Shown: positions 1-64,000 of the stretch, in pieces
Layout: each line of letters begins with the position of its first letter
Position numbering within the stretch: position 1 is the first letter of the stretch
NCBI GenBank assembly: GCA_035259385.1
Contig: DATFWL010000130.1
Location: forward strand, 33,319-97,318
Direction of reading: 5' to 3'
Length of the DNA stretch: 64,000 bases
Source of the DNA: Vicinamibacterales bacterium
GTDB taxonomy: Bacteria > Acidobacteriota > Vicinamibacteria > Vicinamibacterales > CAVVIG01
Notes under the pieces: model-generated
Told to the model about the DNA's origin: nothing
The model's input: only the letters and a program-made list of their open reading frames with translations
Database searches by the model: none
Program-made: the position numbers and the translations under genes

Positions 1-2
1 CG

Positions 3-359
3 AAGACGCCCGACCCGAGCTCGGGACTGGCGCCAACCGAGGAGCGGTTCTCCACGTTCGCGCCGGAGCTGTCCTTCAACTTCGGCAACGGGCACGGCTG
101 GAGCTATCTGAGTGGCGGTGTCGGCGCGGCCAACTGGTCGATTGTCCCGGAGGGACATGAAAAAGGGCCTGCCGATCTGGAACGGCTCAAAACGTTCAAC
201 TACGGCGGCGGCGCGCGCTGGTTCGTGAGGCCGCATCTCGCGTTCAGCCTCGACGTCCGGATCTACGTGATCAGTCCCGGCACACCATACTTCCAGGGCG
301 CACTCGGCGGCCCGCACACCAACCTCCTCATCATCGGCGCGGGCATCTCGGTCAAGTGA
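3..359 (+). CDS. hypothetical protein, C-terminal fragment (possibly an outer-membrane beta-barrel)
   Basis: Open frame enters from the left edge and ends at TGA 357-359. Strong G/C third-position bias. Beta-strand-like alternating stretches (HLAFSLDVRIYVIS, NLLIIGAGISV). No start in the window; the function is a guess. Confidence 0.45.
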   Translation, partial: KTPDPSSGLAPTEERFSTFAPELSFNFGNGHGWSYLSGGVGAANWSIVPEGHEKGPADLERLKTFNYGGGARWFVRPHLAFSLDVRIYVISPGTPYFQGALGGPHTNLLIIGAGISVK

Positions 360-371
360 GACTGACGCAGA

Positions 372-400
372 GGTTCTAGAACCTTAGAACCTTAGAAACC
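372..400. repeat. short palindrome plus tandem words (ggttctagaacc ttagaacc ttagaaacc)
   Basis: Read directly. ggttctagaacc is a perfect palindrome followed by ttagaacc-type repeats, between convergent genes. It overlaps the last 8 codons and stop of the permease gene. Confidence 0.8.
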
Positions 401-2825
401 TGAGGACTTCGTTCGGGTCGATCCGCGTCGCGCGGCGGGCCGGAAGGTAGCTTGCGAGCAGGGCGACGAAGAGCAGTACGAAGGGCGCTGCGATAAATGT
501 GGCTGGATCGCCGGCGCTGACGTCGAAGAGGAGACCGCGAATCAGTCGCGCCGCGGCAGCGGCGAGGAGCGAACCGACGACGACCCCGGCGAGCCCGAGA
601 CGGCCGCCTTCCTCGACGACCATGCGAACGACGTCGCCCGGGCGCGCGCCGATCGCCATGCGCACGCCGATCTCGTGGGTGCGCTGCGCGACCGAGTACG
701 CCACGACGCCGTAGACGCCGACGGTCGCGAGCGCAAGCGCGAGGCCGCCGAGCAGCGAGAACAGCAGCAGGTTGAGGCGTCGATCCGACGTCGAGTCAGC
801 CATCACCTGTTCCATCGTCGCGACGTCGGAGATGCCGAGGTTCGGATCGACGCCCTGGACCGCGGCGCGGGCGTAGCTCGTGGCCGCGCGCGGGTCGCCG
901 GTGGTTCGCAGCACCCACGTGAGCGTCGTCACCGCTGGCGTGTCGGTGCCGCCATATCGGAACTGCGTGTGCGGTCGGTACATCTCAGGGCGTGGTACGG
1001 CGTCGAGCCCGAGATGATGCACGTCGGCGACGACCCCGATGATCGTGATCCACCGATCGTTGCGGCCCATGGTGAGGCGCCGGCCGATTGGGTTCTCGCC
1101 GGGCCAGAATCGCTTCGCCATCGCCTCGTTGATCACGATCGCCGGCAGCGTGTCCGCCCGATCCGCGTCGGTGAAGGTGCGCCCGGCCCTGACCGCGATA
1201 CCCATGGCTTCGAAGTATCCGGGCGTCACCACCTGCCAGTCGGCCGCGCGGTCGAGCCGCCGCGTCGGCGCATCGCCTTCGAGGACGATGCTCCAGTCGC
1301 CGCGCGTCGTGGCGAGCGGAAGCCCGGTGACGCCGCCCGCGCTCTGCACGCCGGGCGATTCGCGCAGGCGGCGGCCGATGTCCGCGTACGCCCGCACCAT
1401 CGAGGCCGCGTCCGGATACCGCGCCGGCGGGAGCGACGTACGGAGCGTCAGCACCTGGGTCGCATTGAAACCGGCATCGACCGCAAGGAGGCGCGTGAAG
1501 CTGCGCGCCAGCAGCATCGCGGAGGCGACCAGCGCCACCGACACCGCCACCTCGGCGACGACGAGGCCGCGGCGGAGCCATCCGGAGCTGACGCGCGAGT
1601 CGCGGCCGCCTTCCTTCAGCATCGGCTGAAGATCAGCGCGCGCCGACTGCAGCGCCGGCGCGAGCCCGAACACGATCCCGGTGACGATTGAGATCGCCGC
1701 CGTGAACAGGAGAACGCGTCCGTCGAGCGCGATCTCCTGCACGCGGGGAATCTTGAGCGGATCGAGCGCCGCGAGCGCGCGCGTGAGCGCGACCGCGATG
1801 GCGATGCCGGCCGCGCCGCCGGCGAGCGCCAGGACGAGCGATTCGGCGAGCAGCTGCATCACGATGCGCCGGCGATCGGCGCCGAGAACCGATCGGATCG
1901 CGATCTCCTTCTGTCGCGACTCCGAGCGCGCCAGCATCAGGTTCGCCACGTTCGCGCAGGCGATGAGGAGGACCGATCCGACGGCGAGCAGCAGGACGAA
2001 CAGCGCGGGCCGAACGGCCCCGAACACTTCGGTCGGCGCGTCCACGAGCGTCAGGCCGAACTCGCGGTCGTACATGTTCGGATACCGCTCGACGAAGCCG
2101 CGAGTGAGCGTGTCGACCTCGGCCTGCGCCTGTGCGAGGCCGACGCCCGGCTTCAGGCGGCCGAGTGCGTTGAAGCCGTGATTGCCGCGCTCCTGCGGGT
2201 TCACCGGGCCGAGCGCGATCGGCACCCACACCTGCGGCGCCGTGCGGCACGCGTAGTCGAGCGGCAGCCGCAGCGCCGCCGGCAGCACGCCGACGACGGT
2301 GTAAGGCGCGGCGTCGAGCTGAATCGTCCGGCCGACAATCGCCGGATCCGATCCGAACTGCGATCGCCAGAGTCCTTCGGTCAGGATCACGACGTGCTCG
2401 CGGCCGGGCTCGTCCTCTTCCGAGGTGAACACGCGCCCGACCAGCGGTCGGGCGCCGAGTGCGGCGAAGATCTCCGGCTGCACCTGGGCGGCCAGCACGC
2501 GCAGCGGCTCTCCCGCGCCGGTCAGGTTGAACGACGTGTTGAAGAACGCGCTGACGTGCTCGAGCGATCGCAGGTGCTGCTGGTAGTCGGCCACCTCGGC
2601 CTGCGATACCCAGGTCTTCGTCCAGTTGATCCAGTGACTCCACAGGAGCACGACGCGATCAGGCTGGTCGTACGGCAGCGGACGCAGCACGACGGCGTTG
2701 ACGATGCCGAAGATCGCCGTGTTGGCGCCGATTCCCAGCGCCAGCGTCAGCAGCGCGACCAGCGCGAATCCCGGCTGTTTCGTCAGCGTTCGCAGCGCGT
2801 ACCGCACGTCCTGGATCAGCGTCAT
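384..2825 (-). CDS. ABC transporter permease, MacB-like FtsX family with duplicated permease domain (acidobacterial ADOP type)
   Basis: 813-aa ORF. The N-terminus [39 protein letters not shown] is the classic MacB/FtsX start. There are two FtsX-type TM blocks (…[30 protein letters not shown]… and …[22 protein letters not shown]…), each preceded by a large periplasmic domain. Confidence 0.9.
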
Positions 2826-2901
2826 CGCAGAGAACCCCCAGGCCTGCTTAGACGATCGTGCGGTAGCGTGCGGTTGTCAGGCGAGTCCGTGAGACCGACA
2901 G

Positions 2902-2978
2902 GCCCGTGGGCTGGGTTGGGGAGGGCTCGCGTTTCGCGCGAGCAGGCCCATCGGTCTTCCCCAACCCAGCCTACGGGC
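2902..2978. repeat. nested inverted repeat (21-nt arms gcccgtgggctgggttgggga / tccccaacccagcctacgggc)
   Basis: The arms are reverse complements with 1 mismatch. The loop contains a second hairpin, gctcgcg-tttcg-cgcgagc. It lies between two minus-strand genes. Confidence 0.85.
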
Positions 2979-2998
2979 CCACACTCCTGCCCTCCGCG

Positions 2999-3628
2999 TC
3001 ACTCGAACGAGAACGGCGGGTACTCGTCGACCATCAGCAGCACGTAGGCCTCGACGCGGACGACCCACCGCAGCACCGCGGCGCCGAAGTCGTACAAGCC
3101 CTGCGGGTAGTCGCCAGTGATCAGGATCAGGACCCACGACACGAACGACGTCACCCACCACGCGAACACCAGGAAGAACAGCGCGACGAAATGCGGGATC
3201 GCGAGAAGGATTCGGAAGCCGACGCTGAGGCGGTCCCTCGACGGCGGGTCGGCGATGGTCAACGCCGTCGGGTAGTCGCCGTCCCCGAACGGCGGATAGC
3301 GATCGGCGAGCAGCATCATGTAGGCGAGCGCACGCACGCGCCAGCGCAGGTAGAAGCGCGTGTAGCGGCGGACCACGTTGATGTGCACGCCGGAGATCAC
3401 GATCGTGAACCAGCTGACGATGGCCAGCAGCCACGCCACGCTGCCCAGCAGGCCGGCCTCACCGCCCAGCGACAGCGCATCCCTGTTCCGGGTGCTCGAT
3501 GCCACGCTGAAGCCGACGAAGCCGACGAAGATCATGTGCGGAATCGCGAGCAGCAGGCGCAGCGCCACCGTCAGGCGATCACGGCCGCGGTACTGCGGCT
3601 CGATGGTGACAACGACCGGATACGGCAC
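2999..3628 (-). CDS. DUF4389 domain-containing membrane protein
   Basis: Two repeated units of type R(D)RLxVxxRxLLAIPHxxxxxF followed by TM segments and DxYPPF. I place the start at GTG 3626-3628 (MPYPVVVTIEPQY…), because the longer ORF to 3781 is Arg-rich and overlaps the next gene's start. Confidence 0.65.
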   Translation of the reverse strand: MPYPVVVTIEPQYRGRDRLTVALRLLLAIPHMIFVGFVGFSVASSTRNRDALSLGGEAGLLGSVAWLLAIVSWFTIVISGVHINVVRRYTRFYLRWRVRALAYMMLLADRYPPFGDGDYPTALTIADPPSRDRLSVGFRILLAIPHFVALFFLVFAWWVTSFVSWVLILITGDYPQGLYDFGAAVLRWVVRVEAYVLLMVDEYPPFSFE

Positions 3629-3656
3629 GCGGCACAGTGTGCCATGATTCGCCCGT

Positions 3657-5651
3657 ATGCGAGTCGGGATTGCGATCGCGCTCTCGCTGCTGGTGTCGGG
3701 CACGACGGTCCGGCTTCCCGCCGTCGCGCGCGGCGCTCCGGCGCGCCGGCAGCCGGACCGTGATCCGATCGAACGGAGCACGCTGCGGCTGCATTACGTC
3801 GGCAAGGCCATCGGCTACGAGCGTTATTCGATCTCCCCGGACGGCGACGGCGTCGCGCTCTCTTCCGACTTCGACTTCACCGATCGCGGCGGCCGCGTGC
3901 AGCTGAGGGCGACCGTGCGCACGAAGCGCGACTACACGCCGGTGGCCTTCAAGGCGACGGGAAGGAGCTACCGGTTCGTCAACGTCGACTCCGACATCCG
4001 CATCGACGGCGGCGACGCGGTCGTCCGCGCCGATGGCGCCGAGACGCGCGTTCCGATGCCGCCGCCGTTCTTCACCGTGGACGGCTACGCGCCCTTTGCC
4101 GCGCAGATGCTGATGCTGCGCTACTGGAAGGCTCACGGCCAGCCGCGTCAGCTGCGGACGGTGCCAGGACTGCCGGTCAACGAGGTCGTCATCGAGGCGC
4201 GCGGCCGCGACGCGATGCGCGTCGGCGACCGGGACGTGCGTCTCGAGCGCTACGTGATCGACGGCGTCGTCTGGGGGCGCGAGACCATCTGGTTGGACGA
4301 GCAGGGCGCGCTCGCCGCAGCGATCACCAGGGCCGGCGGCCTCGGCTTCGAAGCGGTGCGGGAGGATCTCGAGCCTGCGCTCGCCGGCTTCATCGACAGC
4401 GGGACGCGCGATCGTATTGGCGATCTCGAAGCCATCACCGGTCAGGTGCGGCTGCTCACGACCGGCACCTACGCGATGGTCGGCGCGACGATTGTTGACG
4501 GCACGGGGCGTCCGCCGATCGCCGATGGCGTCGTCGTCGTCCGCGGCGGGAAGATCGCAGACGTCGGTCCGCGCAGCGACGTGAGGATTCCCGCCGATGC
4601 GGCCGCGGTTGACGTGTCGGGCAGGACCGTGATTCCCGGCCTGTGGGACATGCACACGCACGTGACCCAGATCGAGTGGGCGCCGGTGTATCTGGCCGCC
4701 GGCGTGACCACGGTCCGCGACATGGGCAACGAGTTCGCGTTCATCACCGCGCTGCGCGACTCGATCGAATCGCGGCGCTCGCTCGGTCCGCGCCTGCTGC
4801 TCGCTGGTCTCGTCGACGGCGGCGGCCCGAACGCGTTCGGCACAGAGTACGCGGCGACGCCGGACGAAGCCAGGCGTGTCGTCGCGAAGTATCACGACGC
4901 CGGATTTCAGCAGATCAAGATCTACAGCCTGGTAACGCCGCCGATCGTCGAGGCGCTCTCAGCAGAGGCGCATCGGCTGGGGATGACCGTCACTGGCCAC
5001 GTGCCGAATGGGATGACGATCGAACAGGGCGTCACCGCCGGGATGGATCAGATCGCGCACCTGCCGATTCGCGGCGAGGCGGCCTCCGACGAGGTGAAAC
5101 GCACGATTCAGTTCCTGCGCGAGCACGGGACCGTCGTCGATCCGACGCAGTCGTGGAACGAGCTCCTCGGACACGCGGCCGGGACGCCAGTGGCCGCATT
5201 TCAGCCGGGCATCGACAACGTCCCGCCGCCGCTCAATCGTCTGTTCTCGAACGCAGGCACGGCTGGCATCGATGCGGCGACGGCTCGCACACGCCTCGAG
5301 CGTACGCTGCGCATCGTCAAGGCGCTTCATCGCGCGGGCGTGCCGGTCGTCGCCGGTACGGACGAAGGTGTTCCCGGCCACAGCGTACACCGCGAGATCG
5401 AGCTGTATGCGGCAGCCGGCTTCACGCCGATGGAGGCCCTCCAGGCGGCGACGATCGTCTCCGCGCGCGCGATGAAGCTGGACGCCGAGTCCGGCACGAT
5501 CGAGCGCGGCAAGCGCGCTGACTTCGTCGTCCTCGACGCGAACCCGCTCGACTCGATCCGGAACATCCGTCGCGTGCGCTGGACCGTCCGCGACGGCCGC
5601 GTTTACGACGCGAGCGCGCTGTGGAAGAGCGTGCGCTTCGTGCCCCAGTAA
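3657..5651 (+). CDS. amidohydrolase family protein (secreted, metal-dependent hydrolase fold)
   Basis: Signal peptide MRVGIAIALSLLVSGTT…. Has IPGLWDMHTHV (the HxH metal motif), a C-terminal GTDEGVPGH…, and …GKRADFVVLDANPL typical of the family. Confidence 0.85.
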   Translation: MRVGIAIALSLLVSGTTVRLPAVARGAPARRQPDRDPIERSTLRLHYVGKAIGYERYSISPDGDGVALSSDFDFTDRGGRVQLRATVRTKRDYTPVAFKATGRSYRFVNVDSDIRIDGGDAVVRADGAETRVPMPPPFFTVDGYAPFAAQMLMLRYWKAHGQPRQLRTVPGLPVNEVVIEARGRDAMRVGDRDVRLERYVIDGVVWGRETIWLDEQGALAAAITRAGGLGFEAVREDLEPALAGFIDSGTRDRIGDLEAITGQVRLLTTGTYAMVGATIVDGTGRPPIADGVVVVRGGKIADVGPRSDVRIPADAAAVDVSGRTVIPGLWDMHTHVTQIEWAPVYLAAGVTTVRDMGNEFAFITALRDSIESRRSLGPRLLLAGLVDGGGPNAFGTEYAATPDEARRVVAKYHDAGFQQIKIYSLVTPPIVEALSAEAHRLGMTVTGHVPNGMTIEQGVTAGMDQIAHLPIRGEAASDEVKRTIQFLREHGTVVDPTQSWNELLGHAAGTPVAAFQPGIDNVPPPLNRLFSNAGTAGIDAATARTRLERTLRIVKALHRAGVPVVAGTDEGVPGHSVHREIELYAAAGFTPMEALQAATIVSARAMKLDAESGTIERGKRADFVVLDANPLDSIRNIRRVRWTVRDGRVYDASALWKSVRFVPQ

Positions 5652-5680
5652 TTTCGAATTAAGGAAGTAAGAATTCTCAA
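5652..5680. repeat. AT-rich word element (atttcgaattaaggaagtaagaattctcaatt)
   Basis: Same aagaatt/gaattc word family as 13168-13278 and 33007-33106. It fills the entire gap between two convergent stop codons. Confidence 0.75.
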
Positions 5681-7267
5681 TTACGACGTTTTCGAGTACG
5701 TCATCGTCCGCGTCGTCGACTGACCGCCCGACTCGAGGTCGCGGACGACCGTCAGCGTGCGGCCATTGACGCTCAGCATGTCGCGGCCCCAGTTCATGCC
5801 TTGCTTGTAATGCAGGTGCAGCGTCGTGCCGTCCCAGTGGGCGCGTGTCTTGAGCGCCATCACGTCTCCGGGCGGCGTTGACACCGTCTTCCCGTCGATC
5901 GTGTATTTCGCCACCTTGCCGCCGATCTCGACCGACACGCTGTCCGCCGTCTGAGTGATCGCGACGGCTCCCGGCGCCTGCGCGAACAGCGTTTCGGCGT
6001 ACGGGCCGGCGATGCCGCCGCCACCGGCGCCGCGCCCGCGCCCCGCCGCGACCGGCGGCTCCGCGCTGCCGAGCGTCCACGTCCCGCTGAACGTGGCGCC
6101 GCCGCCTGTGCTCGACAGATCGTTCGTCGGCGGCGCGATGCCCGCGGCCGACAGCGTCGCCGCCGCGCGCGGCATCAGCGGCTGCGGCTTGTAGATATGT
6201 GTGGGATCGGCTCCCGGCCGCGGCCGGAACTTCTGCGAGCGGCCGCCGAAGACCTCGGCGGTGTAGAGATTGCCGTCGGTGTCGGCGCCGAACTCGTGCA
6301 CCGCCCAGAAGAATCCCGGCGTCGTGCCATGCGTGCCCCACGCGTACAGCAGATGCCCCTGGAGGTCGTACTTCAGCATCTTGTCGAGCGGTCCGGAGAA
6401 GACCCACAGAAACTGATCGTCGCTGATGCGGATGTTGTACGGCTGCTGGATGTTCGGAAATGCGTCGAGGTAGCTGCCGTTCTCGTCGAAGACCTGGATG
6501 CGGTTGTTGGCGCGATCGGAGACGTAGACCTTGCGGGTGCGATCGATCGTGATCGAGTGCGGTGTGTTGAACTGGCTCGGCCCGGTGCCGCGCGTGCCCC
6601 AGCTCTTGATGAACTTCCCGTCCTTGTCGAACTTCGCCACGCGCGTATTGCCGTAGCCGTCGCTGACGAAGAAAGTGCCATCCGGCAGCCAGGCGATGTC
6701 GGTCGGCCGCTTGAAATGCGTGCCGTCGCTGCCCGCCTCGTCGCGCGTGCCGAGCACCATCAACAGCTTCTTGCCGTCGTTGGTGAACTTGAAGATCTGG
6801 TGGTGGATGTCGTCCACGATCCAGACGTCGTGCTGCGGATCGTACGGGCTCATCAGCACCGAATGCGGACCGCGTCCGTCTTCGAACAGGTAATCCCACT
6901 GCGTCCACGATTCGACCGCCTTCCCCTGGCCGTCGACGACGACGATGCAGTTGCGGAATTCGGGCGTGGGTGTGGTGGCCTGCTCGCCGAACGATCCCCA
7001 GAAGCCGGTGAACCCGGGCGGCGTCGTGGCCGGCAGCTTCAGCTCGCCGCGATTGGCGATGAAGATGCGAGTCGGACTCTCCGCAAAGATGCCCCCGGTC
7101 GAACCCCAGATGTAGCCGGACTTGGCGAACGCCAGCGGCTGCGGCCAGCCGGTCACGACGTCGTAGGGCCCGGTGCGGTCGTCGCCGCCCTTTTCCTGGA
7201 GGAGCGCGCCGGCGGACAGGGCGAGGACGGCTGATGCGGTGAGGAGGGCACTGATCGCTGCGCGCAT
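5681..7267 (-). CDS. NHL repeat-containing six-bladed beta-propeller protein (secreted)
   Basis: NHL-type repeats (…VYVSDRANNRIQVFDENGSYL…, …FFVSDGYGNTRVAKFDKDGKF…). Start chosen at ATG 7265-7267 (MRAAISALLTASAVLALSAGA, a signal peptide), preceded by GGGAGG. Paralog of 47852-48991. Confidence 0.85.
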   Translation of the reverse strand: MRAAISALLTASAVLALSAGALLQEKGGDDRTGPYDVVTGWPQPLAFAKSGYIWGSTGGIFAESPTRIFIANRGELKLPATTPPGFTGFWGSFGEQATTPTPEFRNCIVVVDGQGKAVESWTQWDYLFEDGRGPHSVLMSPYDPQHDVWIVDDIHHQIFKFTNDGKKLLMVLGTRDEAGSDGTHFKRPTDIAWLPDGTFFVSDGYGNTRVAKFDKDGKFIKSWGTRGTGPSQFNTPHSITIDRTRKVYVSDRANNRIQVFDENGSYLDAFPNIQQPYNIRISDDQFLWVFSGPLDKMLKYDLQGHLLYAWGTHGTTPGFFWAVHEFGADTDGNLYTAEVFGGRSQKFRPRPGADPTHIYKPQPLMPRAAATLSAAGIAPPTNDLSSTGGGATFSGTWTLGSAEPPVAAGRGRGAGGGGIAGPYAETLFAQAPGAVAITQTADSVSVEIGGKVAKYTIDGKTVSTPPGDVMALKTRAHWDGTTLHLHYKQGMNWGRDMLSVNGRTLTVVRDLESGGQSTTRTMTYSKTS

Positions 7268-7286
7268 GAGGAACCTCCCTATAACG

Positions 7287-7310
7287 GTGCCAGGCACGTG
7301 CCTGGCACCT
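7287..7310. promoter_or_regulatory. perfect 24-nt palindrome GGTGCCAGGCAC|GTGCCTGGCACC (candidate operator or 5'-UTR hairpin)
   Basis: Read directly. It lies 20 nt upstream of the NHL gene start and SD, in the divergent region shared with the TonB-dependent receptor gene. Confidence 0.5.
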
Positions 7311-7437
7311 CGCCGATCCGGATTGTTGGAGATCGACTCGCCGGTAATCGCGCCGAGCATCTCACGATGCTCCGTGCACTGCAACGGGGCGTATGATGCG
7401 CGCAACGAACCCCGGTTTGTTCGCTAAGGAGGCACCG

Positions 7438-10400
7438 ATGGCGATCGAACGGCTACTTCGGCGGGTTTTCGTTGGCGTCTCTCTCGTCTTCCTCCTACCC
7501 AGCGGCGTTCTCGCACAGAGTGCAATCGCAGGCGTCGTAAGAGATACGACTGGTGCCGTCTTGCCTGGCGTCACCGTCGAAGTCGCCAGCCCGGCGCTGA
7601 TCGAGGGGACGCGGTCCGCGATCTCCGATTCACAGGGGCAGTACAAGATTCTCGACCTGCGCCCGGGAACCTACAGCGTGACCTTCACGCTGCCCGGATT
7701 CTCGACCGTGAAGCGCGACGGCGTCGAGCTGCCGGCCAATTTCACCGCGCCGGTGAACGGCGAGCTGAAGGTCGGGTCGCTCGAAGAAACGGTCACCGTC
7801 TCGGGCGCCTCGCCGGTGGTCGACGTGCAGCAGGCGGTCACGCAGCAGGTGCTGCCGCAGGCGCTGCTCGACGCGGTGCCGACCGGCGGACGCAACATCC
7901 AGTCGATCGGCGCGACGCTGGTCGGCGTGACGCAGTCGCAGCCCGACGTTGGCGGCGCGCAGGGGATGCAGCAGACCTATCTCGCCGCGCACGGCAGCGA
8001 TCCGAAAGACAACTACATCATGGTCGACGGGATTCGCCTGAACGGCATCGAAGGCGACGGCGCGATCCAGCAGTACTTCAACGAGGGCATGTTCTCGGAA
8101 ATGAGTTATCAGACGGGCGGAATCTCCGCCGAGTCCTCCGGCGGCGGCGTGCGGCTGAACATGATCCCGAAGGACGGCGGCAACACGCTCAGAGGCGACG
8201 TGTTCTTCTCGGCGACTGGCATCGATCTGCAGGCGAATCCGCTGACGCAGGATCTGATCGATCAGGGGCTGCAGGCCGGCAACGCGCTCGAGAGCATTCA
8301 CGACCTGAACGTCTCGGCGGGCGGGCCGATCGTCAAGAGCCGCCTCTGGTTCTTCGGATCGACGCGCCACTGGGGTGTGAACCAGACGCTGGCCAACTCG
8401 TTTTATCCGGCGGTGCCGTTCACGCCGACGGACACCAGCTTCGTGCCGGATCGAACGAATCAGGCTGTGGACAACAACCTGATCAAGAGTTACATGACGC
8501 GCTTCACCTGGCAGGTGAGCCCGAAGAACAAGCTCGCCTTCTACTTCGACAGGCTGATCAAGTTCCGCGGACACGAGCAGAACAGCGCCGTCGCGGGCGG
8601 CGTCTCGGTGTGGTCCGAGGACACGTTCAGCACGCGGCAGCCGAAGCAGTACTACATGACCGAGGCGAAATGGACGGGTGTGTGGTCGACGCGACTGCTC
8701 TTCGAGGCCGGGATCGGCGTCAACAACGAGTCCTACACGACCGGCGAACTGCAGCCCGGCCTCGAGGACTGTCTCGCCGCCGGCACGTGCAACCCGATAC
8801 CGAAGTTCAACGTCACCGACGGCCAGGAGTGGGGCGCGCCGCCGACGCCGTTCTACGTCCATACGCCAGTGCGCGGCACCGCGATCACGTCGCTCTCCTA
8901 CGTGACCGGATCCCATGCCTTCAAGACCGGTTTCGAGTTGTCGCACGGCAAGAGCGGCCTGCAGCGCCGGTGGCAGAATCCCAACATCAACTTCTACCAG
9001 CGCTATCGAACCACCAACGGCGTCACCGCGCCCGTGCAGGTGACGATCTTCAACACCCCGACCGAGGAGTTCGACAATCTGAACGCCGATCTCGGCATCT
9101 ACGTTCAGGACACCTGGACGCTGAAGAAGCTGACGCTCACGCCGGGAGTGCGCTGGGAGTACTTCAACGCCAGCTATCCGGACGAAGGCGTCTCCAGGGA
9201 GTCGCAGGCGCTGATGCTCGCCGAGGGCTATCAGGAGCGTGTGTTGTTCCCGGGGCAGACGATGCCGACGTTCAAGAACGTCGCGCCCCGATTCGGCGCG
9301 TCGTACGACGTGTTCGGCGACGGCAAGACGGCGATCAAGGCGAGCGTCGCGCGCTACAACTCGGCGTTCTCGACGGTCACCTTCCCGCAGGTCTACAACC
9401 CGATGGTGCTGTCCACCGACACGCGCAACTGGCTGAACCCGGCCGCCACCAACAACGTCTTCATCCCGGGCGTCAGCCAGCTCGGACCGTCCACGAACTC
9501 GTCGTTCGGGCTGATCACGCGCACTCCGGATCCGAACATCTCGCGGCCGTACAACGTCGAGATGACGGTGAGCGGACAGCGCGAGATCCGGCCGGGCATG
9601 TCGGCGAGCTTCGGCTACTTCCATCGGCACTACTACAACCTGCTCTATACGGACAACACCGCGCTCGACGTGCCCGATGCGTTCTCGCCGATCACGATTC
9701 AGAATCCGTGCTACGCGCTGACGGGCGGAGCGAAGCCGTGCGGCGGCAACCAGCCGCAGACGCTGACGATCTACAAGATCAATCCGTCGCTCGTCGGCAA
9801 AGGCGCGCCGGTCATCGACCGGAACTCGCCGAACAACTATCGCGTGTACAACGGCATCGAGGGCTCGTTGATGGCTCGCCTGCACGGCGGCGCGCAGGTG
9901 TTCGGCGGCTTCCTCACCGCCCGGCAGATCTCGAGGCTGTGCGACTCGACCGACGGTACCGGGACGATCGCCTTCGCGCAGGCGTCGAACCCGAACTACA
10001 CGCTCTATTGCGATCAGACGCAGTTCGACATTCCGTTCCGCACGCAGTTCAAGCTGGGCGGCACCTACCCGCTGCCGTACGGCCTGAACGTCAGCGGCAC
10101 GTTCCAGAGTTACCCGGGAACGCGCAACTACGGCTCGGGCGCGACCAACTTCGACTACCTGCAGCAGACCTATCTCGTGCCGACGGCGCTGCTCACGCCG
10201 GGGCAGGCGCAGGAGACAATCAACCTGAACACGCCCGGCAGTCTGTACCTGCAGCGGTGGAACCAGCTCGACTTGCGCTTCGCGAAGAAGTTCAAGCTGC
10301 CGGGCGGGAACGGCTACTGGCAACTCCAGGGCGACGTGTTCAATGCGCTGAACGCGCATCCGCTGCTGGCCGTGACGACCAACTGGGGGACCGCGCTTGG

Positions 10401-10461
10401 AAATGCGACGCAGGCGCTGCAGCCGCGCATCCTGACGCTGGGAGCGCAACTGCACTTCTGA
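7438..10461 (+). CDS. TonB-dependent receptor with N-terminal carboxypeptidase-regulatory-like domain
   Basis: AAGGAGG SD before ATG 7438. Signal peptide, then AGVVRDTTGAVLPGVTVEVASPALIEGTRSAISDSQGQYKILDLRPGTYSVTFTLPGF (CarboxypepD_reg), a long beta-barrel and a C-terminal …LGAQLHF. Confidence 0.9.
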   Translation: MAIERLLRRVFVGVSLVFLLPSGVLAQSAIAGVVRDTTGAVLPGVTVEVASPALIEGTRSAISDSQGQYKILDLRPGTYSVTFTLPGFSTVKRDGVELPANFTAPVNGELKVGSLEETVTVSGASPVVDVQQAVTQQVLPQALLDAVPTGGRNIQSIGATLVGVTQSQPDVGGAQGMQQTYLAAHGSDPKDNYIMVDGIRLNGIEGDGAIQQYFNEGMFSEMSYQTGGISAESSGGGVRLNMIPKDGGNTLRGDVFFSATGIDLQANPLTQDLIDQGLQAGNALESIHDLNVSAGGPIVKSRLWFFGSTRHWGVNQTLANSFYPAVPFTPTDTSFVPDRTNQAVDNNLIKSYMTRFTWQVSPKNKLAFYFDRLIKFRGHEQNSAVAGGVSVWSEDTFSTRQPKQYYMTEAKWTGVWSTRLLFEAGIGVNNESYTTGELQPGLEDCLAAGTCNPIPKFNVTDGQEWGAPPTPFYVHTPVRGTAITSLSYVTGSHAFKTGFELSHGKSGLQRRWQNPNINFYQRYRTTNGVTAPVQVTIFNTPTEEFDNLNADLGIYVQDTWTLKKLTLTPGVRWEYFNASYPDEGVSRESQALMLAEGYQERVLFPGQTMPTFKNVAPRFGASYDVFGDGKTAIKASVARYNSAFSTVTFPQVYNPMVLSTDTRNWLNPAATNNVFIPGVSQLGPSTNSSFGLITRTPDPNISRPYNVEMTVSGQREIRPGMSASFGYFHRHYYNLLYTDNTALDVPDAFSPITIQNPCYALTGGAKPCGGNQPQTLTIYKINPSLVGKGAPVIDRNSPNNYRVYNGIEGSLMARLHGGAQVFGGFLTARQISRLCDSTDGTGTIAFAQASNPNYTLYCDQTQFDIPFRTQFKLGGTYPLPYGLNVSGTFQSYPGTRNYGSGATNFDYLQQTYLVPTALLTPGQAQETINLNTPGSLYLQRWNQLDLRFAKKFKLPGGNGYWQLQGDVFNALNAHPLLAVTTNWGTALGNATQALQPRILTLGAQLHF

Positions 10462-10470
10462 GATCAGAAA

Positions 10471-10638
10471 GGGGCTCGGGGCTGGGGGCTAGCTGTCAGG
10501 GGAGACTGGGACTAGGGGACTGGGGGACTGGAGGACTCCGACTCTAGACGTCGTAGCGCGAAGGCTTCAGCCGAGCGCCCAGCTCGCCCCGAGCCCCCTC
10601 TGAATTCAGCTAGCCCCTAGCCCCCAGTCCCGAGCCCC
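10471..10638. repeat. long composite hairpin: G-rich word arms (ggggctcggggctgggggctagctg / cagctagcccctagcccccagtcccgagcccc) around a GTAGCGCGAAGGCTTCAGCCGAGCG core
   Basis: The arms are imperfect reverse complements. The core matches the REP-like element at 26318-26396. It lies between convergent genes. Confidence 0.85.
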
Positions 10639-10645
10639 GTCTGCC

Positions 10646-11926
10646 TCAGTGCTCAGGACGGAAGTGCGTGCCGCGTGTCTCCGGGCCCAGCCACAGCATC
10701 AGGATCACCAGCGTCCCCGATCCAGCAATGCACGCGGCCATCGCCGTCGACAGCGCATAGCCGCGGTCCTGCATCATCCCGACGATGAACGGCGTGGACG
10801 AGCCGAGACCGGCGCCGACGTGATACGCGAATCCCGCGCCGACCGCGCGCACGATCGTCGGAAAGCGCTCCGTCAGATAGCCTGGCACCACGCCGAAGTT
10901 GCCGGCGCCGAAGAATCCCATCGCGAGCGCGCCGGCGATCAACAGCGCCGGGTTCTCGGTGAACACGTACAACGGCAGCGACAGGATGCCGATGAGCGTC
11001 GCGATCGTCGCCGATCCGCGGCGACCGAGCGCCCCCTCCGACAGCCGGCCGAAGACGACCGCGCCGGCGATGCCGCCGATGTTCAACGAGGCCATGTACG
11101 GCAGCGTCTGCCGGTGCATCTGTCCGAGCAGCGTCGGATACCAGTAGGTGATCGAGTGGTACATGAAGAGGAAGGCGCCCATCAGGATCGACGTGTGCAG
11201 CGTCGTCGCGACGAGATCGCGCTGAAAGAGACGCGGCAGGGACAACGAGTCCTTCTGGTTCTGCTCCTGCAGGTGGCGCTGCCGCTCGAGCCACACCGGA
11301 CTCTCGCGCACGCCCTTCATGATGAAGAACACCAGAAAACTCGGCAGGATCCCGATCCACAGCATCACGCGCCAGCCCATGTCGGTGCCTGCGTTCACGA
11401 CTGGGTAGACGAACTGGAAGACGAGCGACGACAGGAGGAAGCCCATCGAGTAGCCGCTCTGCATCATCCCGGAGGCCGTGCCGCGCAGGTGGGCCGGCCA
11501 ATGCTCGAGCGTGAGCGGCATCCCCGCCGCCCAGACGCCGCCCATGCCGATGCCGAAGAGCGCGCGGATCGCGAACAGCATGCGGTACGACGTCGAGAAG
11601 CCGCCGAGGAACGAGAAGATCGAGTACCAGAGGATCGAGAACATCAGCGGGCCCTTGCGGCCCCAGCGATCGGCCGCCGTCCCGGCGCCGATGCCGCCCG
11701 CGACGCGGAAGATCAGCGTGATCGTGCCGAGCAGTCCGGCCAGCGCCGCGTCGACGGTGAAGCTCCGCCGGATGTCGACGAGCAGGAAGGTGATGATGGT
11801 GAAGTCGAATCCGTCGAGCACCCAGCCGAGATAGGCCCCGGCGAACGCTTTCCACTGCGTCGGCGTGACATCGCGATACCAGGCGCCCCGGGCGCGCGCC
11901 GATTGTTCGAGGGAAACGTGGGCCAT
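10646..11926 (-). CDS. MFS transporter (sialate/organic-anion:H+ symporter-like)
   Basis: 426 aa, 12 TM-like segments. Motif A-like GTAADRWGRKGPL. N-terminus WKAFAGAYLGWVLDGFDF is typical of NanT-like MFS proteins. Confidence 0.85.
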   Translation of the reverse strand: MAHVSLEQSARARGAWYRDVTPTQWKAFAGAYLGWVLDGFDFTIITFLLVDIRRSFTVDAALAGLLGTITLIFRVAGGIGAGTAADRWGRKGPLMFSILWYSIFSFLGGFSTSYRMLFAIRALFGIGMGGVWAAGMPLTLEHWPAHLRGTASGMMQSGYSMGFLLSSLVFQFVYPVVNAGTDMGWRVMLWIGILPSFLVFFIMKGVRESPVWLERQRHLQEQNQKDSLSLPRLFQRDLVATTLHTSILMGAFLFMYHSITYWYPTLLGQMHRQTLPYMASLNIGGIAGAVVFGRLSEGALGRRGSATIATLIGILSLPLYVFTENPALLIAGALAMGFFGAGNFGVVPGYLTERFPTIVRAVGAGFAYHVGAGLGSSTPFIVGMMQDRGYALSTAMAACIAGSGTLVILMLWLGPETRGTHFRPEH

Positions 11927-11945
11927 GCCGCGCAGATCTTAACCC

Positions 11946-12043
11946 TTCTGCCTTCCTGCCGTGCTTCCTGCCTTTCTGCCTTCCTGCCCTGAATTCCTGC
12001 CTTCCCGCCTTCCTCCTTCCAGCCTTCCTCCTTCCGGCCTTGC
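11946..12043. repeat. degenerate direct tandem repeat of ctgccttc-type words (about 12 units, pyrimidine-rich strand)
   Basis: Read directly: ttctgccttcctgccgtgcttcctgcctttctgccttcctgccctgaattcctgccttcccgccttcctccttccagccttcctccttccggcc. No opposing arm was seen. It lies between two co-directional genes. Confidence 0.85.
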
Positions 12044-12053
12044 CGTCTCGCTC

Positions 12054-13169
12054 TCAAATGCCAACGAACAGCCGACGCCGGTGCATCTCGACCATCACGA
12101 CGGCCCACAGCCCGACGTACGCGATCGCGTAGGCCAGCGACGCCGCTTCCGCCGGGCGCAGCCACGACGCGAACGTGTGGCGGTAGAGAAACCCCTTCAG
12201 CGTGTCGTCGCCGCCGATGAGCCAGCGCGTCAGCACGCTGTCGAATCCGACCGAGAGAAAATACGCGGCCAGCGGGTTGCGTCCGTACGCGGCGAAGGGG
12301 CGGGACCAGGCGCGCCAGCCGAGCGCGTCGATGAGCCAGTGGCACACGGCCAGCGTCTGCGCCGCCAGCCCCGCGCTGAAGATCGCAAACGAACTGGTCC
12401 ACAGGTTCTTGTTGATCGGCAACACGCGCCCCCACGCGAGGCCGACGCCTGTTGCGACAACGCCGGCGGCGAACAGCCACAGCGATCGGTATGGCACGCG
12501 CGGTTCCTTCAACCAGTCGCCGGCGAAGACGCCGCACAGCGCCGTGGCGATCGCCGGCAGCGTGCTGAGCAGGCCCTCGGGATCGTAGAGCGGCGTCAGC
12601 AGGTGACGCCCGAGGATCGCGCGATCGACGAACGACGCCAGGTTGCCGGCCGGCGTCAGCACGCCGGCGCCGGCGCCCGGGACCGGGACGGCGATCAGCA
12701 GCAGCCAGTAACCGGCGAGCAGCATGGCCGCGGCGGTCACCTGCTGGCGCCACGACGCGAACTCGGTGAGCAATGCGACCGCGGCATAGACGATCGCGAT
12801 CCGCTGCAGGACGCCCGGGATCCGGAAGCTCGCGAACTGCAGCGGCGGCGGCGTCTCGATCGCGTTGAGCACGAGGCCGAGGAGAAAGAGAATCGCCGCC
12901 CGGCGGAACACGTGAATGCGGACGACGCGCGCTTCGCCATGCCGGCGCGCGAGCGCGTAGGGAACCGCCGCGCCCATCGCGAACAGCAGGAACGGGAAGA
13001 CGAGATCGGTCGGCGTCCAGCCATGCCACGCCGCATGATCGAGCGGCGCGTAGACCGCCGTCCACGTGCCCGGTGTGCTGACCAGGATCATCCCGGCAAT
13101 GGTGAGACCGCGGAAGACGTCGAGGGACTCTAAACGAGCGGGTGGATCGCTGATGTGCGGCAACGGCAA
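12054..13169 (-). CDS. acyltransferase family membrane protein (DUF1624/DUF5009, heparan-alpha-glucosaminide N-acetyltransferase-like)
   Basis: LDVFRGLTIAGMILVSTPGTW…HAAWHGWTPTDLVFPFLLFAMG plus about 10 TM segments. The start is uncertain: the longest ORF begins at a TTG inside the AT-rich repeat. Confidence 0.75.
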   Translation of the reverse strand: MPLPHISDPPARLESLDVFRGLTIAGMILVSTPGTWTAVYAPLDHAAWHGWTPTDLVFPFLLFAMGAAVPYALARRHGEARVVRIHVFRRAAILFLLGLVLNAIETPPPLQFASFRIPGVLQRIAIVYAAVALLTEFASWRQQVTAAAMLLAGYWLLLIAVPVPGAGAGVLTPAGNLASFVDRAILGRHLLTPLYDPEGLLSTLPAIATALCGVFAGDWLKEPRVPYRSLWLFAAGVVATGVGLAWGRVLPINKNLWTSSFAIFSAGLAAQTLAVCHWLIDALGWRAWSRPFAAYGRNPLAAYFLSVGFDSVLTRWLIGGDDTLKGFLYRHTFASWLRPAEAASLAYAIAYVGLWAVVMVEMHRRRLFVGI

Positions 13170-13278
13170 TTAAGAATTAAGAAGTAAGAATTAAGAATTC
13201 GTGAACACGGCTCTCCGCTGCCGATTGTCTTGACAGCGTGCCACGAATTCTTAATTCTTAATTCCTAATTCTTAATTG
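13168..13278. repeat. AT-rich word hairpin (arms aattaagaattaagaagtaagaattaagaattcgtg / cacgaattcttaattcttaattcctaattcttaatt)
   Basis: About 35-nt arms built from 7-nt aagaatt words with GAATTC at the inner ends. A GC-normal loop of about 40 nt. Same family as 33007-33106 and 5652-5680. Confidence 0.9.
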
Positions 13279-13285
13279 CGCGCGA

Positions 13286-14275
13286 TCAGTAATCGCAGAC
13301 GTTCCGCCTGATGGGGAGCGTCACGCGCACCGAGGCCGGGCGGGAGAATACCTCGTTCGAGCGGGCGAAGCCGTCGAGAAACCAGTCCATCACGTGCATC
13401 TGCGTCTTGTACTTGCCCAGCGCCGTGCGCTTGGTCCTCGTCTCGGCTGGAGTCAGCGGGAAGCGCAGCCAGCCCGAGACGCCGCCGCGCAGCCCTGGCG
13501 GCGGAGCCAGCCGCGTCTCCTCGTCCTCGAACGGCCACGAGTAGAAATGCACGATGTAGTTCAGCACGTCGGCGGAGAAATCGGGCTGCACCCGCTTCAC
13601 GTCGGTGAAGGCGTCGGCGAGGAAGAACCACGCCGCGCAGTGATCGGCATGCTGATCTTCCTTGCGTGGCACGACGATCATCGTCGGCTTGAAGTCGGCG
13701 ATGATCAGCGCCAGTTCCTGCGAGAGATCCTCGCCGCGATACCTGGTGTCGGGCACGACGATCTCCGACTTCGGCGGCCGATCCTGCTTCGTATACGGAG
13801 ATCGATACGCCGCCCGGCGTTCCGACCAGTAGGTGCGCATCAGTTTCGCGAGGCCGCCGTCGGGGAAGCCGAGGAACGTGTACGACGCCTTGTCGAGCCC
13901 GAGCGCCAGCAGCGCGTTCCGCGCCTCGCGCCGCCGTTGGCGGCCGTAGCCGCGGTAATCGGTCGGGGCGGGCGACTCGACGTGGTCCTCGGTCTTCACG
14001 CCCTCGGGGTAGCCATCGCCGTCGGTGAGGTACACCACGTTGACGCGCCCGCCAGTCTCGTGGACCCGTTCCATCAGGCCGCCTGCGCCGAGCGTCTCGT
14101 CGTCCGGATGGGGCGCGACGACGAGAAGGCGGGTCTGGGGCGGCACCTCGAGCGTCGGCGGTGGCTGATAACGTCGCGCGGCATGTCGCCGGCCACTGGC
14201 GGTCAGGTCCTTCGGCGAGCACAGCAGCCCTACAGCAATCGCCGTAACTGCTGACAGACGCACTATTCCCGTCAT
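13286..14275 (-). CDS. PIG-L family deacetylase (LmbE-like)
   Basis: LLVVAPHPDDETLGAGGLM…VVYLTDGDG… and HADH motifs. There is a 4-nt overlap with the upstream BNR gene. Confidence 0.85.
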   Translation of the reverse strand: MTGIVRLSAVTAIAVGLLCSPKDLTASGRRHAARRYQPPPTLEVPPQTRLLVVAPHPDDETLGAGGLMERVHETGGRVNVVYLTDGDGYPEGVKTEDHVESPAPTDYRGYGRQRRREARNALLALGLDKASYTFLGFPDGGLAKLMRTYWSERRAAYRSPYTKQDRPPKSEIVVPDTRYRGEDLSQELALIIADFKPTMIVVPRKEDQHADHCAAWFFLADAFTDVKRVQPDFSADVLNYIVHFYSWPFEDEETRLAPPPGLRGGVSGWLRFPLTPAETRTKRTALGKYKTQMHVMDWFLDGFARSNEVFSRPASVRVTLPIRRNVCDY

Positions 14276-17244
14276 CTCACGGTAGAGGTGAGCAATCGGC
14301 GTACCCGCGTTTCGAGCGCGGCGACCGCGGTTGTCGCCTGCCGCGTGGGGGCGCGATCTGCACCTTCCACGACGTCGTACGCGGTGGCGAGGTCGGTGTT
14401 CACAGCTTCCAGTGCCTTATCGGATCGACCGGGTGCCGGCTGTTGGGCGCCTTCCGACGGCGCCTGCCGGCCGCTTGCGGCGAACGTTTGATTCATCAAG
14501 TCGGCGAGTTTGGTTGCGAGCGTGAACTGCTGGGTGAGTCCAAGCGCGTTGATTGTGGCACGCGGATCCATTTTCAGGGTCAACGGTTGCGTCAGTGTCG
14601 TCCCGTCAGCGGTCAGTTTCACCGTATACAGCCCTGGCAGCGCGAGCACCCCAAGCGGCTCGAGCGGCGTGTCGCGGTAGATCGCCGAAATCGGGAAGTC
14701 GCGCTGAACGGCGCCTGGCCGAGGGTAGCGCAGGTCCCACACGAACCGATGCATGCCCTTCGATGCCGGCAGCGTCCGCAGGGGACGCGCCCAGTACATC
14801 GGCACGTTGATCGCCCTCTCGTCGTACGGCTCCGGTTTGTCGTCGCTCGAATAACGACGGACGAGTCGCCCGGCTGAAGCCGTCGCGCCGCGACTGTAGA
14901 TTTCGAGCGTCACGGGACCGCGCGCGTCGCTCGCCAGGTAGTAGTCGATCACCGCGCCGTCGGGCGGATTTTGAGCGGCGGGCACTTCCGGCGGCAGCGG
15001 CGTGTCGGTGTTCTGGTTGCGGCGCAGGCGATAGGCGACGGCCGGTTTGAAGAGGATCACCGGACGCGCGGAGGCTTCAGCCGAGCGTCCGATCTGCCGC
15101 AGCGGCGTGATGTTGTCGAGGATCCAGAAACCGCGGCCGTGCGTCGCGACGGCGACATCGTCCCCATGGACGATCAGATCGCGCACCGACGTGTGCGGGA
15201 GGTTCAGGGTGATCGACTGCCAGCTGTCGCCGTCGTCGAACGAGACGTACACGTCACGCTCGGTGCCTGCGAAGAGCAGGCCGCGCGTCGCCGGATCTTC
15301 ACGGACGACGTTGACCGGCGCGGTGTCGGCGAGGCCGCGTGTGATCTTCGTCCACGACTTTCCCCCGTCTCGCGTGCGGAAGACGAGCGGCGTCAGATCG
15401 TCCACGCGGAACCGCGAGACCGAGATGTACGCGGTCGCCTGATCGAAGTGCGACGCGTCGATCTGCGTGACCTTGCTCCATGCGCTCAGCTCGGGCGGCG
15501 TGACGTTGGTCCAGGTTGCGCCGCCGTCCCGCGTCACGTGCACGGCGCCGTCGTCAGAGCCGGTCCAGATCACGTTCACGTTGAGCGGCGAGGGGCCGAT
15601 CGCATAGATCACGCCGCGGTGCTCGGCCTTCCGCGCATCGTCGAGATAGACGCCGAGCGATGGCGGCACGCCCGGATTGGCACGGGACAGGTCTCCGCTG
15701 ATCTTCGTCCAGCTCCGTCCGCCGTTGAGGGTCTTGTAGAGAAACTGGGTCGCGTAGAGCAGGAGGTGCGGATCGGCCTTCGAGAACAGGACCGGTGCCG
15801 TGCGAACGAACCGATCCGCGCCGCCGCGGACGACGATCGGACCGACGTTCTGCACCTCGCCGGTGCGCTCGTCGTAGCGCGTCACCTTGCCTCCGTAGAC
15901 GATGCCGGGGTGCAACGGATCCGGTGCCGCATAGCCGTACTCCTCGAGGCCGACTGGATGCCACTCGCGGAAGGTGATCTCGCCGTAGTCGCTGCGCGAG
16001 GCGACGCCTGCCGATCCGCTTTCCTGCTGCCCGCCGTACAGCCAGTACGGGAAGCGATTGTCGGCGGCGACGTGGAACATCTGTGCCGTCGGCTGGTTGT
16101 ACCACGAACTCCACGTCTCGCCGCCGTTGACGGTGATGGTTGCGCCCTGATCGGCGGCAATCAGGATGATGCGCGGATTGGTCGGGTTGATCCAGATCGT
16201 ATGGTAGTCGTCGCCGCCGGGCGCGCCCTTGATCGCGGTGAACGTCCGTCCGCCGTCCGTCGATCGATAGGTGGACGTGTTGGCCGCATAGACGATATCG
16301 GCGTTCGTGGGATCGACGCGCACGTTCGCGAAGTCGTCGCCGCGGCCCCAGACGCGTGCCTCCGTGTTCACCTGATTCCAGGTCGCGCCCGCGTCATCCG
16401 AGCGATAGAGCCCGGACGTGCGCGCGGTGACCCAGGCGTAGATGCGCTGCGGATTGGCTGGTGCGATGCCGATGCCGATGCGGCTCAACCCGTCGGCGCG
16501 CGTCGGCAGACCGCGCGTCAGCGGCTGCCATGTCGATCCGCCGTCGGTCGACTTGTAGAGACCGCTCGCCGGACCGGCGTAGGCGTTGTCGTATTCCCAC
16601 GGTCCCTGGCGGGCCGCCCAGAGGACCGCGTAGACCGCCTGCGCGTTCGACGGATCGAACACGAGGTCGATCGCCCCGGTGTCGTCGTCGCGGAACAGCA
16701 CCTTCTCGAAGGTTCGTCCGCCGTCGGTCGATCGGAACACGCCGCGTTCGGGATTGGCGCCGTAGGGGTGGCCGAGGGCGGCCACGAACAGGCGATTCGG
16801 GTCGCCCGGATCGACGATGGCCGCGCCAATCTGCCGCGCGTCGCGCAGGCCGAGGTGCTGCCACGTCAGACCGGCGTCGGTCGACTTGTAGATGCCGTCG
16901 CCGACCGAGAGATCGGGACGCTGCAGACCTTCGCCGCTGCCGACGTAGACGATGTTCGGGTCGGAGGGCGCGACGGCAATCGTTCCGATCGACTGTGTCG
17001 GCTGATCGTCGAAGATCGGTGTCCAGGTGGATCCGTAGTCGGTCGTTTTCCACACGCCGCCGTTGTTGACGCCGATATAGAAGACGTTCGGTTGCTGCGC
17101 GACCCCGGCCGCGCCGACAGTCCGCCCGCCGCGAAATGGGCCGACGTGTCGCCACCTGAGGTCGGCGTACACCGACGGGTCGACGCCTTGTGCGGTCGCA
17201 ACGACAGCTGCGGCCGCGAAAACGGCAGTGAGAAATGTGCGCAC
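14272..17244 (-). CDS. sortilin/VPS10-type BNR (Asp-box) repeat protein, secreted
   Basis: 990 aa. Signal peptide. Many Asp-box repeats (S/T-x-D-x-G-x-T/S-W: KTTDYGSTW, KSTDAGLTW, RSTDGGRTF, KSTDGGSTW, RSDDAGATW, TRDGGATW, TRDGGKSW, SFDDGDSW). Confidence 0.9.
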   Translation of the reverse strand: MRTFLTAVFAAAAVVATAQGVDPSVYADLRWRHVGPFRGGRTVGAAGVAQQPNVFYIGVNNGGVWKTTDYGSTWTPIFDDQPTQSIGTIAVAPSDPNIVYVGSGEGLQRPDLSVGDGIYKSTDAGLTWQHLGLRDARQIGAAIVDPGDPNRLFVAALGHPYGANPERGVFRSTDGGRTFEKVLFRDDDTGAIDLVFDPSNAQAVYAVLWAARQGPWEYDNAYAGPASGLYKSTDGGSTWQPLTRGLPTRADGLSRIGIGIAPANPQRIYAWVTARTSGLYRSDDAGATWNQVNTEARVWGRGDDFANVRVDPTNADIVYAANTSTYRSTDGGRTFTAIKGAPGGDDYHTIWINPTNPRIILIAADQGATITVNGGETWSSWYNQPTAQMFHVAADNRFPYWLYGGQQESGSAGVASRSDYGEITFREWHPVGLEEYGYAAPDPLHPGIVYGGKVTRYDERTGEVQNVGPIVVRGGADRFVRTAPVLFSKADPHLLLYATQFLYKTLNGGRSWTKISGDLSRANPGVPPSLGVYLDDARKAEHRGVIYAIGPSPLNVNVIWTGSDDGAVHVTRDGGATWTNVTPPELSAWSKVTQIDASHFDQATAYISVSRFRVDDLTPLVFRTRDGGKSWTKITRGLADTAPVNVVREDPATRGLLFAGTERDVYVSFDDGDSWQSITLNLPHTSVRDLIVHGDDVAVATHGRGFWILDNITPLRQIGRSAEASARPVILFKPAVAYRLRRNQNTDTPLPPEVPAAQNPPDGAVIDYYLASDARGPVTLEIYSRGATASAGRLVRRYSSDDKPEPYDERAINVPMYWARPLRTLPASKGMHRFVWDLRYPRPGAVQRDFPISAIYRDTPLEPLGVLALPGLYTVKLTADGTTLTQPLTLKMDPRATINALGLTQQFTLATKLADLMNQTFAASGRQAPSEGAQQPAPGRSDKALEAVNTDLATAYDVVEGADRAPTRQATTAVAALETRVRRLLTSTVR

Positions 17245-17261
17245 GACCGAATTATGACGTG

Positions 17262-17345
17262 ACGCTCGGCTAAAGCCTCGCGCTACGCCGTAGAAGCTGG
17301 CGCTTCTCGCGCGGTGCAGCTAGCCCCCAGCCCCGAGCCCCGACT
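17262..17345. repeat. composite element: reversed GTAGCGCGA-type core plus gcagctagcccccagccccgagcccc arm
   Basis: aagcctcgcgctacg is the reverse complement of the REP-like core. cagctagcccccagccccgagcccc is the exact reverse complement of the left arm at 10471-10495. Confidence 0.8.
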
Positions 17346-17374
17346 GTGTTATCGTTTTCGGCCAGAGGAGGCTT

Positions 17375-17932
17375 ATGAGGAAGGTGCTGCGCCTGCTGCC
17401 GCTCGCCATCGTCGCGTGCGGGCTCGTCGCCGGCCCGGCTGCCGCCCAGACCTCGACCGAACTCAAGGTCGGTGATCAGGCGCCGGACTTCACCCTTCAG
17501 GCCACTGACGGCAAGACCTACACCTTGAGCAGTCTCAAGGGCAAATGGGTCGTGCTGGCGTGGTTCCCGAAGGCGTTCACGGCCGGTTGAACGGCCGAAT
17601 GCAACTCGCTCCGTGAGAGCGGGGGACTGATTCGGAAGTTCGACGCGGCGTACTTCATGATCAGCGTCGACACCCTGGCCGACAACAAGGCGTTCGCCGA
17701 GAAAGAGCACGCCGACTTCCCGATGCTCGCGAACCCGGACAAGAAGGTGGCCTTTGCGTACGGCGTGATTCCCGCCGACGCGTCGCCGGAGCGCCAGTTC
17801 GCGCGTCGTTACACCTTCTACATCGATCCGACCGGCAAGATCGCGGACATCGACAAGGCGGTGAAGCCGGCCACATCCGGCCAGGACATCGTCACGCACC
17901 TGGAAGCGTTGAAGGTTCCGGAAAAGAAGTAG
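17375..17932 (+). CDS. peroxiredoxin (BCP/PrxQ-like, AhpC/TSA family), secreted; probable selenoprotein with UGA-encoded Sec at the peroxidatic position
   Basis: Track ORFs 17375-17590 and 17657-17932 are in the same frame, separated by a single TGA (17588-17590). Read-through gives …WFPKAFTAG[U]TAECNSL…, which is PxxxTxx[C] with TGA at the catalytic Cys. The downstream part (…ISVDTLADNKAFAEKEHADFPMLANPD…YTFYIDPTGKI…) is typical Prx. A SECIS-like hairpin follows. Confidence 0.7.
17595..17635 (+). promoter_or_regulatory. putative bacterial SECIS stem-loop
   Basis: Starts 5 nt after the UGA. Lower stem CCGAAU/AUUCGG, internal loop, 7-bp upper stem CUCGCUC/GAGCGGG (one G-U pair), and a 5-nt apical loop CGUGA lying 22-26 nt after the UGA. 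Confidence 0.55.
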
Positions 17933-17937
17933 CGCCC

Positions 17938-17998
17938 GGACGTAGCGCGAAGGCTTGACGCGAGTGACAGATGCTCGCGAGGCCGCCTTCGCGCTGCC
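17938..17998. repeat. REP-like hairpin (gtagcgcgaaggc … gccttcgcgctg)
   Basis: Inverted copies of the GTAGCGCGAAGGC core, with an inner cgcgag…ctcgcg pairing. It lies between convergent genes. Confidence 0.8.
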
Positions 17999-18004
17999 CC
18001 ATCG

Positions 18005-19093
18005 CTAGAAACAGCTGGTCGCGGCGATCTCGTCCCGCTTCCTCTTGAACGCAGCCGCCCAGTCGGCCACACTGCCTCCGCTCTCCCCGTTCAATCCCGG
18101 CTTTTCTCCAAACCGCGCGGCGAGGAAGAGATCCTGAATCTGCGTGTCGGTGAGCTCGCCAAGCAGATCCGAGAGGAAGCTGCGGCCGACTTCCGAGATG
18201 ATCGGATTGATCAGCGTGCCGCTCTGCGATGGCGGCATGTTCGCGACGCAGTGCGCCTCGTCCTTCCAGATCGGTGTGCGCGACCACTCACGAAGGTTCG
18301 CGCTGCTCCGGTCCGCGCTGTTCACCAGCGTCGCGGTGCCGAAGGTGAGGCCGAGATCGTGGATCAGCATGAACGTCGCCGGACATGTTCCGAGCTCGTG
18401 CTTCGACGTGTCCTCGTCGACGCAGATCAGTTTCTGCTGTTCCGCCTTGTTGTCGGTGTGCTGCAGCATCACGGCGAGCAGTTTCAGCGCGTCTCGGTGG
18501 GCGAGCGGCGCGCCGCCGGCGCGCTCGTCGACGCGATCCAGTTCCGGCCACGCCCACCCCGGCCCGACGCTTGGCGCTTCCATCTCGCGGCCGGGCATCT
18601 TCCGCTCGATGGCCGCGTAGTCGAAGCGCGCCTCGCCGTCGGCAACGCGATCGCCGTGGAGCGTGCTCGGGCAGCCCCGGCAGATCACATGAACGGGGTA
18701 GAGCACGTCAGCGCCGAAGCCGAGCGCCCAGAACAGACGCGTCGCGGCAACGCCCGCGAAGATCTCGTTGTTGTCGCGTCCGTACCGGACCTTCAAGCGA
18801 TTGTCGTCCGGCAGTTCGCACCCGAACTTCGGCGTCGTGCCAGTGAACGCTTCCTTGTAGTACCGGCACGTGACCGTCGCGTTCGGCGCGAAGGCGCCTT
18901 TACCCTGCGGCCCGCGCGTCACGTTCATCGATCGGATGTCGGTGCGCCGCCAGACCTGCGCGTGCCTGATCGCGGCCATGCGTTCGTCCGCGGTGATGTA
19001 CGCGCGATCGGGGTGGCGGCTGAGCCCAAGGTTGGCGCACCCGATCGCCAGCGCAGAGGCGATCAACGCACCAGTCACCAATTGAGTACGCAC
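18005..19093 (-). CDS. hypothetical secreted protein or putative lipoprotein with protein-kinase-like catalytic-loop motifs
   Basis: Good G/C third-position bias. A plausible GTG start gives MRTQLVTGALIASALAIGC (lipobox-like). I do not recognise the family. It contains HTDNKAEQ … IHDLGLTFG. The start is uncertain (the ORF extends to 19261). Confidence 0.55.
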   Translation of the reverse strand: MRTQLVTGALIASALAIGCANLGLSRHPDRAYITADERMAAIRHAQVWRRTDIRSMNVTRGPQGKGAFAPNATVTCRYYKEAFTGTTPKFGCELPDDNRLKVRYGRDNNEIFAGVAATRLFWALGFGADVLYPVHVICRGCPSTLHGDRVADGEARFDYAAIERKMPGREMEAPSVGPGWAWPELDRVDERAGGAPLAHRDALKLLAVMLQHTDNKAEQQKLICVDEDTSKHELGTCPATFMLIHDLGLTFGTATLVNSADRSSANLREWSRTPIWKDEAHCVANMPPSQSGTLINPIISEVGRSFLSDLLGELTDTQIQDLFLAARFGEKPGLNGESGGSVADWAAAFKRKRDEIAATSCF

Positions 19094-19272
19094 CAGTCGG
19101 GCTGAATTGCAAGAAGGGGTCCAATCGAGTCCTTGCGACGATCTCGAACGGTTGTGACCCCGAAGAGCTCGAACCACGTACGCCGATCGCCCGCGTGTCT
19201 GCCGACACACGCCGTGCGCTCGCCGACACGAGGGTTGCGCCGTCGAACCGAGTCGAATCAACTAGTTGCGTG

Positions 19273-19287
19273 TGGCGATGCGGTTGC
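19273..19287 (+). promoter_or_regulatory. sigma-54 (-24/-12) type promoter TGGCGA-tgcgg-TTGC
   Basis: GG and GC are separated by exactly 10 nt, as in the consensus TGGCAC-N5-TTGC. It lies about 70 nt upstream of the SPFH gene start, and the operon ends with a sigma-54 activator. Confidence 0.6.
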
Positions 19288-19357
19288 TCTCCGAGTGTCC
19301 GGGCTCGTCGACCGGCGCAGCGTCAGCGGCGGCGGTGAGCCGGATCGGAGGCAGACC

Positions 19358-20614
19358 ATGTTGTTCGTGAAGTACGTGCTGACGGCGATGGCAATCGGGT
19401 TGTTCGGCGCAGCCGCCGCGGTGATCGCGATCGACGTCGCCGGCGCGTTGCGCGCCGCGCAGGCGGTGAGGGTGCGCTGGCGGACGGCGGCGCGGCTGGC
19501 ACTGCTGGCGTGGGCGCCGCTGCTGCCGGCGCTCAGCATTCTCGTCGTGCCGAGCGGCATGGGTGCGGTGCGCGTGAGTCAGCTGTCCGGAACACTGTCG
19601 GGCACGCTGTACCCCGGAACTCATTTCATCCTGCCGCTGATGCACCGCGCGGAACTGTTCAACATCCGCGACCAGGTGTTCGCGACCAATCCGGGTGAGG
19701 GATCGAAGGATCAGGCGCCGGTGCTGAAGGTGTACAGCCGGGAAGGATTGCCGATCGGTCTCGGCGTCTCGGTGCGGTATCAGCTGGATCCGCAGCGGTT
19801 GTCGTACGTCGAGAGCAGTCTGCCACGGCCGGTTGAAACCGAGATCATGCCGCCGGTGGTCGCCAACGCGTTCCGTCAGACCATCTCCGGTTACCTGGTT
19901 CGCGACGTCTTCTCGGCCAGGCGCGAAGAGGTGCGGCGGGCGGCCGCCGAGTCGATCACCAGGCGGCTCGCGTCCGACGGCATCATCGTCAAGGAGGTGA
20001 TGCTGCGCGACGTGTCGCTGCCGCCCGAGTACGCGAAAGGCCTCGAAGGCCTGCTGCTGAAGGCGCAGGAGAACGATCGCCTGTCGATCGATCTCGAGGT
20101 GAAGCAGAAGCTCGTGCGCACGGCGGAGCTCGAGGCGGAGGCGCTGAAAATGCGCCACGTCAAGGAAGCCGAGGGCCGCGCGCAGATCACCGTGCTCGAA
20201 GCCAAGGCGCAGGCCGATGCAATGCAGCACACGCTGCCGCTGAAGGAGAAGCAGATTCAGCAGAGCCGCCTCGAAGCCGAGGCGCGCAAAGAGGCGACCG
20301 TCAAGAACGCGGAAGCGGCAGCCGCGGCGAAGGTGATCGACAGCAAGGCGGAGCTCGAGAAGCGGAATCTGCTCGCGCAGGCCGACGCGCAGCGCGTGCG
20401 CGTGATGGCCGTCGCCGACGCGGAACGAATGAAGTCCGAAGCGCAGGTGCTGAACGAGAGTCCGCTGCTGATTCAGAAGATCGTCGCCGAGCGGCTCTCC
20501 GACAAGGTGCAGATCATGATGGTGCCGATGGACGGCAAGTTCTTCTTCACGAACGACGTGCTGAAGACGACGCCGATTGGTGGCTTCGGTGCGCCGCCGC
20601 TCGCACGGCACTGA
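19358..20614 (+). CDS. SPFH domain / Band 7 (prohibitin/stomatin-like) family protein with C-terminal coiled coil
   Basis: GGAGG before ATG 19358. N-terminal TM segment (MLFVKYVLTAMAIGLFGAAAAVIAI). An SPFH core (…VRYQLDPQRL…IIVKEVMLRDVSLPPEYAKGLE…) and a long Ala/Glu/Lys-rich helix. Confidence 0.85.
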   Translation: MLFVKYVLTAMAIGLFGAAAAVIAIDVAGALRAAQAVRVRWRTAARLALLAWAPLLPALSILVVPSGMGAVRVSQLSGTLSGTLYPGTHFILPLMHRAELFNIRDQVFATNPGEGSKDQAPVLKVYSREGLPIGLGVSVRYQLDPQRLSYVESSLPRPVETEIMPPVVANAFRQTISGYLVRDVFSARREEVRRAAAESITRRLASDGIIVKEVMLRDVSLPPEYAKGLEGLLLKAQENDRLSIDLEVKQKLVRTAELEAEALKMRHVKEAEGRAQITVLEAKAQADAMQHTLPLKEKQIQQSRLEAEARKEATVKNAEAAAAAKVIDSKAELEKRNLLAQADAQRVRVMAVADAERMKSEAQVLNESPLLIQKIVAERLSDKVQIMMVPMDGKFFFTNDVLKTTPIGGFGAPPLARH

Positions 20615-20615
20615 C

Positions 20616-21791
20616 ATGACGGTGCTATCATTCGCGGCCGTGGGCTTCCACGGCCGCGAGTGGTGGCCGCGCCTGACGCTGGCCGCCCTCGCGCTCACCC
20701 CGCTTTCGATGCCCGCCTCGGCGCAGCCCACCGCAGCGTTCGTGGATCTCGCGTCGGAGTTCGCCGCGTCGATTGCGGGAGCCCTCGGCCCCGCCGCGGC
20801 CGTGCGGCTCACCTTCGCGCCCGATCCGTCGCGCGTCGAGGCCGAAGTCGTACGCCTCCTCGCCGCGCGCGGCGTCCGTGTCACCGACAGCGCCGATGCG
20901 ACGCCGGTGGCCGCAGCGTGTGCGACGAACCTGCGCGAGCGGGTCTGTGCAGCGGAGATCGGTCGCGGCGCCGCCCGCCGCGTCGTCATGACGACGCGGC
21001 CGCGCGGCGGAGCGGCCGACGGGGACGCCGATCCGATCGTCGCCATCGAGCTGCGGCCGATCTATACGCAGCGCCGTCCGATGCTCGACGTCGCCACGGC
21101 CGGCGATCAGCTGCTCGTCCTTTCATCCGAGTCGGTCACGCTCGTCGCCGGCGCGACGCCGGCGGACCTCGGCGGCCGTCCGACCGCGTCGAAGCCGATT
21201 ACGACGGCGCGCGTCTGGCCGCGCGACGTGCGCGGCCGGCTGCGCGTCGTCGGGCCGACCTTCGCGGCATTTCTTCCGGGTGTGACCTGCCGCGGGACCA
21301 TCAACCCGTTCACGCTCGTGTGCGCGGACGAGATCGAGCCGTGGCCGATCGGTCTCGACAACAGCGGGATCGCGCCGAGCCGCAACGCGTTCTCGACGGC
21401 GGACGGGTTCGCGTTCTACGAAGTGGCGCCGCTCGACCGGGGCCGCTTCCTGCTCGTGTCCGAGCGGAGCGCGCTCACGATTCTCGACAACGGACGTCGT
21501 ACGGCGGCGCGCGGCGAGACCGCCGATCACGCCGCCGGGTTCCTGGAGAGTTGCGCCGCCGCGCCGTACGTCGCCCTCGACGGGCGGACCTCGGATGCCG
21601 GCGCCGACACGCTGCGGCTCTTCCGCGTCACGGATACCCGGTTGGTCGCGCAGTCATCGACGGTGACCGTCCCTGGCGCGCTGATCACGCTCTGGAGCGC
21701 GACTGACACAGGCCCGGCGACGGCCATCGTGCACGATCTCAACGCAGGACGGTATGAAGCCTTTCAGATCGCGCTGTCTTGCGCTCGCTAG
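20616..21791 (+). CDS. hypothetical secreted protein
   Basis: The ATG is 1 nt after the SPFH stop. Signal-like LTLAALALTPLSMPASAQ. Coding-type GC3 bias. No family recognised. Confidence 0.6.
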   Translation: MTVLSFAAVGFHGREWWPRLTLAALALTPLSMPASAQPTAAFVDLASEFAASIAGALGPAAAVRLTFAPDPSRVEAEVVRLLAARGVRVTDSADATPVAAACATNLRERVCAAEIGRGAARRVVMTTRPRGGAADGDADPIVAIELRPIYTQRRPMLDVATAGDQLLVLSSESVTLVAGATPADLGGRPTASKPITTARVWPRDVRGRLRVVGPTFAAFLPGVTCRGTINPFTLVCADEIEPWPIGLDNSGIAPSRNAFSTADGFAFYEVAPLDRGRFLLVSERSALTILDNGRRTAARGETADHAAGFLESCAAAPYVALDGRTSDAGADTLRLFRVTDTRLVAQSSTVTVPGALITLWSATDTGPATAIVHDLNAGRYEAFQIALSCAR

Positions 21792-23160
21792 CGTGCTGGC
21801 TGCCGGCGCAGCGCTCAGCGCGGCGCGGCCGCAGTATGGAGGGACGCTTCGCGCCGAAGTCGACACGCCGGTCAGCAGCCTCGATCCCGCGTCGGCCCCG
21901 TCCGAGCCGGGCCAGGAGACGACGCGCACGCGCCTCGCGACGCTCCTCTTCGAGTCGCTCACCGCGATCGAACCGGACGGGCTGCGGCCGGTGCTGGCCA
22001 CCTCGTGGCAGGCCGACGTTCGTGGCACGCACTGGCGGTTTCGTCTGCGCAGCGGCGTCGTCCTGCACGATCGCACGACGCTCGAACCCTGGCAGGCGGC
22101 CGCGGCGATTCGGCACAGCGAGCCGGCGTGGACGGTGAACCCCGACGGCGACTCGATCGCGATCGACACGGGCGAGCCGGTGGCGGACCTGCCGTGGCTG
22201 CTCGCCGACGGCAGGCACGCGATTGTGATTCGAGCCGCCGGCGGCGCGCTGATCGGCAGCGGGCCGTTCCGCATCGATCACGTCGAGCCGTCCCGCCTCC
22301 TGCTCAAGGCACACGAGGGCTACTGGCGCGCGCGCCCGTTCGTCGACGCCGTGCAGATCGAGCTCGGCCGGAAACTCGACATGCAGCTCACCGACCTCGA
22401 GGGAGGCCGAACCGACATCGTCAACGTCCGCGCGACCGACGTGCGACGGCTCACGCGCCGCGGTCTGCGCGTCGAGGCATCGCGTCCGCTGGAGCTCGTC
22501 GCGCTGATCTTCGAGCCGCATCGCGCGGCTGACTCGGCGATCGCGTGGCGCCGCGCGCTGGCCGCCACGATCAACCGCGATGCGATCGGTGCCGTGGTGC
22601 TGCAGGGGCAGGCGGCACCGGCGCGTGCGATCCTGCCTGAGTGGATCTCAGGCTACACGCAGGTCGTCGCGCCCGCCGAGGGTCCGACGCTCGCGGCGCC
22701 TGCCATCGCGGCGCTGCCGATCGACCAGCGGACCGTCCTCCTGCGGGTCGACCCGGCGGACGCCGTGACGCAGGCGATCGCCGATCGGCTGGCGGTCGAC
22801 GCGCGCGAGGCGGGCTTCACGGTGAAGGTGCAGGCGCCGGTCGGTCTCGCGCCTCGCGCCGATGCGCGGCTCATTCGTCTTGCCGTGCCGGCCACGACGG
22901 CCGACCGCGCGTTCGCCGAGACGGCGGCGCGGCTGACGGTGCGCGGCTGGCCCGCGATCACGCTGCCGGGTGGGACGACGCTCGACGCGACGTATCGTGC
23001 CGAGCAGACGCTCCTCGATCGCCTGATCGTCGTCCCGATCGTTCATCTCCCCGAGTTGTACGGCGTCAGCGAGCGTGTCGGCTCGTCGCTGTATCCGGCC
23101 GCACGCGCGATCGGCGGCTGGGATCTCGCCGATCTCTGGCTGCAGGGCGGACGGCCGTGA
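21754..23160 (+). CDS. ABC-transporter-type substrate-binding protein, family 5 (peptide/nickel SBP fold)
   Basis: MKPFRSRCLALASVLAAGAALSAARPQYGGTLRAEVDTPVSSLDPA is the classic family-5 SBP start. No cognate permease or ATPase is adjacent. Confidence 0.8.
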   Translation: MKPFRSRCLALASVLAAGAALSAARPQYGGTLRAEVDTPVSSLDPASAPSEPGQETTRTRLATLLFESLTAIEPDGLRPVLATSWQADVRGTHWRFRLRSGVVLHDRTTLEPWQAAAAIRHSEPAWTVNPDGDSIAIDTGEPVADLPWLLADGRHAIVIRAAGGALIGSGPFRIDHVEPSRLLLKAHEGYWRARPFVDAVQIELGRKLDMQLTDLEGGRTDIVNVRATDVRRLTRRGLRVEASRPLELVALIFEPHRAADSAIAWRRALAATINRDAIGAVVLQGQAAPARAILPEWISGYTQVVAPAEGPTLAAPAIAALPIDQRTVLLRVDPADAVTQAIADRLAVDAREAGFTVKVQAPVGLAPRADARLIRLAVPATTADRAFAETAARLTVRGWPAITLPGGTTLDATYRAEQTLLDRLIVVPIVHLPELYGVSERVGSSLYPAARAIGGWDLADLWLQGGRP

Positions 23161-24946
23161 CGCTCCGCGCGCGGCTGTTCGTGCTCGTCGGCCTCGTCGT
23201 CGCTGTCTCCGTGGCGCTGGTGACGATCACCATTTCCGCTGCGGCGCGGCGATCGTTCGAGGCGCTCGACCGTCAAAGGACGAGTGCTCTGATTGCGCAG
23301 TTCAGGCGCGAGTTCGTGCTGCAGGGCGACGACGTCGCACGCCGGATCGATCGGCTCGCGGCAAGCGACGTGGTGCAGCGCACCGCCGTTGACCTGGCCA
23401 GGCACGGCGATCCCGCGCCGTTTGCCGGCGACGCGGCGCCGATGGCCGCCGCTCAGGGACTCGACTTCTTCGATCTCGTTGCCGCCGATGGCACGATCAT
23501 CTCGTCGGCGGAATGGCCTGCACGCTTCGGGTATCGACATCCCTGGGCGACGACGCTGCACGCCGGCGCCGCCGCATTTCTGCAGACGATCGAGTTGCCG
23601 CACGAGACCGCGCTGGGGCTCGTCGCCGTCAGGCAGGTGTCGGCGGGCATCGGTTCGTTGTACATCGGCGGCGGGGAGCGGCTCGATCAGCAGTTTCTGC
23701 GCACGCTGCGGCTGCCCGACGGGATGCGGGTGTTTCTGTACCGCAACGTCGAGCCGGAAGTCTCGCGGCAGCAACTCCTCGACGTCTCCGGCCAGGCGAC
23801 GGCGCCGGCGCCGATCGAGCCGCTGATCGCGCGCGTCCGGCAGACCGCGCAGGAGGCGAGCGACACCATCGAATCGACCGATGGAGCAGAGTTCGTCTCG
23901 GCGATCCCGCTGACCGGATCGAGCGGCGAGGTGCTCGGCGTGCTTCTGCTCGCCAGCTCGGGCCGTGAGCTCGCCGCGCTGCTGTCGCGAATCCGCTGGA
24001 GCGGCGTCGGCTTCGGCGTGCTCGGCCTGATCGTGGGCGCGGCGCTGAGCTACGCGGCGGCGACGCAGGTGACACGTCCCGTCGAAGTCGTGGCCGAGGC
24101 GGCGGACCGGATCGCGGGCGGCGACTGGGACGCGCGCGTCGGCGAGGTGAGTGCCGGGCGCGAGATCGACGCGCTCGCCCGTGCGTTCGACACGATGGCG
24201 GCCCACCTGGTCGAGCAGCGCGATCGTCTGGTCCAGGTCGAGCGGGTGGCCGCCTGGCGCGAGCTGGCGCGCCGGCTGGCGCACGAGCTGAAGAACCCGC
24301 TGTTTCCGCTCCGCATCACGCTCGACAACCTGCGCCGGGCGCGCACGCTGCCGGCGCACGAGTTCGAGGAGGTGCTCGACGAGAGCCTGGCCACTCTCGA
24401 CACCGGCTTCAGGAACCTGAACGTCGTCGTCGGACGCTTCGGCGATTTCGCGCGGATGCCGGCACCGATCTTCGAGGACATGTCGCCGAATGCGATCGCC
24501 GAGCAGACGCTCACGCTGGTCCGGTCCCAGATCGAGGCTGCCGATCGTCCCGCGATCCGTGTGACGCTCGACCTCGACCCGGCGTGCGGCACCGTGCGCG
24601 CGGACGGTGAGCAGATGGGACGGGTGATGCACAACCTCGTGTTGAACGCGGTTGACGCGATGCCCACGGGCGGCGACCTGACGATTCGCACGCGGCCGGT
24701 CCCCACCGGCGTCCGCATCGACGTCGCCGATACGGGAGAAGGACTCACCGACGAGGAGCGCGCGCGCTTGTTCACGCCGTACTACACCACGAAGCAGCAC
24801 GGCACCGGCCTCGGCCTGGCGATCGTGCAGTCGGTCGTCGCCGATCACTCCGGCCGCGTCTGGGTGGACAGCGCGCCCGGCCGCGGTTCGACGTTCCACA
24901 TCGAGCTGCCGCGCGCGCCGCGCGACGCGGCGAAGGGCGTACCGGC

Positions 24947-24950
<4 letters not shown>
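23157..24950 (+). CDS. sensor histidine kinase (periplasmic sensor domain, HAMP, HisKA, HATPase; NtrY/AtoS-like)
   Basis: GTG start overlaps the SBP stop (GTGA). Two TM segments flank a periplasmic domain of about 270 aa. H-box LAHELKNPLFPL. N box HNLVLNAVDAM. G boxes DTGEGL and GTGLGLAIV. Confidence 0.9.
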
Positions 24951-26311
<1,361 letters not shown>

Positions 26312-26317
26312 CGAATG

Positions 26318-26396
26318 GACGTAGCGCGAAGGCCTTGGCCGAGCGACCGTGTGATCGCGGCCCGCTGACACTCGGCTGAAGCCTTCGCGCTACGTC
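26318..26396. repeat. REP-like hairpin with perfect 16-nt arms GACGTAGCGCGAAGGC / GCCTTCGCGCTACGTC
   Basis: Read directly. The inner part also pairs (ggccgagcg … cactcggc). The right arm plus flank is near-identical to the core at 10553-10578. Confidence 0.9.
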
Positions 26397-26480
26397 GATA
26401 CGGAAAATCCGCGCAGCGGCGGGCAACGACGCGTTCGACGTCTGTGCGTGGCTGCTGCCAGAGTGGACAATGCTCTAGTC

Positions 26481-29400
26481 ATGGAAGTGCTGGTCCTGTT
26501 CGCCGTGCTGATCGTGGCGTTTCCGTATGTGGCTGCGATCGTGAACTGGGGGCGAACGGCAGACCTGCGCCGACGTCTCGCCGACCTCGAGGAGCTGTCG
26601 CGCCGGCAGGAAGCGGCGATCGCTGCGCTCACGCAGCGCCTGCGGGAGGCGAAAGCAGCGGCCGCACCGCCGGCGGCCGCTGAGCCGCGTGCGGCAGCTC
26701 CACAGGCGCTGCCGCCGGTGCCGGTCGTTCCGAAGCAGACGGCGCCGCCGGCCCCGCCGCGTGTTGTTGAGCCGGCTGAGCCGCCCCCAGCCGTCGCGCA
26801 GCCGTCGCTCGTGCCGCCGACAGCTGCGAAGCCGGCGGCGACGCCGTCAGTTCCGCCGGTGACACCAGCCGCCGCGCCGCCGGCCGCCGCGGCGCGACCG
26901 CCAGTCGCACCGCCGCCGCCGCCGCTGCCTCCGCCGCCTCCGCGACCACCGGCGCGCGAGCCGTTCGACTGGGAACGGGTCGTCGGCGTCAAGATGTTCT
27001 CAGCGGTCGCCGGCGTCGCGCTCGTGCTGGCGGCGGTGTTCTTCCTCCGCTACTCCATCGACCATGGATGGCTCGCGCCGCCGGTTCGGGTCGCGATCGG
27101 CGTGCTCGTCGGCATCGGGCTCCTGATCGCGTGCGAGCTCCGCGCCGCGCGAAAATATCCGGTGACGGCGAACGCGCTCGATGCCGCGGCGATCGCGATC
27201 CTCTTCTCGACGTTCTTCGCCGCTCACGCGCTCTGGCAGCTGATTCCAGCGACGGCGGCCTTCGGCCTGCTCGCGCTCGTCACCGGTGTCGCCGTGCTGC
27301 TGTCGATCCGGCGCGACTCGGTGTTCATCGCGCTGCTCGGGCTGCTCGGCGGCTTCGCGACGCCGATGCTGTTGTCCACCGGCGAGAACCGGCCGGTGCC
27401 GCTGTTCGCGTACCTGCTGCTCCTGAACCTCGGCCTCGCGTGGGTCGCCGCCCGGAAGCGGTGGCGGCTGCTGACGATCCTCAGCATCGCCTTCACGACG
27501 TTCTACCAGTGGGGCTGGGTGATCACCTTTCTCACCGCGAGCCAGCTGCCGCTGGCGATGGGCGTCTTCCTCGTCTTCTCGCTGACCGGCTTCGCGTCGA
27601 TTCTGTTCACTGCCCCGGCCGCGCCGTCGACGGAGACGCCGGCGCTCGCGCGGGCAGGCCTTGCCGCGGCGGCGATGCCGCTCGTGTTTGCCGCCTATCT
27701 CGCTGCGGTGCCCGGATACGGCGCGCAACCGGGCCTCCTGTTCGGATTCCTCCTGATCGTGGACGCCGGCCTCTTCGCGGTCACGGTCTGGCGCCGCGAT
27801 CCCTGGGCGCATGCGCTCGGCGCCGTGGCCGCCGGCGTCGTGTTCGCGACGTGGCTCGCGGTGTCGTACGCGCACGGCGCCTGGACCATCGCCATCGGGT
27901 TCGCCTCGGCCTTCATCGTCTTCTTCGCGCTGGCGCCGAGGCTTGCGGTGCGCGCGGGCCGGCCGCTCGAGGGACTGTCCGCTCGCGCCATCTACGCCGC
28001 GCCGATGCTGCTGTTCGTCTTCACCGCGATCGCGCGGATTGAGCCGGCGGCCGACGCGCCGGCCCGCCTGTTTGCGCCGATGCTCGCGCTGCTCGGCGTC
28101 ATCACGTGGCAGGCGTTCGCACGCCGCGAGTTCCCGCTGTACTACCTGGCTGCGTTCTTTGCCGTCGTGTCCGAGGCAGCGTGGTCGGCGGCGCATCTCA
28201 CGTCCGATCACCTGCGCGCGGCCATCGCCGTGTACGCGGCCTTCGGCATCCTCTACATCGGCGTGCCGGTGGCCGCCAGGCGCGCACGCGTGACGATGAC
28301 GCCGCGGTGGGGCGGCGGCGTGGTACTGATTGCCAGCCTGCTGCTGCTCCTGTATCTCGCCGAGGGCGCGCACGCGGCGGCAGCGTTGTGGGGACTCGCG
28401 TTCCTGCTCGCCATCCTCAACGCAGGGCTCTTCGTCGAGAGCGCCTCGGGCGAACTGCCTGCGTTGTCGGTCGTCGGCGGCGGCGTCTCGTGGTTCGTGC
28501 TCGCGATCTGGTGGGGCAATGCTGCGGCCGCGGTCGGCCTCCTGCCGTCGCTGCTCTTCCTCGTCATGTTGACGTTGACGATGCTCGTCGGCTACGGGTG
28601 GAGTCACCGCCAGGCACGCAGCCGGAGCGATTTCGACCCGTCGCGGTCTGGATTCCGACCCGGCGCGTACCTGGGATTGATCGGCTACCTGTTCTTGTTC
28701 GCGATCGCGATCGATCCCGAATGGTCGGTGCCGCCATGGCCGTTGTTCGGTGCGCTCGCCGTGATGACGCTGGCGCTCACGACGACGTCGCTCGCAGTGG
28801 ACTCGAGCCAGCTGCACGGCGCGGGCGTGGCGGCGGCGGCCATCGTGGTGTTCGCATGTTCAGTGGTCGCGGGCGCTCCGTGGGGGCCGACCCTGGTGGC
28901 GGCCGCGGAGGTCGTCGCCGCCTACGCGCTGGCCTGGGTGGCGGTGATGCGGGCGCGCGGATCGTGGCGGTTCGCCGCGGCGGGCGCGATCTGGACGCTC
29001 TTCATGGCGAGCCTGACGCTCGGCGAAGCGTCCGGCGCGTCCACGTCCATGCCGGTCGCGATCGTGGCGATCGTCGCCGCCGCAAACGTCGCGTTGATAT
29101 TCGCGAGCGCGTGGTCCGCGCGGTGGGAGTGGGTCGCTCCGTCAGCGGTGGTCGCCGCCTGGTGGGTCGAGACTGCGTGGCATGAGCAGCACATCCGCAC
29201 GATGGACTGGTCGGGGTCGTTCGCGCTCGCGCTCGTCCTGTACGCCGTCTTCGTCGCCTATCCGGTCGTGCTCGGACACCGCGCCCGGACGTCGCGGGAT
29301 CCGTACATCGCGGCGATTGCCGGCAGCGCGCTGTTCTTCTTCACCGGGCGCACCGCGCTCGTGCAGGGCGGCTACGGTCAGTTCGTCGGCGCCGTCCCGG

Positions 29401-30200
29401 TGCTCGAAGGCGCGGTCAGCGCATTGCTGCTGCGCCAGCTGCTGCGCATCGAACCCAGCGGATCGCGCGACCTCGGCCGGCTCGCGCTGGTCGCCGGCGC
29501 GTCGCTCGCGTTCGTCACGGTCGCGATCCCGCTGCAGCTCCACAATCAGTGGATCACGATCGGCTGGGCGCTCGAGGGCGCGGCGCTCGCCTGGGTGTAT
29601 CGCCGCGTCCCGCACCGCGGGTTGCTCTACTGGTCGTTCGCGCTGCTCGCCGCCGTGTTCGCGCGGCTGGCGCTGAACCCGGCGGTGTTCGTTTACGAGC
29701 CGCGCGGCCTTCGCGTGTTCAACTGGTACCTGTATGCGTACGCGGTCTGCGCGGCAGCGATGTTCGTGGCGGCGTGGTGGCTCGCCACGACCGACGATCG
29801 GATCCTGTCGCTGCCGCGGGCGTCGCGGCTGCTGCCGGCGGCGGCGGTGATCCTGCTGTTCCTGCTCCTGAACATCGAGATCGCCGACTTCTACGCGACC
29901 GGCCGCGAAATCGCGTTCCGCTTCGGCGTGACGCTGGCGCAGGACCTCACCTACACGATCGGCTGGCTGGCGTTCGGCATGCTGCTGCTGACCGGCGGCA
30001 TCTACCTGCGGAACCAGCCGGCGCGCGTCACCGCCGTCGCATTGATCGCGATCACGGCGTTCAAGGCATTTCTGTACGACACCGGGTCGCTCGGCGGCCT
30101 CTATCGCGTCGGCTCGCTCGTCGGCCTCGCGGTGTCGCTGTCGCTCGTCGCGCTCGCGCTCCAGAAGTTCGTCCTGCATCCATCGGAAGGTCGCGCCTGA
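26481..30200 (+). CDS. DUF2339 domain-containing polytopic membrane protein
   Basis: N-terminal TM segment, a coiled coil (RRRLADLEELSRRQEAAIAALTQRL), a Pro/Ala-rich linker, then more than 25 TM segments, the architecture I associate with DUF2339. The start may instead be GTG 26448. Confidence 0.7.
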   Translation: MEVLVLFAVLIVAFPYVAAIVNWGRTADLRRRLADLEELSRRQEAAIAALTQRLREAKAAAAPPAAAEPRAAAPQALPPVPVVPKQTAPPAPPRVVEPAEPPPAVAQPSLVPPTAAKPAATPSVPPVTPAAAPPAAAARPPVAPPPPPLPPPPPRPPAREPFDWERVVGVKMFSAVAGVALVLAAVFFLRYSIDHGWLAPPVRVAIGVLVGIGLLIACELRAARKYPVTANALDAAAIAILFSTFFAAHALWQLIPATAAFGLLALVTGVAVLLSIRRDSVFIALLGLLGGFATPMLLSTGENRPVPLFAYLLLLNLGLAWVAARKRWRLLTILSIAFTTFYQWGWVITFLTASQLPLAMGVFLVFSLTGFASILFTAPAAPSTETPALARAGLAAAAMPLVFAAYLAAVPGYGAQPGLLFGFLLIVDAGLFAVTVWRRDPWAHALGAVAAGVVFATWLAVSYAHGAWTIAIGFASAFIVFFALAPRLAVRAGRPLEGLSARAIYAAPMLLFVFTAIARIEPAADAPARLFAPMLALLGVITWQAFARREFPLYYLAAFFAVVSEAAWSAAHLTSDHLRAAIAVYAAFGILYIGVPVAARRARVTMTPRWGGGVVLIASLLLLLYLAEGAHAAAALWGLAFLLAILNAGLFVESASGELPALSVVGGGVSWFVLAIWWGNAAAAVGLLPSLLFLVMLTLTMLVGYGWSHRQARSRSDFDPSRSGFRPGAYLGLIGYLFLFAIAIDPEWSVPPWPLFGALAVMTLALTTTSLAVDSSQLHGAGVAAAAIVVFACSVVAGAPWGPTLVAAAEVVAAYALAWVAVMRARGSWRFAAAGAIWTLFMASLTLGEASGASTSMPVAIVAIVAAANVALIFASAWSARWEWVAPSAVVAAWWVETAWHEQHIRTMDWSGSFALALVLYAVFVAYPVVLGHRARTSRDPYIAAIAGSALFFFTGRTALVQGGYGQFVGAVPVLEGAVSALLLRQLLRIEPSGSRDLGRLALVAGASLAFVTVAIPLQLHNQWITIGWALEGAALAWVYRRVPHRGLLYWSFALLAAVFARLALNPAVFVYEPRGLRVFNWYLYAYAVCAAAMFVAAWWLATTDDRILSLPRASRLLPAAAVILLFLLLNIEIADFYATGREIAFRFGVTLAQDLTYTIGWLAFGMLLLTGGIYLRNQPARVTAVALIAITAFKAFLYDTGSLGGLYRVGSLVGLAVSLSLVALALQKFVLHPSEGRA

Positions 30201-32275
30201 TGAGAGCCGTCATGAAGATCGCCGCGCTGGGTGTCGCCGCCGCGACCGCTGCCGTCGCTGCGCAGCCCGCCGCGACACCGCCCCCCTTCCGCTTCGAGCG
30301 GCCGGTGACCGGTGGCGGCGGACCGCGGCGGCTGGCGATCGACCTGCCGCTGCTCGCGGGCGCGGCGCCGTTCCGCACGTCGGTCCGCGTCGGAACGCAG
30401 TCGTCGGGCTCGCTGCGCAGCGTGAACGCGTCCGACGGCCTGCGCGATCTCAGGTTCTACGACGCCGGTGGTGCCGAGGTCGGCTACGTGCTCGTCGCGG
30501 TGCCGACACCGGAGCCGGTGTTCAAGCCGGCGACGATTCGACCGATTGCGCCGGTCGAGACCGACACCGTGAAGACGAGCGGCTTCGAAGCCGATCTCGG
30601 TGAGCCGCTGCTGATCGATCGCGTCGACGTCGAGGGGCTCAGCGCGCCGTTTCTGAAGCGCGTGACGCTCGAGGGCAGCGGCGATCGCAGCCGCTGGACC
30701 GTGCTCGTGGCCGACGGCACGCTGTTCGATCTGCCCGACGAGCGGCTCCGCCATACGATGCTGCGTTTCGCGCCAGGGACGTTCCGGTATCTCCGGCTGA
30801 CCTGGGACGATCGCCACAGCGCGCGCATCGTCCAGACGCCGACGGCTGCGGCCGGAACCCTGCCGACGGCGCCGCCGCCGCCGTTGACGGCCGCCATGTC
30901 GTTCGAGCGGCGTCCGAGCGAGCCGGGACGCAGCCGGTTTCGCATCAACCTGCCGGCGGGCCACCTGCCGATCGCCGCGCTCGAGCTCGACGCCGGCGGC
31001 GGCCACATCCTGCGCGAGGCGCGCGTCTTCGAGCAGCAGCTGACGGCGGCGCAGCTTGCGCCGCGGCTGCTCGGCCGCGCCACGCTTCGCCGCGTCGTGC
31101 GCGACGACGTGACCGCCTCGGCGCTGCAGCTGCCAATCGATCCGCCAACCGAGGCGCAGCTCGATCTCGAGGTGGACGACGAGGACAATCCGCCGCTCGA
31201 TCTGCGCGGGGTCACCGCCGTGTTCGCCGAGCTGCCGTGGATCTATCTCGAGGCGCCGGCCGGCGGCCTCACCGCGCGCTACGGCAACAGCACGCTCGCC
31301 GCGCCGCACTACGATCTCGAGGCCGAGCGCAGTCAGATTCGCATCGAGGCGATCGCCGACGCGTCGTGGGGCGAGCCGCGCGCGCGCAGCGAGGACGAGA
31401 ACGCGCGGCCGGCGCCGCCGCTTCCGACCTTTGGCGCCTCGCTCGACCTCGGCCTGTTCACCTACGTCCGCGCGGTGCCTGCCGGCGAGGCCGGCCTGAT
31501 CGCGCTGCCGCTCGACGTGCAGGTGCTGGCGCACTCCGCCGGCGTCGGCCGTCGGTTCAGCGATCTGCGCGTGGTGGACGATGCCGATCGCCAGATTCCG
31601 TATCTGCTCGAACAGCTTGCGGAGCCGCTGTCGGTGGACGTGGCGCTCGAGCACGTCGCGTCTGCGCCAGCGACGCTGCCTGCCGTGCGATCCGGCCGCA
31701 GCGTGTACCGGCTGACGTATCCGGCCGAGGATCTGCCGCCGGCGCGGCTGGTGATGACCACGCCGGCGCGCGTGTTCGACAGGCGGGTGACGCTCGGCGA
31801 GCAGCGCGATCGCGACGCCCGCCGCCGCGATCCATGGTTCCAGATGCTGGGCACGGCAGCGTGGCGTCACTCGGATCAGGATCGGCCGGCGCGCCCGCTG
31901 ACGATCGATCTCGCGCCGCCGCGGTCGCGCGACCTCTTCGTCCTCGTCGACGAGGGCGACAACACACCGCTGCCGATCGAGTCTGCGCGCCTGCTGCTGC
32001 CCTCGTACCGGATCCGCCTGTATCGGGGGACCGGCACGGCGCTGCGGGTCGCCTACGGCCGTCGCGATCTGCCGCCGCCGCAGTACGATCTCGCGCTGCT
32101 CGCGCCGCAGGTGCTCGGGGCGTCCGCGCGCGAAGTGCGCCTCGACAGCGAACACGCGGTCGCGGCGGCGGCGCAGGCGTCGGCACTCGTGTCGGCGCGC
32201 TTCTTCTGGATCGCGCTGGCCCTCGCCGTCGTCGTGCTCGTCGGGTTCATCGTCCGGCTGCTGCGCCAGGCGTAG
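30200..32275 (+). CDS. DUF3999 family protein (secreted, C-terminal TM anchor)
   Basis: The ATG overlaps the DUF2339 stop (ATGA type). Signal peptide MRAVMKIAALGVAAATAAVAAQ. C-terminal TM segment FFWIALALAVVVLVGFIV. DUF3999 assignment rests on recalled pairing with DUF2339 and on the architecture. Confidence 0.55.
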   Translation: MRAVMKIAALGVAAATAAVAAQPAATPPPFRFERPVTGGGGPRRLAIDLPLLAGAAPFRTSVRVGTQSSGSLRSVNASDGLRDLRFYDAGGAEVGYVLVAVPTPEPVFKPATIRPIAPVETDTVKTSGFEADLGEPLLIDRVDVEGLSAPFLKRVTLEGSGDRSRWTVLVADGTLFDLPDERLRHTMLRFAPGTFRYLRLTWDDRHSARIVQTPTAAAGTLPTAPPPPLTAAMSFERRPSEPGRSRFRINLPAGHLPIAALELDAGGGHILREARVFEQQLTAAQLAPRLLGRATLRRVVRDDVTASALQLPIDPPTEAQLDLEVDDEDNPPLDLRGVTAVFAELPWIYLEAPAGGLTARYGNSTLAAPHYDLEAERSQIRIEAIADASWGEPRARSEDENARPAPPLPTFGASLDLGLFTYVRAVPAGEAGLIALPLDVQVLAHSAGVGRRFSDLRVVDDADRQIPYLLEQLAEPLSVDVALEHVASAPATLPAVRSGRSVYRLTYPAEDLPPARLVMTTPARVFDRRVTLGEQRDRDARRRDPWFQMLGTAAWRHSDQDRPARPLTIDLAPPRSRDLFVLVDEGDNTPLPIESARLLLPSYRIRLYRGTGTALRVAYGRRDLPPPQYDLALLAPQVLGASAREVRLDSEHAVAAAAQASALVSARFFWIALALAVVVLVGFIVRLLRQA

Positions 32276-32283
32276 AGGCGCGG

Positions 32284-33000
32284 CTACGCCGGGCGATCGC
32301 AGATCGTCCCGAACGCGAACCCTTTCGCACGCAGCTCCGGAATGAGGCGGGCGGCGGCTTCGACCGTGTGGCGCTGATCGGCGAACGGGGCCGACTCGTC
32401 GCCGTCGTGCATCACGATGATGTCGCCGTTCGACACGCGCGGAGCGATCCGGTTGACCACGGAATCAGCGGTGCGCGGCCGGAACCAGTTCCAGTCCCAC
32501 AGCATCCAGCTCCAGCCGATCAGGCGGTGATCGATCTGTTCGAGACCCTGGTACATCGGCCAGCTGCGCCAGCCGGCGTGCGGACGGAACGCCGGGCACG
32601 GGCGATAGCCGGCGACGTGCTCGATGTGATCGGCGGCGGCGATCAGCGTCTGCGCGAACGTGCGGGCGCTCATCAGCATGTAGGCGCGCGTGGCCGAGTG
32701 CAGCGCGACCGCATGGCCGTCGACGAACATCCGCCGGACCAGTTCGGCAGTCTGCTCCGTGACGTGCCGATCGATCAGGAAGAAGGTCGCACGCGTCCGC
32801 TCGCGCGCGAGCAGGTCGAGCAGATCCGGCGTGGTCGTCGGGTTCGGCCCGTCGTCGAAGGTGAGATAGATGGTCGGCGGATTGCGCTTCGGCATGTGCC
32901 AGACGACGCGGTCGCCGCTGATCGCGTCGAACAGGAACGGCGCCGGGGCGGTGTGCGCCAGCGCCAGCACGCCGACTGCGACCGCAATGAAGAACCACAT
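32284..33000 (-). CDS. polysaccharide deacetylase family protein (NodB homology domain)
   Basis: TFDDGPNPTTTPDLLDLL…ATFFLI…HSATRAY motifs. Start placed at ATG 32998-33000 (MWFFIAVAVGVLALA). The longest ORF begins at a TTG inside the AT-rich repeat (33012). Confidence 0.85.
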   Translation of the reverse strand: MWFFIAVAVGVLALAHTAPAPFLFDAISGDRVVWHMPKRNPPTIYLTFDDGPNPTTTPDLLDLLARERTRATFFLIDRHVTEQTAELVRRMFVDGHAVALHSATRAYMLMSARTFAQTLIAAADHIEHVAGYRPCPAFRPHAGWRSWPMYQGLEQIDHRLIGWSWMLWDWNWFRPRTADSVVNRIAPRVSNGDIIVMHDGDESAPFADQRHTVEAAARLIPELRAKGFAFGTICDRPA

Positions 33001-33006
33001 CACAGC

Positions 33007-33106
33007 AATCAAGAATTAGGAAGTAAGAATTAAGAATTCGTGGCTCGCATTGTGATGCATCGAAGCACAGGACGAATTCTTAATTCTCAATTCTTACTTC
33101 TTAATT
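33007..33106. repeat. AT-rich word hairpin (aatcaagaattaggaagtaagaattaagaattcgtg … gacgaattcttaattctcaattcttacttcttaatt)
   Basis: Same arm family as 13168-13278 but with an unrelated loop. The right arm supplies the last two codons and stop of the serine hydrolase gene. Confidence 0.9.
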
Positions 33107-34534
33107 TCTCCGTTCCGGCACTCCCGGCATCAGCTCCTCCAGCGCGCGCTTCAATGCCTCCATCCCGCGCCGATCGCCTCGATAATGGCCCATGCGCACG
33201 ACGACCAGATCGTGCGTCGGATCGATGATCGTGCGCTGTCCGCCGGCACCGTTGGCGAAGTATGCCGACTTCGGGAGCGGCCATGCGCCGTCCCCGTTCA
33301 CCCAGAACAAGCCGCCGTACACCGGCTGCTTCCAGGCAGGCGCCGGCGTGCTCACGAACGTCGCCCACCCTTCTGGCAGCAGGCGCTGGCCCTCCCAGAT
33401 GCCGTCCTGCAGATAGAGCTGTCCGATGCGCGCCCAGTTGCGCGCGGTGCCGTAGTCGTAGCCGGTGAGCAGGAAGTTGCCGTACGGATCGGTCTCGAGC
33501 ACCTGACGGCGGATCCCGATGCGATCGAACAGCGCGCGCTGCGGCCACGTCAGGTACTCCTCGCCGCGCCTGGTGACCGCCTGCTTCACGAGCCAGCCGA
33601 TCATCAGCGGATCGGAGTTGCGGTAGCGCCCTTCCGTATTTGGCGGGAACTGCAGCGGGCGCGTCATCGAATGATCGAACGCGTCGATCGCCCCGGTGTA
33701 GATCAGCGTGTGATCGGGGTAGCCCTTGTCGACGCTGTAGTCGGGATCCTGGCCGGCGATGAACCGCAGGCCGCTGCTCATGTGGAGCAGGTCGGCGATC
33801 CGGATCGCTCCGCGCGGATCGCCCGGCTTCCGCCACTCCGGGACCGGCACCGGATCGTCGACCTTGTAAACGCCGTCCTTCACGAGCAGCGCGAACAGTG
33901 TCGCGGTCAGGCTCTTGCCCATCGACCAGCTTTCGAGCTGCGTGTCCTTCGTGATGCCGGGCATGTAGCGCTCGCCGACGATCTGACCCTTGTGGACGAT
34001 CACGACCGCCGCCGTGAGCGCCTCGGGATCGGCGAACGCGAGATCGAGCGCCTTGTCGACGCGCGCGCGATCCATGCCGGTTGGCGCGGCATGCGTCGGC
34101 GGCGCGTCGCCCATCGGCCACGGCTGTGACGCCGCGTCGGGCAGGCGCGTCTTCACCGCGACCGGCGTGAAGGAGATGCCGTCGTGCCCCTCGGGATGGA
34201 TGATGCAGCCCTGATCGCCGTAGAACTTCGCGATGCGCGCGATCGAACCGTGCGTCATCCGCACCAGCTTCTGTGCGCGATCGACCGTGTAGCGGACGCC
34301 GGCGCGATGCTCGTCGGGGAAGAGAAAGTAGCCGCTGTTCGTGAAGGCTTCCGCCGGATCGCGCTCGGAGACGAACACCGCGGAGCACAGCACCTTGGCG
34401 TAACCGGCAAGGCCGAGGCTGAGCGGCGTGATCCCTTCCGGCGCAAAGGCCGCCGGCCGCCGCGGCGCGGCCTGCCGCGCGACTGCCGACGCCGTGAACG
34501 CGACAACGAGCAACAGCAGCGTTAGTTTGCGCAT
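33101..34534 (-). CDS. serine hydrolase, beta-lactamase/transpeptidase-like family
   Basis: Signal peptide MRKLTLLLLVVAFTASAVA. SxxK motif in ESWSMGKSLTATLFALLV. The length and other blocks fit class C / esterase EstB-like proteins. Confidence 0.85.
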   Translation of the reverse strand: MRKLTLLLLVVAFTASAVARQAAPRRPAAFAPEGITPLSLGLAGYAKVLCSAVFVSERDPAEAFTNSGYFLFPDEHRAGVRYTVDRAQKLVRMTHGSIARIAKFYGDQGCIIHPEGHDGISFTPVAVKTRLPDAASQPWPMGDAPPTHAAPTGMDRARVDKALDLAFADPEALTAAVVIVHKGQIVGERYMPGITKDTQLESWSMGKSLTATLFALLVKDGVYKVDDPVPVPEWRKPGDPRGAIRIADLLHMSSGLRFIAGQDPDYSVDKGYPDHTLIYTGAIDAFDHSMTRPLQFPPNTEGRYRNSDPLMIGWLVKQAVTRRGEEYLTWPQRALFDRIGIRRQVLETDPYGNFLLTGYDYGTARNWARIGQLYLQDGIWEGQRLLPEGWATFVSTPAPAWKQPVYGGLFWVNGDGAWPLPKSAYFANGAGGQRTIIDPTHDLVVVRMGHYRGDRRGMEALKRALEELMPGVPERRN

Positions 34535-34590
34535 GGCAGGCTCCTGTGACGTCCGGCTAAGCCCTTGGTTTCAGTCGCGCCGTGATCTGA

Positions 34591-35178
34591 TCACGACGCC
34601 AGGTTCAACGTCCTCGCCTCTGCTTTGAGTGCCGTCCACCGCGCCAGCAGCGCGATCCACGTCCTGCCGCCGTCGGTGGAGCGGTAGCTGACCGTGCTGG
34701 CGATGATCACGGTATCGGGATAGGGAATCTGCTGGCCGTCGCGAAGGCCGAGATGCGTCCAGGTCTTGCCCGCGTCGATCGACGTGTAGATACCGTCGCC
34801 GACCGAGAGATCCGGCCGCGTCAGTCCTTCGCCGCTGCCGACGTAGACGACGTTCGGATCCGACGGCGCAACCGCGATCGCGCCGACCGATCCGGTCGGC
34901 TGGTCGTCGAAGATCGGCGTCCACGTCCGGCCGAAGTCGGTCGTCTTCCAGACGCCGCCGTTGACGGCGCCGATGTAGAAGACGTTCGGCTGCATGCGCA
35001 GGCCGGTGATGGCCTTGGTGCGGCGGCCGCGGAACGGACCGATCGGACGCCAGCGCATCTCGGCGAACGACGCGACGTTCGCCGGCTGCTGCCGTGCGGA
35101 GGGCTGTGCCGGCCATCGCGCGGCGGCAATCAGGCCGACCCCAGCCAAAAAGGCGAGCGTCTTGGTGTTTGCGGACAT
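34591..35178 (-). pseudogene. truncated remnant of a sortilin/BNR repeat protein (paralog of 14272-17244)
   Basis: About 140 aa align closely with the N-terminus of the 990-aa protein (…NVFYIGAVNGGVWKTTDFGRTWTPIFDDQPTGSVGAIAVAPSDPNVVYVGSGEGL…). It then jumps to one Asp-box (YRSTDGGRTW) and stops at 195 aa. Confidence 0.65.
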
Positions 35179-35307
35179 GAAACCTCACCACGCCGCCACC
35201 GGACGGCCTGGCCGCTCACTATACAATGGCGCCGCGCGGCCGACGGAATCACGACGTTCGGTCGTCTTCTCTGTGCCCGTCTCTGCGGTTCATTGTCGGA
35301 GGATTCG

Positions 35308-36099
35308 ATGGCGCGAGGTGTATTCCGAGAGATGCTGGCCGAGTTCTTCGGCACGTTCACCCTGATCGTCTTCGGCGTCGGCGTCGTCGCGCAGGCGGTG
35401 CTGAGCCGGAACAGCGCCGGATCGTATCTGTCGATCAACATCGCCTGGGGACTCGCGGTCGCGATGGGATGCTACGTGTCGGCCGGCGTGACCGGCGCGC
35501 ACCTGAACCCGGCGGTGACGCTCGCGCTCGCCACACGCCGGGGGTTCCCGTGGAACAAGGTCGCGCCATATGCGCTCGCGCAGGTCGCGGGCGCGTTCAT
35601 CGCGTCGGCCGTCGTCTTCGTCACCTATCACGAGGCACTCAGCGCCTTCGACGGCGGCGTGCGCCAGGTCGCCGGCGCGCAGGGCACCGCCGGAATCTGG
35701 GCGACCTATCCGCAGCCGTTCCTGAGCACGCTCGGCGGATTCGTCGATCAGGTCGTCGGCACGGCGCTGCTCGTCTCGGTGATCTTCGGCATCACCGACA
35801 GCCGAAATTCGCCGGCGCCGGCGGGTCTTGCGCCGGTCGTCGTCGGCCTGCTGGTCGTGCTCATCGGCGCGACGTTCGGCTTCAATTCCGGCTATGCGAT
35901 CAATCCGGCGCGAGACTTCGGGCCGCGGCTGTTCACGTTCGTCGCCGGCTGGGGCGGCGGGGTCTTCACTGCGGGGAACGGGTGGTGGTGGGTGCCGATC
36001 GTGGCGCCGTGTGTGGGCGGCGTACTCGGGGCGTGGGTCTACGACGCGCTCGTCGGCGACCGGTTCCCCGTGCGGCAAGGGGCAGCGGAGATCGCGTAG
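35308..36099 (+). CDS. glpF: MIP family channel, aquaglyceroporin (GlpF-like)
   Basis: MARGVFREMLAEFFGTFTLIVFG…; both NPA boxes are present (HLNPAVTLA and NPARDFGPRL, the NPARD form typical of glycerol facilitators). Confidence 0.88.
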   Translation: MARGVFREMLAEFFGTFTLIVFGVGVVAQAVLSRNSAGSYLSINIAWGLAVAMGCYVSAGVTGAHLNPAVTLALATRRGFPWNKVAPYALAQVAGAFIASAVVFVTYHEALSAFDGGVRQVAGAQGTAGIWATYPQPFLSTLGGFVDQVVGTALLVSVIFGITDSRNSPAPAGLAPVVVGLLVVLIGATFGFNSGYAINPARDFGPRLFTFVAGWGGGVFTAGNGWWWVPIVAPCVGGVLGAWVYDALVGDRFPVRQGAAEIA

Positions 36100-36252
36100 G
36101 GACGGGGCCCGGGGCTCGGGGCAAGCTGATGCTCGCCTTCCGTTTCTGGGCGAGCGAACACCGGGGCCGCCGCGCTGTGACAGCTAGCCCCTAGCCCCAG
36201 CCCTTGGCCCCGTCATGCTGTGACAGCTAGCCCCCAGCCCCCCTAGCCCCGA
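36100..36252. repeat. G-rich word hairpin family (gacggggcccggggctcggggcaagctg … cagctagcccctagccccagcccttggccccgtc, plus a second cagctagcccccagcccccctagcccc copy)
   Basis: Arms are imperfect reverse complements. The cagctagcccc… arm is shared with 10607-10638 and 17318-17343. Confidence 0.85.
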
Positions 36253-36263
36253 CTCGCGCAGCG

Positions 36264-36683
36264 TCACGGAGTCACCGCTGCGCTCTTGAAGATCGGCGCC
36301 GCCTCGCGCAGCGCTTCCACCAGATACCCATAATCGAACGCCGCCCAGTACGCCTTCGCCTTCGATCGATCCTCCAGCGCATTCAGCAGCGGCGCGCTCA
36401 TCTCCGGGTGCTCGGCGGCGTAGATCGCCGCGCGGCGCAGCGTCTCCATCCGAACGTTGATCGCAGTCGACGGCACGAGAATCGCGAGCGTGTCCTCGAC
36501 GAGATGCGATACGTCGTACTTCGGATCCATCGCGCGCCAGCTGCCGCTGCCCATCGGCAGCGACCTGGCTGATCCGATCGCAAACGGTTCGCACAGGAGC
36601 GGTGGTCCTGCCAGCGCAGGGCGCGCGACTGACACAGCGAGGAATGCGAGAGCGGTGGTACTCAGAAGACGGTGTCGTGCCAT
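36264..36683 (-). CDS. hypothetical secreted protein
   Basis: Signal peptide MARHRLLSTTALAFLAVSVARPALA. Coding-type GC3 bias. No family recognised. Confidence 0.6.
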   Translation of the reverse strand: MARHRLLSTTALAFLAVSVARPALAGPPLLCEPFAIGSARSLPMGSGSWRAMDPKYDVSHLVEDTLAILVPSTAINVRMETLRRAAIYAAEHPEMSAPLLNALEDRSKAKAYWAAFDYGYLVEALREAAPIFKSAAVTP

Positions 36684-36760
36684 CGATGCCTCCTGCCCGA
36701 CAAGACGACCATCTCAGGTGCAGTGTTAACGGCACTCGGTTTGCAGCCGCGACCTGATCG

Positions 36761-38077
36761 ATGACCTTTCGTCTGGGCCGTTCTGTCGCGGCTCTGCTGA
36801 TCGCATCGGCAACCATGGCCTCGTGCGGCCGTCTTGCGTCGCCGTCCGACGTGCGCGCGAAGACGGCACTACAGAGCGCGGTCGACACCACGCCGCCCGC
36901 GTTCGTGACCGATGCTGGAAAGCGAGGGCAGAAGGCATGGAAGGAGGAGCAGCGCTTCTACCAGGAGCGAGGCTATCAGCTCGCCTGGAGCGACGGCCGC
37001 CGCCTGCGCCGCGAGTTCGACGCGCTCGTGCGCGCGCTGCGTGCCGCCGATCAGGAAGCGCTGGAGCCGGCAGATTACGGCGTCGATGATCTTGCCGCTG
37101 CGCGCGATCGGTTCACGCGCGATGCGGCGATCGACCTCGACCTGCGCGCATCGTTCGCGTATGTGCGCTATGCCTGGGATCTGACGCACGGCGCGATCGA
37201 TCCGGAAGATGTCGATCCGACGTGGCATGCGACGAAGCGGGGACTCGAACTCCCTGACGTCCTGCAGTCCGCGGTCGGCGGCGGCCAGGTCGAACAATCG
37301 CTTCAGGCGCTGGCGCCGGCATCTCCAGAGTATCGCGGACTGAAGCGCCAGCTCGCGCTCGCGCGCACGAGGGGCGACGCCGCCGCAGTGCAGCAGATCG
37401 CGATGAACATGGAGCGCTGGCGCTGGCTCCCTGGCCACCTCGGACAGCGCTACATCATCGTCAACATTCCGGCGTTTCGGCTCGACGCGATCGAGAACGG
37501 CCAGAGCGTGCTCGACATGAAAGTCGTCACCGGCAAGAGAGGCAGCCCGACGCCGGTGCTCGCCGACACGATGACCACTGTCGTGTTCAGCCCGTACTGG
37601 AACATCCCGAGCACCATCCTCGAGAAGGAAATTGCGCCGAAGGCGGAGCAGGATCCGGAGTATCTGTCCAGGCAGCACATCGAAGTGGACGACAACGGGC
37701 GGTACCGCCAGCTGCCCGGCCACGGAAACTCGCTCGGCCGCGTCAAGTTCGCGTTCCCGAACCGCTACAACGTGTATCTGCACGACACGCCGGCGCAGGC
37801 GCTGTTCAATCGCGTCGCGCGCGACTTCAGCCACGGCTGCGTCCGGCTCGACGACCCCGAGGCGCTCGCGCGGTACGTGCTTCGTGATCAGCCGGAGTGG
37901 ACGGCTGAGAGGATCGCAGCCGCGATGCAGCGCCGCACCGAGCGGGTGGTGAAGTTGAAGCAGCCGCTGCCGATTTACCTCGTCTACTTCACGGCGTGGG
38001 AGCAGGACGGCGGGCTGCAGACGGTCGCCGACGTGTACGGGCTCGACCGCCGTCACGGCGCTGCGAAAGGACAATGA
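36761..38077 (+). CDS. L,D-transpeptidase family protein (YkuD domain, YcbB/LdtD-like)
   Basis: Lipoprotein-like signal (…SATMASC). Catalytic region NIPAFRLDAIENG…FSPYWNIPSTI…VYLHDTP…FSHGCVRL. Confidence 0.88.
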   Translation: MTFRLGRSVAALLIASATMASCGRLASPSDVRAKTALQSAVDTTPPAFVTDAGKRGQKAWKEEQRFYQERGYQLAWSDGRRLRREFDALVRALRAADQEALEPADYGVDDLAAARDRFTRDAAIDLDLRASFAYVRYAWDLTHGAIDPEDVDPTWHATKRGLELPDVLQSAVGGGQVEQSLQALAPASPEYRGLKRQLALARTRGDAAAVQQIAMNMERWRWLPGHLGQRYIIVNIPAFRLDAIENGQSVLDMKVVTGKRGSPTPVLADTMTTVVFSPYWNIPSTILEKEIAPKAEQDPEYLSRQHIEVDDNGRYRQLPGHGNSLGRVKFAFPNRYNVYLHDTPAQALFNRVARDFSHGCVRLDDPEALARYVLRDQPEWTAERIAAAMQRRTERVVKLKQPLPIYLVYFTAWEQDGGLQTVADVYGLDRRHGAAKGQ

Positions 38078-39033
38078 CGCGGTTCGTCCTCACGCTCGCC
38101 GCCGCCGCGGCGGCGCTGTTCGGCGTCGGCCTCGGCGCGGCCGGGCGATTCGACACCAGGACCGCCTCGTTCGCGCTGACGTTTCATGGCGAAACGTCCG
38201 CGTATCGCGACGCCGCGGTAGTGATCGCGCCCCGCGCGTCGGTGGTCATCGACGCGGTTGGCGGGCCGCCCGGCGATTTCGGCGCCACGACCGATGCCGG
38301 CACGCTGGTGCAGCAGGGGCAGCGCCAGTGGAAATGGACGGCGCCGGATCGCCCTGGCGCGTATCTCATCACCTTCGACGGACCCGGCAGGAAGGACTCG
38401 ATCGCCGCACACGCGTTCGTCACTGTGCCGGCCGCGAGAGTCCGCAACGGCATGCTGAACGGCTACCAGATCGGCGAGTACCCGGCAACGCCGGCCAGCG
38501 GCAATCGCCTCTACCTGCCGCCGACCGGCTTCATCGAGGTGACCAGGGAGAACGAGAACACGCACGTATCGCCGCACTTCACGCTGAAGCAGTTCGTGTG
38601 CAAGGAAGACACGACGAAGAACTATCCGAAGTACGTGGTGCTGAAGGAACGACTGCCGATGAAGCTCGAGTTGGTGCTCGAGCACGTCAACGCGATCGGG
38701 TTCTCCGCCGACACACTGCATGTGATGAGCGCCTATCGGACGCCGTACTACAACCACGCCATCGGCGACGTGAAGTACAGCATGCATCAGTGGGGCAGCG
38801 CCGCCGACATCTACGTCGATCCGCAGAACCGGAACCGCATGGAGGATCTCAACCGTGACGGCCGGGTCGATAGCAACGACGCGAAGTTCCTGTACGACCA
38901 GATCGAGCGACTGCTTGCGCAGCCCGAGTACCGGAGATTCGAGGGTGGAATGGGCTTCTACCCGGCCACTGCGGCTCACCCGCCGTTCGTGCACGTCGAC
39001 GTGAGGGGGACGGCAGCCCGATGGCAAGGCTGA
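38074..39033 (+). CDS. DUF882 / peptidase M15A family metallopeptidase (YcbK/MepK-like) with an N-terminal extension
   Basis: ATGA overlap with the L,D-transpeptidase gene. Signal peptide. C-terminal block …VMSAYRTPYYNHAIG…SMHQWGSAADIYVD…FVHVD is typical of the M15 fold. Confidence 0.75.
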   Translation: MTRFVLTLAAAAAALFGVGLGAAGRFDTRTASFALTFHGETSAYRDAAVVIAPRASVVIDAVGGPPGDFGATTDAGTLVQQGQRQWKWTAPDRPGAYLITFDGPGRKDSIAAHAFVTVPAARVRNGMLNGYQIGEYPATPASGNRLYLPPTGFIEVTRENENTHVSPHFTLKQFVCKEDTTKNYPKYVVLKERLPMKLELVLEHVNAIGFSADTLHVMSAYRTPYYNHAIGDVKYSMHQWGSAADIYVDPQNRNRMEDLNRDGRVDSNDAKFLYDQIERLLAQPEYRRFEGGMGFYPATAAHPPFVHVDVRGTAARWQG

Positions 39034-39280
39034 AGCGGGCGCTGGTCGGCGCGCTGCTGGCGGCGCTGCTGTCGCCGCGCGATGCGCCTATTCGGTGCTC
39101 GCGCACGAAGCGAACCTCGACGCGCTCTGGGACCGCGCGATCGTGCCGCTCCTCGAGCAGCGTTTTCCGCGCGCCACGCGCGAAGACATCCGCAACGCAC
39201 GCGCCTACGCCGACGGCGGCTCCGTCATTCAGGACCTGGGCTACTCGCAAGGAGCGCCGGCATGCAGAAAGGATTCGTAA
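39021..39280 (+). pseudogene. remnant of a zinc-dependent phospholipase C family gene (frameshifted and truncated)
   Basis: A signal peptide (MARLKRALVGALLAALLSP) is in one frame. In another frame, …AYSVLAHEANLDALWDRAIVPLLEQRFPRATREDIRNARAYADGGSVIQDLGY… then stops. As I recall, this is the conserved N-terminal block of that family. Confidence 0.4.
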
Positions 39281-39398
39281 GGATCTCGAGGCGCTGGAGG
39301 CGCACACGACGCGGTAATGTCGAGTCGCGGCGGCGGCATGCGCTGCCGACGGCGTCCCGTTCGACCGATGCCGATCCCGTGTCAGAATCGGTCGCCAG

Positions 39399-41012
39399 AT
39401 GCGTTCGTTGTTGTCGGCGATCCTGAAAAGCTGCATTACAACCCTCATCGCGTTCATCGTCGCCGAGGCGGGCCTGCGCGCAGCCTACACCGCGCGCAAC
39501 GCGATGGTCCGGCGCATTCCGTTGCCATACTCCGTCGGCGACGACTACGGTCCGATACCGCCGTGGCTCGATCGCATGCTGATTCTCGTGCCGGACGATC
39601 GACTGATCTGGCACAACCTGCCGAACGCGCATCACACCTACGTCGACATTTTCAGTCCGGCGCCGACCGACGCGTCGCGGATCGCGCTCCTGCGCCGCTT
39701 CAACCCGGCGCTGCCGGCTGAATTTCGCGACAGCCCGACGTGGACCATCACGCTCAACTCGCAGGGATTTCGCAGCGGCGAGTTCGGTGCGCCCCGCGCC
39801 GGCGCGCTTCGCGTCGCGTGCATCGGCGACTCGTGGACCTTCGGTATGAACGTCGAGCAGGACCGAACCTATCCGAGCCGGCTGCTCGCTGATCTTCGCG
39901 CCGCGCGAGCAGACGTGGAGGTCGAGAATTTCGGCGTCCTCGGCTACTCGTCGTTTCAGGGCCTGGAGCTCCTGAAGGCGCGCGTCCTCGACCGGCATCC
40001 CGACGTCGTCGCGATCGGATTCGGGATGAACGATTCCGAAGTGGCCGGGTACCGGGACCGCGACATGGTGTCGGCATCGCGTCCGCCGGTCGGCACACGG
40101 CTCCGCGAGGAGGCGGAGGAGCTCGAGCTCTACAAGCTGTTGAAGTACCTGGCGCTGACCCTCCGCTTCCATCCAAAGCCGATGGACGTTTTCCTGCGCG
40201 AGCAATCGAGAGATCGCGGATCCGGATCGGTCGACTACAGCACGATCGAGCCGTGGACACGCGTGTCCCCGCAGAACTTCGAGTCGAACCTGCGCGAGAT
40301 GATCGCTCTGTCGCGGTCGACGGGCGCAGCCGTGATCCTGCTCGACAACGAGCTGTGGGCCGAGAGCCCGTATCGCACGCTTCTGAAAACCGTCGCCGCC
40401 GATACCAGGGTGCCGCTCGTCGACAGCCTGCAGCTCGTTAGCGACGCGCGCGCGAAAATGGAGCGCGCCATCGAAGCCCGTCTCGGCCTCGCCGCCCCTC
40501 CCGCCCCTCCTGCCCCTCCCGCCCTTCCTGCCCAAACCACCGTCATCTTCCGCGTCGCCAGAGGTCGATACGCCGTCCCGCGCGCGATCTCGATCGCCGG
40601 CACCGATCCCCAGCTTGGAGACGCGTCACCGAACACCGTGCTGATGCACGACGATGGGAAAGGCGGAGACGAGCGGGCGGGCGACGACGTCTGGAGTCTC
40701 GAGGCGACGTTCGCCGCGGGAACGCATCTTTCTTACGTGTACACGAACAGCGGGACGCCAGGGCGCTGGGAAGGGCTCGACGTCCCGCACATCCGCACCG
40801 TCGTCATTCCCGCATCTCCGGACGGCGCGCCGGTCTACCTGCCGATTGAAACGTTCGGCGAGATCTATATGCAGGCCGACGACTGGCACACCAACGCGGC
40901 CGGGTACGAGCTGATCGCGAGGGCAGTGGCCGACGCGATCGGCACGACGGTCCGGCCGAAGCCGGACCGTGCCGCAGTCAGGCGCGGCCGCAGCCGCATC
41001 GCCGGATCGTGA
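39399..41012 (+). CDS. SGNH/GDSL hydrolase family protein with a C-terminal beta-rich (possibly carbohydrate-binding) domain
   Basis: N-terminal TM segment. Block I RVACIGDSWTFG. Later blocks GFGMNDS and DxxH-like. Pro/Ala linker (APPAPPAPPALPA), then …DVWSLEATFAAGTHLSYVYTNSG…. Confidence 0.8.
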   Translation: MRSLLSAILKSCITTLIAFIVAEAGLRAAYTARNAMVRRIPLPYSVGDDYGPIPPWLDRMLILVPDDRLIWHNLPNAHHTYVDIFSPAPTDASRIALLRRFNPALPAEFRDSPTWTITLNSQGFRSGEFGAPRAGALRVACIGDSWTFGMNVEQDRTYPSRLLADLRAARADVEVENFGVLGYSSFQGLELLKARVLDRHPDVVAIGFGMNDSEVAGYRDRDMVSASRPPVGTRLREEAEELELYKLLKYLALTLRFHPKPMDVFLREQSRDRGSGSVDYSTIEPWTRVSPQNFESNLREMIALSRSTGAAVILLDNELWAESPYRTLLKTVAADTRVPLVDSLQLVSDARAKMERAIEARLGLAAPPAPPAPPALPAQTTVIFRVARGRYAVPRAISIAGTDPQLGDASPNTVLMHDDGKGGDERAGDDVWSLEATFAAGTHLSYVYTNSGTPGRWEGLDVPHIRTVVIPASPDGAPVYLPIETFGEIYMQADDWHTNAAGYELIARAVADAIGTTVRPKPDRAAVRRGRSRIAGS

Positions 41013-41099
41013 TTCAGCCGATGCTCGCGAGCGATGCACGCGAGCGGAGGCGGGAACGGGTGGCCCTACATGTACCTGAAGTCGATACAGCAGTGGGCT

Positions 41100-41777
41100 T
41101 CAACCGGACCGTGACTCCAATCTTCCGTTCCTCAACCGCACGATCCGCGTCGCGAATTCCTCCGCGAAATCATCGTCGTGCGTCGAGATGACGAGCGTCC
41201 GCCCCTGTTGCCGCAGGCCGGCGAGCAACGCGCCGAGCTCGGCGCGGCGCTCGGGATCGAGCGAGGCGGTCGGCTCGTCCATCAGCAGCACCGGCGGGTC
41301 GACGGCCAACGCCCGCGCGATCGCGACGCGCTGCGCCTCGCCGCCCGACAACTGCCGCGGCAGCGCCTCGGCGCGGTGCTCGACGCCGAACGTCTTCAGC
41401 AGATCGAGGGCGCGCCTCTTCGCCTCGGCAGGCGACACGCCGTGCGCGTGGACCGGCGCCAGGCAGACGTTCGCGACGGCGGTCAGGTGCTCGAACAGGC
41501 AGTGAAACTGAAACACCATCCCGACCTTGCGCCGCAGCGCGTGCAGCGTTTTCCTCGACAGCTCGCTCCCGCCGGCGAGCGCGACGCCGTCGATCGTCAC
41601 CGTGCCCGCGTTGAACCGTTCGAGCCCGGCAACCGCGCGCAGGATCGTCGTCTTGCCGGACCCTGACGGCCCCATCAGCGCGAGGATCTCGCCGCGCTCG
41701 ACGGCGAGGCTCACGCCGTCGAGAATCGTCCGCGAGCCGCGCGCGAGCCGCAGGTCGGCAATCTCGAGCACCGTCAC
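41100..41777 (-). CDS. amino acid ABC transporter ATP-binding protein
   Basis: GTG start overlaps the permease stop (GTGA). Walker [10 protein letters not shown]. Signature [15 protein letters not shown]. Walker [12 protein letters not shown]. The 842-aa track ORF is a chimera with out-of-frame permease sequence. Confidence 0.9.
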
Positions 41778-43366
41778 GGCGGGGTCACCCTCCACTGTCT
41801 CTCCATCCAGCGCGCGAGCGCCGCCAGCGGCAGCGACATCGCCAGATACAGCGCCGCGCACAGCGAGCCGGGGATCACCCAGCTGCCGAGATTGGTCGCG
41901 AAGATCTGCGTCTGCTTGGTGAGCTCGAGCACGGTGAGCACCGATACCAGCGATGAGTCCTTCAGCATCGCCACGAAATCGTTGGTCATCGGCGCGAGCG
42001 CGAGCCGGAACGCCTGCGGCGCGCGCACCAGCGTGAGCACCTGCCGCTCGCTGAGGCCGAGCGTCCGCGCCGCCTCGAGCTGCCCGACCGGGATCGCTTC
42101 CAGCGCAGACCGGTAGATCTCGCTCTCGTACGCCGCGTAGTTCAGCGCGAGGCCGAGCAGCGCCGCCGCGAACGCCGGCAGTCGAATCGCGGCGGCGAGG
42201 CCGTAATAGAGGACGAACAGCTGGAGCAGGATCGGCGTGCCGCGGATCAGCTCGACGTAGGCGGTGAGCGCGATCCGCGCCGGCCGTGCGCCGTACACGC
42301 GCCCGGTGGCAATCAGGACGCCGACGGCGATCGCGAGGCCCATCGACAGGCACGACAGCAGGATCGTGATCGCGGACGCGCGAAAAAGCGACGGCAGATA
42401 GCGCTTCGTCGCCTCCCACTTCGACATCGTCGCGGCGCTCGACGAGGTGTCGAACCCGACGACCGGCGCGATCGGCTCGCCTGCCAGGACCCGCGCGTAC
42501 AGCTTCGGCTGGTCGTCGTTCCAGACGCGCCACTTGCGGAAGATCCGCTCGAGCGTGCCGTCTTTCATCGCGCCGCGCAGCATCTCGTTGAGCGTGTCGC
42601 GGAGCGGCCCGTTCTGCGGCGCCAGAATCGCGACGTAGTGGCCGACCGCAATCGTTTCGGGCAGCACGGTGAAGCCGCCCATCATCCGGTGGCGCCGTTC
42701 GGCGAGCACGTTGTCGAGCAGCACCGCGTCGACCCGGCCGATCGCGAGATCGGAGTAGGGGTGGACGTCGTCTTCGTACGAAAGCGGCTGCAGGCCGTGC
42801 TCCTGCTGCGCGCGCAGCAGGATCTCGTAGGCGATGGTCCCGCCGAGCGTGGCCACGCGCTTGCCGCGAAGGTCCGCGAGCGAATGCACGCGCGCCGCGT
42901 CGGCGTCGCGGACGCTCAGCACTTCGCGGAATTCGTAGTACGGCATCGAGACCGCGAGCGTGGCGCGGCGCGCCGGCGTGTCCTCGATGCCGCTCAGGCC
43001 GACATCGGCGTCGCCGCGCCCGATGCTCTGGTCGATCGACTCGAACCGGATGTTGACGAACTCGGTGGATCGGCCGAGTGCGCGCGCGAACAGGTCCGCG
43101 ATCTCGACGTCGAAGCCAACCAGTTGATCGGGATGCGACGGATCCGCTTCGACGAACGGCGCGCCGCCTTCGGGATCGCCGGCCCAGCGCAGCACCCGCG
43201 GCTCCGCTGCGCGTGAGAGCGCAGAGATGGCAGAGAGCGCGGACGCAGAGGGCGCAGACGCGGAGGCCGTCGCAAGGAACAGGCAGGTCACGAAGCGCAG
43301 AACCGCGGTCTTCGGGAACTTTCGCGTCTTCGCGCCTTCGTGAGAGGCCACACCGCGTGCGGACAC
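41774..43366 (-). CDS. fused amino acid ABC transporter substrate-binding (family 3) and permease protein
   Basis: SBP_bac_3-like N-terminal half (…[18 protein letters not shown]…[13 protein letters not shown]…). His/Glu/Gln/Arg-type permease C-terminal half (…[18 protein letters not shown]…). The first ~45 codons lie in a word repeat or hairpin, so the true start may be GTG near 43291. Confidence 0.8.
43213..43342. repeat. word repeat (gcagaga/gcgcagac type) plus cacgaag…cttcgtg hairpin, inside the 5' end of the permease ORF
   Basis: Read directly. On the coding strand it translates to the low-complexity stretch [18 protein letters not shown]. It shares the cacgaag word with 49051-49133. 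Confidence 0.75.
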
Positions 43367-43395
43367 TGTTGTAGATTCTACGCGGAGGCGTTTCG

Positions 43396-44244
43396 ATGGC
43401 GACTGTGGGATTTCTCGGAACCGGATTGCTGGGCAGCGGCATGGTCGAACGGATGCTGCGCCAGGGAAACGTGGTGACGGTGTGGAATCGAACGGCGTCG
43501 AAAGCGCGCGCGCTCGAGCCGCTCGGCGCGAAGGTCGCGCCGACGCCCGGCGGCGCGGTTGCCGGGGCCGAGCGCGTACACATGACGCTGCCTGACGATG
43601 CCGTCGTCGAGCAGATCGTCGAGAGCATCCGCGGCGATCTGCGGGCGGACGCGATCGTGATCGATCACTCGACGACGTCGCCGCGCGGAACGGCGGCTCG
43701 CGTTCCGCGGCTGAATGCCGCCGGCGTCAGGTTCCTGCACGCGCCGGTGTTCATGTCGCCGCAGATGGCGCGCGACGGCGTCGGCATCGTCCTGGCATCC
43801 GGTCCGCGCGACCTCTTCGAGGACGCACGGCCGGCTCTGGAGCAGATGACCGGCGAGGTCTGGTACGCCGGCGAGCAGCCCGATCGCGCCGCAGCCTACA
43901 AGATTTTCGGCAACTCGATGCTGTTCGTGATTGCCGCCGGCGTCGCCGACGTGTTCGCGATGGCAAAGGGCCTGGACATCCCGCCGGCCGACGCGCTCGC
44001 AGTGTTCTCGAAGTTCCAGCCGGCGGGCGTGATCAGGTCGCGCGGCGAGAAGATGGCGCGCGGCGATTTCAGCGCCACCTTCGAGCTGTCGATGGCGCGC
44101 AAGGACCTGCGGCTGATGCTGGAAGCGGCCGGCGAGCAGCCGATGGCTGTGCTGCCGGCGATCGCCGCGCGCATGGACGACGCGATCGCGAAGGGTCACG
44201 GGCGGGAGGATCTGGGAGTCATCGCGGCGGATGTCGTTCGATGA
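43396..44244 (+). CDS. NAD(P)-dependent oxidoreductase (3-hydroxyisobutyrate / 6-phosphogluconate dehydrogenase-like)
   Basis: Rossmann start MATVGFLGTGLLGSGMVERML. 282 aa, typical of the HIBADH family. Confidence 0.85.
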   Translation: MATVGFLGTGLLGSGMVERMLRQGNVVTVWNRTASKARALEPLGAKVAPTPGGAVAGAERVHMTLPDDAVVEQIVESIRGDLRADAIVIDHSTTSPRGTAARVPRLNAAGVRFLHAPVFMSPQMARDGVGIVLASGPRDLFEDARPALEQMTGEVWYAGEQPDRAAAYKIFGNSMLFVIAAGVADVFAMAKGLDIPPADALAVFSKFQPAGVIRSRGEKMARGDFSATFELSMARKDLRLMLEAAGEQPMAVLPAIAARMDDAIAKGHGREDLGVIAADVVR

Positions 44245-44327
44245 CGGCGGGTCAGGCGGGTCGGGCAGGTCGGGCAGGATGGGACGGACGGGACGGATGG
44301 GACGGATCGGACGGATGGGACAGATGT
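44245..44327. repeat. direct word repeat (gggtcaggc/gggtcgggca, then gggacgga x5)
   Basis: Read directly, immediately after the oxidoreductase stop. If translated it gives GRMGRTGRMGRIGRMG at the head of the longest amidohydrolase ORF. Confidence 0.85.
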
Positions 44328-44359
44328 TGCGGAACGGACTGATGGGGCGGACGGGCAAA

Positions 44360-45763
44360 ATGGCGGCGGTCTGGCTCGGTCTGACCGTTGCCGTTGCTGC
44401 GCTGACAGGTCAATCGAATCCGGCTGCCCCGGCGAATTTCGTCACCGTGCAGGCGCCGGTGATTGCGTTGACCCACGCGCGCGTGATCGACGGGACCGGG
44501 GCGGCGCCGCGCGAGGATCAGACGATCGTGATCCGCGACGGCAACATCGCCGACGTCGGCGGCGCCGCGTCGATCGCCGTTCCACCTGGCGCGACGGCCG
44601 TCGATCTCTCGGGAAAGACGGTGATCCCCGGCCTCGTGATGATGCACGAGCATCTCTACTACACGACCGGACCTGGCGTGTACGGTCAGCTCGGCGCCAG
44701 CTTCACGCGCCTGTACCTCGCCGGCGGTGTCACGACGATGCGCACGGCGGGCAACGTGAACGGGATCATGGACATCAACCTCGCGCGCCGGATCGCGGCG
44801 GGGGAGCTGCCGGGCCCCGCCGTCGATGCGACCGCTCCGTACGTGAACGGGCCGAGCGCGTTCCTGCAGATGCATTCGGTCACCAACGCCGACGAGGCCC
44901 GCCGTCACGTGGCCTACTGGGCCGACCAGGGCGCGACGTCGCTCAAGGCGTACATGCAGGTCTCGCGCGCCGCGCTCAAGGCCGCTATCGACGAAGGGCA
45001 TCGGCGCGGCATGAAGACCACCGGTCATCTGTGCTCGGTGACGTTTGCCGAGGCCGCGGATCTCGGGATCGACAACCTGGAGCACGGGTTCTTTCCCGCC
45101 ACCGATTTCGTCGCCGACAAGCAGCCCGACGTCTGTCCCGGGCAGGCGCGCGGGCAGCAGACGATCGCGGAGCTCGACGAGCACGGGGCGCCGCTCGCCG
45201 CGCTCGTGAAGAAGCTCGTCGACAAGCACGTGGCGCTGACGTCGACGTTGACCGTATTCGAAACCTTGACGCCGGGACGGCCATTGCCGCCAGGACTCGA
45301 CGTGCTGGTGCCGCAGCTCAAGGACAGCTTCCAGCGCGCCTACGATCGCGCGCAGCAGAACCAGCAATCGCTCTACGCGGCGCTCCTGCCGAAGGCGATG
45401 CGCATGGAGCGCGCGTTCGTGCGCGCCGGCGGACTGCTGATCGCCGGCACCGATCCCACAGGCGCCGGCGGCGTCGTGCCCGGCTACTCGAATCAACGGC
45501 AGGTCGAGCTGCTGGCCGAAGAAGGCTTCACGCCGGTCGAGGCGATCTCGATCGCGACGCTGAACGGCGCGAAATTCATGGGCCGCGATGCTCGCATCGG
45601 GAGCATCGCCCGCGGCAAACAGGCCGACCTGGTGGTCGTCTCCGGGAATCCTGCGGCGTCGATCGGCGACATCCGGAAGGTCGAAACGGTTTTCCGGAAC
45701 GGAGTCGGTTACGATTCCGGGAAACTGATCGCCTCGGTCCGTGGTCAGGTCGGGATCTGGTGA
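44360..45763 (+). CDS. amidohydrolase family protein (secreted)
   Basis: Start at ATG 44360 (MAAVWLGLTVAVAALTG, a signal peptide). IPGLVMMHEHL (HxH). …AGTDPTGAG…GKQADLVVVSGNP. Paralogous in fold to 3657-5651. Confidence 0.85.
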   Translation: MAAVWLGLTVAVAALTGQSNPAAPANFVTVQAPVIALTHARVIDGTGAAPREDQTIVIRDGNIADVGGAASIAVPPGATAVDLSGKTVIPGLVMMHEHLYYTTGPGVYGQLGASFTRLYLAGGVTTMRTAGNVNGIMDINLARRIAAGELPGPAVDATAPYVNGPSAFLQMHSVTNADEARRHVAYWADQGATSLKAYMQVSRAALKAAIDEGHRRGMKTTGHLCSVTFAEAADLGIDNLEHGFFPATDFVADKQPDVCPGQARGQQTIAELDEHGAPLAALVKKLVDKHVALTSTLTVFETLTPGRPLPPGLDVLVPQLKDSFQRAYDRAQQNQQSLYAALLPKAMRMERAFVRAGGLLIAGTDPTGAGGVVPGYSNQRQVELLAEEGFTPVEAISIATLNGAKFMGRDARIGSIARGKQADLVVVSGNPAASIGDIRKVETVFRNGVGYDSGKLIASVRGQVGIW

Positions 45764-45829
45764 TGCGCGAGCAGTCGATAGCCGTGCAGGCATGACCGGC
45801 GGCTATCGGACCCGTGCAGCGGAGGGTAC

Positions 45830-47758
45830 ATGTCGACACCACGCAGCGACCGCGAGCTCGGTCTCAACAGGCGCATTCCGCGGCGCGACTTTCTGAACGG
45901 CGTCGCGATTGGCATCAGCGGCGCGTATGCCGCCGCGACCGTGCGATCGCTCGATGCGATGTCGATGCCCGCGTCCGGCGCCCGCGACGCCCAGGCCGCC
46001 GCGGCCGTGCCCTATCCGCCGGCGCGGAGCGGATTACGGGGGAACTATCCCTCGTCGGTCGCGGCGTTCGCGCCGATGGACGCCGGCGTCTACCGGCAGT
46101 TTCCGCCGCTCGACGCCGACACGCAGGAGGCGTACGACCTCGTCATCGTCGGCGGCGGCATCTCCGGGCTGGCGGCAGCGCATTTCTGGCGACGCGCGCT
46201 CGGTGACCGGCAGAAGATCCTCGTCCTCGACAACCACGACGACTTCGGCGGCCACGCCAAGCGCAATGAGTTCGAGTACCAGGGCCGTACGTTCCTCAGC
46301 TACGGCGGCACGATGAGCATCGCGACGCCGTATCCGTACAGCTACGCGTCGAAGCGGCTCATCGAAGAGCTCGGTATCCAAGTGGAGAGGAGCGCCGAAT
46401 TCCAGAACCGCGACGCGTTTCAGAAGCTGAATCTCGGGCCGTCGATGTTCTTCGACAAGGAACATTTCGGCGAGGACACGCTGGTTGCCGGCACCGGTCG
46501 GATCCCGTGGCCCGAGTTCATCGCGAAGGTGCCGCTGCCCGAACCGGCACGCCGCGATCTCGTGCGCCTGTACGGCAAGAACCCCGACTACCTCGCGGGC
46601 AAGACGGCGGACCAGAAGATGGCGCTGCTCGCGCGAATCAGCTGGGAGGAGTTCCTGCTGCGCCACGCGAAGGTGAGCCCGGAGGCGATCCTGTTCTTCC
46701 GGGGGCAGGGCGGACGCAACAACAAGCGGGTGGACACCACGCCGGCGCTCGAAGCGGCGCGGCGCGGCTCGGTCGGCTTCAACGGCCTCGGTCTCACGTT
46801 CGCTGGCGAGGCGTTCCGCGAGGCCTCGTACACGTTCCATTTCCCGGACGGCAACGCGTCGATCGCGCGCCTCCTCGTCGCCCGGCTCGTGCCGGCGGCG
46901 TTCGGCGGCCGCGCGATGACCATGGACAGCGTCGTGAAGGCGCCGCTCGACTACGGCGCGCTCGACGCGGCGGCTTCGCCGGTCCGCGTCCGCCTCGAGA
47001 GCACGGTGGTCCGCGTGCAGCACGACGGCGCGCCCGAGCACGCGACAGGCGTCCGCGTCGCGTACCTGCGCGGCGGCAAGGTGCATGGCGTGCGCGCCGC
47101 GAACGTGATCCTCGCGTGCTACAACGCGATCATCCCGGCGCTGCTGCCCGAGCTTCCCGACGCGCAGAAAGCGGCGCTGCGCTACCCGGCCAAGGTGCCG
47201 ATGATGTACACGAACGCGCTCCTCCGGCGGTGGACGCCGTTCGCCAAGCTTGGCGTGCAGAGCGTCAACTCGCCGTGCATGCTGCACACCGGCATGAGCC
47301 TCGACGCGGCCTCGACCGTGGGCGGCTATCAGGGAGTCACGGCGCCGGAGGAGCCGATCGTCGTGCACATGACGTCGAATCCAAACAAGCCGGGGCTGCC
47401 GCGGCGCGAGCAGAACCGCGCCGGCGCGGAACAGCTGCTGAAGACGACGTTCGAGGAGTTCGAGCGCGAGGTGCGCGGCCATCTCGCGCGCGCGCTCGCC
47501 GGCGGCGGCTTCGATCCCGCCGCCGACATCGTCGGGCTGACGGTGAACCGGTGGCCGTACGGATACGCCTACAGCTACGACTCGCTCGGCGATCCCGACG
47601 TGCCGCCGGAGGAGCGGCCGCACGTCGTCGGCCGGCGCCGCTTCGGCCAGGTCGCGATCGCGAACTCGGACGCGGGCGCCGCCGCGTTCACGAACCAGGC
47701 GATCGACGAAGCGCACCGCGCGGTGGAAGAGCTGTTCGTGAAGAACGGCCTCACGTAG
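45830..47758 (+). CDS. NAD(P)/FAD-dependent oxidoreductase with Tat signal (spermidine dehydrogenase SpdH-like)
   Basis: Twin-arginine motif IPRRDFLNGV. Dinucleotide fold YDLVIVGGGISGLAAAHFW. …LDNHDDFGGHAKRNEF…. Confidence 0.8.
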   Translation: MSTPRSDRELGLNRRIPRRDFLNGVAIGISGAYAAATVRSLDAMSMPASGARDAQAAAAVPYPPARSGLRGNYPSSVAAFAPMDAGVYRQFPPLDADTQEAYDLVIVGGGISGLAAAHFWRRALGDRQKILVLDNHDDFGGHAKRNEFEYQGRTFLSYGGTMSIATPYPYSYASKRLIEELGIQVERSAEFQNRDAFQKLNLGPSMFFDKEHFGEDTLVAGTGRIPWPEFIAKVPLPEPARRDLVRLYGKNPDYLAGKTADQKMALLARISWEEFLLRHAKVSPEAILFFRGQGGRNNKRVDTTPALEAARRGSVGFNGLGLTFAGEAFREASYTFHFPDGNASIARLLVARLVPAAFGGRAMTMDSVVKAPLDYGALDAAASPVRVRLESTVVRVQHDGAPEHATGVRVAYLRGGKVHGVRAANVILACYNAIIPALLPELPDAQKAALRYPAKVPMMYTNALLRRWTPFAKLGVQSVNSPCMLHTGMSLDAASTVGGYQGVTAPEEPIVVHMTSNPNKPGLPRREQNRAGAEQLLKTTFEEFEREVRGHLARALAGGGFDPAADIVGLTVNRWPYGYAYSYDSLGDPDVPPEERPHVVGRRRFGQVAIANSDAGAAAFTNQAIDEAHRAVEELFVKNGLT

Positions 47759-47855
47759 GTCGGGTGGGTCAGGTAGGTCGGTAAGTCAGGTAGGTCGGAT
47801 CAAGGCGTATCCGACCTACAAGGCCGACCCGGCCTACCTGACCTACCCGACCTAC
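47757..47855. repeat. word hairpin (ggtcgggtgggtcaggtaggtcggtaagtcaggtaggtcggat … atccgacctacaaggccgacccggcctacctgacctacccgacctac)
   Basis: About 40-nt arms made of ggtcaggta-type 8-nt words, with a short loop caaggcgt. It spans the whole gap between convergent stops and overlaps both. Confidence 0.9.
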
Positions 47856-48991
47856 TGCGCTGCGGTGCTTCGCGTCGGCGCCGGCTTCAGCTGCAGCTTC
47901 TGCACGCGCCAGTTGAGCAGCTCGGCGACGTAGATCTCGTTCTCGCTCGGGCACGCGATCTCGTGGATCCAGCCGAACTGCTTCAGCTGATGGCCCGACC
48001 GTCCGAGCTGTCCGAGCACCTTCCCGTCGGGAACCGACAGCTTGTAGACGCGGCCGGGGAACGCGTCGCTGCTGTACAGGAACTGCTGCCCCTGTGCGTT
48101 CGGCGGGGTCACGCAGATCGCCCATGGCGCGCCGGGGGCCATCGTGCCGGCTCCGGGTGGCGCGTTGGGCGCGAGCAGCGCCGCGACGTCCGGCTTCGCG
48201 CCCATCCATGGCATCGCGTCGGGCGGCGCCGTCGCGTCGATCTTGATCTCGCGCACGAACGTGTTGGTCTTCGGATCGATCACCTGGATGCGGCGGTTGC
48301 CGCGATCGCCGACGTAGATGTTGCCCTTCGCATCGTAGGAGATCGTGTGCGGCGTGTTCAGCTTGCCGAGCTCGCCGCCGCCGGGCTCGCCGATCGAGGC
48401 CACCCAGTCGCCGTCCTTCGTGAACTTCGCGACGCGCGAGTTGATGTAGCCGTCGCTGATGTAGATGTTGCCGTCGGTGTCGAACGCGACGTCGGTCGGC
48501 TGGCGGAACTGTCCCGGAACCGGCGGCCGCGGCGGGGTCACGCGCTCCCAGGGCTCGGCCTTGTCGGACGCTTCCTTCTTGCGTCCGAACACCATCGTGA
48601 CGTGTCCCTCCGGGTTGAAGCGGACGATCATGTCGGAGCCTTTGTCGATCGCCCAGAGGTTGTCGTCCTTGTCGAAGCGGATCGCGTGCGCGTAGGACCA
48701 CGCGTAGACGCCTTTGCCGATCTCCTTCACGAACTTGCCGGTCTTGTCGAACAGGAGAATCTGCGACGCGGTGGCGCCGTACGCGGGACCGCCGGCGCTG
48801 TTCGACCGCGTGTAGACGGCGACGTCGCCCTTCGAATTCACGGCGACGCCCGACGCTTCGCCGAAGTTCATGTCGGGCGGCAGCTTGAGGAAGTTGGGGA
48901 CGGAATCGAACGGAATCTCGGGAATCGACGGCTGCTGCGCGAACGCCGCCGGCGTGAGGATGACGACGATTGCGAGGACCCACTTTTTCAC
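47852..48991 (-). CDS. NHL repeat-containing six-bladed beta-propeller protein (secreted)
   Basis: GTG start gives MKKWVLAIVVILTPAAFAQ. NHL repeats (…IYVGDRGNRRIQVIDPKTNTF…, …IYISDGYINSRVAKFTKDGDW…). Alternative ATG start at 49027. Confidence 0.85.
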   Translation of the reverse strand: MKKWVLAIVVILTPAAFAQQPSIPEIPFDSVPNFLKLPPDMNFGEASGVAVNSKGDVAVYTRSNSAGGPAYGATASQILLFDKTGKFVKEIGKGVYAWSYAHAIRFDKDDNLWAIDKGSDMIVRFNPEGHVTMVFGRKKEASDKAEPWERVTPPRPPVPGQFRQPTDVAFDTDGNIYISDGYINSRVAKFTKDGDWVASIGEPGGGELGKLNTPHTISYDAKGNIYVGDRGNRRIQVIDPKTNTFVREIKIDATAPPDAMPWMGAKPDVAALLAPNAPPGAGTMAPGAPWAICVTPPNAQGQQFLYSSDAFPGRVYKLSVPDGKVLGQLGRSGHQLKQFGWIHEIACPSENEIYVAELLNWRVQKLQLKPAPTRSTAAQ

Positions 48992-49050
48992 GGTCGCCTC
49001 TCTTTCGCGTGGCCGGATCAGGTGCATGAACGCGGCAGTATAGCGCCAGC

Positions 49051-49133
49051 GCCGCCACGAAGGCACGAAGACGCGAAGAAGACCATTTGAGTACAAAAGT
49101 ATTTTCTTCGCGCCTTCGTGTGTTCGTGGCGGC
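49051..49133. repeat. word hairpin (gccgccacgaaggcacgaagacgcgaagaa … ttcttcgcgccttcgtgtgttcgtggcggc)
   Basis: Arms of about 30 nt built from cacgaag-type words, with an AT-rich loop. It lies between co-directional genes (DAHP synthase stop and NHL start). Confidence 0.9.
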
Positions 49134-49160
49134 AAAAAATGCCGAGCGGTCGTGAGTCCG

Positions 49161-50216
49161 TCAACCGCGCGCCCGGCGCGCGCGCGCCAACGTTTTCAGC
49201 AGCGGCTCGGTCTGCGCGAGCGACAGACAGGCGTCGGTGATGCTCTGACCGTAAACGGCCGGCTGGCCGGGGACGTAATCCTGTCGTCCCTCGACGAGAT
49301 GGCTCTCGATCATCGCGCCGAAGATCTGGCGCGACCCGCCCGCGATCTGTTCGGCGATCGCGGACGCGACCTCCGGCTGCCGCAGGTGATCCTTGTGGCT
49401 GTTGCCGTGCGAGCAGTCGACCATCACGCTTTCGCGAAGGCCCTTCGCGACGAGCCGCGCGCACACCTTGGCGATGTGATCGGCGTCGTAATTCGGTCCG
49501 GTGCGGGTGCCGCCGCGGAGGATCACGTGGCAGGAGTCGTTGCCCGAGGTCTGGAAGATCGCCGACACGCCCTGCTTGGTCACCGACGGGAACCAGTGCG
49601 GCGATCGCGCGGTCATCACGGCGTCGACGGCGATCTGGGTGCTGCCGTCGGTGCTGTTCTTGAAGCCGACCGGCATCGACAGCCCCGACGCGAGCTCGCG
49701 GTGGACCTGGCTTTCCGCCGTGCGCGCGCCGATCGCCACCCACGAGGTGAGGTCGGCGATGTGCTGCGGAATCTGCGTGTCGAGGAATTCCGAGCCGGTC
49801 GGCAGGCCGAGGTCGTTGACGTCGAGCAGCAGCTGGCGCGCCAGGCGGAGTCCCTTGTTGATGTGGAAGCTCTCGTCGAGATCGGGATCGTTGATCAGCC
49901 CCTTCCACCCGACCACGGTGCGCGGCTTCTCGAAGTAGGTGCGCATGACGATCAGGAGGTCGTCGGACAGCCGATCGGCGATCGCCTTCAGGCGCCCGGC
50001 GTACTCGAACGCCGCGCGCGTATCGTGGATCGAGCACGGGCCGGCGACCACGACCAGCCGCGAGTCGGCGCCGGCGATGATGTTCGCGATCGCCGCGCGC
50101 GCATCGGCCACGACGTTCGAGGCGCGCTCGCTGATCGGGATTTCCTCCAGCAGGATCGCCGGCGGGATCAGCGGACGCACGTCCCGGATGCGCAGGTCGT
50201 CGGTTGGTCGAATCAT
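49161..50216 (-). CDS. aroG: 3-deoxy-7-phosphoheptulonate (DAHP) synthase, class I
   Basis: 351 aa from ATG 50214-50216. …RLVVVAGPCSIHD…KPRTVVGWKGLINDP…HGNS motifs of AroF/G/H-type enzymes. Which isoenzyme (feedback specificity) cannot be told from the sequence. Confidence 0.9.
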   Translation of the reverse strand: MIRPTDDLRIRDVRPLIPPAILLEEIPISERASNVVADARAAIANIIAGADSRLVVVAGPCSIHDTRAAFEYAGRLKAIADRLSDDLLIVMRTYFEKPRTVVGWKGLINDPDLDESFHINKGLRLARQLLLDVNDLGLPTGSEFLDTQIPQHIADLTSWVAIGARTAESQVHRELASGLSMPVGFKNSTDGSTQIAVDAVMTARSPHWFPSVTKQGVSAIFQTSGNDSCHVILRGGTRTGPNYDADHIAKVCARLVAKGLRESVMVDCSHGNSHKDHLRQPEVASAIAEQIAGGSRQIFGAMIESHLVEGRQDYVPGQPAVYGQSITDACLSLAQTEPLLKTLARARRARG

Positions 50217-50284
50217 GTGATGAGCGGGCCGCCGGCCCACCGCCGCGCGTAGCGCGAAGCCGGCGTAATGAGAATAATACCGGA

Positions 50285-50653
50285 ATGCCGTTCCTCATCC
50301 GGCTGCTGGTCAACGCAGCGGCGCTCTGGGTGGCCACCGCGATCGTGCCGGGGGTGACCTACACCGGCGGACCGCTGCCGCTGTTCGGCGTCGCGCTCGT
50401 CTTCGGGATCATCAACGCGACGCTGCGCCCGCTGGCGAAGATCCTCACCTTTCCGCTGATCATCGTCACGCTCGGGATCTTCGCGCTCGTCATCAACGGG
50501 CTGATGCTGTGGCTGACCAGCTCGCTGTCCGACGCGCTCGGCCTCGGGTTCCACGTCAGCGGCTTCTGGCCCGCGTTCTGGGGCGCGCTGGTCGTGAGCC
50601 TCGTCAGTCTCGCGCTGTCTCTGGCGATCCGCGACGTCGCAAGTGAGCGCTGA
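50285..50653 (+). CDS. phage holin family protein (4-TM superfamily IV, PF04020-like membrane protein)
   Basis: MPFLIRLLVNAAALWVATAIVPGV…FGIINATLRPLAKILTFPLIIVTLGIFALVINGLMLWLTS is the characteristic pattern. 122 aa. Confidence 0.75.
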   Translation: MPFLIRLLVNAAALWVATAIVPGVTYTGGPLPLFGVALVFGIINATLRPLAKILTFPLIIVTLGIFALVINGLMLWLTSSLSDALGLGFHVSGFWPAFWGALVVSLVSLALSLAIRDVASER

Positions 50654-50700
50654 CGAAAAGCAACCGCAGAGAACGCGGAGAGTGCTTTTCTTCTCCGTGT
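50654..50700. repeat. small hairpin with cgcagaga/cgcggaga words (gaaaagca … tgcttttc; ggaga … tctcc)
   Basis: Read directly. It fills the gap between convergent stops. Confidence 0.7.
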
Positions 50701-51638
50701 CACCAGGGCATCTGACGTTTGGTGTATTCGCGGCCGATCTGCGCCGCGCGTTCGCTGGCGGGGCCGATCATCACCCCTTCCTTGATCATGTCGACGACGT
50801 TGTCGGCGTTCATCGAGTTCAGGAAGTAGATCTTCGCCGCCTTCGTCGCCGCGAACACCTTCGCGCGGGCCGCCTGCATCTCCTTCGGCATCGGACCCGG
50901 GCCGTTCTTGACGCCGAGCGAGAACGACATGTCGCCGGGGCCCCATTCGGCAAAGCCGACGCCGGGGATCTTCGCGTTGGCGTCGGCGTTCTCGAGCGCG
51001 TACTTGTCTTCGAGCTTCAGCCCGATCAGCAGCTCGCCCTTCGGATTGAGCGGCCAGACGTCCGCCTTCTCGGCGTACTCGTCCGGCGTGATGCCCCAGA
51101 TGCGTGCCGCCGTGGAGTTGCCGTGCACGCCGCGCCGTCCGCCGAACGCAGGGAAGCGGACCGCTTCGACGAAGGCGCGCACCGCGCCGGGCGTATCCGC
51201 GTGGCACAACAGGATCCCGTGCACGCCGGTCGCGAGGACCTGGTGGAACATCCACGCGTTCGCACGGACCGTCGCCTCGTCGGTGCCGTTCACCGGCACG
51301 TTGACGATCACCGCCGGCGTCTTGTGGCCGCTCTTGGTCGGCCCGCCCTTGACCAGCCCCTTCATGTAGTCGGAGAGGCCCTTGACGTCGAACGGCGCGT
51401 GCTCCATGTCGTAGCTGATGTAGTCCGCGTACGTCTGCGCGTCCTTCACCCCCTGCTCGAAGTTGCCGTCGGTTCCCTCGTGCGATCCCGTGTAGTAGAT
51501 CGGTTGCCCCTGCGAGAGCAGATCGATGGCGCGGTTGATGCGTGTCGCCTTCGCTCCGTCCGCGGCGAGGTGCACCATCGCCACGACGAGCGCCATGCCG
51601 ATGCCGATCCCACGCAGGTACTTCGCGGTATGCTTCAT
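50700..51638 (-). CDS. HpcH/HpaI aldolase / citrate lyase family protein
   Basis: GGAGG before ATG 51636-51638. …ADYISYDMEHAPFD…VIVNVP…GILLCHADTP… blocks of the HpcH/HpaI fold. The 733-aa track ORF is an upstream extension antisense to the next gene. Confidence 0.75.
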   Translation of the reverse strand: MKHTAKYLRGIGIGMALVVAMVHLAADGAKATRINRAIDLLSQGQPIYYTGSHEGTDGNFEQGVKDAQTYADYISYDMEHAPFDVKGLSDYMKGLVKGGPTKSGHKTPAVIVNVPVNGTDEATVRANAWMFHQVLATGVHGILLCHADTPGAVRAFVEAVRFPAFGGRRGVHGNSTAARIWGITPDEYAEKADVWPLNPKGELLIGLKLEDKYALENADANAKIPGVGFAEWGPGDMSFSLGVKNGPGPMPKEMQAARAKVFAATKAAKIYFLNSMNADNVVDMIKEGVMIGPASERAAQIGREYTKRQMPW

Positions 51639-51665
51639 GGCGTCATCCTCCACAGCGGGGGTAGT

Positions 51666-52904
51666 ATGCGCCGGATTTGGACGCTGGTTGCGATCTTCTT
51701 GCTGATGGCGCGCGGTGCTGCCGTCCCGCACGCGGCCGACGACCTGTCCGTCGTTCCCTTCCGCATTCACGTCGCCGACGCCGATCTTGCCGACTTGAAG
51801 GCGCGCCTCGCCCGTGCCCGGCTGCCGGACGAAATCCGCGGGTCCGGCTGGACCTACGGCACGAGCCGGGCGTACCTCGAATCGCTCGTCCGCTACTGGC
51901 GCGACGGCTTCGACTGGCGCGCGCAGGAGCGGGCACTCAACCGCTTCGAGCAGTTCACCACCACAATCGACGGGTTGAAAATCCATTTCATCCACCGCCG
52001 GTCGAAGGAGCGCAACGCGCTGCCGTTGCTGATCACACATGGCTGGCCGGGATCGATCGTCGAGTTCACGAAGGTGATCGATCCGCTCAGCGAACCCGCC
52101 GCTCACGGCGGCCGCGCCGAAGACGCCTTCGACATCGTCGCGCCGTCGCTGCCCGGGTTCGGGTTTTCGGACAAACCGCGCGATCGCGGGTTCGATCCGA
52201 CGAGGATCGCCGCGATCGAAGCCGCGCTGATGGCGCGGCTCGGCTACAGCCGCTACGGCGTGCAGGGCGGCGACTGGGGATCGATCATCAGCACGCGCAT
52301 CGCGCTCAACGACGCACCGCACGTCGCCGGCTTGCACCTGAACATGTGCCGGACGGGGCCGCCGCCTGGCGCAAATCCGAACGAGGGCCTGACCACCGCT
52401 GAAGTCGAACGGCTGAAGCGCGCGGACGCCTGGCAGACGGAAGAAACCGGCTATCAGCGCATCCAGGGCACCAAGCCGCAGACGATTGGCTACGCGCTGA
52501 ACGACTCCCCGGTCGGGCTTGCCGCGTGGATCGTCGAGAAGTTTCGCGCCTGGTGCGATTGCGACGGCGATCCCGAAAAGATCTTCACCAAGGACGAGCT
52601 CCTGACGAATATCACGTTGTACTGGGTGACTCAAACCGCGACGTCGTCGGCGCGCATCTATTACGAGAGCGCGCATGCGGCGCCGCTGCCCGCCAGCCGA
52701 CGGATCGAGCCGCCGACGGCATGCGCCGATTTCCCGAAAGAAGTGATCTGGTCGCCGCGCAAGTGGATGGAGGCCCGCTACAACATCGCGCGCTGGACCG
52801 AGATGCCGCGCGGCGGCCACTTCGCGGCGTTCGAGCAGCCCGCGTTGTTCGTGGACGATGTGCGGGAGTTCTTCCGCGGGTTGCGGACCGCGGCCGTCCA
52901 CTGA
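51666..52904 (+). CDS. epoxide hydrolase (alpha/beta hydrolase with an EHN N-terminal domain)
   Basis: Signal-like start MRRIWTLVAIFLLMARGAA. …FRIHVADADLADLKARL…FTTTIDGLKIHFIHRRS…LLITHGWPGS…GGDWGS…. Confidence 0.88.
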   Translation: MRRIWTLVAIFLLMARGAAVPHAADDLSVVPFRIHVADADLADLKARLARARLPDEIRGSGWTYGTSRAYLESLVRYWRDGFDWRAQERALNRFEQFTTTIDGLKIHFIHRRSKERNALPLLITHGWPGSIVEFTKVIDPLSEPAAHGGRAEDAFDIVAPSLPGFGFSDKPRDRGFDPTRIAAIEAALMARLGYSRYGVQGGDWGSIISTRIALNDAPHVAGLHLNMCRTGPPPGANPNEGLTTAEVERLKRADAWQTEETGYQRIQGTKPQTIGYALNDSPVGLAAWIVEKFRAWCDCDGDPEKIFTKDELLTNITLYWVTQTATSSARIYYESAHAAPLPASRRIEPPTACADFPKEVIWSPRKWMEARYNIARWTEMPRGGHFAAFEQPALFVDDVREFFRGLRTAAVH

Positions 52905-52940
52905 GACTCAAACCGCTCACGGCTGATTCGACCGACCGCT

Positions 52941-53591
52941 ATGGCCACCCACGCGCTGCTCGTCACCGTCGAAGATCGACCCGGGATGCTGTTCAAGGTC
53001 ACCGAAGCGCTCGCGGCTGCGGCGGGCGACATCCGCTACGTCGATCTGCTCCACCTGCAGGACGAGACCGAAATCTTCTTCGAGTGCGAGATGCCGGGAC
53101 CGATCGGGCCGATCCTCGAACGGCTGCAGGCGGTCGCGGGCGTGCGCTCGGCGATCACGGCGCCGTCGATGTCCGCCATCTACGGGAAGCGCATCATCAT
53201 CATGGGCGGCGGCGCGCAGGTCGGACAGGTGGCGGTTGGGGCGATCACCGAAGCCGATCGACACAACATCCGCGGTGAACGCATTTCGGTCGATACGATA
53301 CCGCTCGTCGGCGAACAGGCGCTCGCCGCCGCCGTCCGCGCCGTCGTCCGTCTGCCGCGCGTGCGACTGCTGGTGCTTGCCGGCGCGCTCATGGGCGGGG
53401 AGATCACCGAGGCGGTCGAGAGTGTGCGGCGTCAGGGATTGATCGTGATCTCCCTGAACATGGCGGGCAGTGTGCCCGACGCCGCCGACCTCGTCGTGTC
53501 CGATCCGGTCCAGGCGGGCGTCATGGCGGTGATGGCCATCGCCGATACTGCCAAGTTCGACATCCTGCGCCAGCAGAAACGGCGGTACTAG
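52941..53591 (+). CDS. ACT domain-containing protein with an uncharacterised C-terminal domain
   Basis: ACT-like start ALLVTVEDRPGMLFKVTEALAAAAGDIRYVDL…, followed by a Rossmann-like block RIIIMGGGAQVGQVA. The family name is not certain. Confidence 0.6.
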   Translation: MATHALLVTVEDRPGMLFKVTEALAAAAGDIRYVDLLHLQDETEIFFECEMPGPIGPILERLQAVAGVRSAITAPSMSAIYGKRIIIMGGGAQVGQVAVGAITEADRHNIRGERISVDTIPLVGEQALAAAVRAVVRLPRVRLLVLAGALMGGEITEAVESVRRQGLIVISLNMAGSVPDAADLVVSDPVQAGVMAVMAIADTAKFDILRQQKRRY

Positions 53592-54138
53592 TCAGGAATG
53601 TCGGGCCCGGTTGGACTACTGTGTGGGCGCGGGCAAAAAAAATGCTGTCGCGCTCCGGACGTGGACTCGCCGCCTGGGTGGTCGAATTCGCTTTCGCGTC
53701 TTCTTTTCAGGAACCGCCTGGCGTTTCGCCGCCGATGATGTCGTTCATTCTCTTGCGAGGACGATCGACTTCACCGCCTGAACGAATCACCCTGCGTTCG
53801 CCCGACGCATCGCTCATCGTTGATCTCGTCGCGCATCTTCTTTCGAAGCTGCGTGACGCTTTCACTGACTAACGATCCGCCTTGCGTTCCCGGACCACCG
53901 AAGTCGGCTTGCCTACGTCCGGTGCGCAGCAGCGGGTGTGAATGTAGGCTGCGATTTCGAGCTGTCAAGCGAGGTCGCCTCCCCTATTTTGCGTCGATGT
54001 GATTTTTCTTTTCGGTGTCGACATCATTCACGTGATGTGCGCTCGCGTCGACGGCCTGCAAGCGTCAGTGGTGCTGGTAGACACGTGACGCTCTCGCATC
54101 ATCAAGGCAAAATTTCCAGCAGAACGGAAGAGGTCGCG

Positions 54139-55356
54139 TCACGCGGTCGGAACGGTTGGCGCCGGTACGGGCCGCGCTGGCGCCGGCAGGGTGAGCATCA
54201 GCAGGCCGGCGGCCAGGATGATCGCTGCCATCCAGATCAACAGCGGTGCGTACGTGCCGGTCGCGTCGTACGCCCGGCCGAGCAGTATCGGACCGAACGT
54301 GCCGGCCGCCCCCACGGCCATCCAGATGAAGCCGTACAGCGTCGAGATCGATCGCAGGCCGAAGTGGCGGCCGAGGAGATACGGCGCGATGTCGAACTCG
54401 CCGCCGGCGCCGATACCGATGAGCACCGCCGCCACCAGGCCGTGCACGAACGTTTGTGCCTCGGCCAATCGCAGCATGCCGGCTGCCGCCATCGTCAGCA
54501 GCGCGCACGCGACGCGCGCGGCAGCGAAGCGATCGATGAGCCATCCGGCAAGCAGCCGACCGGCCAGGTTGCTGGCCGCCAGCGTCGACACGACGAACGC
54601 CGCACGCGCTGGAAGGACGCCGCGGTCGGTGAGCAGCGCGGCGAGGTGGACGCCAGCGCCGGTTGTGGCAACCGTGCTGCCGAACACGACGATCGTGAGG
54701 GTCCAGAAGACGCGCGATCCGAGGGCCCGCCGCACGACCTGCTGCGCGGGCTCGGCCGCGTCCCGCCGCAGCGTCAGTGGACCCTCGCGCACCAGCAGCG
54801 CGACGATCGGCACGCCGATGGCGACCGTCATCGACCCCAGCGTCAGCCAGGCCACACGCCATCCGGCGGCGCGGATCAGGGATTGCGCGAGCGGCGCCAG
54901 CACGGACCCCGACACGCCCGCGCCTGCCAGCGTCAACGCGAGCGCGCGGCCGCGGTAGCGGTCGAACCAGCTGAAAATCACACGCGAGTACGCGATCGGC
55001 GACGCCCCGACCGTCGCGATGCCGATCACGGCAAACGCCGCGTAGACATGCCACAGACGGTCGGTCAGCGCCGACAGCGAGATCACCGTCAGCCCCGACA
55101 GCAGCAGACAGGGTGCGACGACCCGACGTGCGCCGACGTGGTCGAGCACCATCCCGACCAGCGGCGCCGACACCGCTGTCAGCAGCATCATCGTGCTGTA
55201 GGCGGACGCCGCCATCTGGCGTGACCACGAGAACGTCTCGGCGACCGGCAACAGGAACACGGAGAAGGTCACGATCGGCTGCGACGCGAAGACGACGCCG
55301 ACGGTCGCGGCGCCTGCCACCACCCATCCATTGTCGCGGCTCGCCGGAACGCCCAC
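54139..55356 (-). CDS. MFS transporter
   Basis: 405 aa, 12 TM-like segments with coding-type GC3 bias. It lies 70 nt downstream of the receiver-like gene on the same strand. Confidence 0.85.
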   Translation of the reverse strand: MGVPASRDNGWVVAGAATVGVVFASQPIVTFSVFLLPVAETFSWSRQMAASAYSTMMLLTAVSAPLVGMVLDHVGARRVVAPCLLLSGLTVISLSALTDRLWHVYAAFAVIGIATVGASPIAYSRVIFSWFDRYRGRALALTLAGAGVSGSVLAPLAQSLIRAAGWRVAWLTLGSMTVAIGVPIVALLVREGPLTLRRDAAEPAQQVVRRALGSRVFWTLTIVVFGSTVATTGAGVHLAALLTDRGVLPARAAFVVSTLAASNLAGRLLAGWLIDRFAAARVACALLTMAAAGMLRLAEAQTFVHGLVAAVLIGIGAGGEFDIAPYLLGRHFGLRSISTLYGFIWMAVGAAGTFGPILLGRAYDATGTYAPLLIWMAAIILAAGLLMLTLPAPARPVPAPTVPTA

Positions 55357-55426
55357 AGGAGCGGCATTCTAGTGGATCGATCGATGCGGCGTGATCGAAT
55401 CGCGAGCGGGTCAGCTCGCTGGTTGG

Positions 55427-55798
55427 TCAGTTCATTGTCGCGACGAGCGGCTGCGCCGACGCGTCGTGAAACGATCCGAAGCCAACCGGATCGAACTCGG
55501 CCAGTTGCGGCGCTTCGACCCAGGTGCAGACCGGAATCTCGGCGGTCTCCGGATCGAGCGCGAGCATCGACAGGAGTTGGAAGCTCCGGAGGTCGTCGAT
55601 CGCCAGGCAGACAATCACCAGATCCGGTGTCGTCTTCTTGATGCACGAGTAGGCACGCTCCGTCGACTCGACGAACACCACGTCGTAGTCGCCGGCGTCG
55701 AGAAGCGTATCGAGCACCGCCGGCTGCAGGTCGGTCGCGACGACCGCGACGGTTCTCGGCGTGGTGACCTTCGAGGCGCGGCCTGCATCGTTCTTCAT
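55427..55798 (-). CDS. receiver (CheY-like) fold protein with a degenerate acidic pocket (pseudo-receiver)
   Basis: GGGAG SD before ATG 55796-55798. The pattern VAVVATDLQ…GDYDVVFVES…AYSCIKKTTPDLVIVCLAIDDLRSFQLLSML…IPVCTWV mirrors REC beta/alpha periodicity, but the N-terminal DD pair is TD. Confidence 0.6.
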   Translation of the reverse strand: MKNDAGRASKVTTPRTVAVVATDLQPAVLDTLLDAGDYDVVFVESTERAYSCIKKTTPDLVIVCLAIDDLRSFQLLSMLALDPETAEIPVCTWVEAPQLAEFDPVGFGSFHDASAQPLVATMN

Positions 55799-55822
55799 GA
55801 TCAACTCCCGCCGGCGAGCACT

Positions 55823-55838
55823 GGCAAAGACAATGCCG
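55823..55838 (-). promoter_or_regulatory. sigma-54 type promoter (minus strand cGGCAT-tgtct-TTGCc)
   Basis: GG-N10-GC spacing is exact and the -12 element is TTGC. The -12 GC is 26 nt upstream of the receiver-like ATG, implying a leader of about 14 nt that contains the SD. Confidence 0.55.
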
Positions 55839-56036
55839 CTACGTTTTGCAGCGTTTTGCGCGGCCGCGGGCGTTGTGGCATCCAGGCGCCCGTACACATT
55901 GCACATGGATGCGCAACCCGGCGGTTGATCGACAGTCCCCCGACGTCGCCGCGACCTACCGCTGTGCGCCCGCAGTGCCGCTAACGCGCTCATTCCACGT
56001 GGTCTGCCGCCAGCGGACACGCACCGCTCCGGTCAG

Positions 56037-56051
56037 CGGCGCGCCGCTTGC
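56037..56051 (+). promoter_or_regulatory. sigma-54 type promoter cGGCGC-gccgc-TTGCc
   Basis: Exact GG-N10-GC spacing. Near-identical to the element at 58532-58546 (GGCGCnCCGnTTGCCTTG). It lies 28 nt upstream of small ORF A. Confidence 0.6.
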
Positions 56052-56078
56052 CTTGTCACCGCGCGAAAGGTGACGACG

Positions 56079-56318
56079 ATGACCAACGACTTCTACCGCT
56101 ACCGGCAGCAGAGCCTCGAGATCTTCATCGACCACCTCCTCGAGGACGAGGAGCTCCGTGATTCGTTCCTCCGCACCCCGCGGCAGACCCTGCGGCACGC
56201 CGCCGACTGGGGGCTTCCGCTCTGCGAGAGCGAGATGCGCGCCCTCATCGCCGCGGATCCGTCGGTGTGGGACCGGATTGCGGACGAACTCGACTCGCGG
56301 CTGCAGCAGGCGGCCTGA
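56079..56318 (+). CDS. small helical protein A (79 aa), uncharacterised; paralog of 58578-58841
   Basis: GAAAGG SD 8 nt before the ATG. High GC3. About 40% identity by eye with ORF B ([20 protein letters not shown]… vs SIEIVIGRLLTDEEFRDTFL…; …[24 protein letters not shown] vs …ALIAVDVSLWLRVAEQIDPRLQKA). Confidence 0.65.
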
Positions 56319-56362
56319 ACGCGTCGCGATCGCTGGTGAACGCCGTCGCGATCGCCTCTGTC

Positions 56363-58390
56363 ATGATGCCCGGTCCTTCGCGAGTCGAACTCGCCCGCCT
56401 GCGCGACGAGGCCCGCGCGGTCGTTCGCTCGGTGGCCGTCGGGTTCGCTCGCCGGCTCGACGACGATCACGTCTCGGTGCTGTGCTCGCACGCGAACGGC
56501 ATCAGCGAGCAGATCGTCGGCACCGCCGACGCGCCGGAGGCGCTGCTGCCGGCCGCAGACGGCAGACGCGGCGTCGGCGCCGCGGATCTGTGCGCCAACC
56601 CCGAAGGCGCCGTCGAGTGGCAGCTTCGGCTCACCGGCGTCACGCAGATTGCATCAGTCGACGTGCCCTCGTCCTCGGAGCCCACGCGATTCTGGATCGG
56701 GTTGGCGGACGCCGCGCCGCCTGCGCCGGATACGCTGGCCGCGATCGAGACGATCGGGCGTCGCAGCCTGCCGATCCTGAATCGAGCGCCGTCGGCCGAG
56801 GAATCGGTCGAGCACCTGTTGCGCCTGGAAGCCGCGGCGGCGCTGCTGCCGACGCTGGGCCAGGTCCTCGACGTCGGCGATGTAATCGAGCACTTGTCGA
56901 TCGTGGCGCGGCGGGCGCTGCCGCACGATCTCCTGTTCCTGCGCTTCTTCGGCGACGATCTGTCGAAGATTGTTCTGTTCGCGCGGAACGCGCGCGGCGT
57001 CGACATCGATCCGGTGCTGCCGCACCTGTACCCGCCGGCACTGACCCGCACCTGGAACTTCGACATCATCGACGATCTCGCCTGCCACCCGCTCGAGCGC
57101 GATCGGCCTCCGCTCTGGATGGGCGCGCGGTCGTCGATTCGCGTGCCAATCAAGCTCGACGATCGCGTCGTCGGCGGGATCGCGTTCATGTCGTTCGAGC
57201 CCCACACCTACGCGATCGACGACGTCGAGGTCGGCCGCCGACTGGCCGACCATCTGGCGGTGGCGGTGTCGCGTCAACGCCTCGTCGAGCAGGCGCGCCA
57301 GAACGAAACGCTGAGCGTGAGAGCCACGAAAAGCGCGGCGCTCGTCAAACGCGACGACGAAGCGACTCCGAGGGCCTCAACGCTCGAGCTGCGGGTGAAG
57401 TCGCTCGCCGAGGAGTTGGACGCCGGCACCGGCTACCGGCGCGTCGTCGGCGACTCGCCGCAGTGGCGCGGTGTGCTCAGGCAGGCGATGCAGGTCGCGT
57501 CCACCGACACGACGTCGCTGCTGCTCGGAGAGTCGGGCACCGGCAAGGAAGTGATCGCGCGCTTTCTGCACCGCGCCTCGCCACGCGCGGCCGGTCCGTT
57601 CGTCGCGCTGAACTGCGCGGCGCTGCCGGAGCAGCTGCTCGAGGCGGAGCTGTTCGGCTACGAACGCGGCGCCTTCACTGGCGCGACCCAGAGCAAGCCC
57701 GGGCAGCTCGAACAGGCCGCGGGCGGCACGCTGTTCCTCGATGAAGTCGGCGAGATGAGCCCGTCGGCGCAGGCGAAGTTCCTGCGGGTACTCCAGGAGC
57801 GCGAGTTCCAGCGGCTCGGCGGGACGAGAGTCCTGCGCACGGACGCGCGCATCGTGGCCGCAACCAATCGCGATCTGCGACGCGCGATCGCGCAGGGTCA
57901 CTTCCGCGAAGACCTGTTCTACCGGCTGAACGTGTTCGCGATCCGCCTGCCGCCGCTGCGTGATCGGCGGGACGACATCCTGGTGCTCGCCGAGGCGTTC
58001 CTCGCCGACATCGCCCGCGGCCTCGGGTGCCCGCCAGCCGGCATCTCGCGCGACGCGCGGCGGATGCTGATCGACTACTCGTGGCCCGGCAACGTCCGCG
58101 AGCTGCGCAACTCGCTCGAGCGGGCGGCGATCCTCTGCGACGGCGGGCTGATCACGACCGACCACCTGTCGTTGTGTCCTCTGCCCGCGGCTGTGGCACC
58201 GCCGGACACGACCAAACGTGCCGGACCCGCTTCACCGCCGTCGTCAATCGACGAGCTGCGATCGATTGAGCGGTCGATGATCGAGGAAGCCCTGCGCGAG
58301 GCGCGGTACAACAAGTCGAAGGCGGCCAAGGCGCTCGGGCTGACACGCCAGCAGCTGTACGTCAGGCTGCGCAAGCATGCCATCGAGTAG
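56363..58390 (+). CDS. sigma-54-dependent transcriptional activator (unassigned N-domain, one GAF, AAA+, Fis-type HTH)
   Basis: GESGTGKE Walker [20 protein letters not shown]-terminal [26 protein letters not shown]-like block …[25 protein letters not shown]…. Start chosen at ATG 56363, after the small ORF stop. Confidence 0.9.
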
Positions 58391-58531
58391 ACGGACGCAG
58401 GACAGGCTGGCCGGAAGGACGCACCTTGTCGGTTTGTGCGCAGGACGCGCTCGACGTGCCGTGCGGGGCTGGCGATGGTCAACCGCCGGCGTGTGTGCCA
58501 CTTAGACGCGTTGACGGATCGACGCGGCGCA

Positions 58532-58546
58532 TGGCGCCCCGTTTGC
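58532..58546 (+). promoter_or_regulatory. sigma-54 type promoter TGGCGC-cccgt-TTGCc
   Basis: Matches TGGCAC-N5-TTGC at 8 of 10 specified positions with exact spacing. It lies 32 nt upstream of the GTG start of small ORF B. GGGGAG SD at 58561-58566. Confidence 0.65.
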
Positions 58547-58577
58547 CTTGCAGCATGAGCGGGGAGACGCGAACGCT

Positions 58578-58841
58578 GTGACGCAACGGAGCATCGAGAT
58601 CGTCATCGGACGGCTGCTGACCGACGAGGAGTTTCGCGACACGTTTCTGAGCAATCCGTACCGTGCGCTGGGCGGCCTGCTCGAACACGGCACGGAGTTG
58701 AGCCACGCCGAGATCGCCGCGCTGATCGCGGTCGATGTGAGCCTCTGGCTGCGCGTCGCAGAACAGATCGATCCGCGGCTGCAGAAGGCCAGCTTGAAAC
58801 CGCCGCCTCGCGACGCTGACGCGTCCGACAGCGGCATGTGA
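58578..58841 (+). CDS. small helical protein B (87 aa), uncharacterised; paralog of 56079-56318
   Basis: GTG start downstream of the predicted transcription start. Sequence MTQRSIEIVIGRLLTDEEFRDTFLSNPYRALGGLLEHGTELSHAEIAALIAVDVSLWLRVAEQIDPRLQKA plus an acidic, Pro-rich tail. Confidence 0.65.
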   Translation: MTQRSIEIVIGRLLTDEEFRDTFLSNPYRALGGLLEHGTELSHAEIAALIAVDVSLWLRVAEQIDPRLQKASLKPPPRDADASDSGM

Positions 58842-59021
58842 GTTCGTCCCGCCTTCATCTCCCGCCGTGGCGACGGCCTGCCGCAGTCCTTGCGACGGAA
58901 CGAGCCACGACCACCCGCCCCACTCCTGCCTGCGACGGCGCTTGACCGGATTCCGGTCGAGCGCCGCCCACGATCGTCGACTGCTGCCACTATCTGAGCG
59001 CTATGTGAGACTGTGCGCTCG

Positions 59022-60897
59022 ATGGCCGTGGCCGACACAGCGAGCGACAGGATCCGCGCCCTCCACCGGACAGCGGCAGCCGATTTTGCAGGGAGCGGTG
59101 TCGGCGTCGTGCGGAGCGACGGACCCGATCACCTCGAGCTCCAGTACGTGGACTGTCTGGGCGCGACGGCCTACCGCGTTCCAGTCGATCAGATGCCCGA
59201 GGCGTTCAGGCCGTCCCGCCGACGTGAGGCATCTGTCCGCCGAGGATCTCGAACGGAATGCCGCACGGCTCGTCGAGTCTCGCGTGCTCAACGCGAGCCT
59301 GCCCGAGCACGTCCGCGGCCCGCGTCCGATCCGGCAGGTCTTCACGCTGCCGCTGCACGATCACGATGAAGAGATGCTGCTGATCGTTGCGCTGGCCGAC
59401 AACGATCCGCCGCTGCCCGCCCGGATCTCGGCGATCGAGCGCTCGCCGCTCGCGCCGCGGACGATCCGGCGGCGCCTCCCTCCGACGAGATCGGCCTGCT
59501 GCGCCGCCTCGCAGCTGTCGAACGGCTGTTGCCGGCGTTTTTCCGTGTGCTCGACGTTCGCGAGATCTTCGACCGCCTGTCGGCGATCACCAGGGACGTG
59601 CTGCGCCACGACTTCGCCTCGCTCGGCGTCCTCGGCGAGAGCCTCGACCGGATCGACGTCTACGCGCAGACCACCGCCGGGTCGGCTCCGCAGGACGGCC
59701 CGGTGCCGTTTCCGCGCGTGCAGACCGAGACGTGGCAGTACCGCTTCGTCGACGATTTGACGGCGAGTCCGATGGACCGCGACCAGCCGATCGTGAGAGA
59801 CGGCGGCCGTTCGTCGATCCGGGTCGCCGTCCGCCTCGATGAGCGCGTCCTCGGCGCGCTCAATTTCACGTCCTGCGAGCCGATTCCGTACACCTCTGCC
59901 GACCTCGTCGTCGCGCGTCGCGTCGCCGACTACATCGCGCTGGCGCTCTCACACCAGCGCCTGGCCGACCAACACCGCCGGGCGGCGGCCCTGCGCGAGC
60001 GCGCCGCCAACCTGGAGGTGCTCGACGGGCTGCTGGCGACGCTGACCGGAGTCCTCGATATCCGCGAGGTGTTCGACCGCGTCTCGGCGATCGCGCAGCG
60101 CGTGCTGCCGCACGACGGGTTGACGCTGATGGAGATCATCGACGACGGCGCGAAGATCCGCATGCATGCGAGCATGGGCTTCGGGCCGCTGCCGACGCCG
60201 TACGAATACTCGCCGGGCAGGATCCGTCTGCTCAGCCAGCCGAACGAATACAAGGTGATCGCGGATATGCGCGAGCAGCCGGAATACGCGGCGAGCCCGG
60301 CGCTCGCGGCGGGCATGCGCGCGCTGCTCGTGACCTCGATTCGCGTCGAGGGCCGTCAGTACGGCGGCCTGACCTTCTACTCGAAGCAGCCCGGCCGCTA
60401 TACACGCGACGATGCGCTGATCGCCGGCCGCATTGCCGACCATGTCGCGCTCGCGCTGTCGCATCACCGCCTCGCCGAGCAGGCCCGCCGCAACGAAGAA
60501 CTGCGCGCGCGCGCCGAGAAGAGCGACCTGATCGATGAGGCGCTCGCATCGGTGCTCGACACCGGCGACCTGCAGGCCGCCTTCGATCGCGTCTCGAACG
60601 TCGTGCAGAAGGTGCTGCCGCACGACGCGCTGCTGCTCGCGGTGCGCCTGCGTGAGGGCCAGCGCGCCAGGGTCTACGCCGCCAGGACGTCGAGCGCCCG
60701 GCCGTTCCCGGAGATCGTCGACGTCCCGCCGCGGCTCGTTGCCGATCCGAGCTGGGAATTCGATCTCGTCGACGACCTGCAGGCGTCGCCGGATCAGCAG
60801 CATCTGTGGACGACGCAGCAGGGCGCGCAAGTACGGTCTCGAGTAACCACCAGAAGTTTGCGGATCCCCGCCTTGCCGTGTGCGACCATACCACGCC

Positions 60898-60923
<26 letters not shown>
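59022..60923 (+). pseudogene. decayed paralog of the multi-GAF sigma-54 activator: two frameshifts, truncated inside GAF3, no AAA+ or HTH domain
   Basis: Colinear homology to 60898-63942 runs in frame 0 (59022 to ~59215), frame +1 (~59215 to ~59440) and frame 0 again (~59440 to ~60830). GC3 bias follows the same switches. Similarity ends at …DLVDDLQASPDQQHLW…, where the intact paralog continues. Confidence 0.7.
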
Positions 60924-63942
<3,019 letters not shown>

Positions 63943-64000
63943 AGCCGACAGCCTGGCGACGACCCGGACAGGTTGTACCTTTTTGCGCAACCCGAATCGG

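Follow-up and report, generated by a model that had tools for sequence, protein, structure and literature searches.

AT-rich hairpins built of AAGAATT words belong to a small, previously undescribed repeat dispersed in genomes of soil Acidobacteria

What are the AT-rich hairpins that lie between genes in an otherwise GC-rich bacterial genome, and how did they come to be there? The window, the whole stretch of 64,000 nucleotides analysed here, comes from a Vicinamibacterales bacterium and has an AT content of 32%. The original prediction had placed three such hairpins in it and had suggested a mobile or templated element or a site acting at the level of the RNA. They belong to a small repeat, dispersed in soil Acidobacteria (Vicinamibacterales) and not described before, which inserts at gene ends and is only one among many ‘word hairpins’ of this kind that the genomes contain. 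On balance we favour, with a probability of about 0.55, a non-coding and non-autonomous foldback element of the Vicinamibacterales that resembles a MITE or REPIN. The host appears to tolerate the element at its gene ends and may make use of it there as a hairpin in the RNA.

Three sites in the window

All three sites were found where they had been predicted, two as full hairpins and one as a collapsed remnant (Table 1). The remnant has lost its loop but retains words of the left arm, a single word of the right arm and, between them, the GAATTC junction.

Table 1. Positions of the hairpin copies and their parts in the window
Feature	Position	Sequence or description
Copy 1 (I1), left arm	13166..13203	GC-AATT-AAGAATT-AAGAAGT-AAGAATT-AAGAATT-CGTG
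Copy 1, loop (central non-palindromic region)	13204..13241	38 nt, 60% GC
Copy 1, right arm	13242..13279	CACG-AATTCTT-AATTCTT-AATTCCT-AATTCTT-AATT-GC
Copy 2 (I2), left arm	33004..33041	AATC-AAGAATT-AGGAAGT-AAGAATT-AAGAATT-CGT
Copy 2, loop	33042..33071	30 nt
Copy 2, right arm	33072..33109	38 nt
Collapsed remnant	5652..5680	CGAATT-AAGGAAGT-AAGAATTC-TCAATT

The arms of the two full copies, each 38 nt long, are 95% complementary in copy 1 and 84% in copy 2. As had been described from the sequence, they consist of degenerate 7-nt tandem words with GAATTC at both stem-loop junctions; TRF reports 4.6 tandem copies with a period of 7 for every arm (AATTAAG / AATTCTT), the words being NNGAATT heptamers, four to five per arm, with AAGAATTCGT...ACGAATTCTT as the closing palindrome. 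AT content is 78–84% in the arms, 64–66% over the whole elements and 40–43% in the loops, and the predicted local value of about 75% falls between the figures for arm and whole element. The outer boundary of copy 1, at 13166–13168, was set by the loose ends of many unrelated metagenome contigs, and the right end of its loop holds a degenerate form of the family module (GACAGCGTGCC). When folded as RNA copy 1 gives −66.8 kcal/mol (z = −10.6). A scan for short AT-rich stretches revealed no further family copy in the window, and Rfam gave no hits within it at the gathering threshold.

The chance that the hairpins are an artefact of assembly, a chimera or a chance palindrome is practically nil. 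Independent Logan contigs from several soil runs match the arms and loop exactly, and the element is present in MAGs of different studies and in JGI metagenomes. A chance palindrome is also contradicted by a search of the window with the 15-mer AAGAATTAAGAATTC, which, with up to three mismatches, gave 13 matches against 0.09 expected, all 13 inside the three sites.

The gene context likewise agrees with the prediction, with the long copies between co-directional genes and the short one in a convergent gap. Copy 1 sits between minus-strand genes for a PIG-L deacetylase and a DUF5009/HGSNAT-like acyltransferase. Six nucleotides separate its right arm from the TGA stop of the PIG-L gene (13286–14275, minus), for whose protein an exact-protein look-up returned no record. 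The outer end of its left arm extends into what is probably the TTG start region of the acyltransferase gene downstream (minus). Copy 2 lies between minus-strand genes for a beta-lactamase-family hydrolase (33101–34534, minus), the TAA stop of which (33101–33103) is inside the right arm, and a polysaccharide deacetylase, whose start (ATG 33001 / TTG 33012, minus) is abutted by the left arm. The remnant forms the entire 29-nt gap between the convergent amidohydrolase and NHL-repeat genes, with a TAA stop on each side. The hairpins do not have the form of an intrinsic terminator, with its short GC-rich stem, loop of 3–8 nt and run of U: a consensus scan around copy 1 found no sites in 12900–13500, the stem is A/U-rich, the loops are 30–38 nt and there is no U run past the outer end. 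Scanning around copy 1 with a sigma-70 promoter consensus also gave nothing.

A family dispersed over gene ends

Counting copies in related genomes, as the original prediction had proposed, located the arms at many unrelated loci in several genomes. In total 35 copies were gathered, their sources being several metagenomes of soil and no fewer than four MAGs of Acidobacteria; one strict pattern scan gave 29 acidobacterial loci from 4 MAG species, and the arm pattern had no hits in viral contigs. In the soil metagenomes the arms have a depth of 50–100 times that of their flanks, which are heterogeneous, whereas the loop of copy 1 remains at the baseline. Soil metatranscriptome contigs contain the arms inside longer RNA-derived sequences, the matches on L018 being few and of low depth; among RNA runs none was listed that contains the window. 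The same acidobacterial loci carry many other word arrays, with periods of 7–9 nt, and the genomes also contain sibling families whose words, 7–9 nt long, are rich in GC.

The elements are about 95–115 bp in size, with extremes of 76 and 130 bp, and have inverted arms of 32–38 nt that are 84–95% complementary and with defined termini, CAATT...AATTG. Uninterrupted words number four in 41 of the 70 arms and five in 14 (55 together), and this number is unchanged between orthologous copies. Some mismatches recur asymmetrically, A.C/G.U at −19 in 16 of 23 copies and TG versus AA at −13/−12 in 12 of 23, and a GAAGT word variant is lineage-specific (12/16 copies vs 1/15). The boundary between arm and loop is sharp. 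Complementarity is random 4 nt inside the junction, and we therefore rejected the idea that the loop is a decayed palindrome. The loops had been predicted to be unrelated, which is true of the two in the window but not across the family, where a short module is common beside one arm (GTCGTCACGCTG / CAGCGTGACGAC). This module, CAGCGTGAC, starts with CGTC and is followed in a few copies (L016) by a 7-bp hairpin. The non-palindromic centre of 10–80 nt descends from a common internal sequence. That the loops are captured sequence, or templated as the original prediction had considered, was dismissed because they share this module and their differences follow no directed mutation pattern.

Gaps that hold the element are convergent in 14 cases, co-directional in 11 and divergent in one. 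Of the 39 gene 3′ ends next to copies, about 22 place the stop codon inside an arm and nearly all the others are no more than 17 nt away; the arms themselves carry stop codons in all six frames. Copies are found within conserved housekeeping synteny and also in convergent gaps. As these features show, and as core sites (GTTRRRY) are missing, integron attC sites were rejected. CRISPR-like arrays, iterons or centromeres and telomere-like repeats were rejected on architecture and context.

Turnover at orthologous junctions and the origin of the hairpins

New copies arise at gene 3′ ends and operon junctions. At orthologous junctions the element is either whole or absent. At the PIG-L/acyltransferase junction it is found only in the closest clade (L033–L035 and the window); in L036, nested within this clade, it has secondarily collapsed to a 15-bp remnant, GCAATTAGGAATTGC, and at ~50 more distant orthologous loci it is absent, with the stop and start coupled (e.g. 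CAGTAGATGACC). The amidohydrolase/NHL junction has the AAGAATT remnant in the window, hairpins of CACGAAG words in relatives at 82–89% and nothing in those at 79%, and at some other junctions too a hairpin of another word family is seen in other lineages. None of the very close relatives yielded a clean empty site. The element decays by deletion between direct AATT/GAATTC micro-repeats common to both arms.

The element also persists over the long term, its arms staying within the family. Arms and pairing are kept at orthologous sites across ~12–20% divergence of the flanks while the loops drift, and the centre is inverted and exchanged. The loops of L033 and L034 match only in inverted orientation (35 nt, gapless, 83% identity). 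The loop of copy 2 is unrelated to that at the orthologous SMAG_U9522 site, and a strain that is identical in all other respects has another loop in its place, one that bears the module; comparing the whole of copy 2 with its orthologue in L025, directly or flipped, gives 7 differences either way. A segment found in both orientations would be expected of an inverton; no strand-switch joints appear in the contigs, no invertase was found nearby and the segment is only 30–70 bp. No two copies at different loci have a whole loop in common, so no very recent transposition is documented. Dispersed loci, presence or absence at orthologous junctions, subfamilies, founder asymmetries and strain-level turnover of loops all speak for the mobile element of the original prediction. 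The target-site duplications that were to be looked for, on the other hand, are not visible at any copy: the flanks of the 35 copies show none beyond the palindromic extension (G)CAATT...AATTG(C), though one within AATT would be hidden.

A mobilising enzyme was sought in several ways. Beside the window copies and the lone arms there is no transposase, and Pfam assigns the neighbours to ordinary enzymes only. Using tblastn, IS200 TnpA, the E. coli RAYT and six acidobacterial TIRYT proteins gave no hit in 0.6 Mb, and neither this 0.6 Mb nor the viral contigs contained a longer autonomous element or parent insertion sequence with the same arms. A profile search yielded 8000 Y1 transposases; the best 120 of the 8000 were close to the Terriglobia queries and none of these 120 was attributable to Vicinamibacterales. 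The one RAYT/TIRYT locus inspected has no word repeats, and an exact-protein look-up of the Koribacter TIRYT P0123 gave no record.

It would seem likely that a few master elements are copied by an enzyme acting in trans. An IS200/RAYT-type (TIRYT) tyrosine transposase would be the most plausible candidate, because no target site is duplicated, and ectopic gene conversion between copies may also homogenise the arms. Insertions would survive almost only at gene ends, presumably because the arms give stops in six frames within 24 nt. Once transcribed, the 35-bp A/U-rich stem would at most be a 3′-end or intercistronic hairpin, which might protect against exonucleases, be a target for RNase III or act as a partial bidirectional terminator. 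With the upstream stop within the 5′ arm, translation of the adjacent genes could be coupled.

The retention of arms and pairing, including a compensated word pair in L033 (TGGCATT/AATGCCA), could equally mean selection by the host, and this counts against the mobile reading. The hairpins would then be an RNA element (a bidirectional terminator, a stabiliser of mRNA 3′ ends or an RNase III site) whose spread is secondary. The bias to convergent and co-directional gaps with near exclusion of divergent ones is consistent with this, as are the weak structure of the loops (mean z = −0.64, p = 0.004), the hairpins of other families at the same junctions in other lineages, the arms in RNA-derived contigs and the more frequent starts and stops of Xanthomonas transcripts at analogous arrays (PMC4692102). 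We consider it unlikely, however, as the terminator-like consensus, in which a U run comes immediately after a GC stem, is absent, and the downstream genes begin 0–50 nt past the element, usually <15 nt, and so must be read through. The element was moreover inserted into an ancestrally coupled operon junction, its orientation is random relative to transcription and the G.U versus A.C strand count in co-directional copies (10 vs 6) is not significant. The conserved mid-stem mismatches have not been purged, and compensation is not seen across the family (271 Watson-Crick pairs vs 274 expected, p = 0.74).

Structure alone also leaves the exact conservation of the heptamers unexplained. The core GAATT sequence is conserved across genomes beyond what pairing needs, which would suit an array of iterated protein-binding sites, with one protein per 7 nt and the hairpin as a switch controlled by binding. 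If the U-rich RNA arm is what is bound, S1 or a protein of the cold-shock/OB-fold type would be a candidate; for the AT-rich DNA it would be gyrase or a nucleoid protein. The 7-nt period and lone arms directly upstream of a start codon (L015 1901–1944) point the same way, and CspB, in the account reviewed in PMC4679880, binds heptamers with one protein each and prefers those rich in T. This is nonetheless very unlikely: no binding protein was identified, copying from master elements together with gene conversion explains the conservation equally, and the sibling families use GC-rich words of 7–9 nt, so that a single binder cannot explain the class. Highly improbable, too, is an origin of the arrays in situ by slippage, with the inverted pairs as a by-product. 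In many genomes of cyanobacteria and of high-GC bacteria no long simple repeat is more abundant than the heptamer, according to Mrazek 2007 as cited in PMC4679880, near-identical AAGAATT words form plain tandem arrays after stop codons in cyanobacterial plasmids and the acidobacterial loci have their many arrays of 7–9-nt words. Against this, the unit number is nearly constant at 4–5, the termini are fixed, and the loop module and a junction palindrome outside the repeat words are common to copies at unrelated loci. The same asymmetric word haplotypes are seen in many copies, and at orthologous junctions the element is whole or absent.

The AAGAATT hairpins could be the most conspicuous part of a lineage-wide ‘word foldback’ system, with arms as handles for recombination or recognition, loops as exchangeable cassettes and a putative enzyme that installs, flips and swaps them at gene ends, though we think this quite unlikely. 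One such enzyme would be a HUH tyrosine transposase of the acidobacterial TIRYT type that works on hairpins once they are extruded. As a variant, one OB-fold/cold-shock protein per heptamer could open or close the 35-bp RNA stem, gating termination or the translational coupling of neighbouring genes.

Vicinamibacterales are, to our knowledge, among the most abundant soil bacteria and genetically almost unstudied. The element, present in high copy and forming a 35-bp hairpin between genes, supplies stops and sometimes start regions, which affects gene calling, and it breaks short-read assemblies, the Logan contigs ending at the arms. Operon prediction is affected and probably also the fate of mRNA in these genomes. 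Different word families at one junction and the strain-level loop swap make fast intergenic turnover and ectopic conversion tractable, and the conserved arms are possible markers for typing strains of uncultured Acidobacteria.

Relation to described repeats

The original prediction knew of no described family like this one. It is borne out in that the exact sequence is absent from the searched literature, where a string search with both arm sequences gave only chance primer matches, but heptameric intergenic arrays and REP/REPIN and MITE elements have been described. With classical MITEs the family shares terminal inverted repeats, small size and a lack of coding capacity (stops in all frames); it differs in that no target-site duplication was seen in 35 copies. 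Correia/NEMIS of Neisseria and ERIC of enterobacteria (cited in PMC3733652) are MITEs of ~100–150 bp in which the whole element forms one long mRNA hairpin, beside or over gene ends, that is cut by RNase III/RNase E and alters the stability of the flanking mRNA. They have a target-site duplication (TA for Correia), a conserved internal sequence and inverted repeats that are not tandem words. The eukaryotic Foldback (FB) transposons have long terminal inverted repeats of short tandem repeats around a variable loop, but are of kilobase scale and some have transposase genes; the likeness is one of architecture only.

Heptameric simple-sequence arrays are similar in their head-to-tail heptamers, non-coding and ≤17 nt from or over stops, though the AAGAATT arms lack slippage-type variation in unit number (4 or 5 words in 55/70). 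Direct heptamer repeats of cyanobacteria, termed STRR, were reportedly described by Mazel et al. in 1990, and a Kovacikia plasmid has AAGAATT itself as a 5.9-unit array. The STRR and the TAACTGA arrays (MacGregor 2015, PMC4679880; Nostoc preprint 10.1101/2022.06.06.494920) likewise consist of heptamers in tandem between genes, carry stops in every forward frame, lie directly against stop or start codons and come as several word families per genome. They are, however, direct arrays of variable length directed toward start codons and not fixed inverted pairs with a junction palindrome, and are not known as insertion units.

REP/REPIN sequences (Bertels & Rainey 2011, PMC3116915; Di Nocera et al. 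2013, PMC3733652) are also short, non-coding, high-copy extragenic palindromic repeats. Like the TIR families they are mobilised by RAYT/TIRYT tyrosine transposases and occur as inverted doublets, in which the spacer is less conserved than the arms, and REP/REPIN lie between convergent and co-directional genes, have no target-site duplication and belong to lineage-specific families. A separate group of RAYT-like enzymes, with long inverted repeats on either side, is found in Acidobacteria (PMC3116915; PMC3733652). REPs are imperfect self-palindromes of 20–40 nt with an unpaired GTAG or CGTC tag, whereas a single arm here, made of heptamers in tandem, is not complementary to itself and cannot fold alone; a GTAG tag is missing, CGTC being seen only at the start of the loop module, and none of the sequence searched had a RAYT/TIRYT gene between the arms.

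Of the repeats described so far, those most like this family are the inverted arrays of GGGAATC heptamers in Xanthomonas (also Nostoc GGGGAYT; Rehm et al. 2015, PMC4692102), in which inverted pairs of four units are found beside stop codons. There too a GC-rich host has an intergenic heptamer with a GAAT core and a strong preference for four units, with 70–75 arrays per genome in closely spaced inverted pairs capable of forming stem-loops. These arrays lie within 50 bp of, or over, stop codons, are rare between divergent ORFs, are mostly transcribed and vary extensively at the same junction between close relatives (PMC4692102). The Xanthomonas arrays differ in being mostly single, with 2–26 units, and a junction palindrome, defined termini, an internal module and an insertion history are unreported for them, the comparison being by description only. 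The Xanthomonas and Nostoc arrays are also G-rich and have been attributed to G-quadruplex formation (PMC4692102). The AAGAATT words have no G or C tracts, so this explanation cannot apply to them. Fixed-length inverted heptamer arrays at gene ends are thus not tied to G-quadruplex formation, which weakens that explanation for Xanthomonas and Nostoc and links heptamer repeats with mobile DNA of the REP/MITE type.

Structure, membership and gene context of the AAGAATT family

The AAGAATT element is an AT-rich foldback in which two inverted arms of heptamer words enclose a centre, or loop. Three copies with heptamer arms and GAATTC at the stem-loop junctions had been noted, and an inverted-repeat search, Tandem Repeats Finder and a 15-mer count confirm all of this: each arm of the two long copies is a period-7 array of 4.6 units, every junction carries GAATTC, and the 15-mer AAGAATTAAGAATTC, allowing up to three mismatches, has 13 matches in the window against 0.09 expected, all inside the three sites. 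A finer AT scan of the whole window gave no further copy. AT content is 78-84% in the arms, 40-43% in the loops and 32% in the window, and the predicted RNA fold of copy 1 has an energy of -66.8 kcal/mol (z = -10.6). The short copy runs from left-arm words through GAATTC to a single right-arm word. The window derives from a soil metagenome and is contained in no RNA run. An assembly artefact had been raised as a concern; this can be set aside because, in several soil runs, independent Logan contigs carry both arms and loop. Since many unrelated metagenome contigs end precisely at 13166-13168 and 13277-13279, the ends of copy 1 are fixed. In soil metagenomes its arms have a summed word depth of 500-2200 against 3-40 for the flanks and loop, and copy 2 shows the same depth and contig-break behaviour. 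The window gave no Rfam match.

A scan with one strict gapped pattern, using one genome per species, matched 32 loci. Of these 29 are in Acidobacteriota metagenome-assembled genomes (MAGs): 14 in the Vicinamibacterales genome SMAG_U9522, 10 in MFD09212.bin.2.142, four in gp6 AA45 and one diverged copy in a Terriglobia MAG. The other three are located in AT-rich genomes and were rejected as chance matches. All copies have a common plan: the outer end reads (C)AATT, each arm is made of NNGAATT words, typically four or five (four in 41/70 arms, five in 14/70), the junction palindrome is AAGAATTCGT...ACGAATTCTT, and the centre measures 10-80 nt. Complementarity between the two sides is still 94-100% at loop positions one and two and random by the fourth; the boundary between arm and centre is therefore sharp, which rules out the centre being a decayed palindrome. 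The centres are GC-normal, as noted, with weak structure (mean z = -0.64, p = 0.004). They had also been described as unrelated, which does not hold across the family, as a module GTCGTCACGCTG / CAGCGTGACGAC adjoins one arm in many non-orthologous copies, with pairwise scores higher than all shuffles.

Gene context was assigned with a GC3-based gene caller, doubtful cases being checked by ORF listing. Twenty-six junctions could be classified: 14 convergent, 11 co-directional and one divergent (p ~0.005 for at most one divergent junction with 25% expected; locus L003). The element occupies the intergenic gap almost exactly: a stop codon lies inside an arm at about 22 of 39 adjacent gene 3' ends, and nearly all the others are within 17 nt of the element. 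Within 24 nt the arms offer TAA in each of the six frames. Where the two genes are co-directional, the start of the downstream one is usually under 15 nt past the outer end, so that transcription must cross the hairpin. On either side lie genes for ordinary enzymes and transporters, with no transposase among them. Lone arms also occur; that of locus L015 (1901-1944) lies directly 5' of a GTG start.

AAGAATT copies and other word hairpins and repeats in the window and in compared loci
Feature	Window	Other loci	Description
AAGAATT copy 1, arms	13166-13203 / 13242-13279		38 nt, 95% complementary, 38-nt loop (inverted-repeat search)
AAGAATT copy 2, arms	33004-33041 / 33072-33109		38 nt, 84% complementary, 30-nt loop (inverted-repeat search)
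AAGAATT short copy	5652-5680
Second word-hairpin family	49051-49133	L035 2738-2832; L041 3230-3316; L098 4580-4856; L099 3376-3500	GC-rich arms of CACGAAGA words (period 8-9); conserved AT-rich loop with GTACAAA or GAATTC
CTTCCTGC / AAGGCAGG word array	11950-12041	L037 3363-3603; L082 5104-5306	Central GAATTC; downstream of acyltransferase; one arm only in window, full ~200-240 nt hairpin in L037, L082
G-rich heptamer arrays GGGGCTN / CTAGCCC	10471-10638, 17322-17343, 36103-36250	L037 4929-5025	Mostly inverted pairs between genes
9-nt-word hairpin GTAGGTCGG / CCGACCTAC	47751-47855		Convergent gap; upstream TAG stop inside arm; centre GTAGGTCGGATCAAGGCGTATCCGACCTAC resembles GTAG-tagged REP
GTAG-headed palindrome GTAGCGCGAAGGCTTCAGCCGAGCG	10551-10580, 14867-15087, 26312-26402		Both orientations; one copy nested within the 10471-10638 word hairpin
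Further 7-9 nt period arrays and hairpins	2901-2979, 40487-40533, 43230-43340, 44246-44355
AAGAATT array, then GAGTTTT x3		L097 1501-1560	Kovacikia minuta plasmid pA; directly after stop codon
TAATTCG/TAATTCA array, ~4.6 units		L096 1501-1535	Chroococcidiopsis plasmid pB; directly after stop codon

Descent, inversion and turnover of the copies

In a set of 23 ungapped copies, variable stem positions show no compensation within the element (271 Watson-Crick pairs, 274 expected, p = 0.74), and the same asymmetric mismatches recur: A.C/G.U at -19 in 16 copies, G.A/C.U at -15 in eight and TG opposite AA at -13/-12 in 12. Such a pattern is what descent from a handful of founders leaves behind; it matches neither independent growth of each hairpin in situ nor strong selection for perfect pairing. 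The GAAGT word is found in 12/16 copies of SMAG_U9522 and the window against 1/15 of MFD09212 and AA45, where TGGAATT is found in 8/15. Two recombinant arm haplotypes, AAGAAGT/AGGAATT and AAGAATT/AGGAAGT, and a loop module that can lie on either side relative to the marked arm both fit inversions with crossovers inside the arms. One inversion is directly visible in the loops of L033 and L034, two close relatives at the copy 1 junction: a gapless 35-nt alignment (83% identity) is obtained only with one of them reverse-complemented (z = 7.9 inverted against 5.4 for a gappy direct alignment).

Loops are also replaced at strain level. A 441-nt contig from soil run X4 equals the window over both arms of copy 2 and 326 nt of flank, all 11 substitutions and three indels being within the loop (33043-33070); the reconstructed loop, GTGATTCCAATTTCGACGCCCGCAGACAGCGTGAC, contains the family module, and runs X2 and X3 have the window version. 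This is most simply read as ectopic conversion between copies, for which the identical arms would serve as homology, or as re-insertion at the same site. In L025, a SMAG_U9522 locus orthologous to window 29115-34563 (87-89% nucleotide identity), the element is in the same place with conserved arms and a loop of different length, unalignable in either orientation. At the copy 1 junction the inner words are AAGAATT on both arms in the window and TGGAATT on both in L033-L035, L033 having in addition a compensated TGGCATT/AATGCCA pair. Concerted arm change and unalignable orthologous loops would also follow from ectopic conversion.

A metagenome scan with the PIG-L protein gave 63 orthologous loci in which the PIG-L to acyltransferase synteny is kept. 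Presence and absence do vary, in support of the suggested mobile element: the element is found only in the closest loci, L033, L034 and L035 (82-84% amino-acid identity), and L036 (79%) has just GCAATTAGGAATTGC. The flank identities give the tree ((L033, L034), L036), (window, L035); because L036 is nested among carriers, its 15-mer is a deletion remnant, and the short copy in the window has the same character. Such collapse is expected, since the self-complementary AATT and GAATTC give inverted arms direct micro-repeats too. More distant loci are all without the element, the genes being coupled (e.g. CAGTAGATGACC) or set apart by small, unrelated GC-rich hairpins. In L039-L042, L053, L060 and L086 the PIG-L stop is followed by differing hairpins of this small GC-rich kind or by short repeats of words: L060 has GGCACCGCTTCAGCGGTGCC, for instance, and L040 has repeats of ACGCGGAG. 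Something has put hairpins at this junction time and again.

The acyltransferase ATG of L033-L036 (GAATGAGCGA) is ATC in the window (CACATCAGCGA; 13150-13170, minus strand), where TTG is the sole in-frame start type upstream of the conserved RLESLD motif. One such TTG is made of the last bases of the element (AATTG), and copy 1 may now supply the start codon.

Other junctions also turn over. Between the amidohydrolase and NHL genes, which flank the short copy, an 89% relative (L098, SMAG_U9522) has two tandem CACGAAG-word hairpins, an 85% relative one, an 82% relative half of one and the 79% relatives an empty 18-nt spacer. The L098 array, in a convergent gap, comprises two composite units of ~135 nt, each a CACGAAG hairpin with a tail GGGAGACCGAAGGGCGCCCGCAGG..CACAGTCGTGATCT, so word hairpins can also duplicate in tandem. 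Downstream of the acyltransferase are CACGAAGA hairpins in L035 and L041, AAGGCAGG hairpins in L037 and L082, and half of a AAGGCAGG hairpin in the window. Thus word-hairpin families of different kinds come to occupy, and to re-occupy, the gene-end junctions of this clade again and again.

The second family, present in several genomes, occupies the same junctions as AAGAATT elements do in other lineages. Read on the minus strand, the CTTCCTGC / AAGGCAGG array forms purine-rich GGAAGG repeats immediately before an MFS transporter start. The CTAG cores of the GGGGCTN / CTAGCCC arrays give TAG stops on both strands, and these arrays resemble the G-quadruplex-forming heptamers of Xanthomonas and Nostoc (PMC4692102). 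The GTAGCGCGAAGGCTTCAGCCGAGCG palindrome is likely to be a classical REP family. Some of the further arrays (CCTCCCGCC, GGCGGGTCG, GGATGGGAC) may fall inside called ORFs or at their 5' ends. Among the 7-9-nt word hairpins that form a wider class at Vicinamibacterales gene ends, the AAGAATT element is the most conspicuous.

Possible spread and persistence

The AAGAATT element is a dispersed, non-coding foldback unit of defined length that appears at gene ends, persists, flips, swaps its centre and decays by internal deletion. It would be spread by a trans-acting enzyme. No target-site duplication is visible at any copy; this and the hairpin nature of the element point to an IS200/RAYT-type tyrosine transposase as candidate mobiliser. 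Acidobacteria have their own RAYT-like group, TIRYT, with long inverted-repeat flanks and some members in dispersed families (PMC3733652). No RAYT-like/TIRYT gene linked to AAGAATT arms was found by tblastn of 0.6 Mb of locus DNA and inspection of one transposase locus. Survival at gene ends would follow from the six-frame stops and selection against promoter insertions.

When transcribed, the 35-bp A/U-rich stem, with its conserved mid-stem internal loop, could plausibly be cut by RNase III and protect 3' ends. Where the 5' arm contains the upstream stop, ribosomes terminating there would open the stem and free the region just before the next start, and this could keep ancestral translational coupling. 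In soil metatranscriptomes the arms lie inside longer contigs at low depth, and consensus scans around copy 1 gave no canonical terminator or sigma-70 promoter.

Comparison with known repeats

Hairpin-forming MITEs such as Correia and ERIC are relatives in kind, and eukaryotic Foldback elements are alike by architecture only. The AAGAATT element shares with MITEs and REPINs its inverted repeats, its small size, its place outside genes and its dispersal. As to the mechanistic features that define those classes, no target-site duplication is visible, the tagged self-palindromic unit of REPINs is lacking, and no cognate transposase turned up in 0.6 Mb of locus DNA. The element also lacks the unit-number variability expected of simple-sequence repeats. 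REP/REPIN doublets (PMC3116915) and the cyanobacterial STRR / TAACTGA heptamer arrays (PMC4679880) are also relatives in kind. The cyanobacterial plasmid arrays have the same heptamer as the acidobacterial arms, AAGAATT being present as 5.9 units on the Kovacikia plasmid, but in plain tandem and not as hairpins.

When the hairpins were first noted, no described family was recognised as similar. The exact arm sequence is indeed absent from the searched literature, though the GGGAATC heptamer arrays of Xanthomonas are analogous and the nearest described phenomenon (PMC4692102). These number ~185 per genome with four units strongly preferred, 70-75 forming close inverted pairs; they lie within 50 bp of, or overlap, stop codons, are rare between divergent genes and are mostly transcribed (PMC4692102). 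Their authors attribute them to G-quadruplex formation (PMC4692102), an explanation that cannot apply to the AAGAATT element, and the family challenges it for analogous arrays. The evolutionary behaviour of the family is well documented. It provides a clean setting in which to study how intergenic regions turn over in a soil lineage that is dominant but poorly known. It is best filed as a real, previously undescribed family, kin to known small palindromic or heptameric intergenic repeats and not categorically new.

Follow-up and report, generated by a model that had tools for sequence, protein, structure and literature searches.

The UGA codon at positions 17588-17590 of the window (the whole 64-kb stretch of Vicinamibacterales DNA analysed here) very probably encodes selenocysteine in place of the peroxidatic cysteine of a 185-residue peroxiredoxin, and is decoded with the aid of a SECIS element; the binding of SelB, export of the protein, the function of Cys76 and the reductant are further parts of this reading that we infer. 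The UGA and the hairpin that follows it are conserved and occur together, purifying selection is evident in the sequence beyond the UGA, and the selenocysteine machinery is present in the lineage. These data support the selenoprotein interpretation put forward in the first-pass annotation. The complete coding sequence (17375..17932, + strand) comprises 185 codons and a TAG stop at 17930, and a putatively functional Shine-Dalgarno-like AGGAGG (17366..17371, +) was read from the sequence 3 nt upstream of the ATG. Translation yielded a 71-aa ORF (17375-17590) closed by the TGA and a 91-aa ORF (17657-17932) in the identical frame, with 22 stop-free codons between them. The earlier description of two ORFs in one frame split by a single TGA was therefore correct, as no other stop was present. 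It had also been proposed that read-through would restore a 185-aa peroxiredoxin, and the PF00578 (AhpC/TSA) profile indeed matched the product nearly end to end across the UGA (E=1.1e-32; 113 bits, cut-off 26; positions 1-123 of the 124 in the profile), with a further match to the Redoxin profile (E=1.1e-20). Together with full-length homologues at 52-95 % identity to the 185-residue protein, these matches identify an AhpC/TSA-family, BCP/PrxQ-like peroxiredoxin. Split gene calls had likewise been predicted, and an ENA contig at 99.8 % identity is annotated with precisely such ORFs of 71 and 91 aa.

The UGA occupies the peroxidatic position of the PxxxTxxC motif, the window sequence reading W-F-P65-K-A-F-T69-A-G-[TGA]-T-A-E-C76. 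Within the active-site motif P65-K-A-F-T69-A-G-U72 (17567..17590, +), P65 and T69 were invariant or nearly so in our alignments, and the U72 column held Cys in the Cys forms. Cys-type homologues read FTxG-C-TxEC where the window reads FTAG-U-TAEC, so that the shared motif, WFPKAFTxG-C/U-TxEC, aligns the TGA with their peroxidatic Cys and places it on the catalytic residue, as had been claimed. Cys was found at this column in 109 of the 116 top database matches with a recognisable motif, and also in 67 distinct Cys-type loci. The assignment of the UGA (17588..17590, +) as selenocysteine U72, the peroxidatic residue, draws on the presence of TGA in 83 orthologous loci and on purifying selection downstream. 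The second Cys claimed four residues after the TGA is present as Cys76 (U+4; 17600..17602, +); it was nearly invariant in both Sec and Cys forms and is the probable resolving cysteine. Arg145 (17807..17809, +) occupies an invariant alignment column and would correspond to the conserved active-site Arg of peroxiredoxins.

The first-pass annotation had assigned the protein to the BCP/PrxQ type, a claim that held in part. The protein is BCP-like, with its best structure and NCBIfam matches falling among BCP/PrxQ proteins (e.g. Sulfolobus Bcp1, 2YWN/4G2E; E. coli BCP, NF006960), and the BCPs 2YWN/4G2E were the closest solved structures (E=8e-20). Like BCP/PrxQ members it is a small peroxiredoxin with a second Cys in the helix of the peroxidatic residue. 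However, it scored below the cut-offs of the BCP/PrxQ equivalogs NF006960 and NF053650 (79.4 and 65.1 bits against 140 and 260, respectively), it has Sec for Cys and a 29-residue N-terminal extension, and its second Cys lies at +4 and not at +5. In 2-Cys BCP/PrxQ members the resolving Cys is typically found at +5 from the peroxidatic Cys (CxxxxC), and in the alignment to 2YWN the +5 Cys of the structure sits opposite N77 of the window protein. The score for the PrxU equivalog NF040737 (59.7 bits) was likewise below its cut-off (270).

Conservation of the UGA was assessed in two scans. Among 5.8 billion predicted proteins, the first scan found full-length relatives that were 59-79 % identical, and seven of the ten closest protein matches displayed W at the catalytic column. 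The DNA behind the seven JGI records with this residue carries TGA at the codon, which the JGI pipeline had rendered as Trp; loci L001-L005 carry TGA at the homologous codon. The second scan covered one genome per GTDB species and returned 80 loci, nearly all from Vicinamibacterales or Acidobacteriota MAGs, of which 76 carried TGA. In total, 83 TGA loci were identified among L001-L086, against five TGY copies in that set. The 83 TGA orthologues, the majority from Vicinamibacterales/Acidobacteriota MAGs, displayed 52-95 % protein identity to the window. The closest relative, L007 (Vicinamibacterales bacterium SMAG_U9522), shares approximately 84 % DNA identity with the window, which assigns the window's organism to Vicinamibacterales, whilst an unrelated ENA metagenome contains a 1.1-kb contig of 99.8 % identity, with two substitutions in 882 nt and the TGA kept. 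Downstream of the UGA, comparison of the window with close orthologues gave a dN/dS of 0.09-0.2 (0.10 against L007), which indicates that the part beyond the TGA is translated. The ORF was intact in all orthologues. Together with the low dN/dS and the TGA kept in the 99.8 % identical strain, this bears out the earlier expectation that no further disabling mutations would be found.

Immediately after the UGA lies a hairpin that we identify as the SECIS element, with a core (17605..17623, +) consisting of a 7-bp stem (17605-17611/17617-17623; CUCGCUC/GAGCGGG) and a CGUGA pentaloop (17612-17616) located at +22 to +26. The assignment of this core draws on covariation, a loop shared with other genes and published bSECIS criteria. 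A longer hairpin of 41 nt had been described in the first-pass annotation. That structure (17595..17635, +), which adds a lower stem CCGAAU/AUUCGG (17595-17600/17630-17635), is the minimum-free-energy fold of the window sequence (-24.6 kcal/mol over 60 nt; -9.2 kcal/mol when the 19-nt core is folded), and its upper stem and loop are conserved. Its lower stem is not, with just 68.7 % of cells pairing across orthologues, and was therefore dropped as a defining part of the SECIS; we regard it as an optional, lineage-restricted extension. The single-sequence fold was modestly better than shuffled sequences (z = -1.8 to -2.8, by stretch folded). The decisive evidence is comparative, namely the 83 TGA orthologues, covariation in the stem and an invariant loop.

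This evidence derives from a gap-free alignment of 81 distinct sequences, covering the TGA with 9 nt of preceding and 60 nt of following sequence, in which columns 27-33 and 39-45 correspond to window positions 17605-17611 and 17617-17623. The block C-U-C-C-G-U-G-N-G-A-G was invariant or nearly so across the 81 sequences, with the nucleotides better conserved than the amino acids, and includes an Arg codon, CGU, that is rare in this 68 % GC genome. Within the loop of these sequences, G35 was invariant and U36 at least 90 % conserved, whilst the fifth base, the middle position of a codon, is free, hence the amino acid there varies between E, A, G and V. Across the alignment, 94.5 % of cells in the upper 7-bp stem were paired. 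Pair 27-45, both columns of which are third codon positions, covaries (CG in 40 sequences, GC in 21 and AU in seven), with double compensatory changes in 30 sequences, and a single G-C to A-U change was observed at pair 30-42.

The prototype bacterial SECIS is that of E. coli fdhF. The bSECISearch model of Zhang & Gladyshev, as summarised in Fig. 2A of PMC13188914, specifies a loop of 3-9 nt, an upper stem of 4-16 bp, an MFE of -7.5 kcal/mol or lower, a G in loop position 1 or 2, usually followed by G or U, and a distance of 16-37 nt from the UGA to the apical loop. The window hairpin agrees with this model at every point, having a 5-nt loop with G-U at loop positions 2-3 and a 7-bp stem; the spacing of 21 nt from UGA to apical loop lies inside the published range, consistent with the earlier claim that it fits a bacterial SECIS. 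As in the consensus, the element lies in the coding sequence directly after the UGA and combines a small G-U loop with a stable upper stem. It differs from the consensus in its lineage-specific, invariant C-G-U-G-N pentaloop and in that a bulged base is found in a subset of the window's orthologues only (e.g. L004, L057). An Rfam scan of the window returned no match, and no SECIS hairpin was matched by Rfam in locus L057, where tRNA-Sec was the sole match.

The exact pairing is not settled between two registers by the peroxiredoxin alignment alone. The RNAalifold consensus of the 81 sequences pairs columns 33-44, 34-43, 35-42 and 36-41, which describes the SECIS as a minimal 4-bp hairpin (CCGU/GCGG) with a GNGA tetraloop of the GNRA type, the variable base landing on the N of GNRA. 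We consider this register unlikely. Its four pairs are without covariation, in contrast to the 30 double compensatory changes at 27-45 and the one at 30-42 of the 7-bp stem, and it is at odds with the SECIS elements of two other genes found beside the peroxiredoxin gene in the related loci L045, L050 and L057. The first of these genes, selD, is itself a UGA-containing selenoprotein gene in all three loci (…AAAG-U-AAK…). The second is a SelW-like/Rdx gene of 75 residues with a CxxU motif (PF10262, 1.4e-9), situated just past the peroxiredoxin gene on the opposite strand. The peroxiredoxin element and the selD and SelW-like elements of the three loci have a CGUGN pentaloop in common on otherwise unrelated stems: CUCGCUC/GAGCGGG in the peroxiredoxin element, CGCCGCC/GGCGGCG (7 bp) in the SelW-like element and (CU)GGCGCA/UGCGCC(AG) in the selD element, at spacings of 21, 21 and 32 nt, respectively. 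That the selD and SelW-like elements share the loop alone, on different stems of 7-8 bp, provides independent support for the 7-bp register, which we prefer on the strength of this shared loop and the compensatory changes. The recurrence of the loop in three kinds of gene also suggests that CGUGN may be what SelB recognises in this lineage.

The first-pass annotation anticipated a Cys/Sec pair at the catalytic column with the hairpin confined to TGA-bearing genes, and this was the pattern observed. Scanning metagenomes with a profile of the Cys clade added 80 loci to this comparison. The CCGUG loop motif was present in 81 of 82 distinct TGA forms, whereas just one of 67 distinct Cys forms carried it. 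At least six of the seven stem pairs could form in 72 of the 82 TGA forms against nine of the 67 Cys forms, and the mean local MFE was -10.45 kcal/mol in TGA forms against -7.5 kcal/mol in Cys forms. The sole Cys form with the loop motif was L006. This locus and L070 are the two Cys-bearing genes nested in the TGA clade, their nearest neighbours all carrying TGA at 77-83 % identity. The Cys codon of both is TGT, a single step away from TGA, whilst the Cys-type copies found overall comprised 66 with TGC and five with TGT. The hairpin has been lost in L070 and kept in L006, the contig of which has a coverage of 1.56x. L006 and L070 thus look like reversions from Sec to Cys.

Genes for selenocysteine incorporation were found directly upstream of the orthologue in three relatives, L045, L050 and L057. 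In L057, ARAGORN identified a tRNA-Sec (anticodon UCA) 6 kb upstream of the orthologue, which was confirmed by Rfam RF01852 (74.2 bits against a cut-off of 47). Between this tRNA and the peroxiredoxin gene lie selA (TIGR00474, 2.7e-97), selB (TIGR00475) and selD (TIGR00476, 5e-107). The order selA-selB-selD-prx recurs in L045, and L050 displayed selB-selD-prx on a contig that begins within selB. Within the 64-kb window, tblastn with the SelA, SelB and SelD proteins of L057 found no selA, selB or selD, and ARAGORN found no tRNA. Screens for further selenoprotein genes in the window, using GC3 and CGUGN hairpins, returned only frames that look non-coding. Neighbourhood clustering across 78 loci revealed variable synteny and no conserved redox partner. 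In the window, the gene is flanked by genes for a Sortilin/BNR protein, an unknown protein and an SPFH protein, and a scan for promoters and terminators returned nothing above chance.

Given a window devoid of sel genes and tRNA-Sec, and lacking the linkage seen in L045, L050 and L057, the gene could be a silent, recent relic, that is, a true selenoprotein gene of the lineage in an organism that has since lost the Sec machinery. The apparent Sec-to-Cys reversions within the clade also lend themselves to such an account. The absence of sel genes from the window is uninformative, however, because most loci carrying the peroxiredoxin gene also have no linked sel genes. Moreover, no damage is seen in the ORF, the SECIS or the active-site motif, dN/dS is 0.10 against the closest relative, L007, and the second, 99.8 % identical strain shows only two substitutions in 882 nt. 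We therefore regard loss of decoding in this organism as very unlikely, and favour a functional selenoprotein gene.

Two other explanations deny that the gene encodes a selenoprotein at all, and each has a negligible probability. A nonsense mutation from TGC to TGA, inactivating an ordinary Cys-peroxiredoxin, would be in keeping with a wider family that mostly carries Cys at this position (109 of the 116 top matches with a recognisable motif) and with the two ORFs given by gene callers, but such a pseudogene is hard to reconcile with a TGA kept in 83 orthologues down to 52 % identity, an ORF intact everywhere with a downstream dN/dS of 0.09-0.2, and a hairpin conserved at the nucleotide level that goes with the TGA. 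Equally implausible is that UGA specifies a standard residue, be it Trp or Gly through an alternative code or Cys or Trp through SECIS-independent near-cognate read-through: the W shown here by seven public JGI protein records is TGA in the DNA, peroxidase chemistry would be lost with Trp or Gly as the peroxidatic residue, and Sec is favoured by the conserved SECIS and by the sel genes that adjoin the orthologue in relatives. TGA is also the commonest ordinary stop among the window's genes, closing 22 of 33 long ORFs, which indicates the standard genetic code and rules out an alternative code, including a code-4/25 reading.

Judging from its N-terminal sequence, the selenoprotein probably leaves the cytoplasm for the periplasm or cell envelope. 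Residues 1-24 (17375..17446, +) constitute a predicted Sec-type signal peptide, recognised by eye: a basic n-region (MRK), a hydrophobic h-region (VLRLLPLAIVACGLVAG) and an AxA-type end, PAAA, directly before Q. Residues 1-29 extend past the N-termini of the solved cytoplasmic BCP structures, and a similar hydrophobic N-terminal segment was present in nearly all full-length aligned homologues, both Sec and Cys forms. The features described above suggest how the gene would function. During translation, the mRNA hairpin 21 nt past the UGA would act as a bacterial SECIS; by the known bacterial mechanism, SelB-GTP with Sec-tRNA(Sec) would bind its loop and deliver Sec to the UGA, and translation would then continue to the TAG. 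Following export via the signal peptide to the periplasm or cell envelope, U72, placed by P65, T69 and R145, would reduce peroxides and be converted to a selenenic acid. Cys76 would resolve this intermediate as a selenenylsulfide, and some thiol-disulfide reductant would recycle the enzyme.

Sec-peroxiredoxins have been known as a family for more than 20 years. They are an experimentally validated family of bacterial selenoproteins (PMC13188914, PMC1794560, PMC2398784), with PrxU of Eubacterium acidaminophilum as an example bearing the PxxxTxxU motif (Sohling et al. 2001, as cited in PMC13188914). A survey in 2006 listed 12 Sec-Prx genes (PMC1794560), whilst the GOS survey listed 253 Sec-Prx sequences and described adjoining Prx and SelW selenoprotein genes in marine metagenomes, in ten Prx/SelW reads (PMC2398784). 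The adjacency of peroxiredoxin and SelW-like genes in the loci related to the window resembles the arrangement in those reads. The window gene further shares with the family the AhpC/TSA fold, Sec within PxxxTxxU, abundant Cys homologues and a bSECIS after the UGA, and as judged from its sequence it has all of the family's defining features that can be checked computationally. It differs in its low score against the PrxU equivalog, its predicted signal peptide and its U-x3-C arrangement, and it forms a large clade in aerobic-soil Vicinamibacterales/Acidobacteriota. No paper on the selenoproteins of Vicinamibacterales was found in the literature searched. The gene apparently belongs to a large, uncatalogued clade of this long-known family. 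It may further be the first example of an uncatalogued U-x3-C subfamily with signal peptides, one that would be the signature selenoprotein of this order, which is aerobic and dominant in soil; we advance this idea tentatively and give it somewhat less than even chances.

Knowledge of Sec decoding and of peroxiredoxin chemistry is unchanged by this gene, the value of which lies mainly in annotation. At present an ENA assembly lists it as two fragments (71 and 91 aa) and seven JGI records give Trp at the catalytic residue; the correct reading restores a functional antioxidant enzyme to no fewer than 76 species-level genomes. The lineage-specific SECIS, with its 7-bp stem, CGUGN loop and 21-nt spacing, can be used to find more selenoproteins in these genomes. 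The range of Sec-peroxiredoxins is widened to a large clade of soil Acidobacteriota, and the predicted signal peptide points to export of a selenoenzyme by organisms generally regarded as aerobes. Should the subfamily proposed above be real, SelB in these bacteria would recognise a lineage-specific, invariant CGUGN loop in prx, selD and selW, and their peroxide defence at the cell envelope would depend on soil selenium.

Several related loci placed the Sec-peroxiredoxin gene in a compact selenium island together with selA, selB, selD and a gene for a SelW-like/Rdx selenoprotein. This island spanned positions 4150-10873 of L057, 5370-10760 of L045 and 1-4062 of L050, the last on a contig that begins inside selB and thus displays the order selB-selD-prx. 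A tRNA-Sec gene was present on the minus strand at the start of the L057 island. The island selD itself contained a UGA (AAAG-U-AAK). The convergent SelW-like/Rdx gene encoded a 75 aa protein with a CxxU motif, and a SECIS hairpin with a CGUGN pentaloop was common to all three island selenoprotein genes (selD, peroxiredoxin and SelW-like). Within L057, selA and selB appeared disrupted (4388-7754). A single ORF at 5032-6438 fused the selA C-terminal region with the N-terminal region of selB, and the remaining parts of both genes fell in other frames; these breaks may be frameshift errors of the long-read MAG or real lesions.

Orthologues displaying 58-69 % identity and the same TGA and SECIS were also identified in L018, L045, L049 and L084, from MAGs labelled in their record titles as Betaproteobacteria, Acidimicrobiia, Bifidobacteriaceae and Chloroflexi. 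Mis-binning or horizontal transfer could account for these labels.

Seven public JGI protein records (P0001, P0003, P0004, P0005, P0008, P0009 and P0010) carried Trp at the catalytic residue. The underlying codon was TGA in all five JGI records with DNA examined (L001 343-345, L002 963-965, L003 1182-1184, L004 670-672 and L005 672-674), so the gene caller evidently applied a TGA=Trp code to these short contigs, and the selenoprotein is mistranslated in these database entries. A further predicted protein, P0055 from a 588 bp ENA contig, combined the peroxiredoxin C-terminal region, beginning past the TGA, with an N-terminal region once more ending at …FTAG. Either two Sec-peroxiredoxin genes lie in tandem and were read through where they meet, or the repeated ELKVGD sequence gave rise to an assembly artefact.

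The predicted signal peptide of the window peroxiredoxin contained a lipobox-like I-V-A-C (residues 12-15; 17408-17419). The closest orthologues (P0001, P0002 and P0003) did not share its Cys, making lipidation an unlikely feature of the family. The divergent upstream neighbour (14272-17244, minus strand) encoded a 990 aa Sortilin/Vps10 and BNR/Asp-box repeat protein with a hydrophobic N-terminus resembling a signal peptide. Synteny between this gene and the peroxiredoxin gene was limited to about 7 of 78 loci, so a functional relationship between the two is improbable.

Two Cys-bearing genes were nested within the TGA clade, both with TGT (L006 325-327 and L070 846-848), a single step away from TGA; among all Cys-type copies found, the TGC:TGT ratio was 66:5. 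The hairpin was lost in L070 but retained in L006, where contig coverage was 1.56x and the TGT could therefore be a sequencing error. Cys-type and Sec-type paralogues also occurred in tandem, in either order, in L056 (9291-9836 and 10001-10471) and L128 (TGA at 247, TGT at 850). This arrangement suggests duplication followed by Cys/Sec divergence, with non-redundant roles for the two copies.

Follow-up and report, generated by a model that had tools for sequence, protein, structure and literature searches.

Word hairpins, inverted repeats whose arms are built from tandem words of 7–9 nt, are found in the window, i.e., the whole 64-kb stretch of DNA from a Vicinamibacterales bacterium that we analysed. 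Families of these elements have been copied to many sites, and strains differ in word number by whole units. In our best explanation, to which we give about even credence, they are REPIN-like dispersed palindromes with tandem-word arms that are specific to one lineage, Vicinamibacterales-type soil Acidobacteriota, and that are used or tolerated as two-way transcript-end hairpins. We infer both the mechanism of their spread and their function at transcript ends from the sequences compared. Vicinamibacterales are among the commonest soil bacteria.

The hairpin at 47751–47855

At 47751–47855, a word hairpin of the GTAGGTCGG / GTGGGTCAG flavour, with about five 9-nt words per arm, entirely fills the gap between the convergent genes at 45830–47758 (+) and 47852–48991 (−); no strand is assigned to this or any other element unless one is given. 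Its arms include both flanking stop codons (TAG at 47756–47758, CTA at 47852–47854). The outer arms, 47755–47781 and 47829–47855, show a period of 9 nt and 93% complementarity; TRF reports arrays at 47751–47798 and 47811–47855, and the interior holds a GTAGGTCGGAT...ATCCGACCTAC stem-loop. The original prediction had placed arms of 8-nt words at 47757–47855; a word-armed hairpin does lie at about this site, but according to TRF its words measure 9 nt. The predicted folding energies are −86.3 kcal/mol for RNA of the plus strand and −79.7 kcal/mol for RNA of the minus strand (both with z about −9.7), and −42.8 kcal/mol (z −7.8) for DNA; none of 200 shuffles matched the fold. By inspection, words of this flavour contain isolated GGG runs. 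Elsewhere, contig L083 ends in an array with at least 11 units of the flavour. In L001, the gap orthologous to the focal one also carries a hairpin, which has the motif CGGTCTT(A/C)CCC(A/T)ACCCA in common with the window's hairpin at 2901–2979.

Chance or artefact would be one way to account for such structures. The window comes from a metagenome assembly, one relative contig stops inside an array, and 47781 is joined to 47829 in one Logan contig. Against this, the window holds six periodic-arm inverted repeats, whereas 30 dinucleotide shuffles gave 0.3 on average and never more than one. Logan contigs assembled independently, from other runs and samples, cover four elements without gaps (47533–47856 with one difference, 48926–49427 with none, 43155–43406 and 50561–50781), and the architecture recurs in hundreds of contigs from many projects, long-read assemblies included. 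Sequencing or assembly artefacts and chance palindromes are effectively refuted, and we leave them next to no probability; artefactual length variation, which the original prediction had named as one way in which it could fail, is spoken against by the gap-free contigs. Several contigs of syntenic relatives come from short-read assemblies, and L083 ends inside its array. Word arrays may thus interrupt assemblies, and metagenome-assembled genomes may contain too few of them.

A common architecture

The elements share one design, as had been proposed, and the same flavours recur in many related contigs, so that they are not restricted to the window. Elements measure about 70–170 nt, with stems of 25–45 bp and, for full-length hairpins, folding energies of about −34 to −113 kcal/mol. 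The purine-rich 5′ arm is made of three to five tandem 7-nt core words (typically three to four across flavours) with 0–2 variable bases between them. The pyrimidine-rich 3′ arm complements the cores and not the spacers, and the loop is poorly conserved. Cores pair between the arms at 95–99% and spacers at 28–64%, which for the spacers is chance level; the folded strand is a stack of 7-bp helices broken by regular mismatches. There are at least ten word flavours, AT-rich and G-poor ones included. Arms of the AATTNNG type have exactly four units in 110 of 140 cases, and the centre of AATTAAG elements is bordered by an A-rich tract on its 5′ side and a U-rich tract on its 3′ side.

Furthermore, the elements are strongly polar. 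The 5′ arm is purine-rich in all but three of 127 periodic hairpins (124:3) and, outside the AATT family, in 37 of 40 (p = 2e-8), whereas non-periodic inverted repeats split 37:23 on the same purine/pyrimidine polarity. This polarity and the link to stop codons described below were absent from the original prediction.

Compensatory covariation was found nowhere in the word hairpins, the loop base of the AATTAAG flavour included, and selection for pairing as such is hence unproven. An apical GC-rich hairpin inside the AATTAAG loops was ruled out, as these loops are no more structured than shuffles (median z −0.31). Rfam 15 returned no gathering-score match in the whole window and none at E <= 10 around 13100–13350.

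The symmetry might also stem from sequence conservation instead of pairing. The elements would then be iteron-like double-stranded binding arrays for a cooperative protein or a nucleoid or topology factor, with the hairpin merely incidental. Conserved cores with free spacers, stereotyped sets of three to four units and the missing covariation are in line with this idea. Some DNA-binding proteins use contiguous 7–8-bp repeats in direct and inverted order, and parallels can be drawn to ribbon-helix-helix proteins at heptad or 8-bp repeats and to IHF or gyrase at BIMEs. We consider a binding array decidedly unlikely, though, because at least ten flavours would need as many proteins, because a position behind stop codons and depletion in divergent (promoter) gaps are unlike operators, and because a duplex-binding protein does not impose a strand-composition polarity.

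Elements of the window

The sites listed in the original prediction all exist, at or near their given coordinates. CACGAAG words are indeed common to 49051–49133 and 43289–43342, both of which are CACGAAR-family hairpins. The former has 30-nt arms, 90% complementary, around an AT-rich loop with GTACAA, and lies between the stop of a DAHP synthase gene (49161) and the start of an NHL-repeat gene, both on the minus strand. The latter is a small hairpin (−) at the 5′ end of an SBP/permease gene. With the leaderless GTG at 43366 as the start codon, it would lie within the coding n-region, and with the alternative GTG at 43291, just upstream of that codon; a TAGAAT promoter-like site is reported at this hairpin. 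A GCAGAGR direct array with a 15-nt period at 43213–43268 (−) sits within signal-peptide coding sequence and hence is not intergenic. At 50654–50700, a holin-like and an HpcH-like gene converge on a gap of 49 nt that is filled by a truncated member of the CGCAGAG family; the family 5′ end AAAGCAACCGCAGAGAACGCGGAGAG is present, but the 3′ arm is short.

Other sites carry direct words only or shortened elements. The G-rich array of 9-nt words at 44245–44355 (+, sense strand) has direct words only, grades from GGTCGGGCA to GGATGGGAC and runs in frame into an amidohydrolase start (...MGRTGRMGRIGRMG...MGRTGK); relatives have a single unit (ATGGGNCGG) at this site, in a gap of 11–16 nt. The direct array predicted at 11946–12043 (−) is present with about ten words, rather than about 12. 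Its words read CTTCCTGC on the plus strand; on the minus strand, which is the sense strand, they are the purine-rich GCAGGAAG. The array lies without a partner arm between a DUF5009 stop and an MFS transporter start. At 372–400, a TAGAACCT array of 2.6 copies with a short hairpin holds the stop codon (384–386) of a minus-strand MacB/FtsX-type gene; the flavour is also present in L012 and L061. A solitary array of three AGCCCCN words at 17322–17343, i.e., half an element, occupies the gap upstream of a peroxiredoxin gene. The elements had been described as confined to intergenic gaps, which is only approximately true, as 43213–43268 is coding, 44245–44355 continues in frame into a gene start and several arms hold stop codons.

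The clearest examples had not been part of the original prediction. Two belong to the AATTAAG family: the hairpin at 13166–13279 (38-nt arms, 95% complementary, with four words and AATTCGTG per arm) starts 6 nt past the stop of a PIG-L gene, and a second one lies at 33004–33109 between beta-lactamase-fold and polysaccharide-deacetylase genes. Two more have GGGGCTN words. The compound hairpin at 10471–10638, between convergent genes (−112.6 kcal/mol for 10455–10650), encloses a direct GGGGACTN array (10508–10537) and a REP-like GTAGCGCGAAGGCTTCAGCCGAG unit. The element at 36099–36263, whose 3′ arm is duplicated while its 5′ arm is single, occupies precisely the space from the stop codon of the MIP gene to that of the convergent 141-aa gene. 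Finally, the hairpin at 2901–2979 has GGGCTGGGTTGGGGA-type arms of 22 nt that are 95% complementary (−84.8 kcal/mol for 2870–3000).

Dispersal and change between relatives

In about 0.97 Mb of non-redundant high-GC contigs sampled as relatives, we counted 130 periodic hairpins (145 with near-identical loci included). They were found in Vicinamibacterales-type loci, and Terriglobia and Bryobacterales loci carry few or none; TRF showed no 6–14-nt array in 48 of 76 loci examined. The AATTAAG hairpin occurs at more than 120 metagenome loci among the matches listed. A Burkholderia origin, which the GC content might suggest, is rejected: a flanking protein has its relatives in Acidobacteriota, with the best match (92%) in a Vicinamibacterales metagenome-assembled genome.

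Copies of a flavour occupy non-orthologous sites, with two to three copies within the 64-kb window and three CGCAGAG copies within about 3 kb of L188. They share conserved non-repeat ends, such as AAAGCAACC before the CGCAGAG words, and conserved inner motifs (AGCTG/CAGCT in GGGGCTN arms, AATTCGT/ACGAATT in AATTAAG arms). The GGGGCTN element at 36099–36263 is a clean 165-nt insertion, as the relatives L072 and L075 have a 0-nt gap there. Conserved ends, stereotyped word numbers, non-orthologous sites and this insertion set the word hairpins apart from free-running microsatellites and show each flavour to be a dispersed family. The contrast drawn originally between a common mechanism and one mobile family thus fails, since each flavour is itself such a dispersed family.

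At orthologous positions the elements are variable. Their presence or absence differs at orthologous gene junctions, and orthologous gaps retain a strong hairpin while the word flavour switches. Loops vary within families and even at an orthologous site with conserved arms: the 33004–33109 element is kept in the corresponding gap of L092 and L159 with its loop replaced. When the element of the window was aligned with that of L092, the two orientations did equally well, with scores of 43 and 44, and we make no claim of an inversion. Between near-identical strains with identical flanks, arm length differs by whole words (−7 nt in one case, −7 with −14 nt in another). Such whole-word differences indicate slippage, and they could serve as strain markers. 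Of the generating mechanisms suggested originally, slippage is therefore the one that the 7- or 14-nt arm differences favour. Templated fold-back synthesis is disfavoured, because it predicts perfectly complementary arms and the spacers pair at chance.

Slippage raises the question of a purely local origin, in which 7–9-nt units would slip from a terminator or other seed, template switching would copy one arm into the other, and shared flavours would be convergent. The whole-unit indels between near-identical strains, seen once in both arms, would be expected from this, as would words that intergrade along arrays and the 44245–44355 array, which is in frame with its gene's own ATGGGNCGG start and is a single unit in relatives. 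Over-represented heptamers among bacterial simple sequence repeats have been explained by slippage (PMC4692102), and template switching is known to make and maintain hairpins (PMC8794818). Several observations nevertheless make a purely local origin unlikely in our view. Conserved non-repeat ends and fixed word numbers recur at unrelated sites and in many metagenome contigs, spacers are uncorrelated between the arms, whereas arm-to-arm template switching would make them alike, and the 165-nt element stands where relatives offer no intergenic base as a seed. Strict purine-to-pyrimidine polarity is not predicted either.

For the dispersed palindromes that we favour, a trans-acting protein might recognise the core words on the folded single strand and bring about a REP/REPIN-like spread, and replication slippage would then alter word number locally. 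Among the 46 window ORFs scanned, there was no family match to a transposase or RAYT. Target-site duplications of fixed length were not found at element flanks; among flanking direct repeats, only 4-nt matches exceed the control (21 vs 8.4), an excess that we assume to reflect self-complementary AATT ends. There was no sign of phage carriage, the AATTAAG pattern being present in one viral contig only.

Position relative to genes and proposed role at transcript ends

Word hairpins typically follow a stop codon, at a median distance of 8 nt; for 66% the distance falls between −12 and +15 nt. Convergent gaps hold more of them, and divergent gaps fewer, than the make-up of all gaps would suggest (36 convergent, 55 tandem and 10 divergent contexts, compared with 130, 308 and 113 among all gaps), and a few elements are located in divergent gaps or inside 5′ coding regions. 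With a strong stem-loop shortly after the stop codon, convergent enrichment and symmetry from both sides, they resemble intrinsic or bidirectional terminators. They differ from these in that most flavours lack a U-tract, in their stems of 25–45 bp and in that many stand 10–20 nt before the next ribosome-binding site. A consensus terminator scan of the window found no U run directly 3′ of the stem in most flavours; a U-rich 3′ arm is seen in the AATTAAG flavour only, and of the listed elements, only the truncated one at 50654–50700 contains a consensus U-tract terminator site. Sites with a hairpin plus T-run are at chance level (26 vs about 24 expected over 60 kb). RNA runs contain at most 11% of the sampled words, as metatranscriptome contigs only.

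In tandem gaps, the Shine-Dalgarno sequence of the next gene follows within about 15 nt of the hairpin. Consequently, efficient termination would be excluded there unless the hairpin itself contains a promoter. A sigma-70-type promoter was not reported above scan threshold in AATTAAG arms; TTAAGA-N17-AAGAAT, which by eye matches 8/12 in these arms, stays below that threshold.

From position and composition, we infer that the elements act at transcript ends. The host may use or tolerate them as terminators, 3′-end protectors or insulators, between convergent and consecutive genes. As the purine-then-pyrimidine order holds on both strands, a polymerase coming from either side would end the hairpin with pyrimidine-rich RNA. 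Such a segment would form a weak RNA:DNA hybrid and could replace the missing U-tract. If the elements do mark transcript ends, they would provide a rule for operon and 3′-UTR annotation in a phylum in which one finds no canonical terminators, and a compact two-way insulator design for GC-rich hosts.

We may further speculate that in this lineage U-tract terminators have been replaced altogether by a modular two-way element, whose 7-bp core helices are broken by obligatory mismatches and whose purine arm always precedes the pyrimidine arm, written in about a dozen word "alphabets" and spread by its own propagation machinery, which we hold to be unlikely. Invariant cores combined with independent spacers, random in sequence and length, would then be the mark of this machinery. 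Candidates would be a protein reading the cores, or a polymerase that would repeatedly copy one short template, with untemplated bases added whenever it jumps. In the REP, MITE and microsatellite literature searched, we did not find the combination of cores, chance-pairing spacers and strict polarity, and the literature searched held nothing specific on intergenic repeats of Vicinamibacter or Acidobacteria. The combination of core, spacer and polarity offers a concrete handle on the origin and spread of short palindromic repeats.

Comparison with known repeats

Intergenic tandem heptamers are also known as cyanobacterial STRR and as TAACTGA repeats of Beggiatoaceae and cyanobacteria (MacGregor 2015, PMC4679880). 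Like the word hairpins, these occur in several flavours, are patchy across phyla and have shorter, repeat-free gaps in relatives. In contrast, they are almost all direct (169 direct sets vs one inverted) and mostly stand just upstream of start codons, whereas the elements described here are as a rule inverted pairs that follow a stop codon.

The closest published parallel is provided by the inverted GGGAATC heptamer arrays of Xanthomonas (and the GGGGA(C/T)T heptamers of Nostoc), tandem 7-nt intergenic units near the upstream gene's 3′ end in a GC-rich host. In Xanthomonas, 70–75 GGGAATC sites per genome form convergent pairs of plus and minus strand in which the G-rich arm comes first (Rehm et al. 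2015, PMC4692102), and array length differs between close relatives while the single or paired type is kept. Inverted pairs of 6–9-nt units that are intergenic, convergent and length-variable are found here as well. The Xanthomonas heptamers, however, are a single G-rich flavour interpreted as quadruplexes, whereas here at least ten flavours include AT-rich and G-poor ones, with conserved ends, fixed word numbers and mismatched spacers between cores, in Acidobacteriota.

Could the word hairpins be G-quadruplexes or i-motifs, as proposed for the Xanthomonas GGGAATC and Nostoc GGGGATT arrays? A G-run does recur every 7–9 nt in GGGGCTN, GGGGACT and GGGACGGAT words and in GGGATTC / GGGGATT (L116, L174), and the published Xanthomonas arrays are likewise intergenic, near the 3′ end of the upstream gene, often convergent inverted pairs and variable in length. 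By inspection, however, the words as a whole do not provide quadruplex G-tracts: AATTAAG, CACGAAR, CGCAGAG, GGCTRAT and TAGAACCT have no G-runs. As these G-poor flavours share design, position and polarity with the others, and as in paired elements the hairpin would compete, we regard quadruplexes as highly improbable.

The dispersed palindromes also resemble the REPs and REPINs mobilised by RAYTs. A REPIN consists of inverted conserved sequences around a less conserved spacer that form one long hairpin, and REPs and REPINs have hundreds of extragenic copies in several families per genome (PMC3116915). The word hairpins agree in architecture, with conserved arms and variable loops, in size (about 70–110 nt) and in the long hairpin formed in single-stranded DNA or mRNA. 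They differ in that their arms are direct arrays of 7–9-nt words without an internal palindrome, unlike REP-palindrome ends of 20–40 nt, and in that word number slips. REPs are tagged by GTAG/CGTC (PMC3733652), and among the word-hairpin flavours a GTAG head is confined to that of 47751–47855. MITEs, in turn, combine terminal inverted repeats with a target-site duplication of fixed length, which is missing here. Ordinary GTAG-headed REP-like palindromes also occur in the window and in its relatives.

The focal hairpin and exceptions to intergenic placement

At window positions 47751-47855, the left arm of the focal hairpin consists of the 9-nt words GTAGGTCGG, GTGGGTCAG, GTAGGTCGG, TAAGTCAG and GTAGGTCGG, followed by an 8-nt apical loop and a right arm complementary to the left. 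The original prediction of a word hairpin, i.e., an inverted repeat with arms of tandem 7-9-nt words, was borne out: Tandem Repeats Finder (TRF) detected both arms as arrays, a repeat finder gave outer arms of 27 nt with 93% complementarity, and RNA folds of a 121-nt stretch reached -86.3 kcal/mol (+ strand) and -79.7 kcal/mol (- strand), for both strands about 9.7 standard deviations below shuffles. Folded as DNA, the stretch gave -42.8 kcal/mol. All other predicted sites are also present in the window. The focal hairpin completely occupies the gap between the convergent FAD/NAD-binding oxidoreductase (45830-47758, +) and NHL-repeat (47852-48991, -) genes, and its outermost words contain the TAG stop codons of both. 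Its flavour, or family-defining word type, GTAGGTCRG was found again at the end of the compared contig L083, which stops (8832-8944) within an array of (GTAGGTCAG)n, 11 units or longer. Long arrays may hence break short-read assemblies and be under-represented in MAGs.

Confinement to intergenic gaps, as claimed for these elements, has exceptions in two elements of the minus-strand SBP/permease gene: the GCAGAGR array at 43213-43268 (15-nt period) encodes part of the signal peptide, and 43289-43342, a CACGAAR hairpin, is situated at the 5' end of the gene or inside it. A promoter-like site, TCGCCA-16-TAGAAT (43375-43402, minus strand), has its end 9 nt upstream of GTG 43366, suggestive of a leaderless start; its TAGAATCTAC was found in contig L072 of a relative, too. 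Two further arrays, CCTCCCGCC x5 within a GDSL-lipase ORF (40487-40533, 9-nt period) and a GCC-rich array within a DUF2339 ORF (26868-26944, 18-nt period), are coding low-complexity repeats probably unrelated to the hairpin families.

The elements are not artefacts, since they are spanned gap-free by independent contigs of other runs and samples: 47533-47856 with 1 difference covers the focal hairpin, 48926-49427 with 0 differences the 49051 hairpin, and the elements at 43213-43342 and 50654-50700 are spanned as well. Window DNA was detected in soil metagenome runs, and the 642-aa protein encoded just upstream of the focal hairpin has relatives in Acidobacteriota, the best match being a Vicinamibacterales MAG (92% identity). 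A strand-symmetric inverted-repeat finder combined with an arm-periodicity score counted 6 periodic-arm hairpins in the window, whereas 30 dinucleotide shuffles averaged 0.3 and never exceeded 1. Pfam scans of 46 window ORFs gave ordinary chromosomal genes or no match, and no hit to a transposase family. Consensus hairpin-plus-T-run terminators were not above chance over 60 kb (26 found, about 24 expected); a single one coincides with a listed element, within the truncated copy 50654-50700.

Dispersed families of word hairpins

In L001, a 92% relative, the gap orthologous to the focal one holds a hairpin of -75.6 kcal/mol built from GGACGGATG words instead. Syntenic contigs obtained via the NHL protein (84-89% identity) likewise have word hairpins at the matching gaps, built from other words: L072 has GGCTGAT in three gaps in a row, L075 GGCGGGACA and CACGAAA, and L076 GGCAGGA/CGGGCGGGA as well as a direct (CTTTTAA)x5 array. 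In a TRF census, short-period arrays numbered 3.6-8.9 per 10 kb in the window, L008, L010, L012, L013 and L072-L075; 48 of 76 loci had none, and the Terriglobia and Bryobacterales loci few or none. Among 254 inverted repeats in about 1 Mb of high-GC relatives, 145 had periodic arms, drawn from a limited set of flavours (AATTNNG, CACGAAR, CGCAGAG, GGGGCTN, GGGGACT, GGCTRAT, CACGGAGGA, GGGATTY, AAGCCKC and others).

Each flavour is a dispersed family rather than a free microsatellite. The AATTAAG hairpin pattern occurs at at least 120 metagenome loci, and almost all of the matches listed come from soil, on contigs of 63-71% GC whose flanks are unrelated. Its arm layout is fixed, [C/G]-AATTAAG-AATTNNG-AATTNNG-AATTAAG-AATTCGT, then a 20-50-nt loop and the mirror image, with exactly four units in 110 of 140 arms. 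Other families have conserved non-repeat ends of their own: CGCAGAG words are preceded by AAAGCAACC (window 50654-50700 and six times in L188), GGGGCTN arms carry AGCTG/CAGCT at the inner end, and CACGAAR words have CGCC in front and GTACAA in several loops.

At orthologous junctions, elements can be kept, present or absent. The AATTAAG element in the beta-lactamase/deacetylase gap is kept in L092 and L159 (flanking proteins 92% and 87% identical to those of the window); the arms are largely conserved and the loop is replaced, 15 nt longer. The GGGGCTN element 36099-36263 (165 nt) lies exactly between two stop codons, which in L072 and L075 abut directly (TGA|TTA, 0-nt gap); it is hence an insertion in the window or a clean loss in these relatives.

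GTAG-headed ordinary REP-like palindromes (GACGTAGCGCGAAGGC(C/T)T..GCCGAG and complement) occur at 26312-26402 and 10548-10575, one copy being nested within a GGGGCTN hairpin, and similar stem-loops, e.g., GTAGTGTCCGGCTTTAGCCGGACC, fill gaps of L072 and L075. Classical REPs and word hairpins therefore coexist in the lineage, in some cases at one orthologous gap. Hairpins of AATTAAG-type arms were also seen in low-GC contigs of clearly other organisms (L104 and L107, 50% GC; L095, L132 and L137, 33-38% GC; and marine L143, 36% GC, with the complete multi-unit design), by either convergence or horizontal spread. The sole match to the pattern in a viral collection, IMG/VR contig L197 (692-818), has two tandem copies.

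Strains also differ by whole words. In the near-identical L072, L073 and L074 (flanks 100% identical), the left arm of L073 is one 7-nt unit shorter in one gap, in the next L072 is shorter by 7 nt (left arm) and 14 nt (right arm), and a third gap differs by one base. The direct array 44245-44355, in frame with the amidohydrolase start (...MGRTGRMGRIGRMG...MGRTGK), has about 10 units, whereas in relatives a gap of 11-16 nt is followed by just one ATGGGNCGG unit; the change may have run either way, since GGGACGGAT belongs to the dispersed flavours, too (L001). Slippage adds to family dispersal, and purely local slippage plus template switching appears unlikely to account for the elements.

Polarity, core pairing and position

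The hairpins share a strand polarity, a core/spacer structure and proximity to stop codons. Of 127 periodic hairpins, 124 have a purine-rich 5' arm, as do 37 of the 40 that do not belong to the AATT family (p = 2e-8), compared with a 37:23 split in non-periodic inverted repeats; by symmetry, this polarity is true of both strands. Two long direct-only window arrays also have purine-rich words on the sense strand. The 7-nt cores pair between arms at 95-99%, and the spacers (0-2 nt, in AATTNNG the NN) at 28-64%, about chance, varying freely from copy to copy and arm to arm. Folded, the element is hence a series of stacked 7-bp helices interrupted by mismatches at regular intervals. Compensatory covariation was looked for in the hairpin elements and not found.

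From stop codon to hairpin base the median distance is 8 nt, with 66% between -12 and +15 nt. Periodic hairpins occupy 36 convergent, 55 tandem and 10 divergent gaps, against 130, 308 and 113 among all gaps (chi-square about 11.8, 2 degrees of freedom, hand calculation). In tandem gaps, the Shine-Dalgarno sequence of the next gene follows within about 15 nt.

We give roughly even chances to a spread like that of REP/REPIN elements together with use or tolerance as two-way transcript-end hairpins. A reading of the words as duplex DNA-binding arrays seems rather improbable. A trans-acting factor might recognise the cores on folded single strands, and the host would use or tolerate the elements at transcript ends. 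From either side, the last-made arm would be pyrimidine-rich RNA. RNA of this kind makes RNA:DNA hybrids of the weakest class, a property that the U-tract supplies in canonical terminators, and the polarity hence fits a termination-type role. The repeated words could offer many nucleation registers and thus fold fast; more speculatively, the regular mismatches may protect from double-strand-specific nucleases or cruciform processing.

Comparison with known repeats

The closest published description is that of the Xanthomonas GGGAATC heptamer arrays, which lie in intergenic DNA close to the upstream gene's 3' end and form 70-75 convergent inverted pairs per genome with lengths varying among relatives. 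In contrast, the present elements have family-specific unique ends, a fixed word number, mismatched spacers and many flavours, G-poor ones included; a nature as G-quadruplex elements is highly improbable. REPINs have conserved inverted ends with a less conserved spacer between (PMC3116915). The present elements fall outside the REP definition, as their arms lack palindromic REP units, outside that of a MITE, as no fixed-length target-site duplication was seen, and outside that of a canonical terminator, as the U-tract is absent. Literature searches found no paper on such elements in Acidobacteriota, and Rfam holds no model for them. We class the word hairpins as a variant, itself new, of already known repeat kinds. 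Further word hairpins were seen in L116 (2164-2316, GGGATTC) and L174 (9973-10076, GGGGATT/GGGATT); Rehm et al. 2015 describe GGGGATT as the Nostoc heptamer.

Other genes of the window

An AhpC/TSA (PrxQ/BCP-type) peroxiredoxin gene (17376-17929) is interrupted by one in-frame TGA at 17588-17590 (...WFPKAFTAG-TGA-TAECNSLRE), its halves matching Pfam model positions 1-39 and 43-123. The TGA is a candidate selenocysteine codon, judged from its position, which we take to be that of the peroxidatic cysteine in the PrxQ active-site motif; a possible stem, CGCTC-cgtga-GAGCG, follows.

Gene content at 43396-49000 differs among relatives (L001, L072-L076). In the window, the amidohydrolase and NHL genes flank the 642-aa FAD/NAD-binding gene (45830-47758), which is missing from this place in L072-L076; in L001, the NAD-binding gene is followed directly by the 642-aa gene, and no amidohydrolase is present there. 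L072-L075 have two NHL paralogues in tandem, the window one.

Follow-up and report, generated by a model that had tools for sequence, protein, structure and literature searches.

Two small open reading frames, ORF A and ORF B, lie among sigma-54 activator genes in the window, which is the whole 64-kb stretch of DNA that was analysed (GC content 68%). The genes of the locus are arranged as follows.

55427..55804, minus strand: receiver-like (CheY-like) single-domain gene, 124 aa, divergent from ORF A and supported by GC3
56079..56318, plus strand: ORF A, small protein A (A-type), ATG to TGA, 79 aa, acidic, all-helical
56363..58390, plus strand: EBP1, sigma-54 activator with N-terminal region, GAF, AAA+ and HTH_8 domains, 45 nt after A
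58578..58841, plus strand: ORF B, small protein B (B-type), GTG to TGA, 87 aa, five-helix domain with a disordered acidic and Pro-containing tail
59022..60923, plus strand: EBP2 fragment, disrupted activator paralogue with N-terminal region and GAF domains only
60880..63942, plus strand: EBP3, sigma-54 activator with three GAF domains, AAA+ and HTH_8, likely start ATG 60898

The sequence-only reading had presented A and B as paralogues with high GC3, each with its own Shine-Dalgarno sequence, and this was borne out. Both ORFs were found where they had been placed, and they share 47% identity over 70 aa in a gap-free alignment (BLASTP, E=6e-21), a similarity far beyond chance. The GC3 values are 0.93 for A and 0.82 for B and the GC2 values 0.41 and 0.43, which is the pattern of real genes in the same genome. 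Both ORFs are preceded by a Shine-Dalgarno-like motif: for A it is AAAGGTGA, 6 nt from the ATG, and for B it is GGGGAG, 11 nt from the GTG. Two alternative starts were ruled out, a TTG at 58548 for B (97 aa) because it abuts the -12 element of the promoter, and a GTG at 56070 for A because the ATG is used by orthologues and gene callers.

A total of 265 homologues of B were retrieved from a protein database clustered at 90%, mostly of 75 aa with the C-terminus ...DPRLQKASLK, and a narrower set of 7 was retrieved for A. The residues D16, R20, F23, P27, G38, E45, R67 and L68 (B numbering) are invariant among the homologues of B, and the conserved core written out in the sequence-only reading is correct and holds across hundreds of homologues. 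The dN/dS comparison with orthologues that had been suggested gave 0.13-0.37 for B and 0.15-0.23 for A, and both genes are under purifying selection. One value of 1.5, against locus L007, is an artefact of a one-codon deletion in an ungapped comparison. The pair is real, paralogous and coding.

Many spurious ORFs arise in GC-rich genomes, and A and B, being short, could be chance ORFs of this kind, or cis-acting leader ORFs whose translation rather than product controls the downstream genes, as they always come first in the transcript and are often tightly coupled to the next gene. We consider this very improbable. Length and residues are conserved in hundreds of homologues, dN/dS is far below 1, a curated HMM is matched and the confident fold agrees with a crystal structure (see below), and monocistronic copies exist. 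The spurious-ORF reading is excluded.

EBP1 matched the Pfam models Sigma54_activat (3.9e-69), GAF_2, AAA_lid_14 and HTH_8, and its start, ATG 56363, was taken from independent gene calls on the related locus L044. A and EBP1 are probably co-transcribed, and no intrinsic terminator was found between them. The EBP2 fragment contains two frameshifts and an in-frame TGA at 59367, as revealed by tblastn with aa 1-602 of the activator from L046 and by a three-frame read. It is 58% identical to that activator overall (aa 1-602) and 68% in the intact-frame part (aa 170-602); no AAA+ or HTH domain was found in the fragment, where Pfam sees GAF domains only. EBP3 is 55% identical to the L046 activator over the full length, and the window ends 58 nt past it. 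The claim that each small gene stands directly upstream of a GAF-type activator holds for A, which is followed by the intact EBP1, but not for B, whose next gene is the frameshifted EBP2 fragment with the intact EBP3 after it.

The locus continues on a metagenome contig (L050) that was found by an exact 24-mer scan and shares 99.75% identity with the last 400 nt of the window. This contig encodes a third paralogue (C-type, 76 aa, dN/dS 0.33) about 190 nt beyond the end of the window, and the order there is enhancer motif, TGGCCC-CGGCG-TTGCC, C-type ORF, 9-nt gap and outer-membrane efflux gene. The pair is thus a trio within a cluster predicted to be sigma-54-driven throughout. In the closest fuller relative, L046, a receiver-like gene on the minus strand is followed by A, B, an activator of 1015 aa, C, an outer-membrane factor, and the periplasmic adaptor and RND transporter genes, and the C-type gene overlaps the start of the outer-membrane factor by 4 nt. 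The whole arrangement can be read as a divergent receiver-like gene, then P54-A-EBP1, P54-B-(disrupted EBP2)-EBP3 and P54-C-outer-membrane efflux gene, where P54 denotes a predicted sigma-54 promoter. Neither the third copy nor the efflux operon had been noticed in the sequence-only reading.

Predicted sigma-54 promoters and enhancer-like elements

Putative regulatory elements were located upstream of the genes described above.

55823..55838, minus strand: sigma-54-type -24/-12 element of the receiver-like gene, CGGCATTGTCTTTGCC, 19 nt upstream of the gene
55899..55916, no strand: candidate enhancer (UAS), imperfect palindrome TTGCACAT-GG-ATGCGCAA, common to two divergent predicted sigma-54 promoters
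56038..56052, plus strand: predicted sigma-54 promoter of ORF A, GGCGC-GCCGC-TTGCC, GG-N10-GC
58420..58445, no strand: enhancer-like element of B, CACCTTGTCGGTTTGTGCGCAGG, with TTGTCG 107 nt upstream of the -24 GG
58533..58547, plus strand: predicted sigma-54 promoter of ORF B, GGCGC-CCCGT-TTGCC
63968..63991, no strand: enhancer-like element of the third (C-type) gene, ACAGGTTGTACC-TTTTTGCGCAAC, within the window's last 30 nt

The motif GGCGC-N5-TTGCC has two exact matches in the 64 kb, at 56038 and 58533, both of them before the small ORFs. The promoter of A is conserved in L044, L045, L046 and L048, and TGGC and TTGCC are invariant across 8 aligned promoters. In the wider family, which was counted as 66 copies in 50 fetched sequences, the 200 nt before the gene contain GGC-N7-TTGC in 50 copies, compared with an expectation of about 2 (background 1 per 6127 nt), and in most of the other copies TGGCAC-N5 precedes a variant -12 element. 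All copies examined have the small ORF as the leading cistron behind the sigma-54 promoter. Neither a sigma-70-like promoter nor an intrinsic terminator was found after ORF A or B, and no Rfam RNA element was found in the region of 55-64 kb. A search for GGCGC-N5-TTGCC with one mismatch was uninformative (23 matches versus 15 expected), so that only the two exact matches are specific. The sequence-only reading had overlooked the sigma-54 promoters before the small ORFs.

The B- and C-type genes carry an enhancer-like dyad with the family consensus ATCGACAA-S-TTGTCGAT..GCGCA, located about 107-119 nt upstream of the -24 element. Its core motif was found at 82-119 nt in 14 of 39 promoters, where 0.31 are expected. 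The A-type genes have the TTGCACAT-GG-ATGCGCAA block in place of this dyad; the palindrome begins 139 nt upstream of the -24 GG of the A promoter, and the block is conserved in the aligned A-type upstream regions of the window, L046 and L048. These elements are the marks to be expected of enhancer-dependent sigma-54 promoters; promoter activity in vivo and the assignment of activators to dyads are inferred.

Family membership, fold and the precursor question

The conserved N-terminal segment had been described as loosely resembling NHLP-type leader peptides, and this resemblance turned out to be real homology. B scores 56.7 bits against NCBIfam NF038399, "Os1348 family NHLP clan protein" (curated cut-off 40 bits), and its structural model superposes on the crystal structure of Os1348. 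The score of A is 34.9 bits, just under the cut-off, and that of its L046 orthologue 47.5; most relatives range from 41 to 64, B-type relatives from 55 to 64, and the C-type protein of L046 reaches 38.6. A and B are members of the Os1348 family within the NHLP clan. A profile search over 1.84 billion representatives returned 880 clusters (50% identity) at E<=1e-3, whose members are nearly all stand-alone proteins of 67-140 aa. In Pfam, PF14407 (Frankia_peptide) gave 34.9 bits for B and 17.4 bits for A, both below the gathering score of 48, and homologues carry the PF14407 tag in the database's precomputed domain lists.

The AlphaFold (AF2) model of B has a mean pLDDT of 81, with 49 residues at 90 or above, and shows five helices within residues 3-63 and a disordered tail at residues 76-87. 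The Foldseek comparison proposed in the sequence-only reading identified PDB 6LK7 (6lk7_C), the Os1348 structure, as top match of this model, with TM 0.72 on the target, rmsd 2.3 Å over 64 columns, probability 1.00 and 26% identity. The model of A (pLDDT 80) is less compact than that of B, and its top match is also 6LK7, but weak (TM 0.41). By sequence, 6LK7 was reached weakly by phmmer with B alone (E=0.36) and at E=0.002 with the family profile. The family proteins have a median pI of 5.2, with 46 of 59 distinct proteins below pI 6, and few Cys residues, and no transmembrane or hydrophobic segment was found in them. A and B are small (about 75-87 aa), acidic, cytoplasmic five-helix proteins with a LigA-like helical fold. 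ECOD curators unite PF14407, Nif11, ComX and the nitrile-hydratase alpha subunit in one "LigA-like" helical group, which acts mostly via protein-protein contacts (PMC12353581).

Os1348 from Pseudomonas sp. Os17 is dimeric in the crystal. Antibiotic activity drops when it is deleted, and deletion of the adjoining RND pump gene raises its cellular level (PMC7726476). It resembles the window proteins in size, in the helical fold, in NF038399 membership (B and most relatives above the cut-off), and in that an RND efflux operon adjoins Os1348 and the window locus alike. The sequence is distant from that of B, as seen from the identity and phmmer values given above. Os1348 is controlled by GacA, whereas the window genes have a predicted sigma-54 promoter, an enhancer-like element and multi-GAF activators, and the window family is differentiated into A, B and C paralogues. 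Genes for an acetyltransferase, a gluzincin-like peptidase and a SagB-type dehydrogenase follow Os1348 only, and none was found in the scanned window flanks or among the recurrent neighbour clusters of the 39 related loci described in the next section.

As proposed for Os1348, A and B could be RiPP- or bacteriocin-like precursors or scaffolds, modified by enzymes encoded elsewhere or by an Rph/PEP-synthase-like ATP-grasp enzyme, exported by the adjacent pump and possibly acting as an autoinducing signal for the GAF domains. The NHLP clan membership and the resemblance to PF14407, both defined around RiPP leaders, agree with this, as does the antibiotic phenotype of the Os1348 deletion. A PPDK_N/PEP-utilizers enzyme lies directly 3' of the B-type genes in L001-L007, efflux genes lie downstream in many loci, and precursor, exporter and autoinducing regulator would together form a typical peptide-signalling layout.

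The proteins themselves fit this poorly. The NHLP/Nif11 leader-peptide precursors (models TIGR03793 and TIGR04509), reportedly described by Haft et al. in 2010, share with them the N-terminal helix motif LxTDEEFRxxFLxxP and, together with PF14407, the LigA-like three-helix core. The window proteins fall below the cut-off of every one of these models (for B, 13.8 versus 50.9 with TIGR03793 and 24.0 versus 34 with TIGR04509), and the helical domain is essentially the whole protein. No core peptide follows the domain: the proteins end 5-20 residues after it, 5-6 in the 75-aa orthologues, and in a typical B-type protein of 75 aa ending ...RLQKASLK(A/T) the 63-position domain matches residues 5-69. 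The proteins lack a conserved GG/GA cleavage site and a Cys/Ser/Thr-rich tail, the tails being variable or absent, and purifying selection acts on the entire length as a folded domain (pLDDT > 90). Maturase, leader peptidase and peptidase-containing ABC exporter genes are not conserved in the 39 loci, and neither a maturase nor such an exporter was found in the window. No cyclodehydratase, LanM, radical-SAM enzyme or RimK-type ATP-grasp gene was found near the small genes, and the only neighbour of ATP-grasp type is the PPDK_N/Rph-like enzyme in L001-L007. As for export by the adjacent pump, we know of no RND pump that exports folded cytoplasmic 9-kDa proteins.

The canonical RiPP reading fails, since core and cleavage motif are missing, neither a maturase nor a peptidase-exporter is conserved and the HMM scores stay below threshold; A and B are not canonical RiPP precursors. 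The doubt about a RiPP role voiced in the sequence-only reading was well placed, and its statement that a GG motif, a Cys/Ser/Thr-rich core and a nearby maturase are absent holds within the window. A non-canonical precursor or scaffold is, in our assessment, unlikely.

The conserved cassette and its proposed function

Synteny was scanned in one genome per species, which gave 39 loci, nearly all from Vicinamibacterales or other Acidobacteriota and a few from Thermoanaerobaculia, Methylomirabilota, Binatia, Acidithiobacillales and SAR324. In 29 of these species-level loci, and in four orientations, a gene for a multi-GAF sigma-54 activator lies no more than 1 kb from the small gene.

Activator upstream of the small gene, same strand: 14 of 39 loci
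Activator upstream of the small gene, divergent: 7 of 39 loci
Activator downstream of the small gene, convergent: 6 of 39 loci
Activator downstream of the small gene, same strand (layout of the window): 2 of 39 loci

The sequence-only reading would have been given up if small-ORF orthologues did not occur beside homologous activators elsewhere, and they do. Its description of each small gene as leading an activator gene did not survive as a conserved feature, being confined to the last and rarest of these layouts; the commonest consists of the activator, then the enhancer with the sigma-54 promoter, then the small gene. When the neighbouring genes were clustered, only two families were near-universal, the small protein, with 48 genes from 40 loci, and the activator, with 47 genes from 37. 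The small proteins and the adjacent multi-GAF activators constitute a regulatory cassette conserved in Vicinamibacterales and other Acidobacteriota.

The genes downstream of the small gene are heterogeneous. About a dozen loci have an outer-membrane factor, an adaptor and RND pumps, and some have MacB/FtsX ABC systems with an outer-membrane factor. The Rph/PEP-synthase-like phosphotransferase (PPDK_N/PEP-utilizers) follows only in the closest B-type relatives, L001-L007, and is absent from the window. A Ser/Thr kinase, an alcohol dehydrogenase, a haem-binding protein and a creatininase were also found, and in some loci no same-strand gene comes after the small gene. Six species have a monocistronic small gene that converges with the activator gene. 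Small genes and activators do not occur in a 1:1 ratio, the numbers being three to one in L046 and one to three in L005. Fusions of the small-protein domain to an aldo/keto reductase appear among protein predictions, and in L051 the domain is fused to an outer-membrane efflux protein at the DNA level, with no stop codon between them. The descriptive core, namely the Os1348-family proteins, the sigma-54/activator cassette, the trio and the pump operon, is in our judgement very probably correct.

We propose, with a probability of roughly 40%, that the small proteins are sigma-54-induced feedback modulators of the activators, where contact between small protein and activator is suggested by analogy. 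In such a circuit the GAF arrays of the activators would sense a signal, probably a toxic compound or envelope stress, and the activators would bind the dyads and open the sigma-54 promoters. The output would be more activator, i.e. positive autoregulation, together with expression of genes for efflux or detoxification. As the first product of each transcript, the small protein would then bind back to the activator, most simply as an anti-activator.

Several observations favour the proposal. The constant partners are the sigma-54 promoter, the enhancer and the activator while the downstream genes vary, which places the small protein in the regulatory module; by itself the synteny leans towards such a module, short of proof. 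EBP1 and EBP3 lie behind predicted sigma-54 promoters, which points to positive autoregulation, and in a circuit of this type a brake induced at the same time would be useful. The small proteins are soluble and acidic, and the LigA-like group to which they belong mostly acts via protein-protein contacts, as mentioned above.

HycA is an anti-activator of FhlA. The first-cistron position of the small genes parallels that of pspA, which is first in the PspF-dependent pspABCDE operon, and of hycA, first in the FhlA-dependent hyc operon (PMC4987338), and this parallel favours a feedback modulator. In PspA-PspF and HycA-FhlA, and also in ZraP-ZraSR, the gene is first behind an activator-dependent sigma-54 promoter and beside the activator gene, and FhlA has N-terminal GAF domains as the window activators do. 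The logic of PspA and HycA is that of a co-induced brake on the activator, to which we liken the proposed role of the window proteins. The differences are considerable: there is no kinship in sequence or fold, PspA being a coiled-coil of 222 aa and HycA a protein of 153 aa, and in the window the activators themselves lie behind predicted sigma-54 promoters, and several paralogues of both small protein and activator coexist.

Other observations weigh against a modulator. A Pfam scan of the small proteins at E<=1 returned only PF14407 and CmlA_N, with no match to PspA or HycA. The unequal numbers of small genes and activators in L046 and L005 do not suit a one-to-one partnership, and where the small gene is monocistronic and convergent it looks like the sole local output rather than a brake. 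The aldo/keto reductase and efflux-protein fusions suggest that the domain can work attached to a downstream product. Os1348, the one studied relative, has been interpreted as a modified antibiotic precursor (PMC7726476), and GAF activators have sensor domains of their own and need no trans-acting regulator.

Alternatively, the small protein may be a cytoplasmic effector or accessory of the induced response, with the activator merely regulating its gene. Such a protein may bind or buffer the inducer, chaperone or tune a pump or enzyme expressed along with it, or pass the signal on to a further regulator in the manner of ArmR and MexR. In the group L009-L018 the small gene forms a sigma-54 unit on its own and no other local target is recognisable, and elsewhere it is translationally coupled or adjacent to an outer-membrane efflux gene (the 4-nt overlap of L046, the 9-nt gap of L050) or apparently fused to one or to the aldo/keto reductase. 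The change in the cellular level of Os1348 upon loss of the adjoining RND pump gene in Pseudomonas sp. Os17 also fits. Against an effector, the activator is the constant neighbour and the downstream genes are very heterogeneous, and no ligand-binding signature is present. It is also hard to see pump accessories in three differentiated paralogues at one locus when two of them precede activator genes instead of a pump. We regard an effector or accessory role as possible though doubtful, and rank the readings with the feedback modulator first, the effector or accessory second and the non-canonical precursor or scaffold third.

ArmR and MexR offer another comparison with the feedback-modulator proposal. 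ArmR is an anti-repressor peptide of 53 aa that controls the MexAB-OprM RND pump; a small helical protein governing RND efflux through contact with a transcription factor would be common to both systems, the contact in the window system being conjectured by analogy. MexR is a MarR repressor and not a sigma-54 AAA+ activator, the ArmR gene does not head the pump operon, and there is no homology.

In a more speculative extension, which we hold to be doubtful, an NHLP/LigA-like RiPP-leader fold may have been co-opted, as a free-standing protein, to regulate enhancer-binding proteins in trans. A, B and C would then be paralogue-specific feedback partners of multi-GAF activators, in a new small-protein/activator circuit for efflux and detoxification in soil Acidobacteriota, and the Os1348 phenotype would be regulatory rather than that of a bacteriocin precursor.

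The proteins are not of a new kind, as the family has already been named and one member crystallised. A literature search on NHLP with sigma-54, on Franean1_4349 and on sigma-54 activators with RND efflux returned nothing relevant, and no published description of the sigma-54/multi-GAF-activator cassette, of the A, B and C paralogues or of the absent RiPP machinery was found. The Os1348/NHLP-clan family, known from a curated HMM and one crystal structure, is usually assumed to consist of RiPP precursors. This locus and about 40 relatives point to a large branch (the 880 clusters mentioned above) without core peptide or maturase, tied to sigma-54 promoters, conserved enhancers and unusual multi-GAF activators, and often heading RND or ABC efflux operons. 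For genome mining this is a caution that not every NHLP-like small ORF is a natural-product precursor. With three promoters, two activators and three small proteins, the hypothesis is concrete and testable in a heterologous host, and it bears on the switching of efflux and detoxification in abundant, little-studied soil Acidobacteriota.

The divergent gene upstream of A is a further recurrent feature. A phmmer search against the PDB matched its product to the receiver protein 3c3m (E=4e-6), and the Pfam Response_reg score is 19.5 bits, below threshold. A receiver-like gene of 123-125 aa likewise lies upstream of the A-type copies in L044, L046 and L048, and in the alignment its putative -24/-12 element has counterparts in L046 (GGCACCGTCCTTGCC) and L048 (GGCACCATCCTTGCG).

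Genes flanking the small proteins

The following features adjoin the genes of the small helical proteins A and B and of their third paralogue.

55427-55838, minus strand: receiver-like single-domain protein of 124 aa, with its own sigma-54-type -24/-12 element
59022-60923: activator paralogue whose identity to the activator of L046, the closest fuller relative, is 58-68% (L046 residues 1-602)
L050 1036-1591, continuing the window past 64000: C-type (third) paralogue of 76 aa, with enhancer and sigma-54 promoter

The receiver-like protein matches PDB 3c3m (E=4e-6), and its score for Pfam Response_reg is below the threshold. Its gene is kept divergently upstream of the A-type genes in L044, L046 and L048, and so it probably belongs to the same regulon.

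An in-frame TGA at 59367 interrupts the activator paralogue, as do two frameshifts, one near 59215 and one near 59500-59640. It ends ahead of any AAA+ or HTH domain, right at the start of EBP3, an intact activator. This paralogue is either a decaying duplicate or the product of assembly or sequencing errors.

Past the window end, a gene encoding an outer-membrane efflux protein with a signal peptide begins nine nt after the C-type paralogue. In L046, the stretch between the activator stop and the C-type gene enhancer (6300-6430) holds a GC-rich unit of ~38 nt, ...GATAAACGT(G/A)GCGCAGCC(T/C)TTC(G/A)GGGCTGC..., which is hairpin-like and present in three tandem copies; these look like REP-type intergenic repeats.

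Partners and subfamilies in related loci

In the closest B-type relatives, the gene after the small gene encodes a protein of ~800-840 aa.

L001 10377-12899; L002 2126-4534; also L005-L007: PPDK_N + Rph_4th + PEP-utilizers protein

This protein is kin to PEP synthase, rifamycin phosphotransferase and PigC/RedH, scoring under all equivalog cut-offs; its gene is absent from the window.

The small domain also appears fused to larger proteins (predicted proteins P0244, P0247, P0255, P0226 and P0231; L051 5176-6159). In protein predictions it continues, with no stop in between, through a linker of ~25 aa into an aldo/keto reductase. In L051-L053 it continues into the outer-membrane efflux protein, and the L051 DNA (5176-6159) confirms that no stop codon intervenes.

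A second subfamily of shorter proteins (67-69 aa; MSRAGVGMVIEKLLTDENLRIRF...) occurs in L023-L029, L033 and L036. Its genes are likewise preceded by sigma-54-type promoters (TGGCGTGGATGTTGCC) and flank the same activator, along with DUF4136 lipoprotein-like and DoxX-like genes.

A separate sigma-54 system in the window

23157-30200: whole system
23157-24950: HAMP/HisKA histidine kinase
24947-26311: NtrC-type response-regulator activator

The NtrC-type activator is followed by a DUF2339 membrane protein of 1250 aa, and the system appears unconnected to the small-protein cassette.
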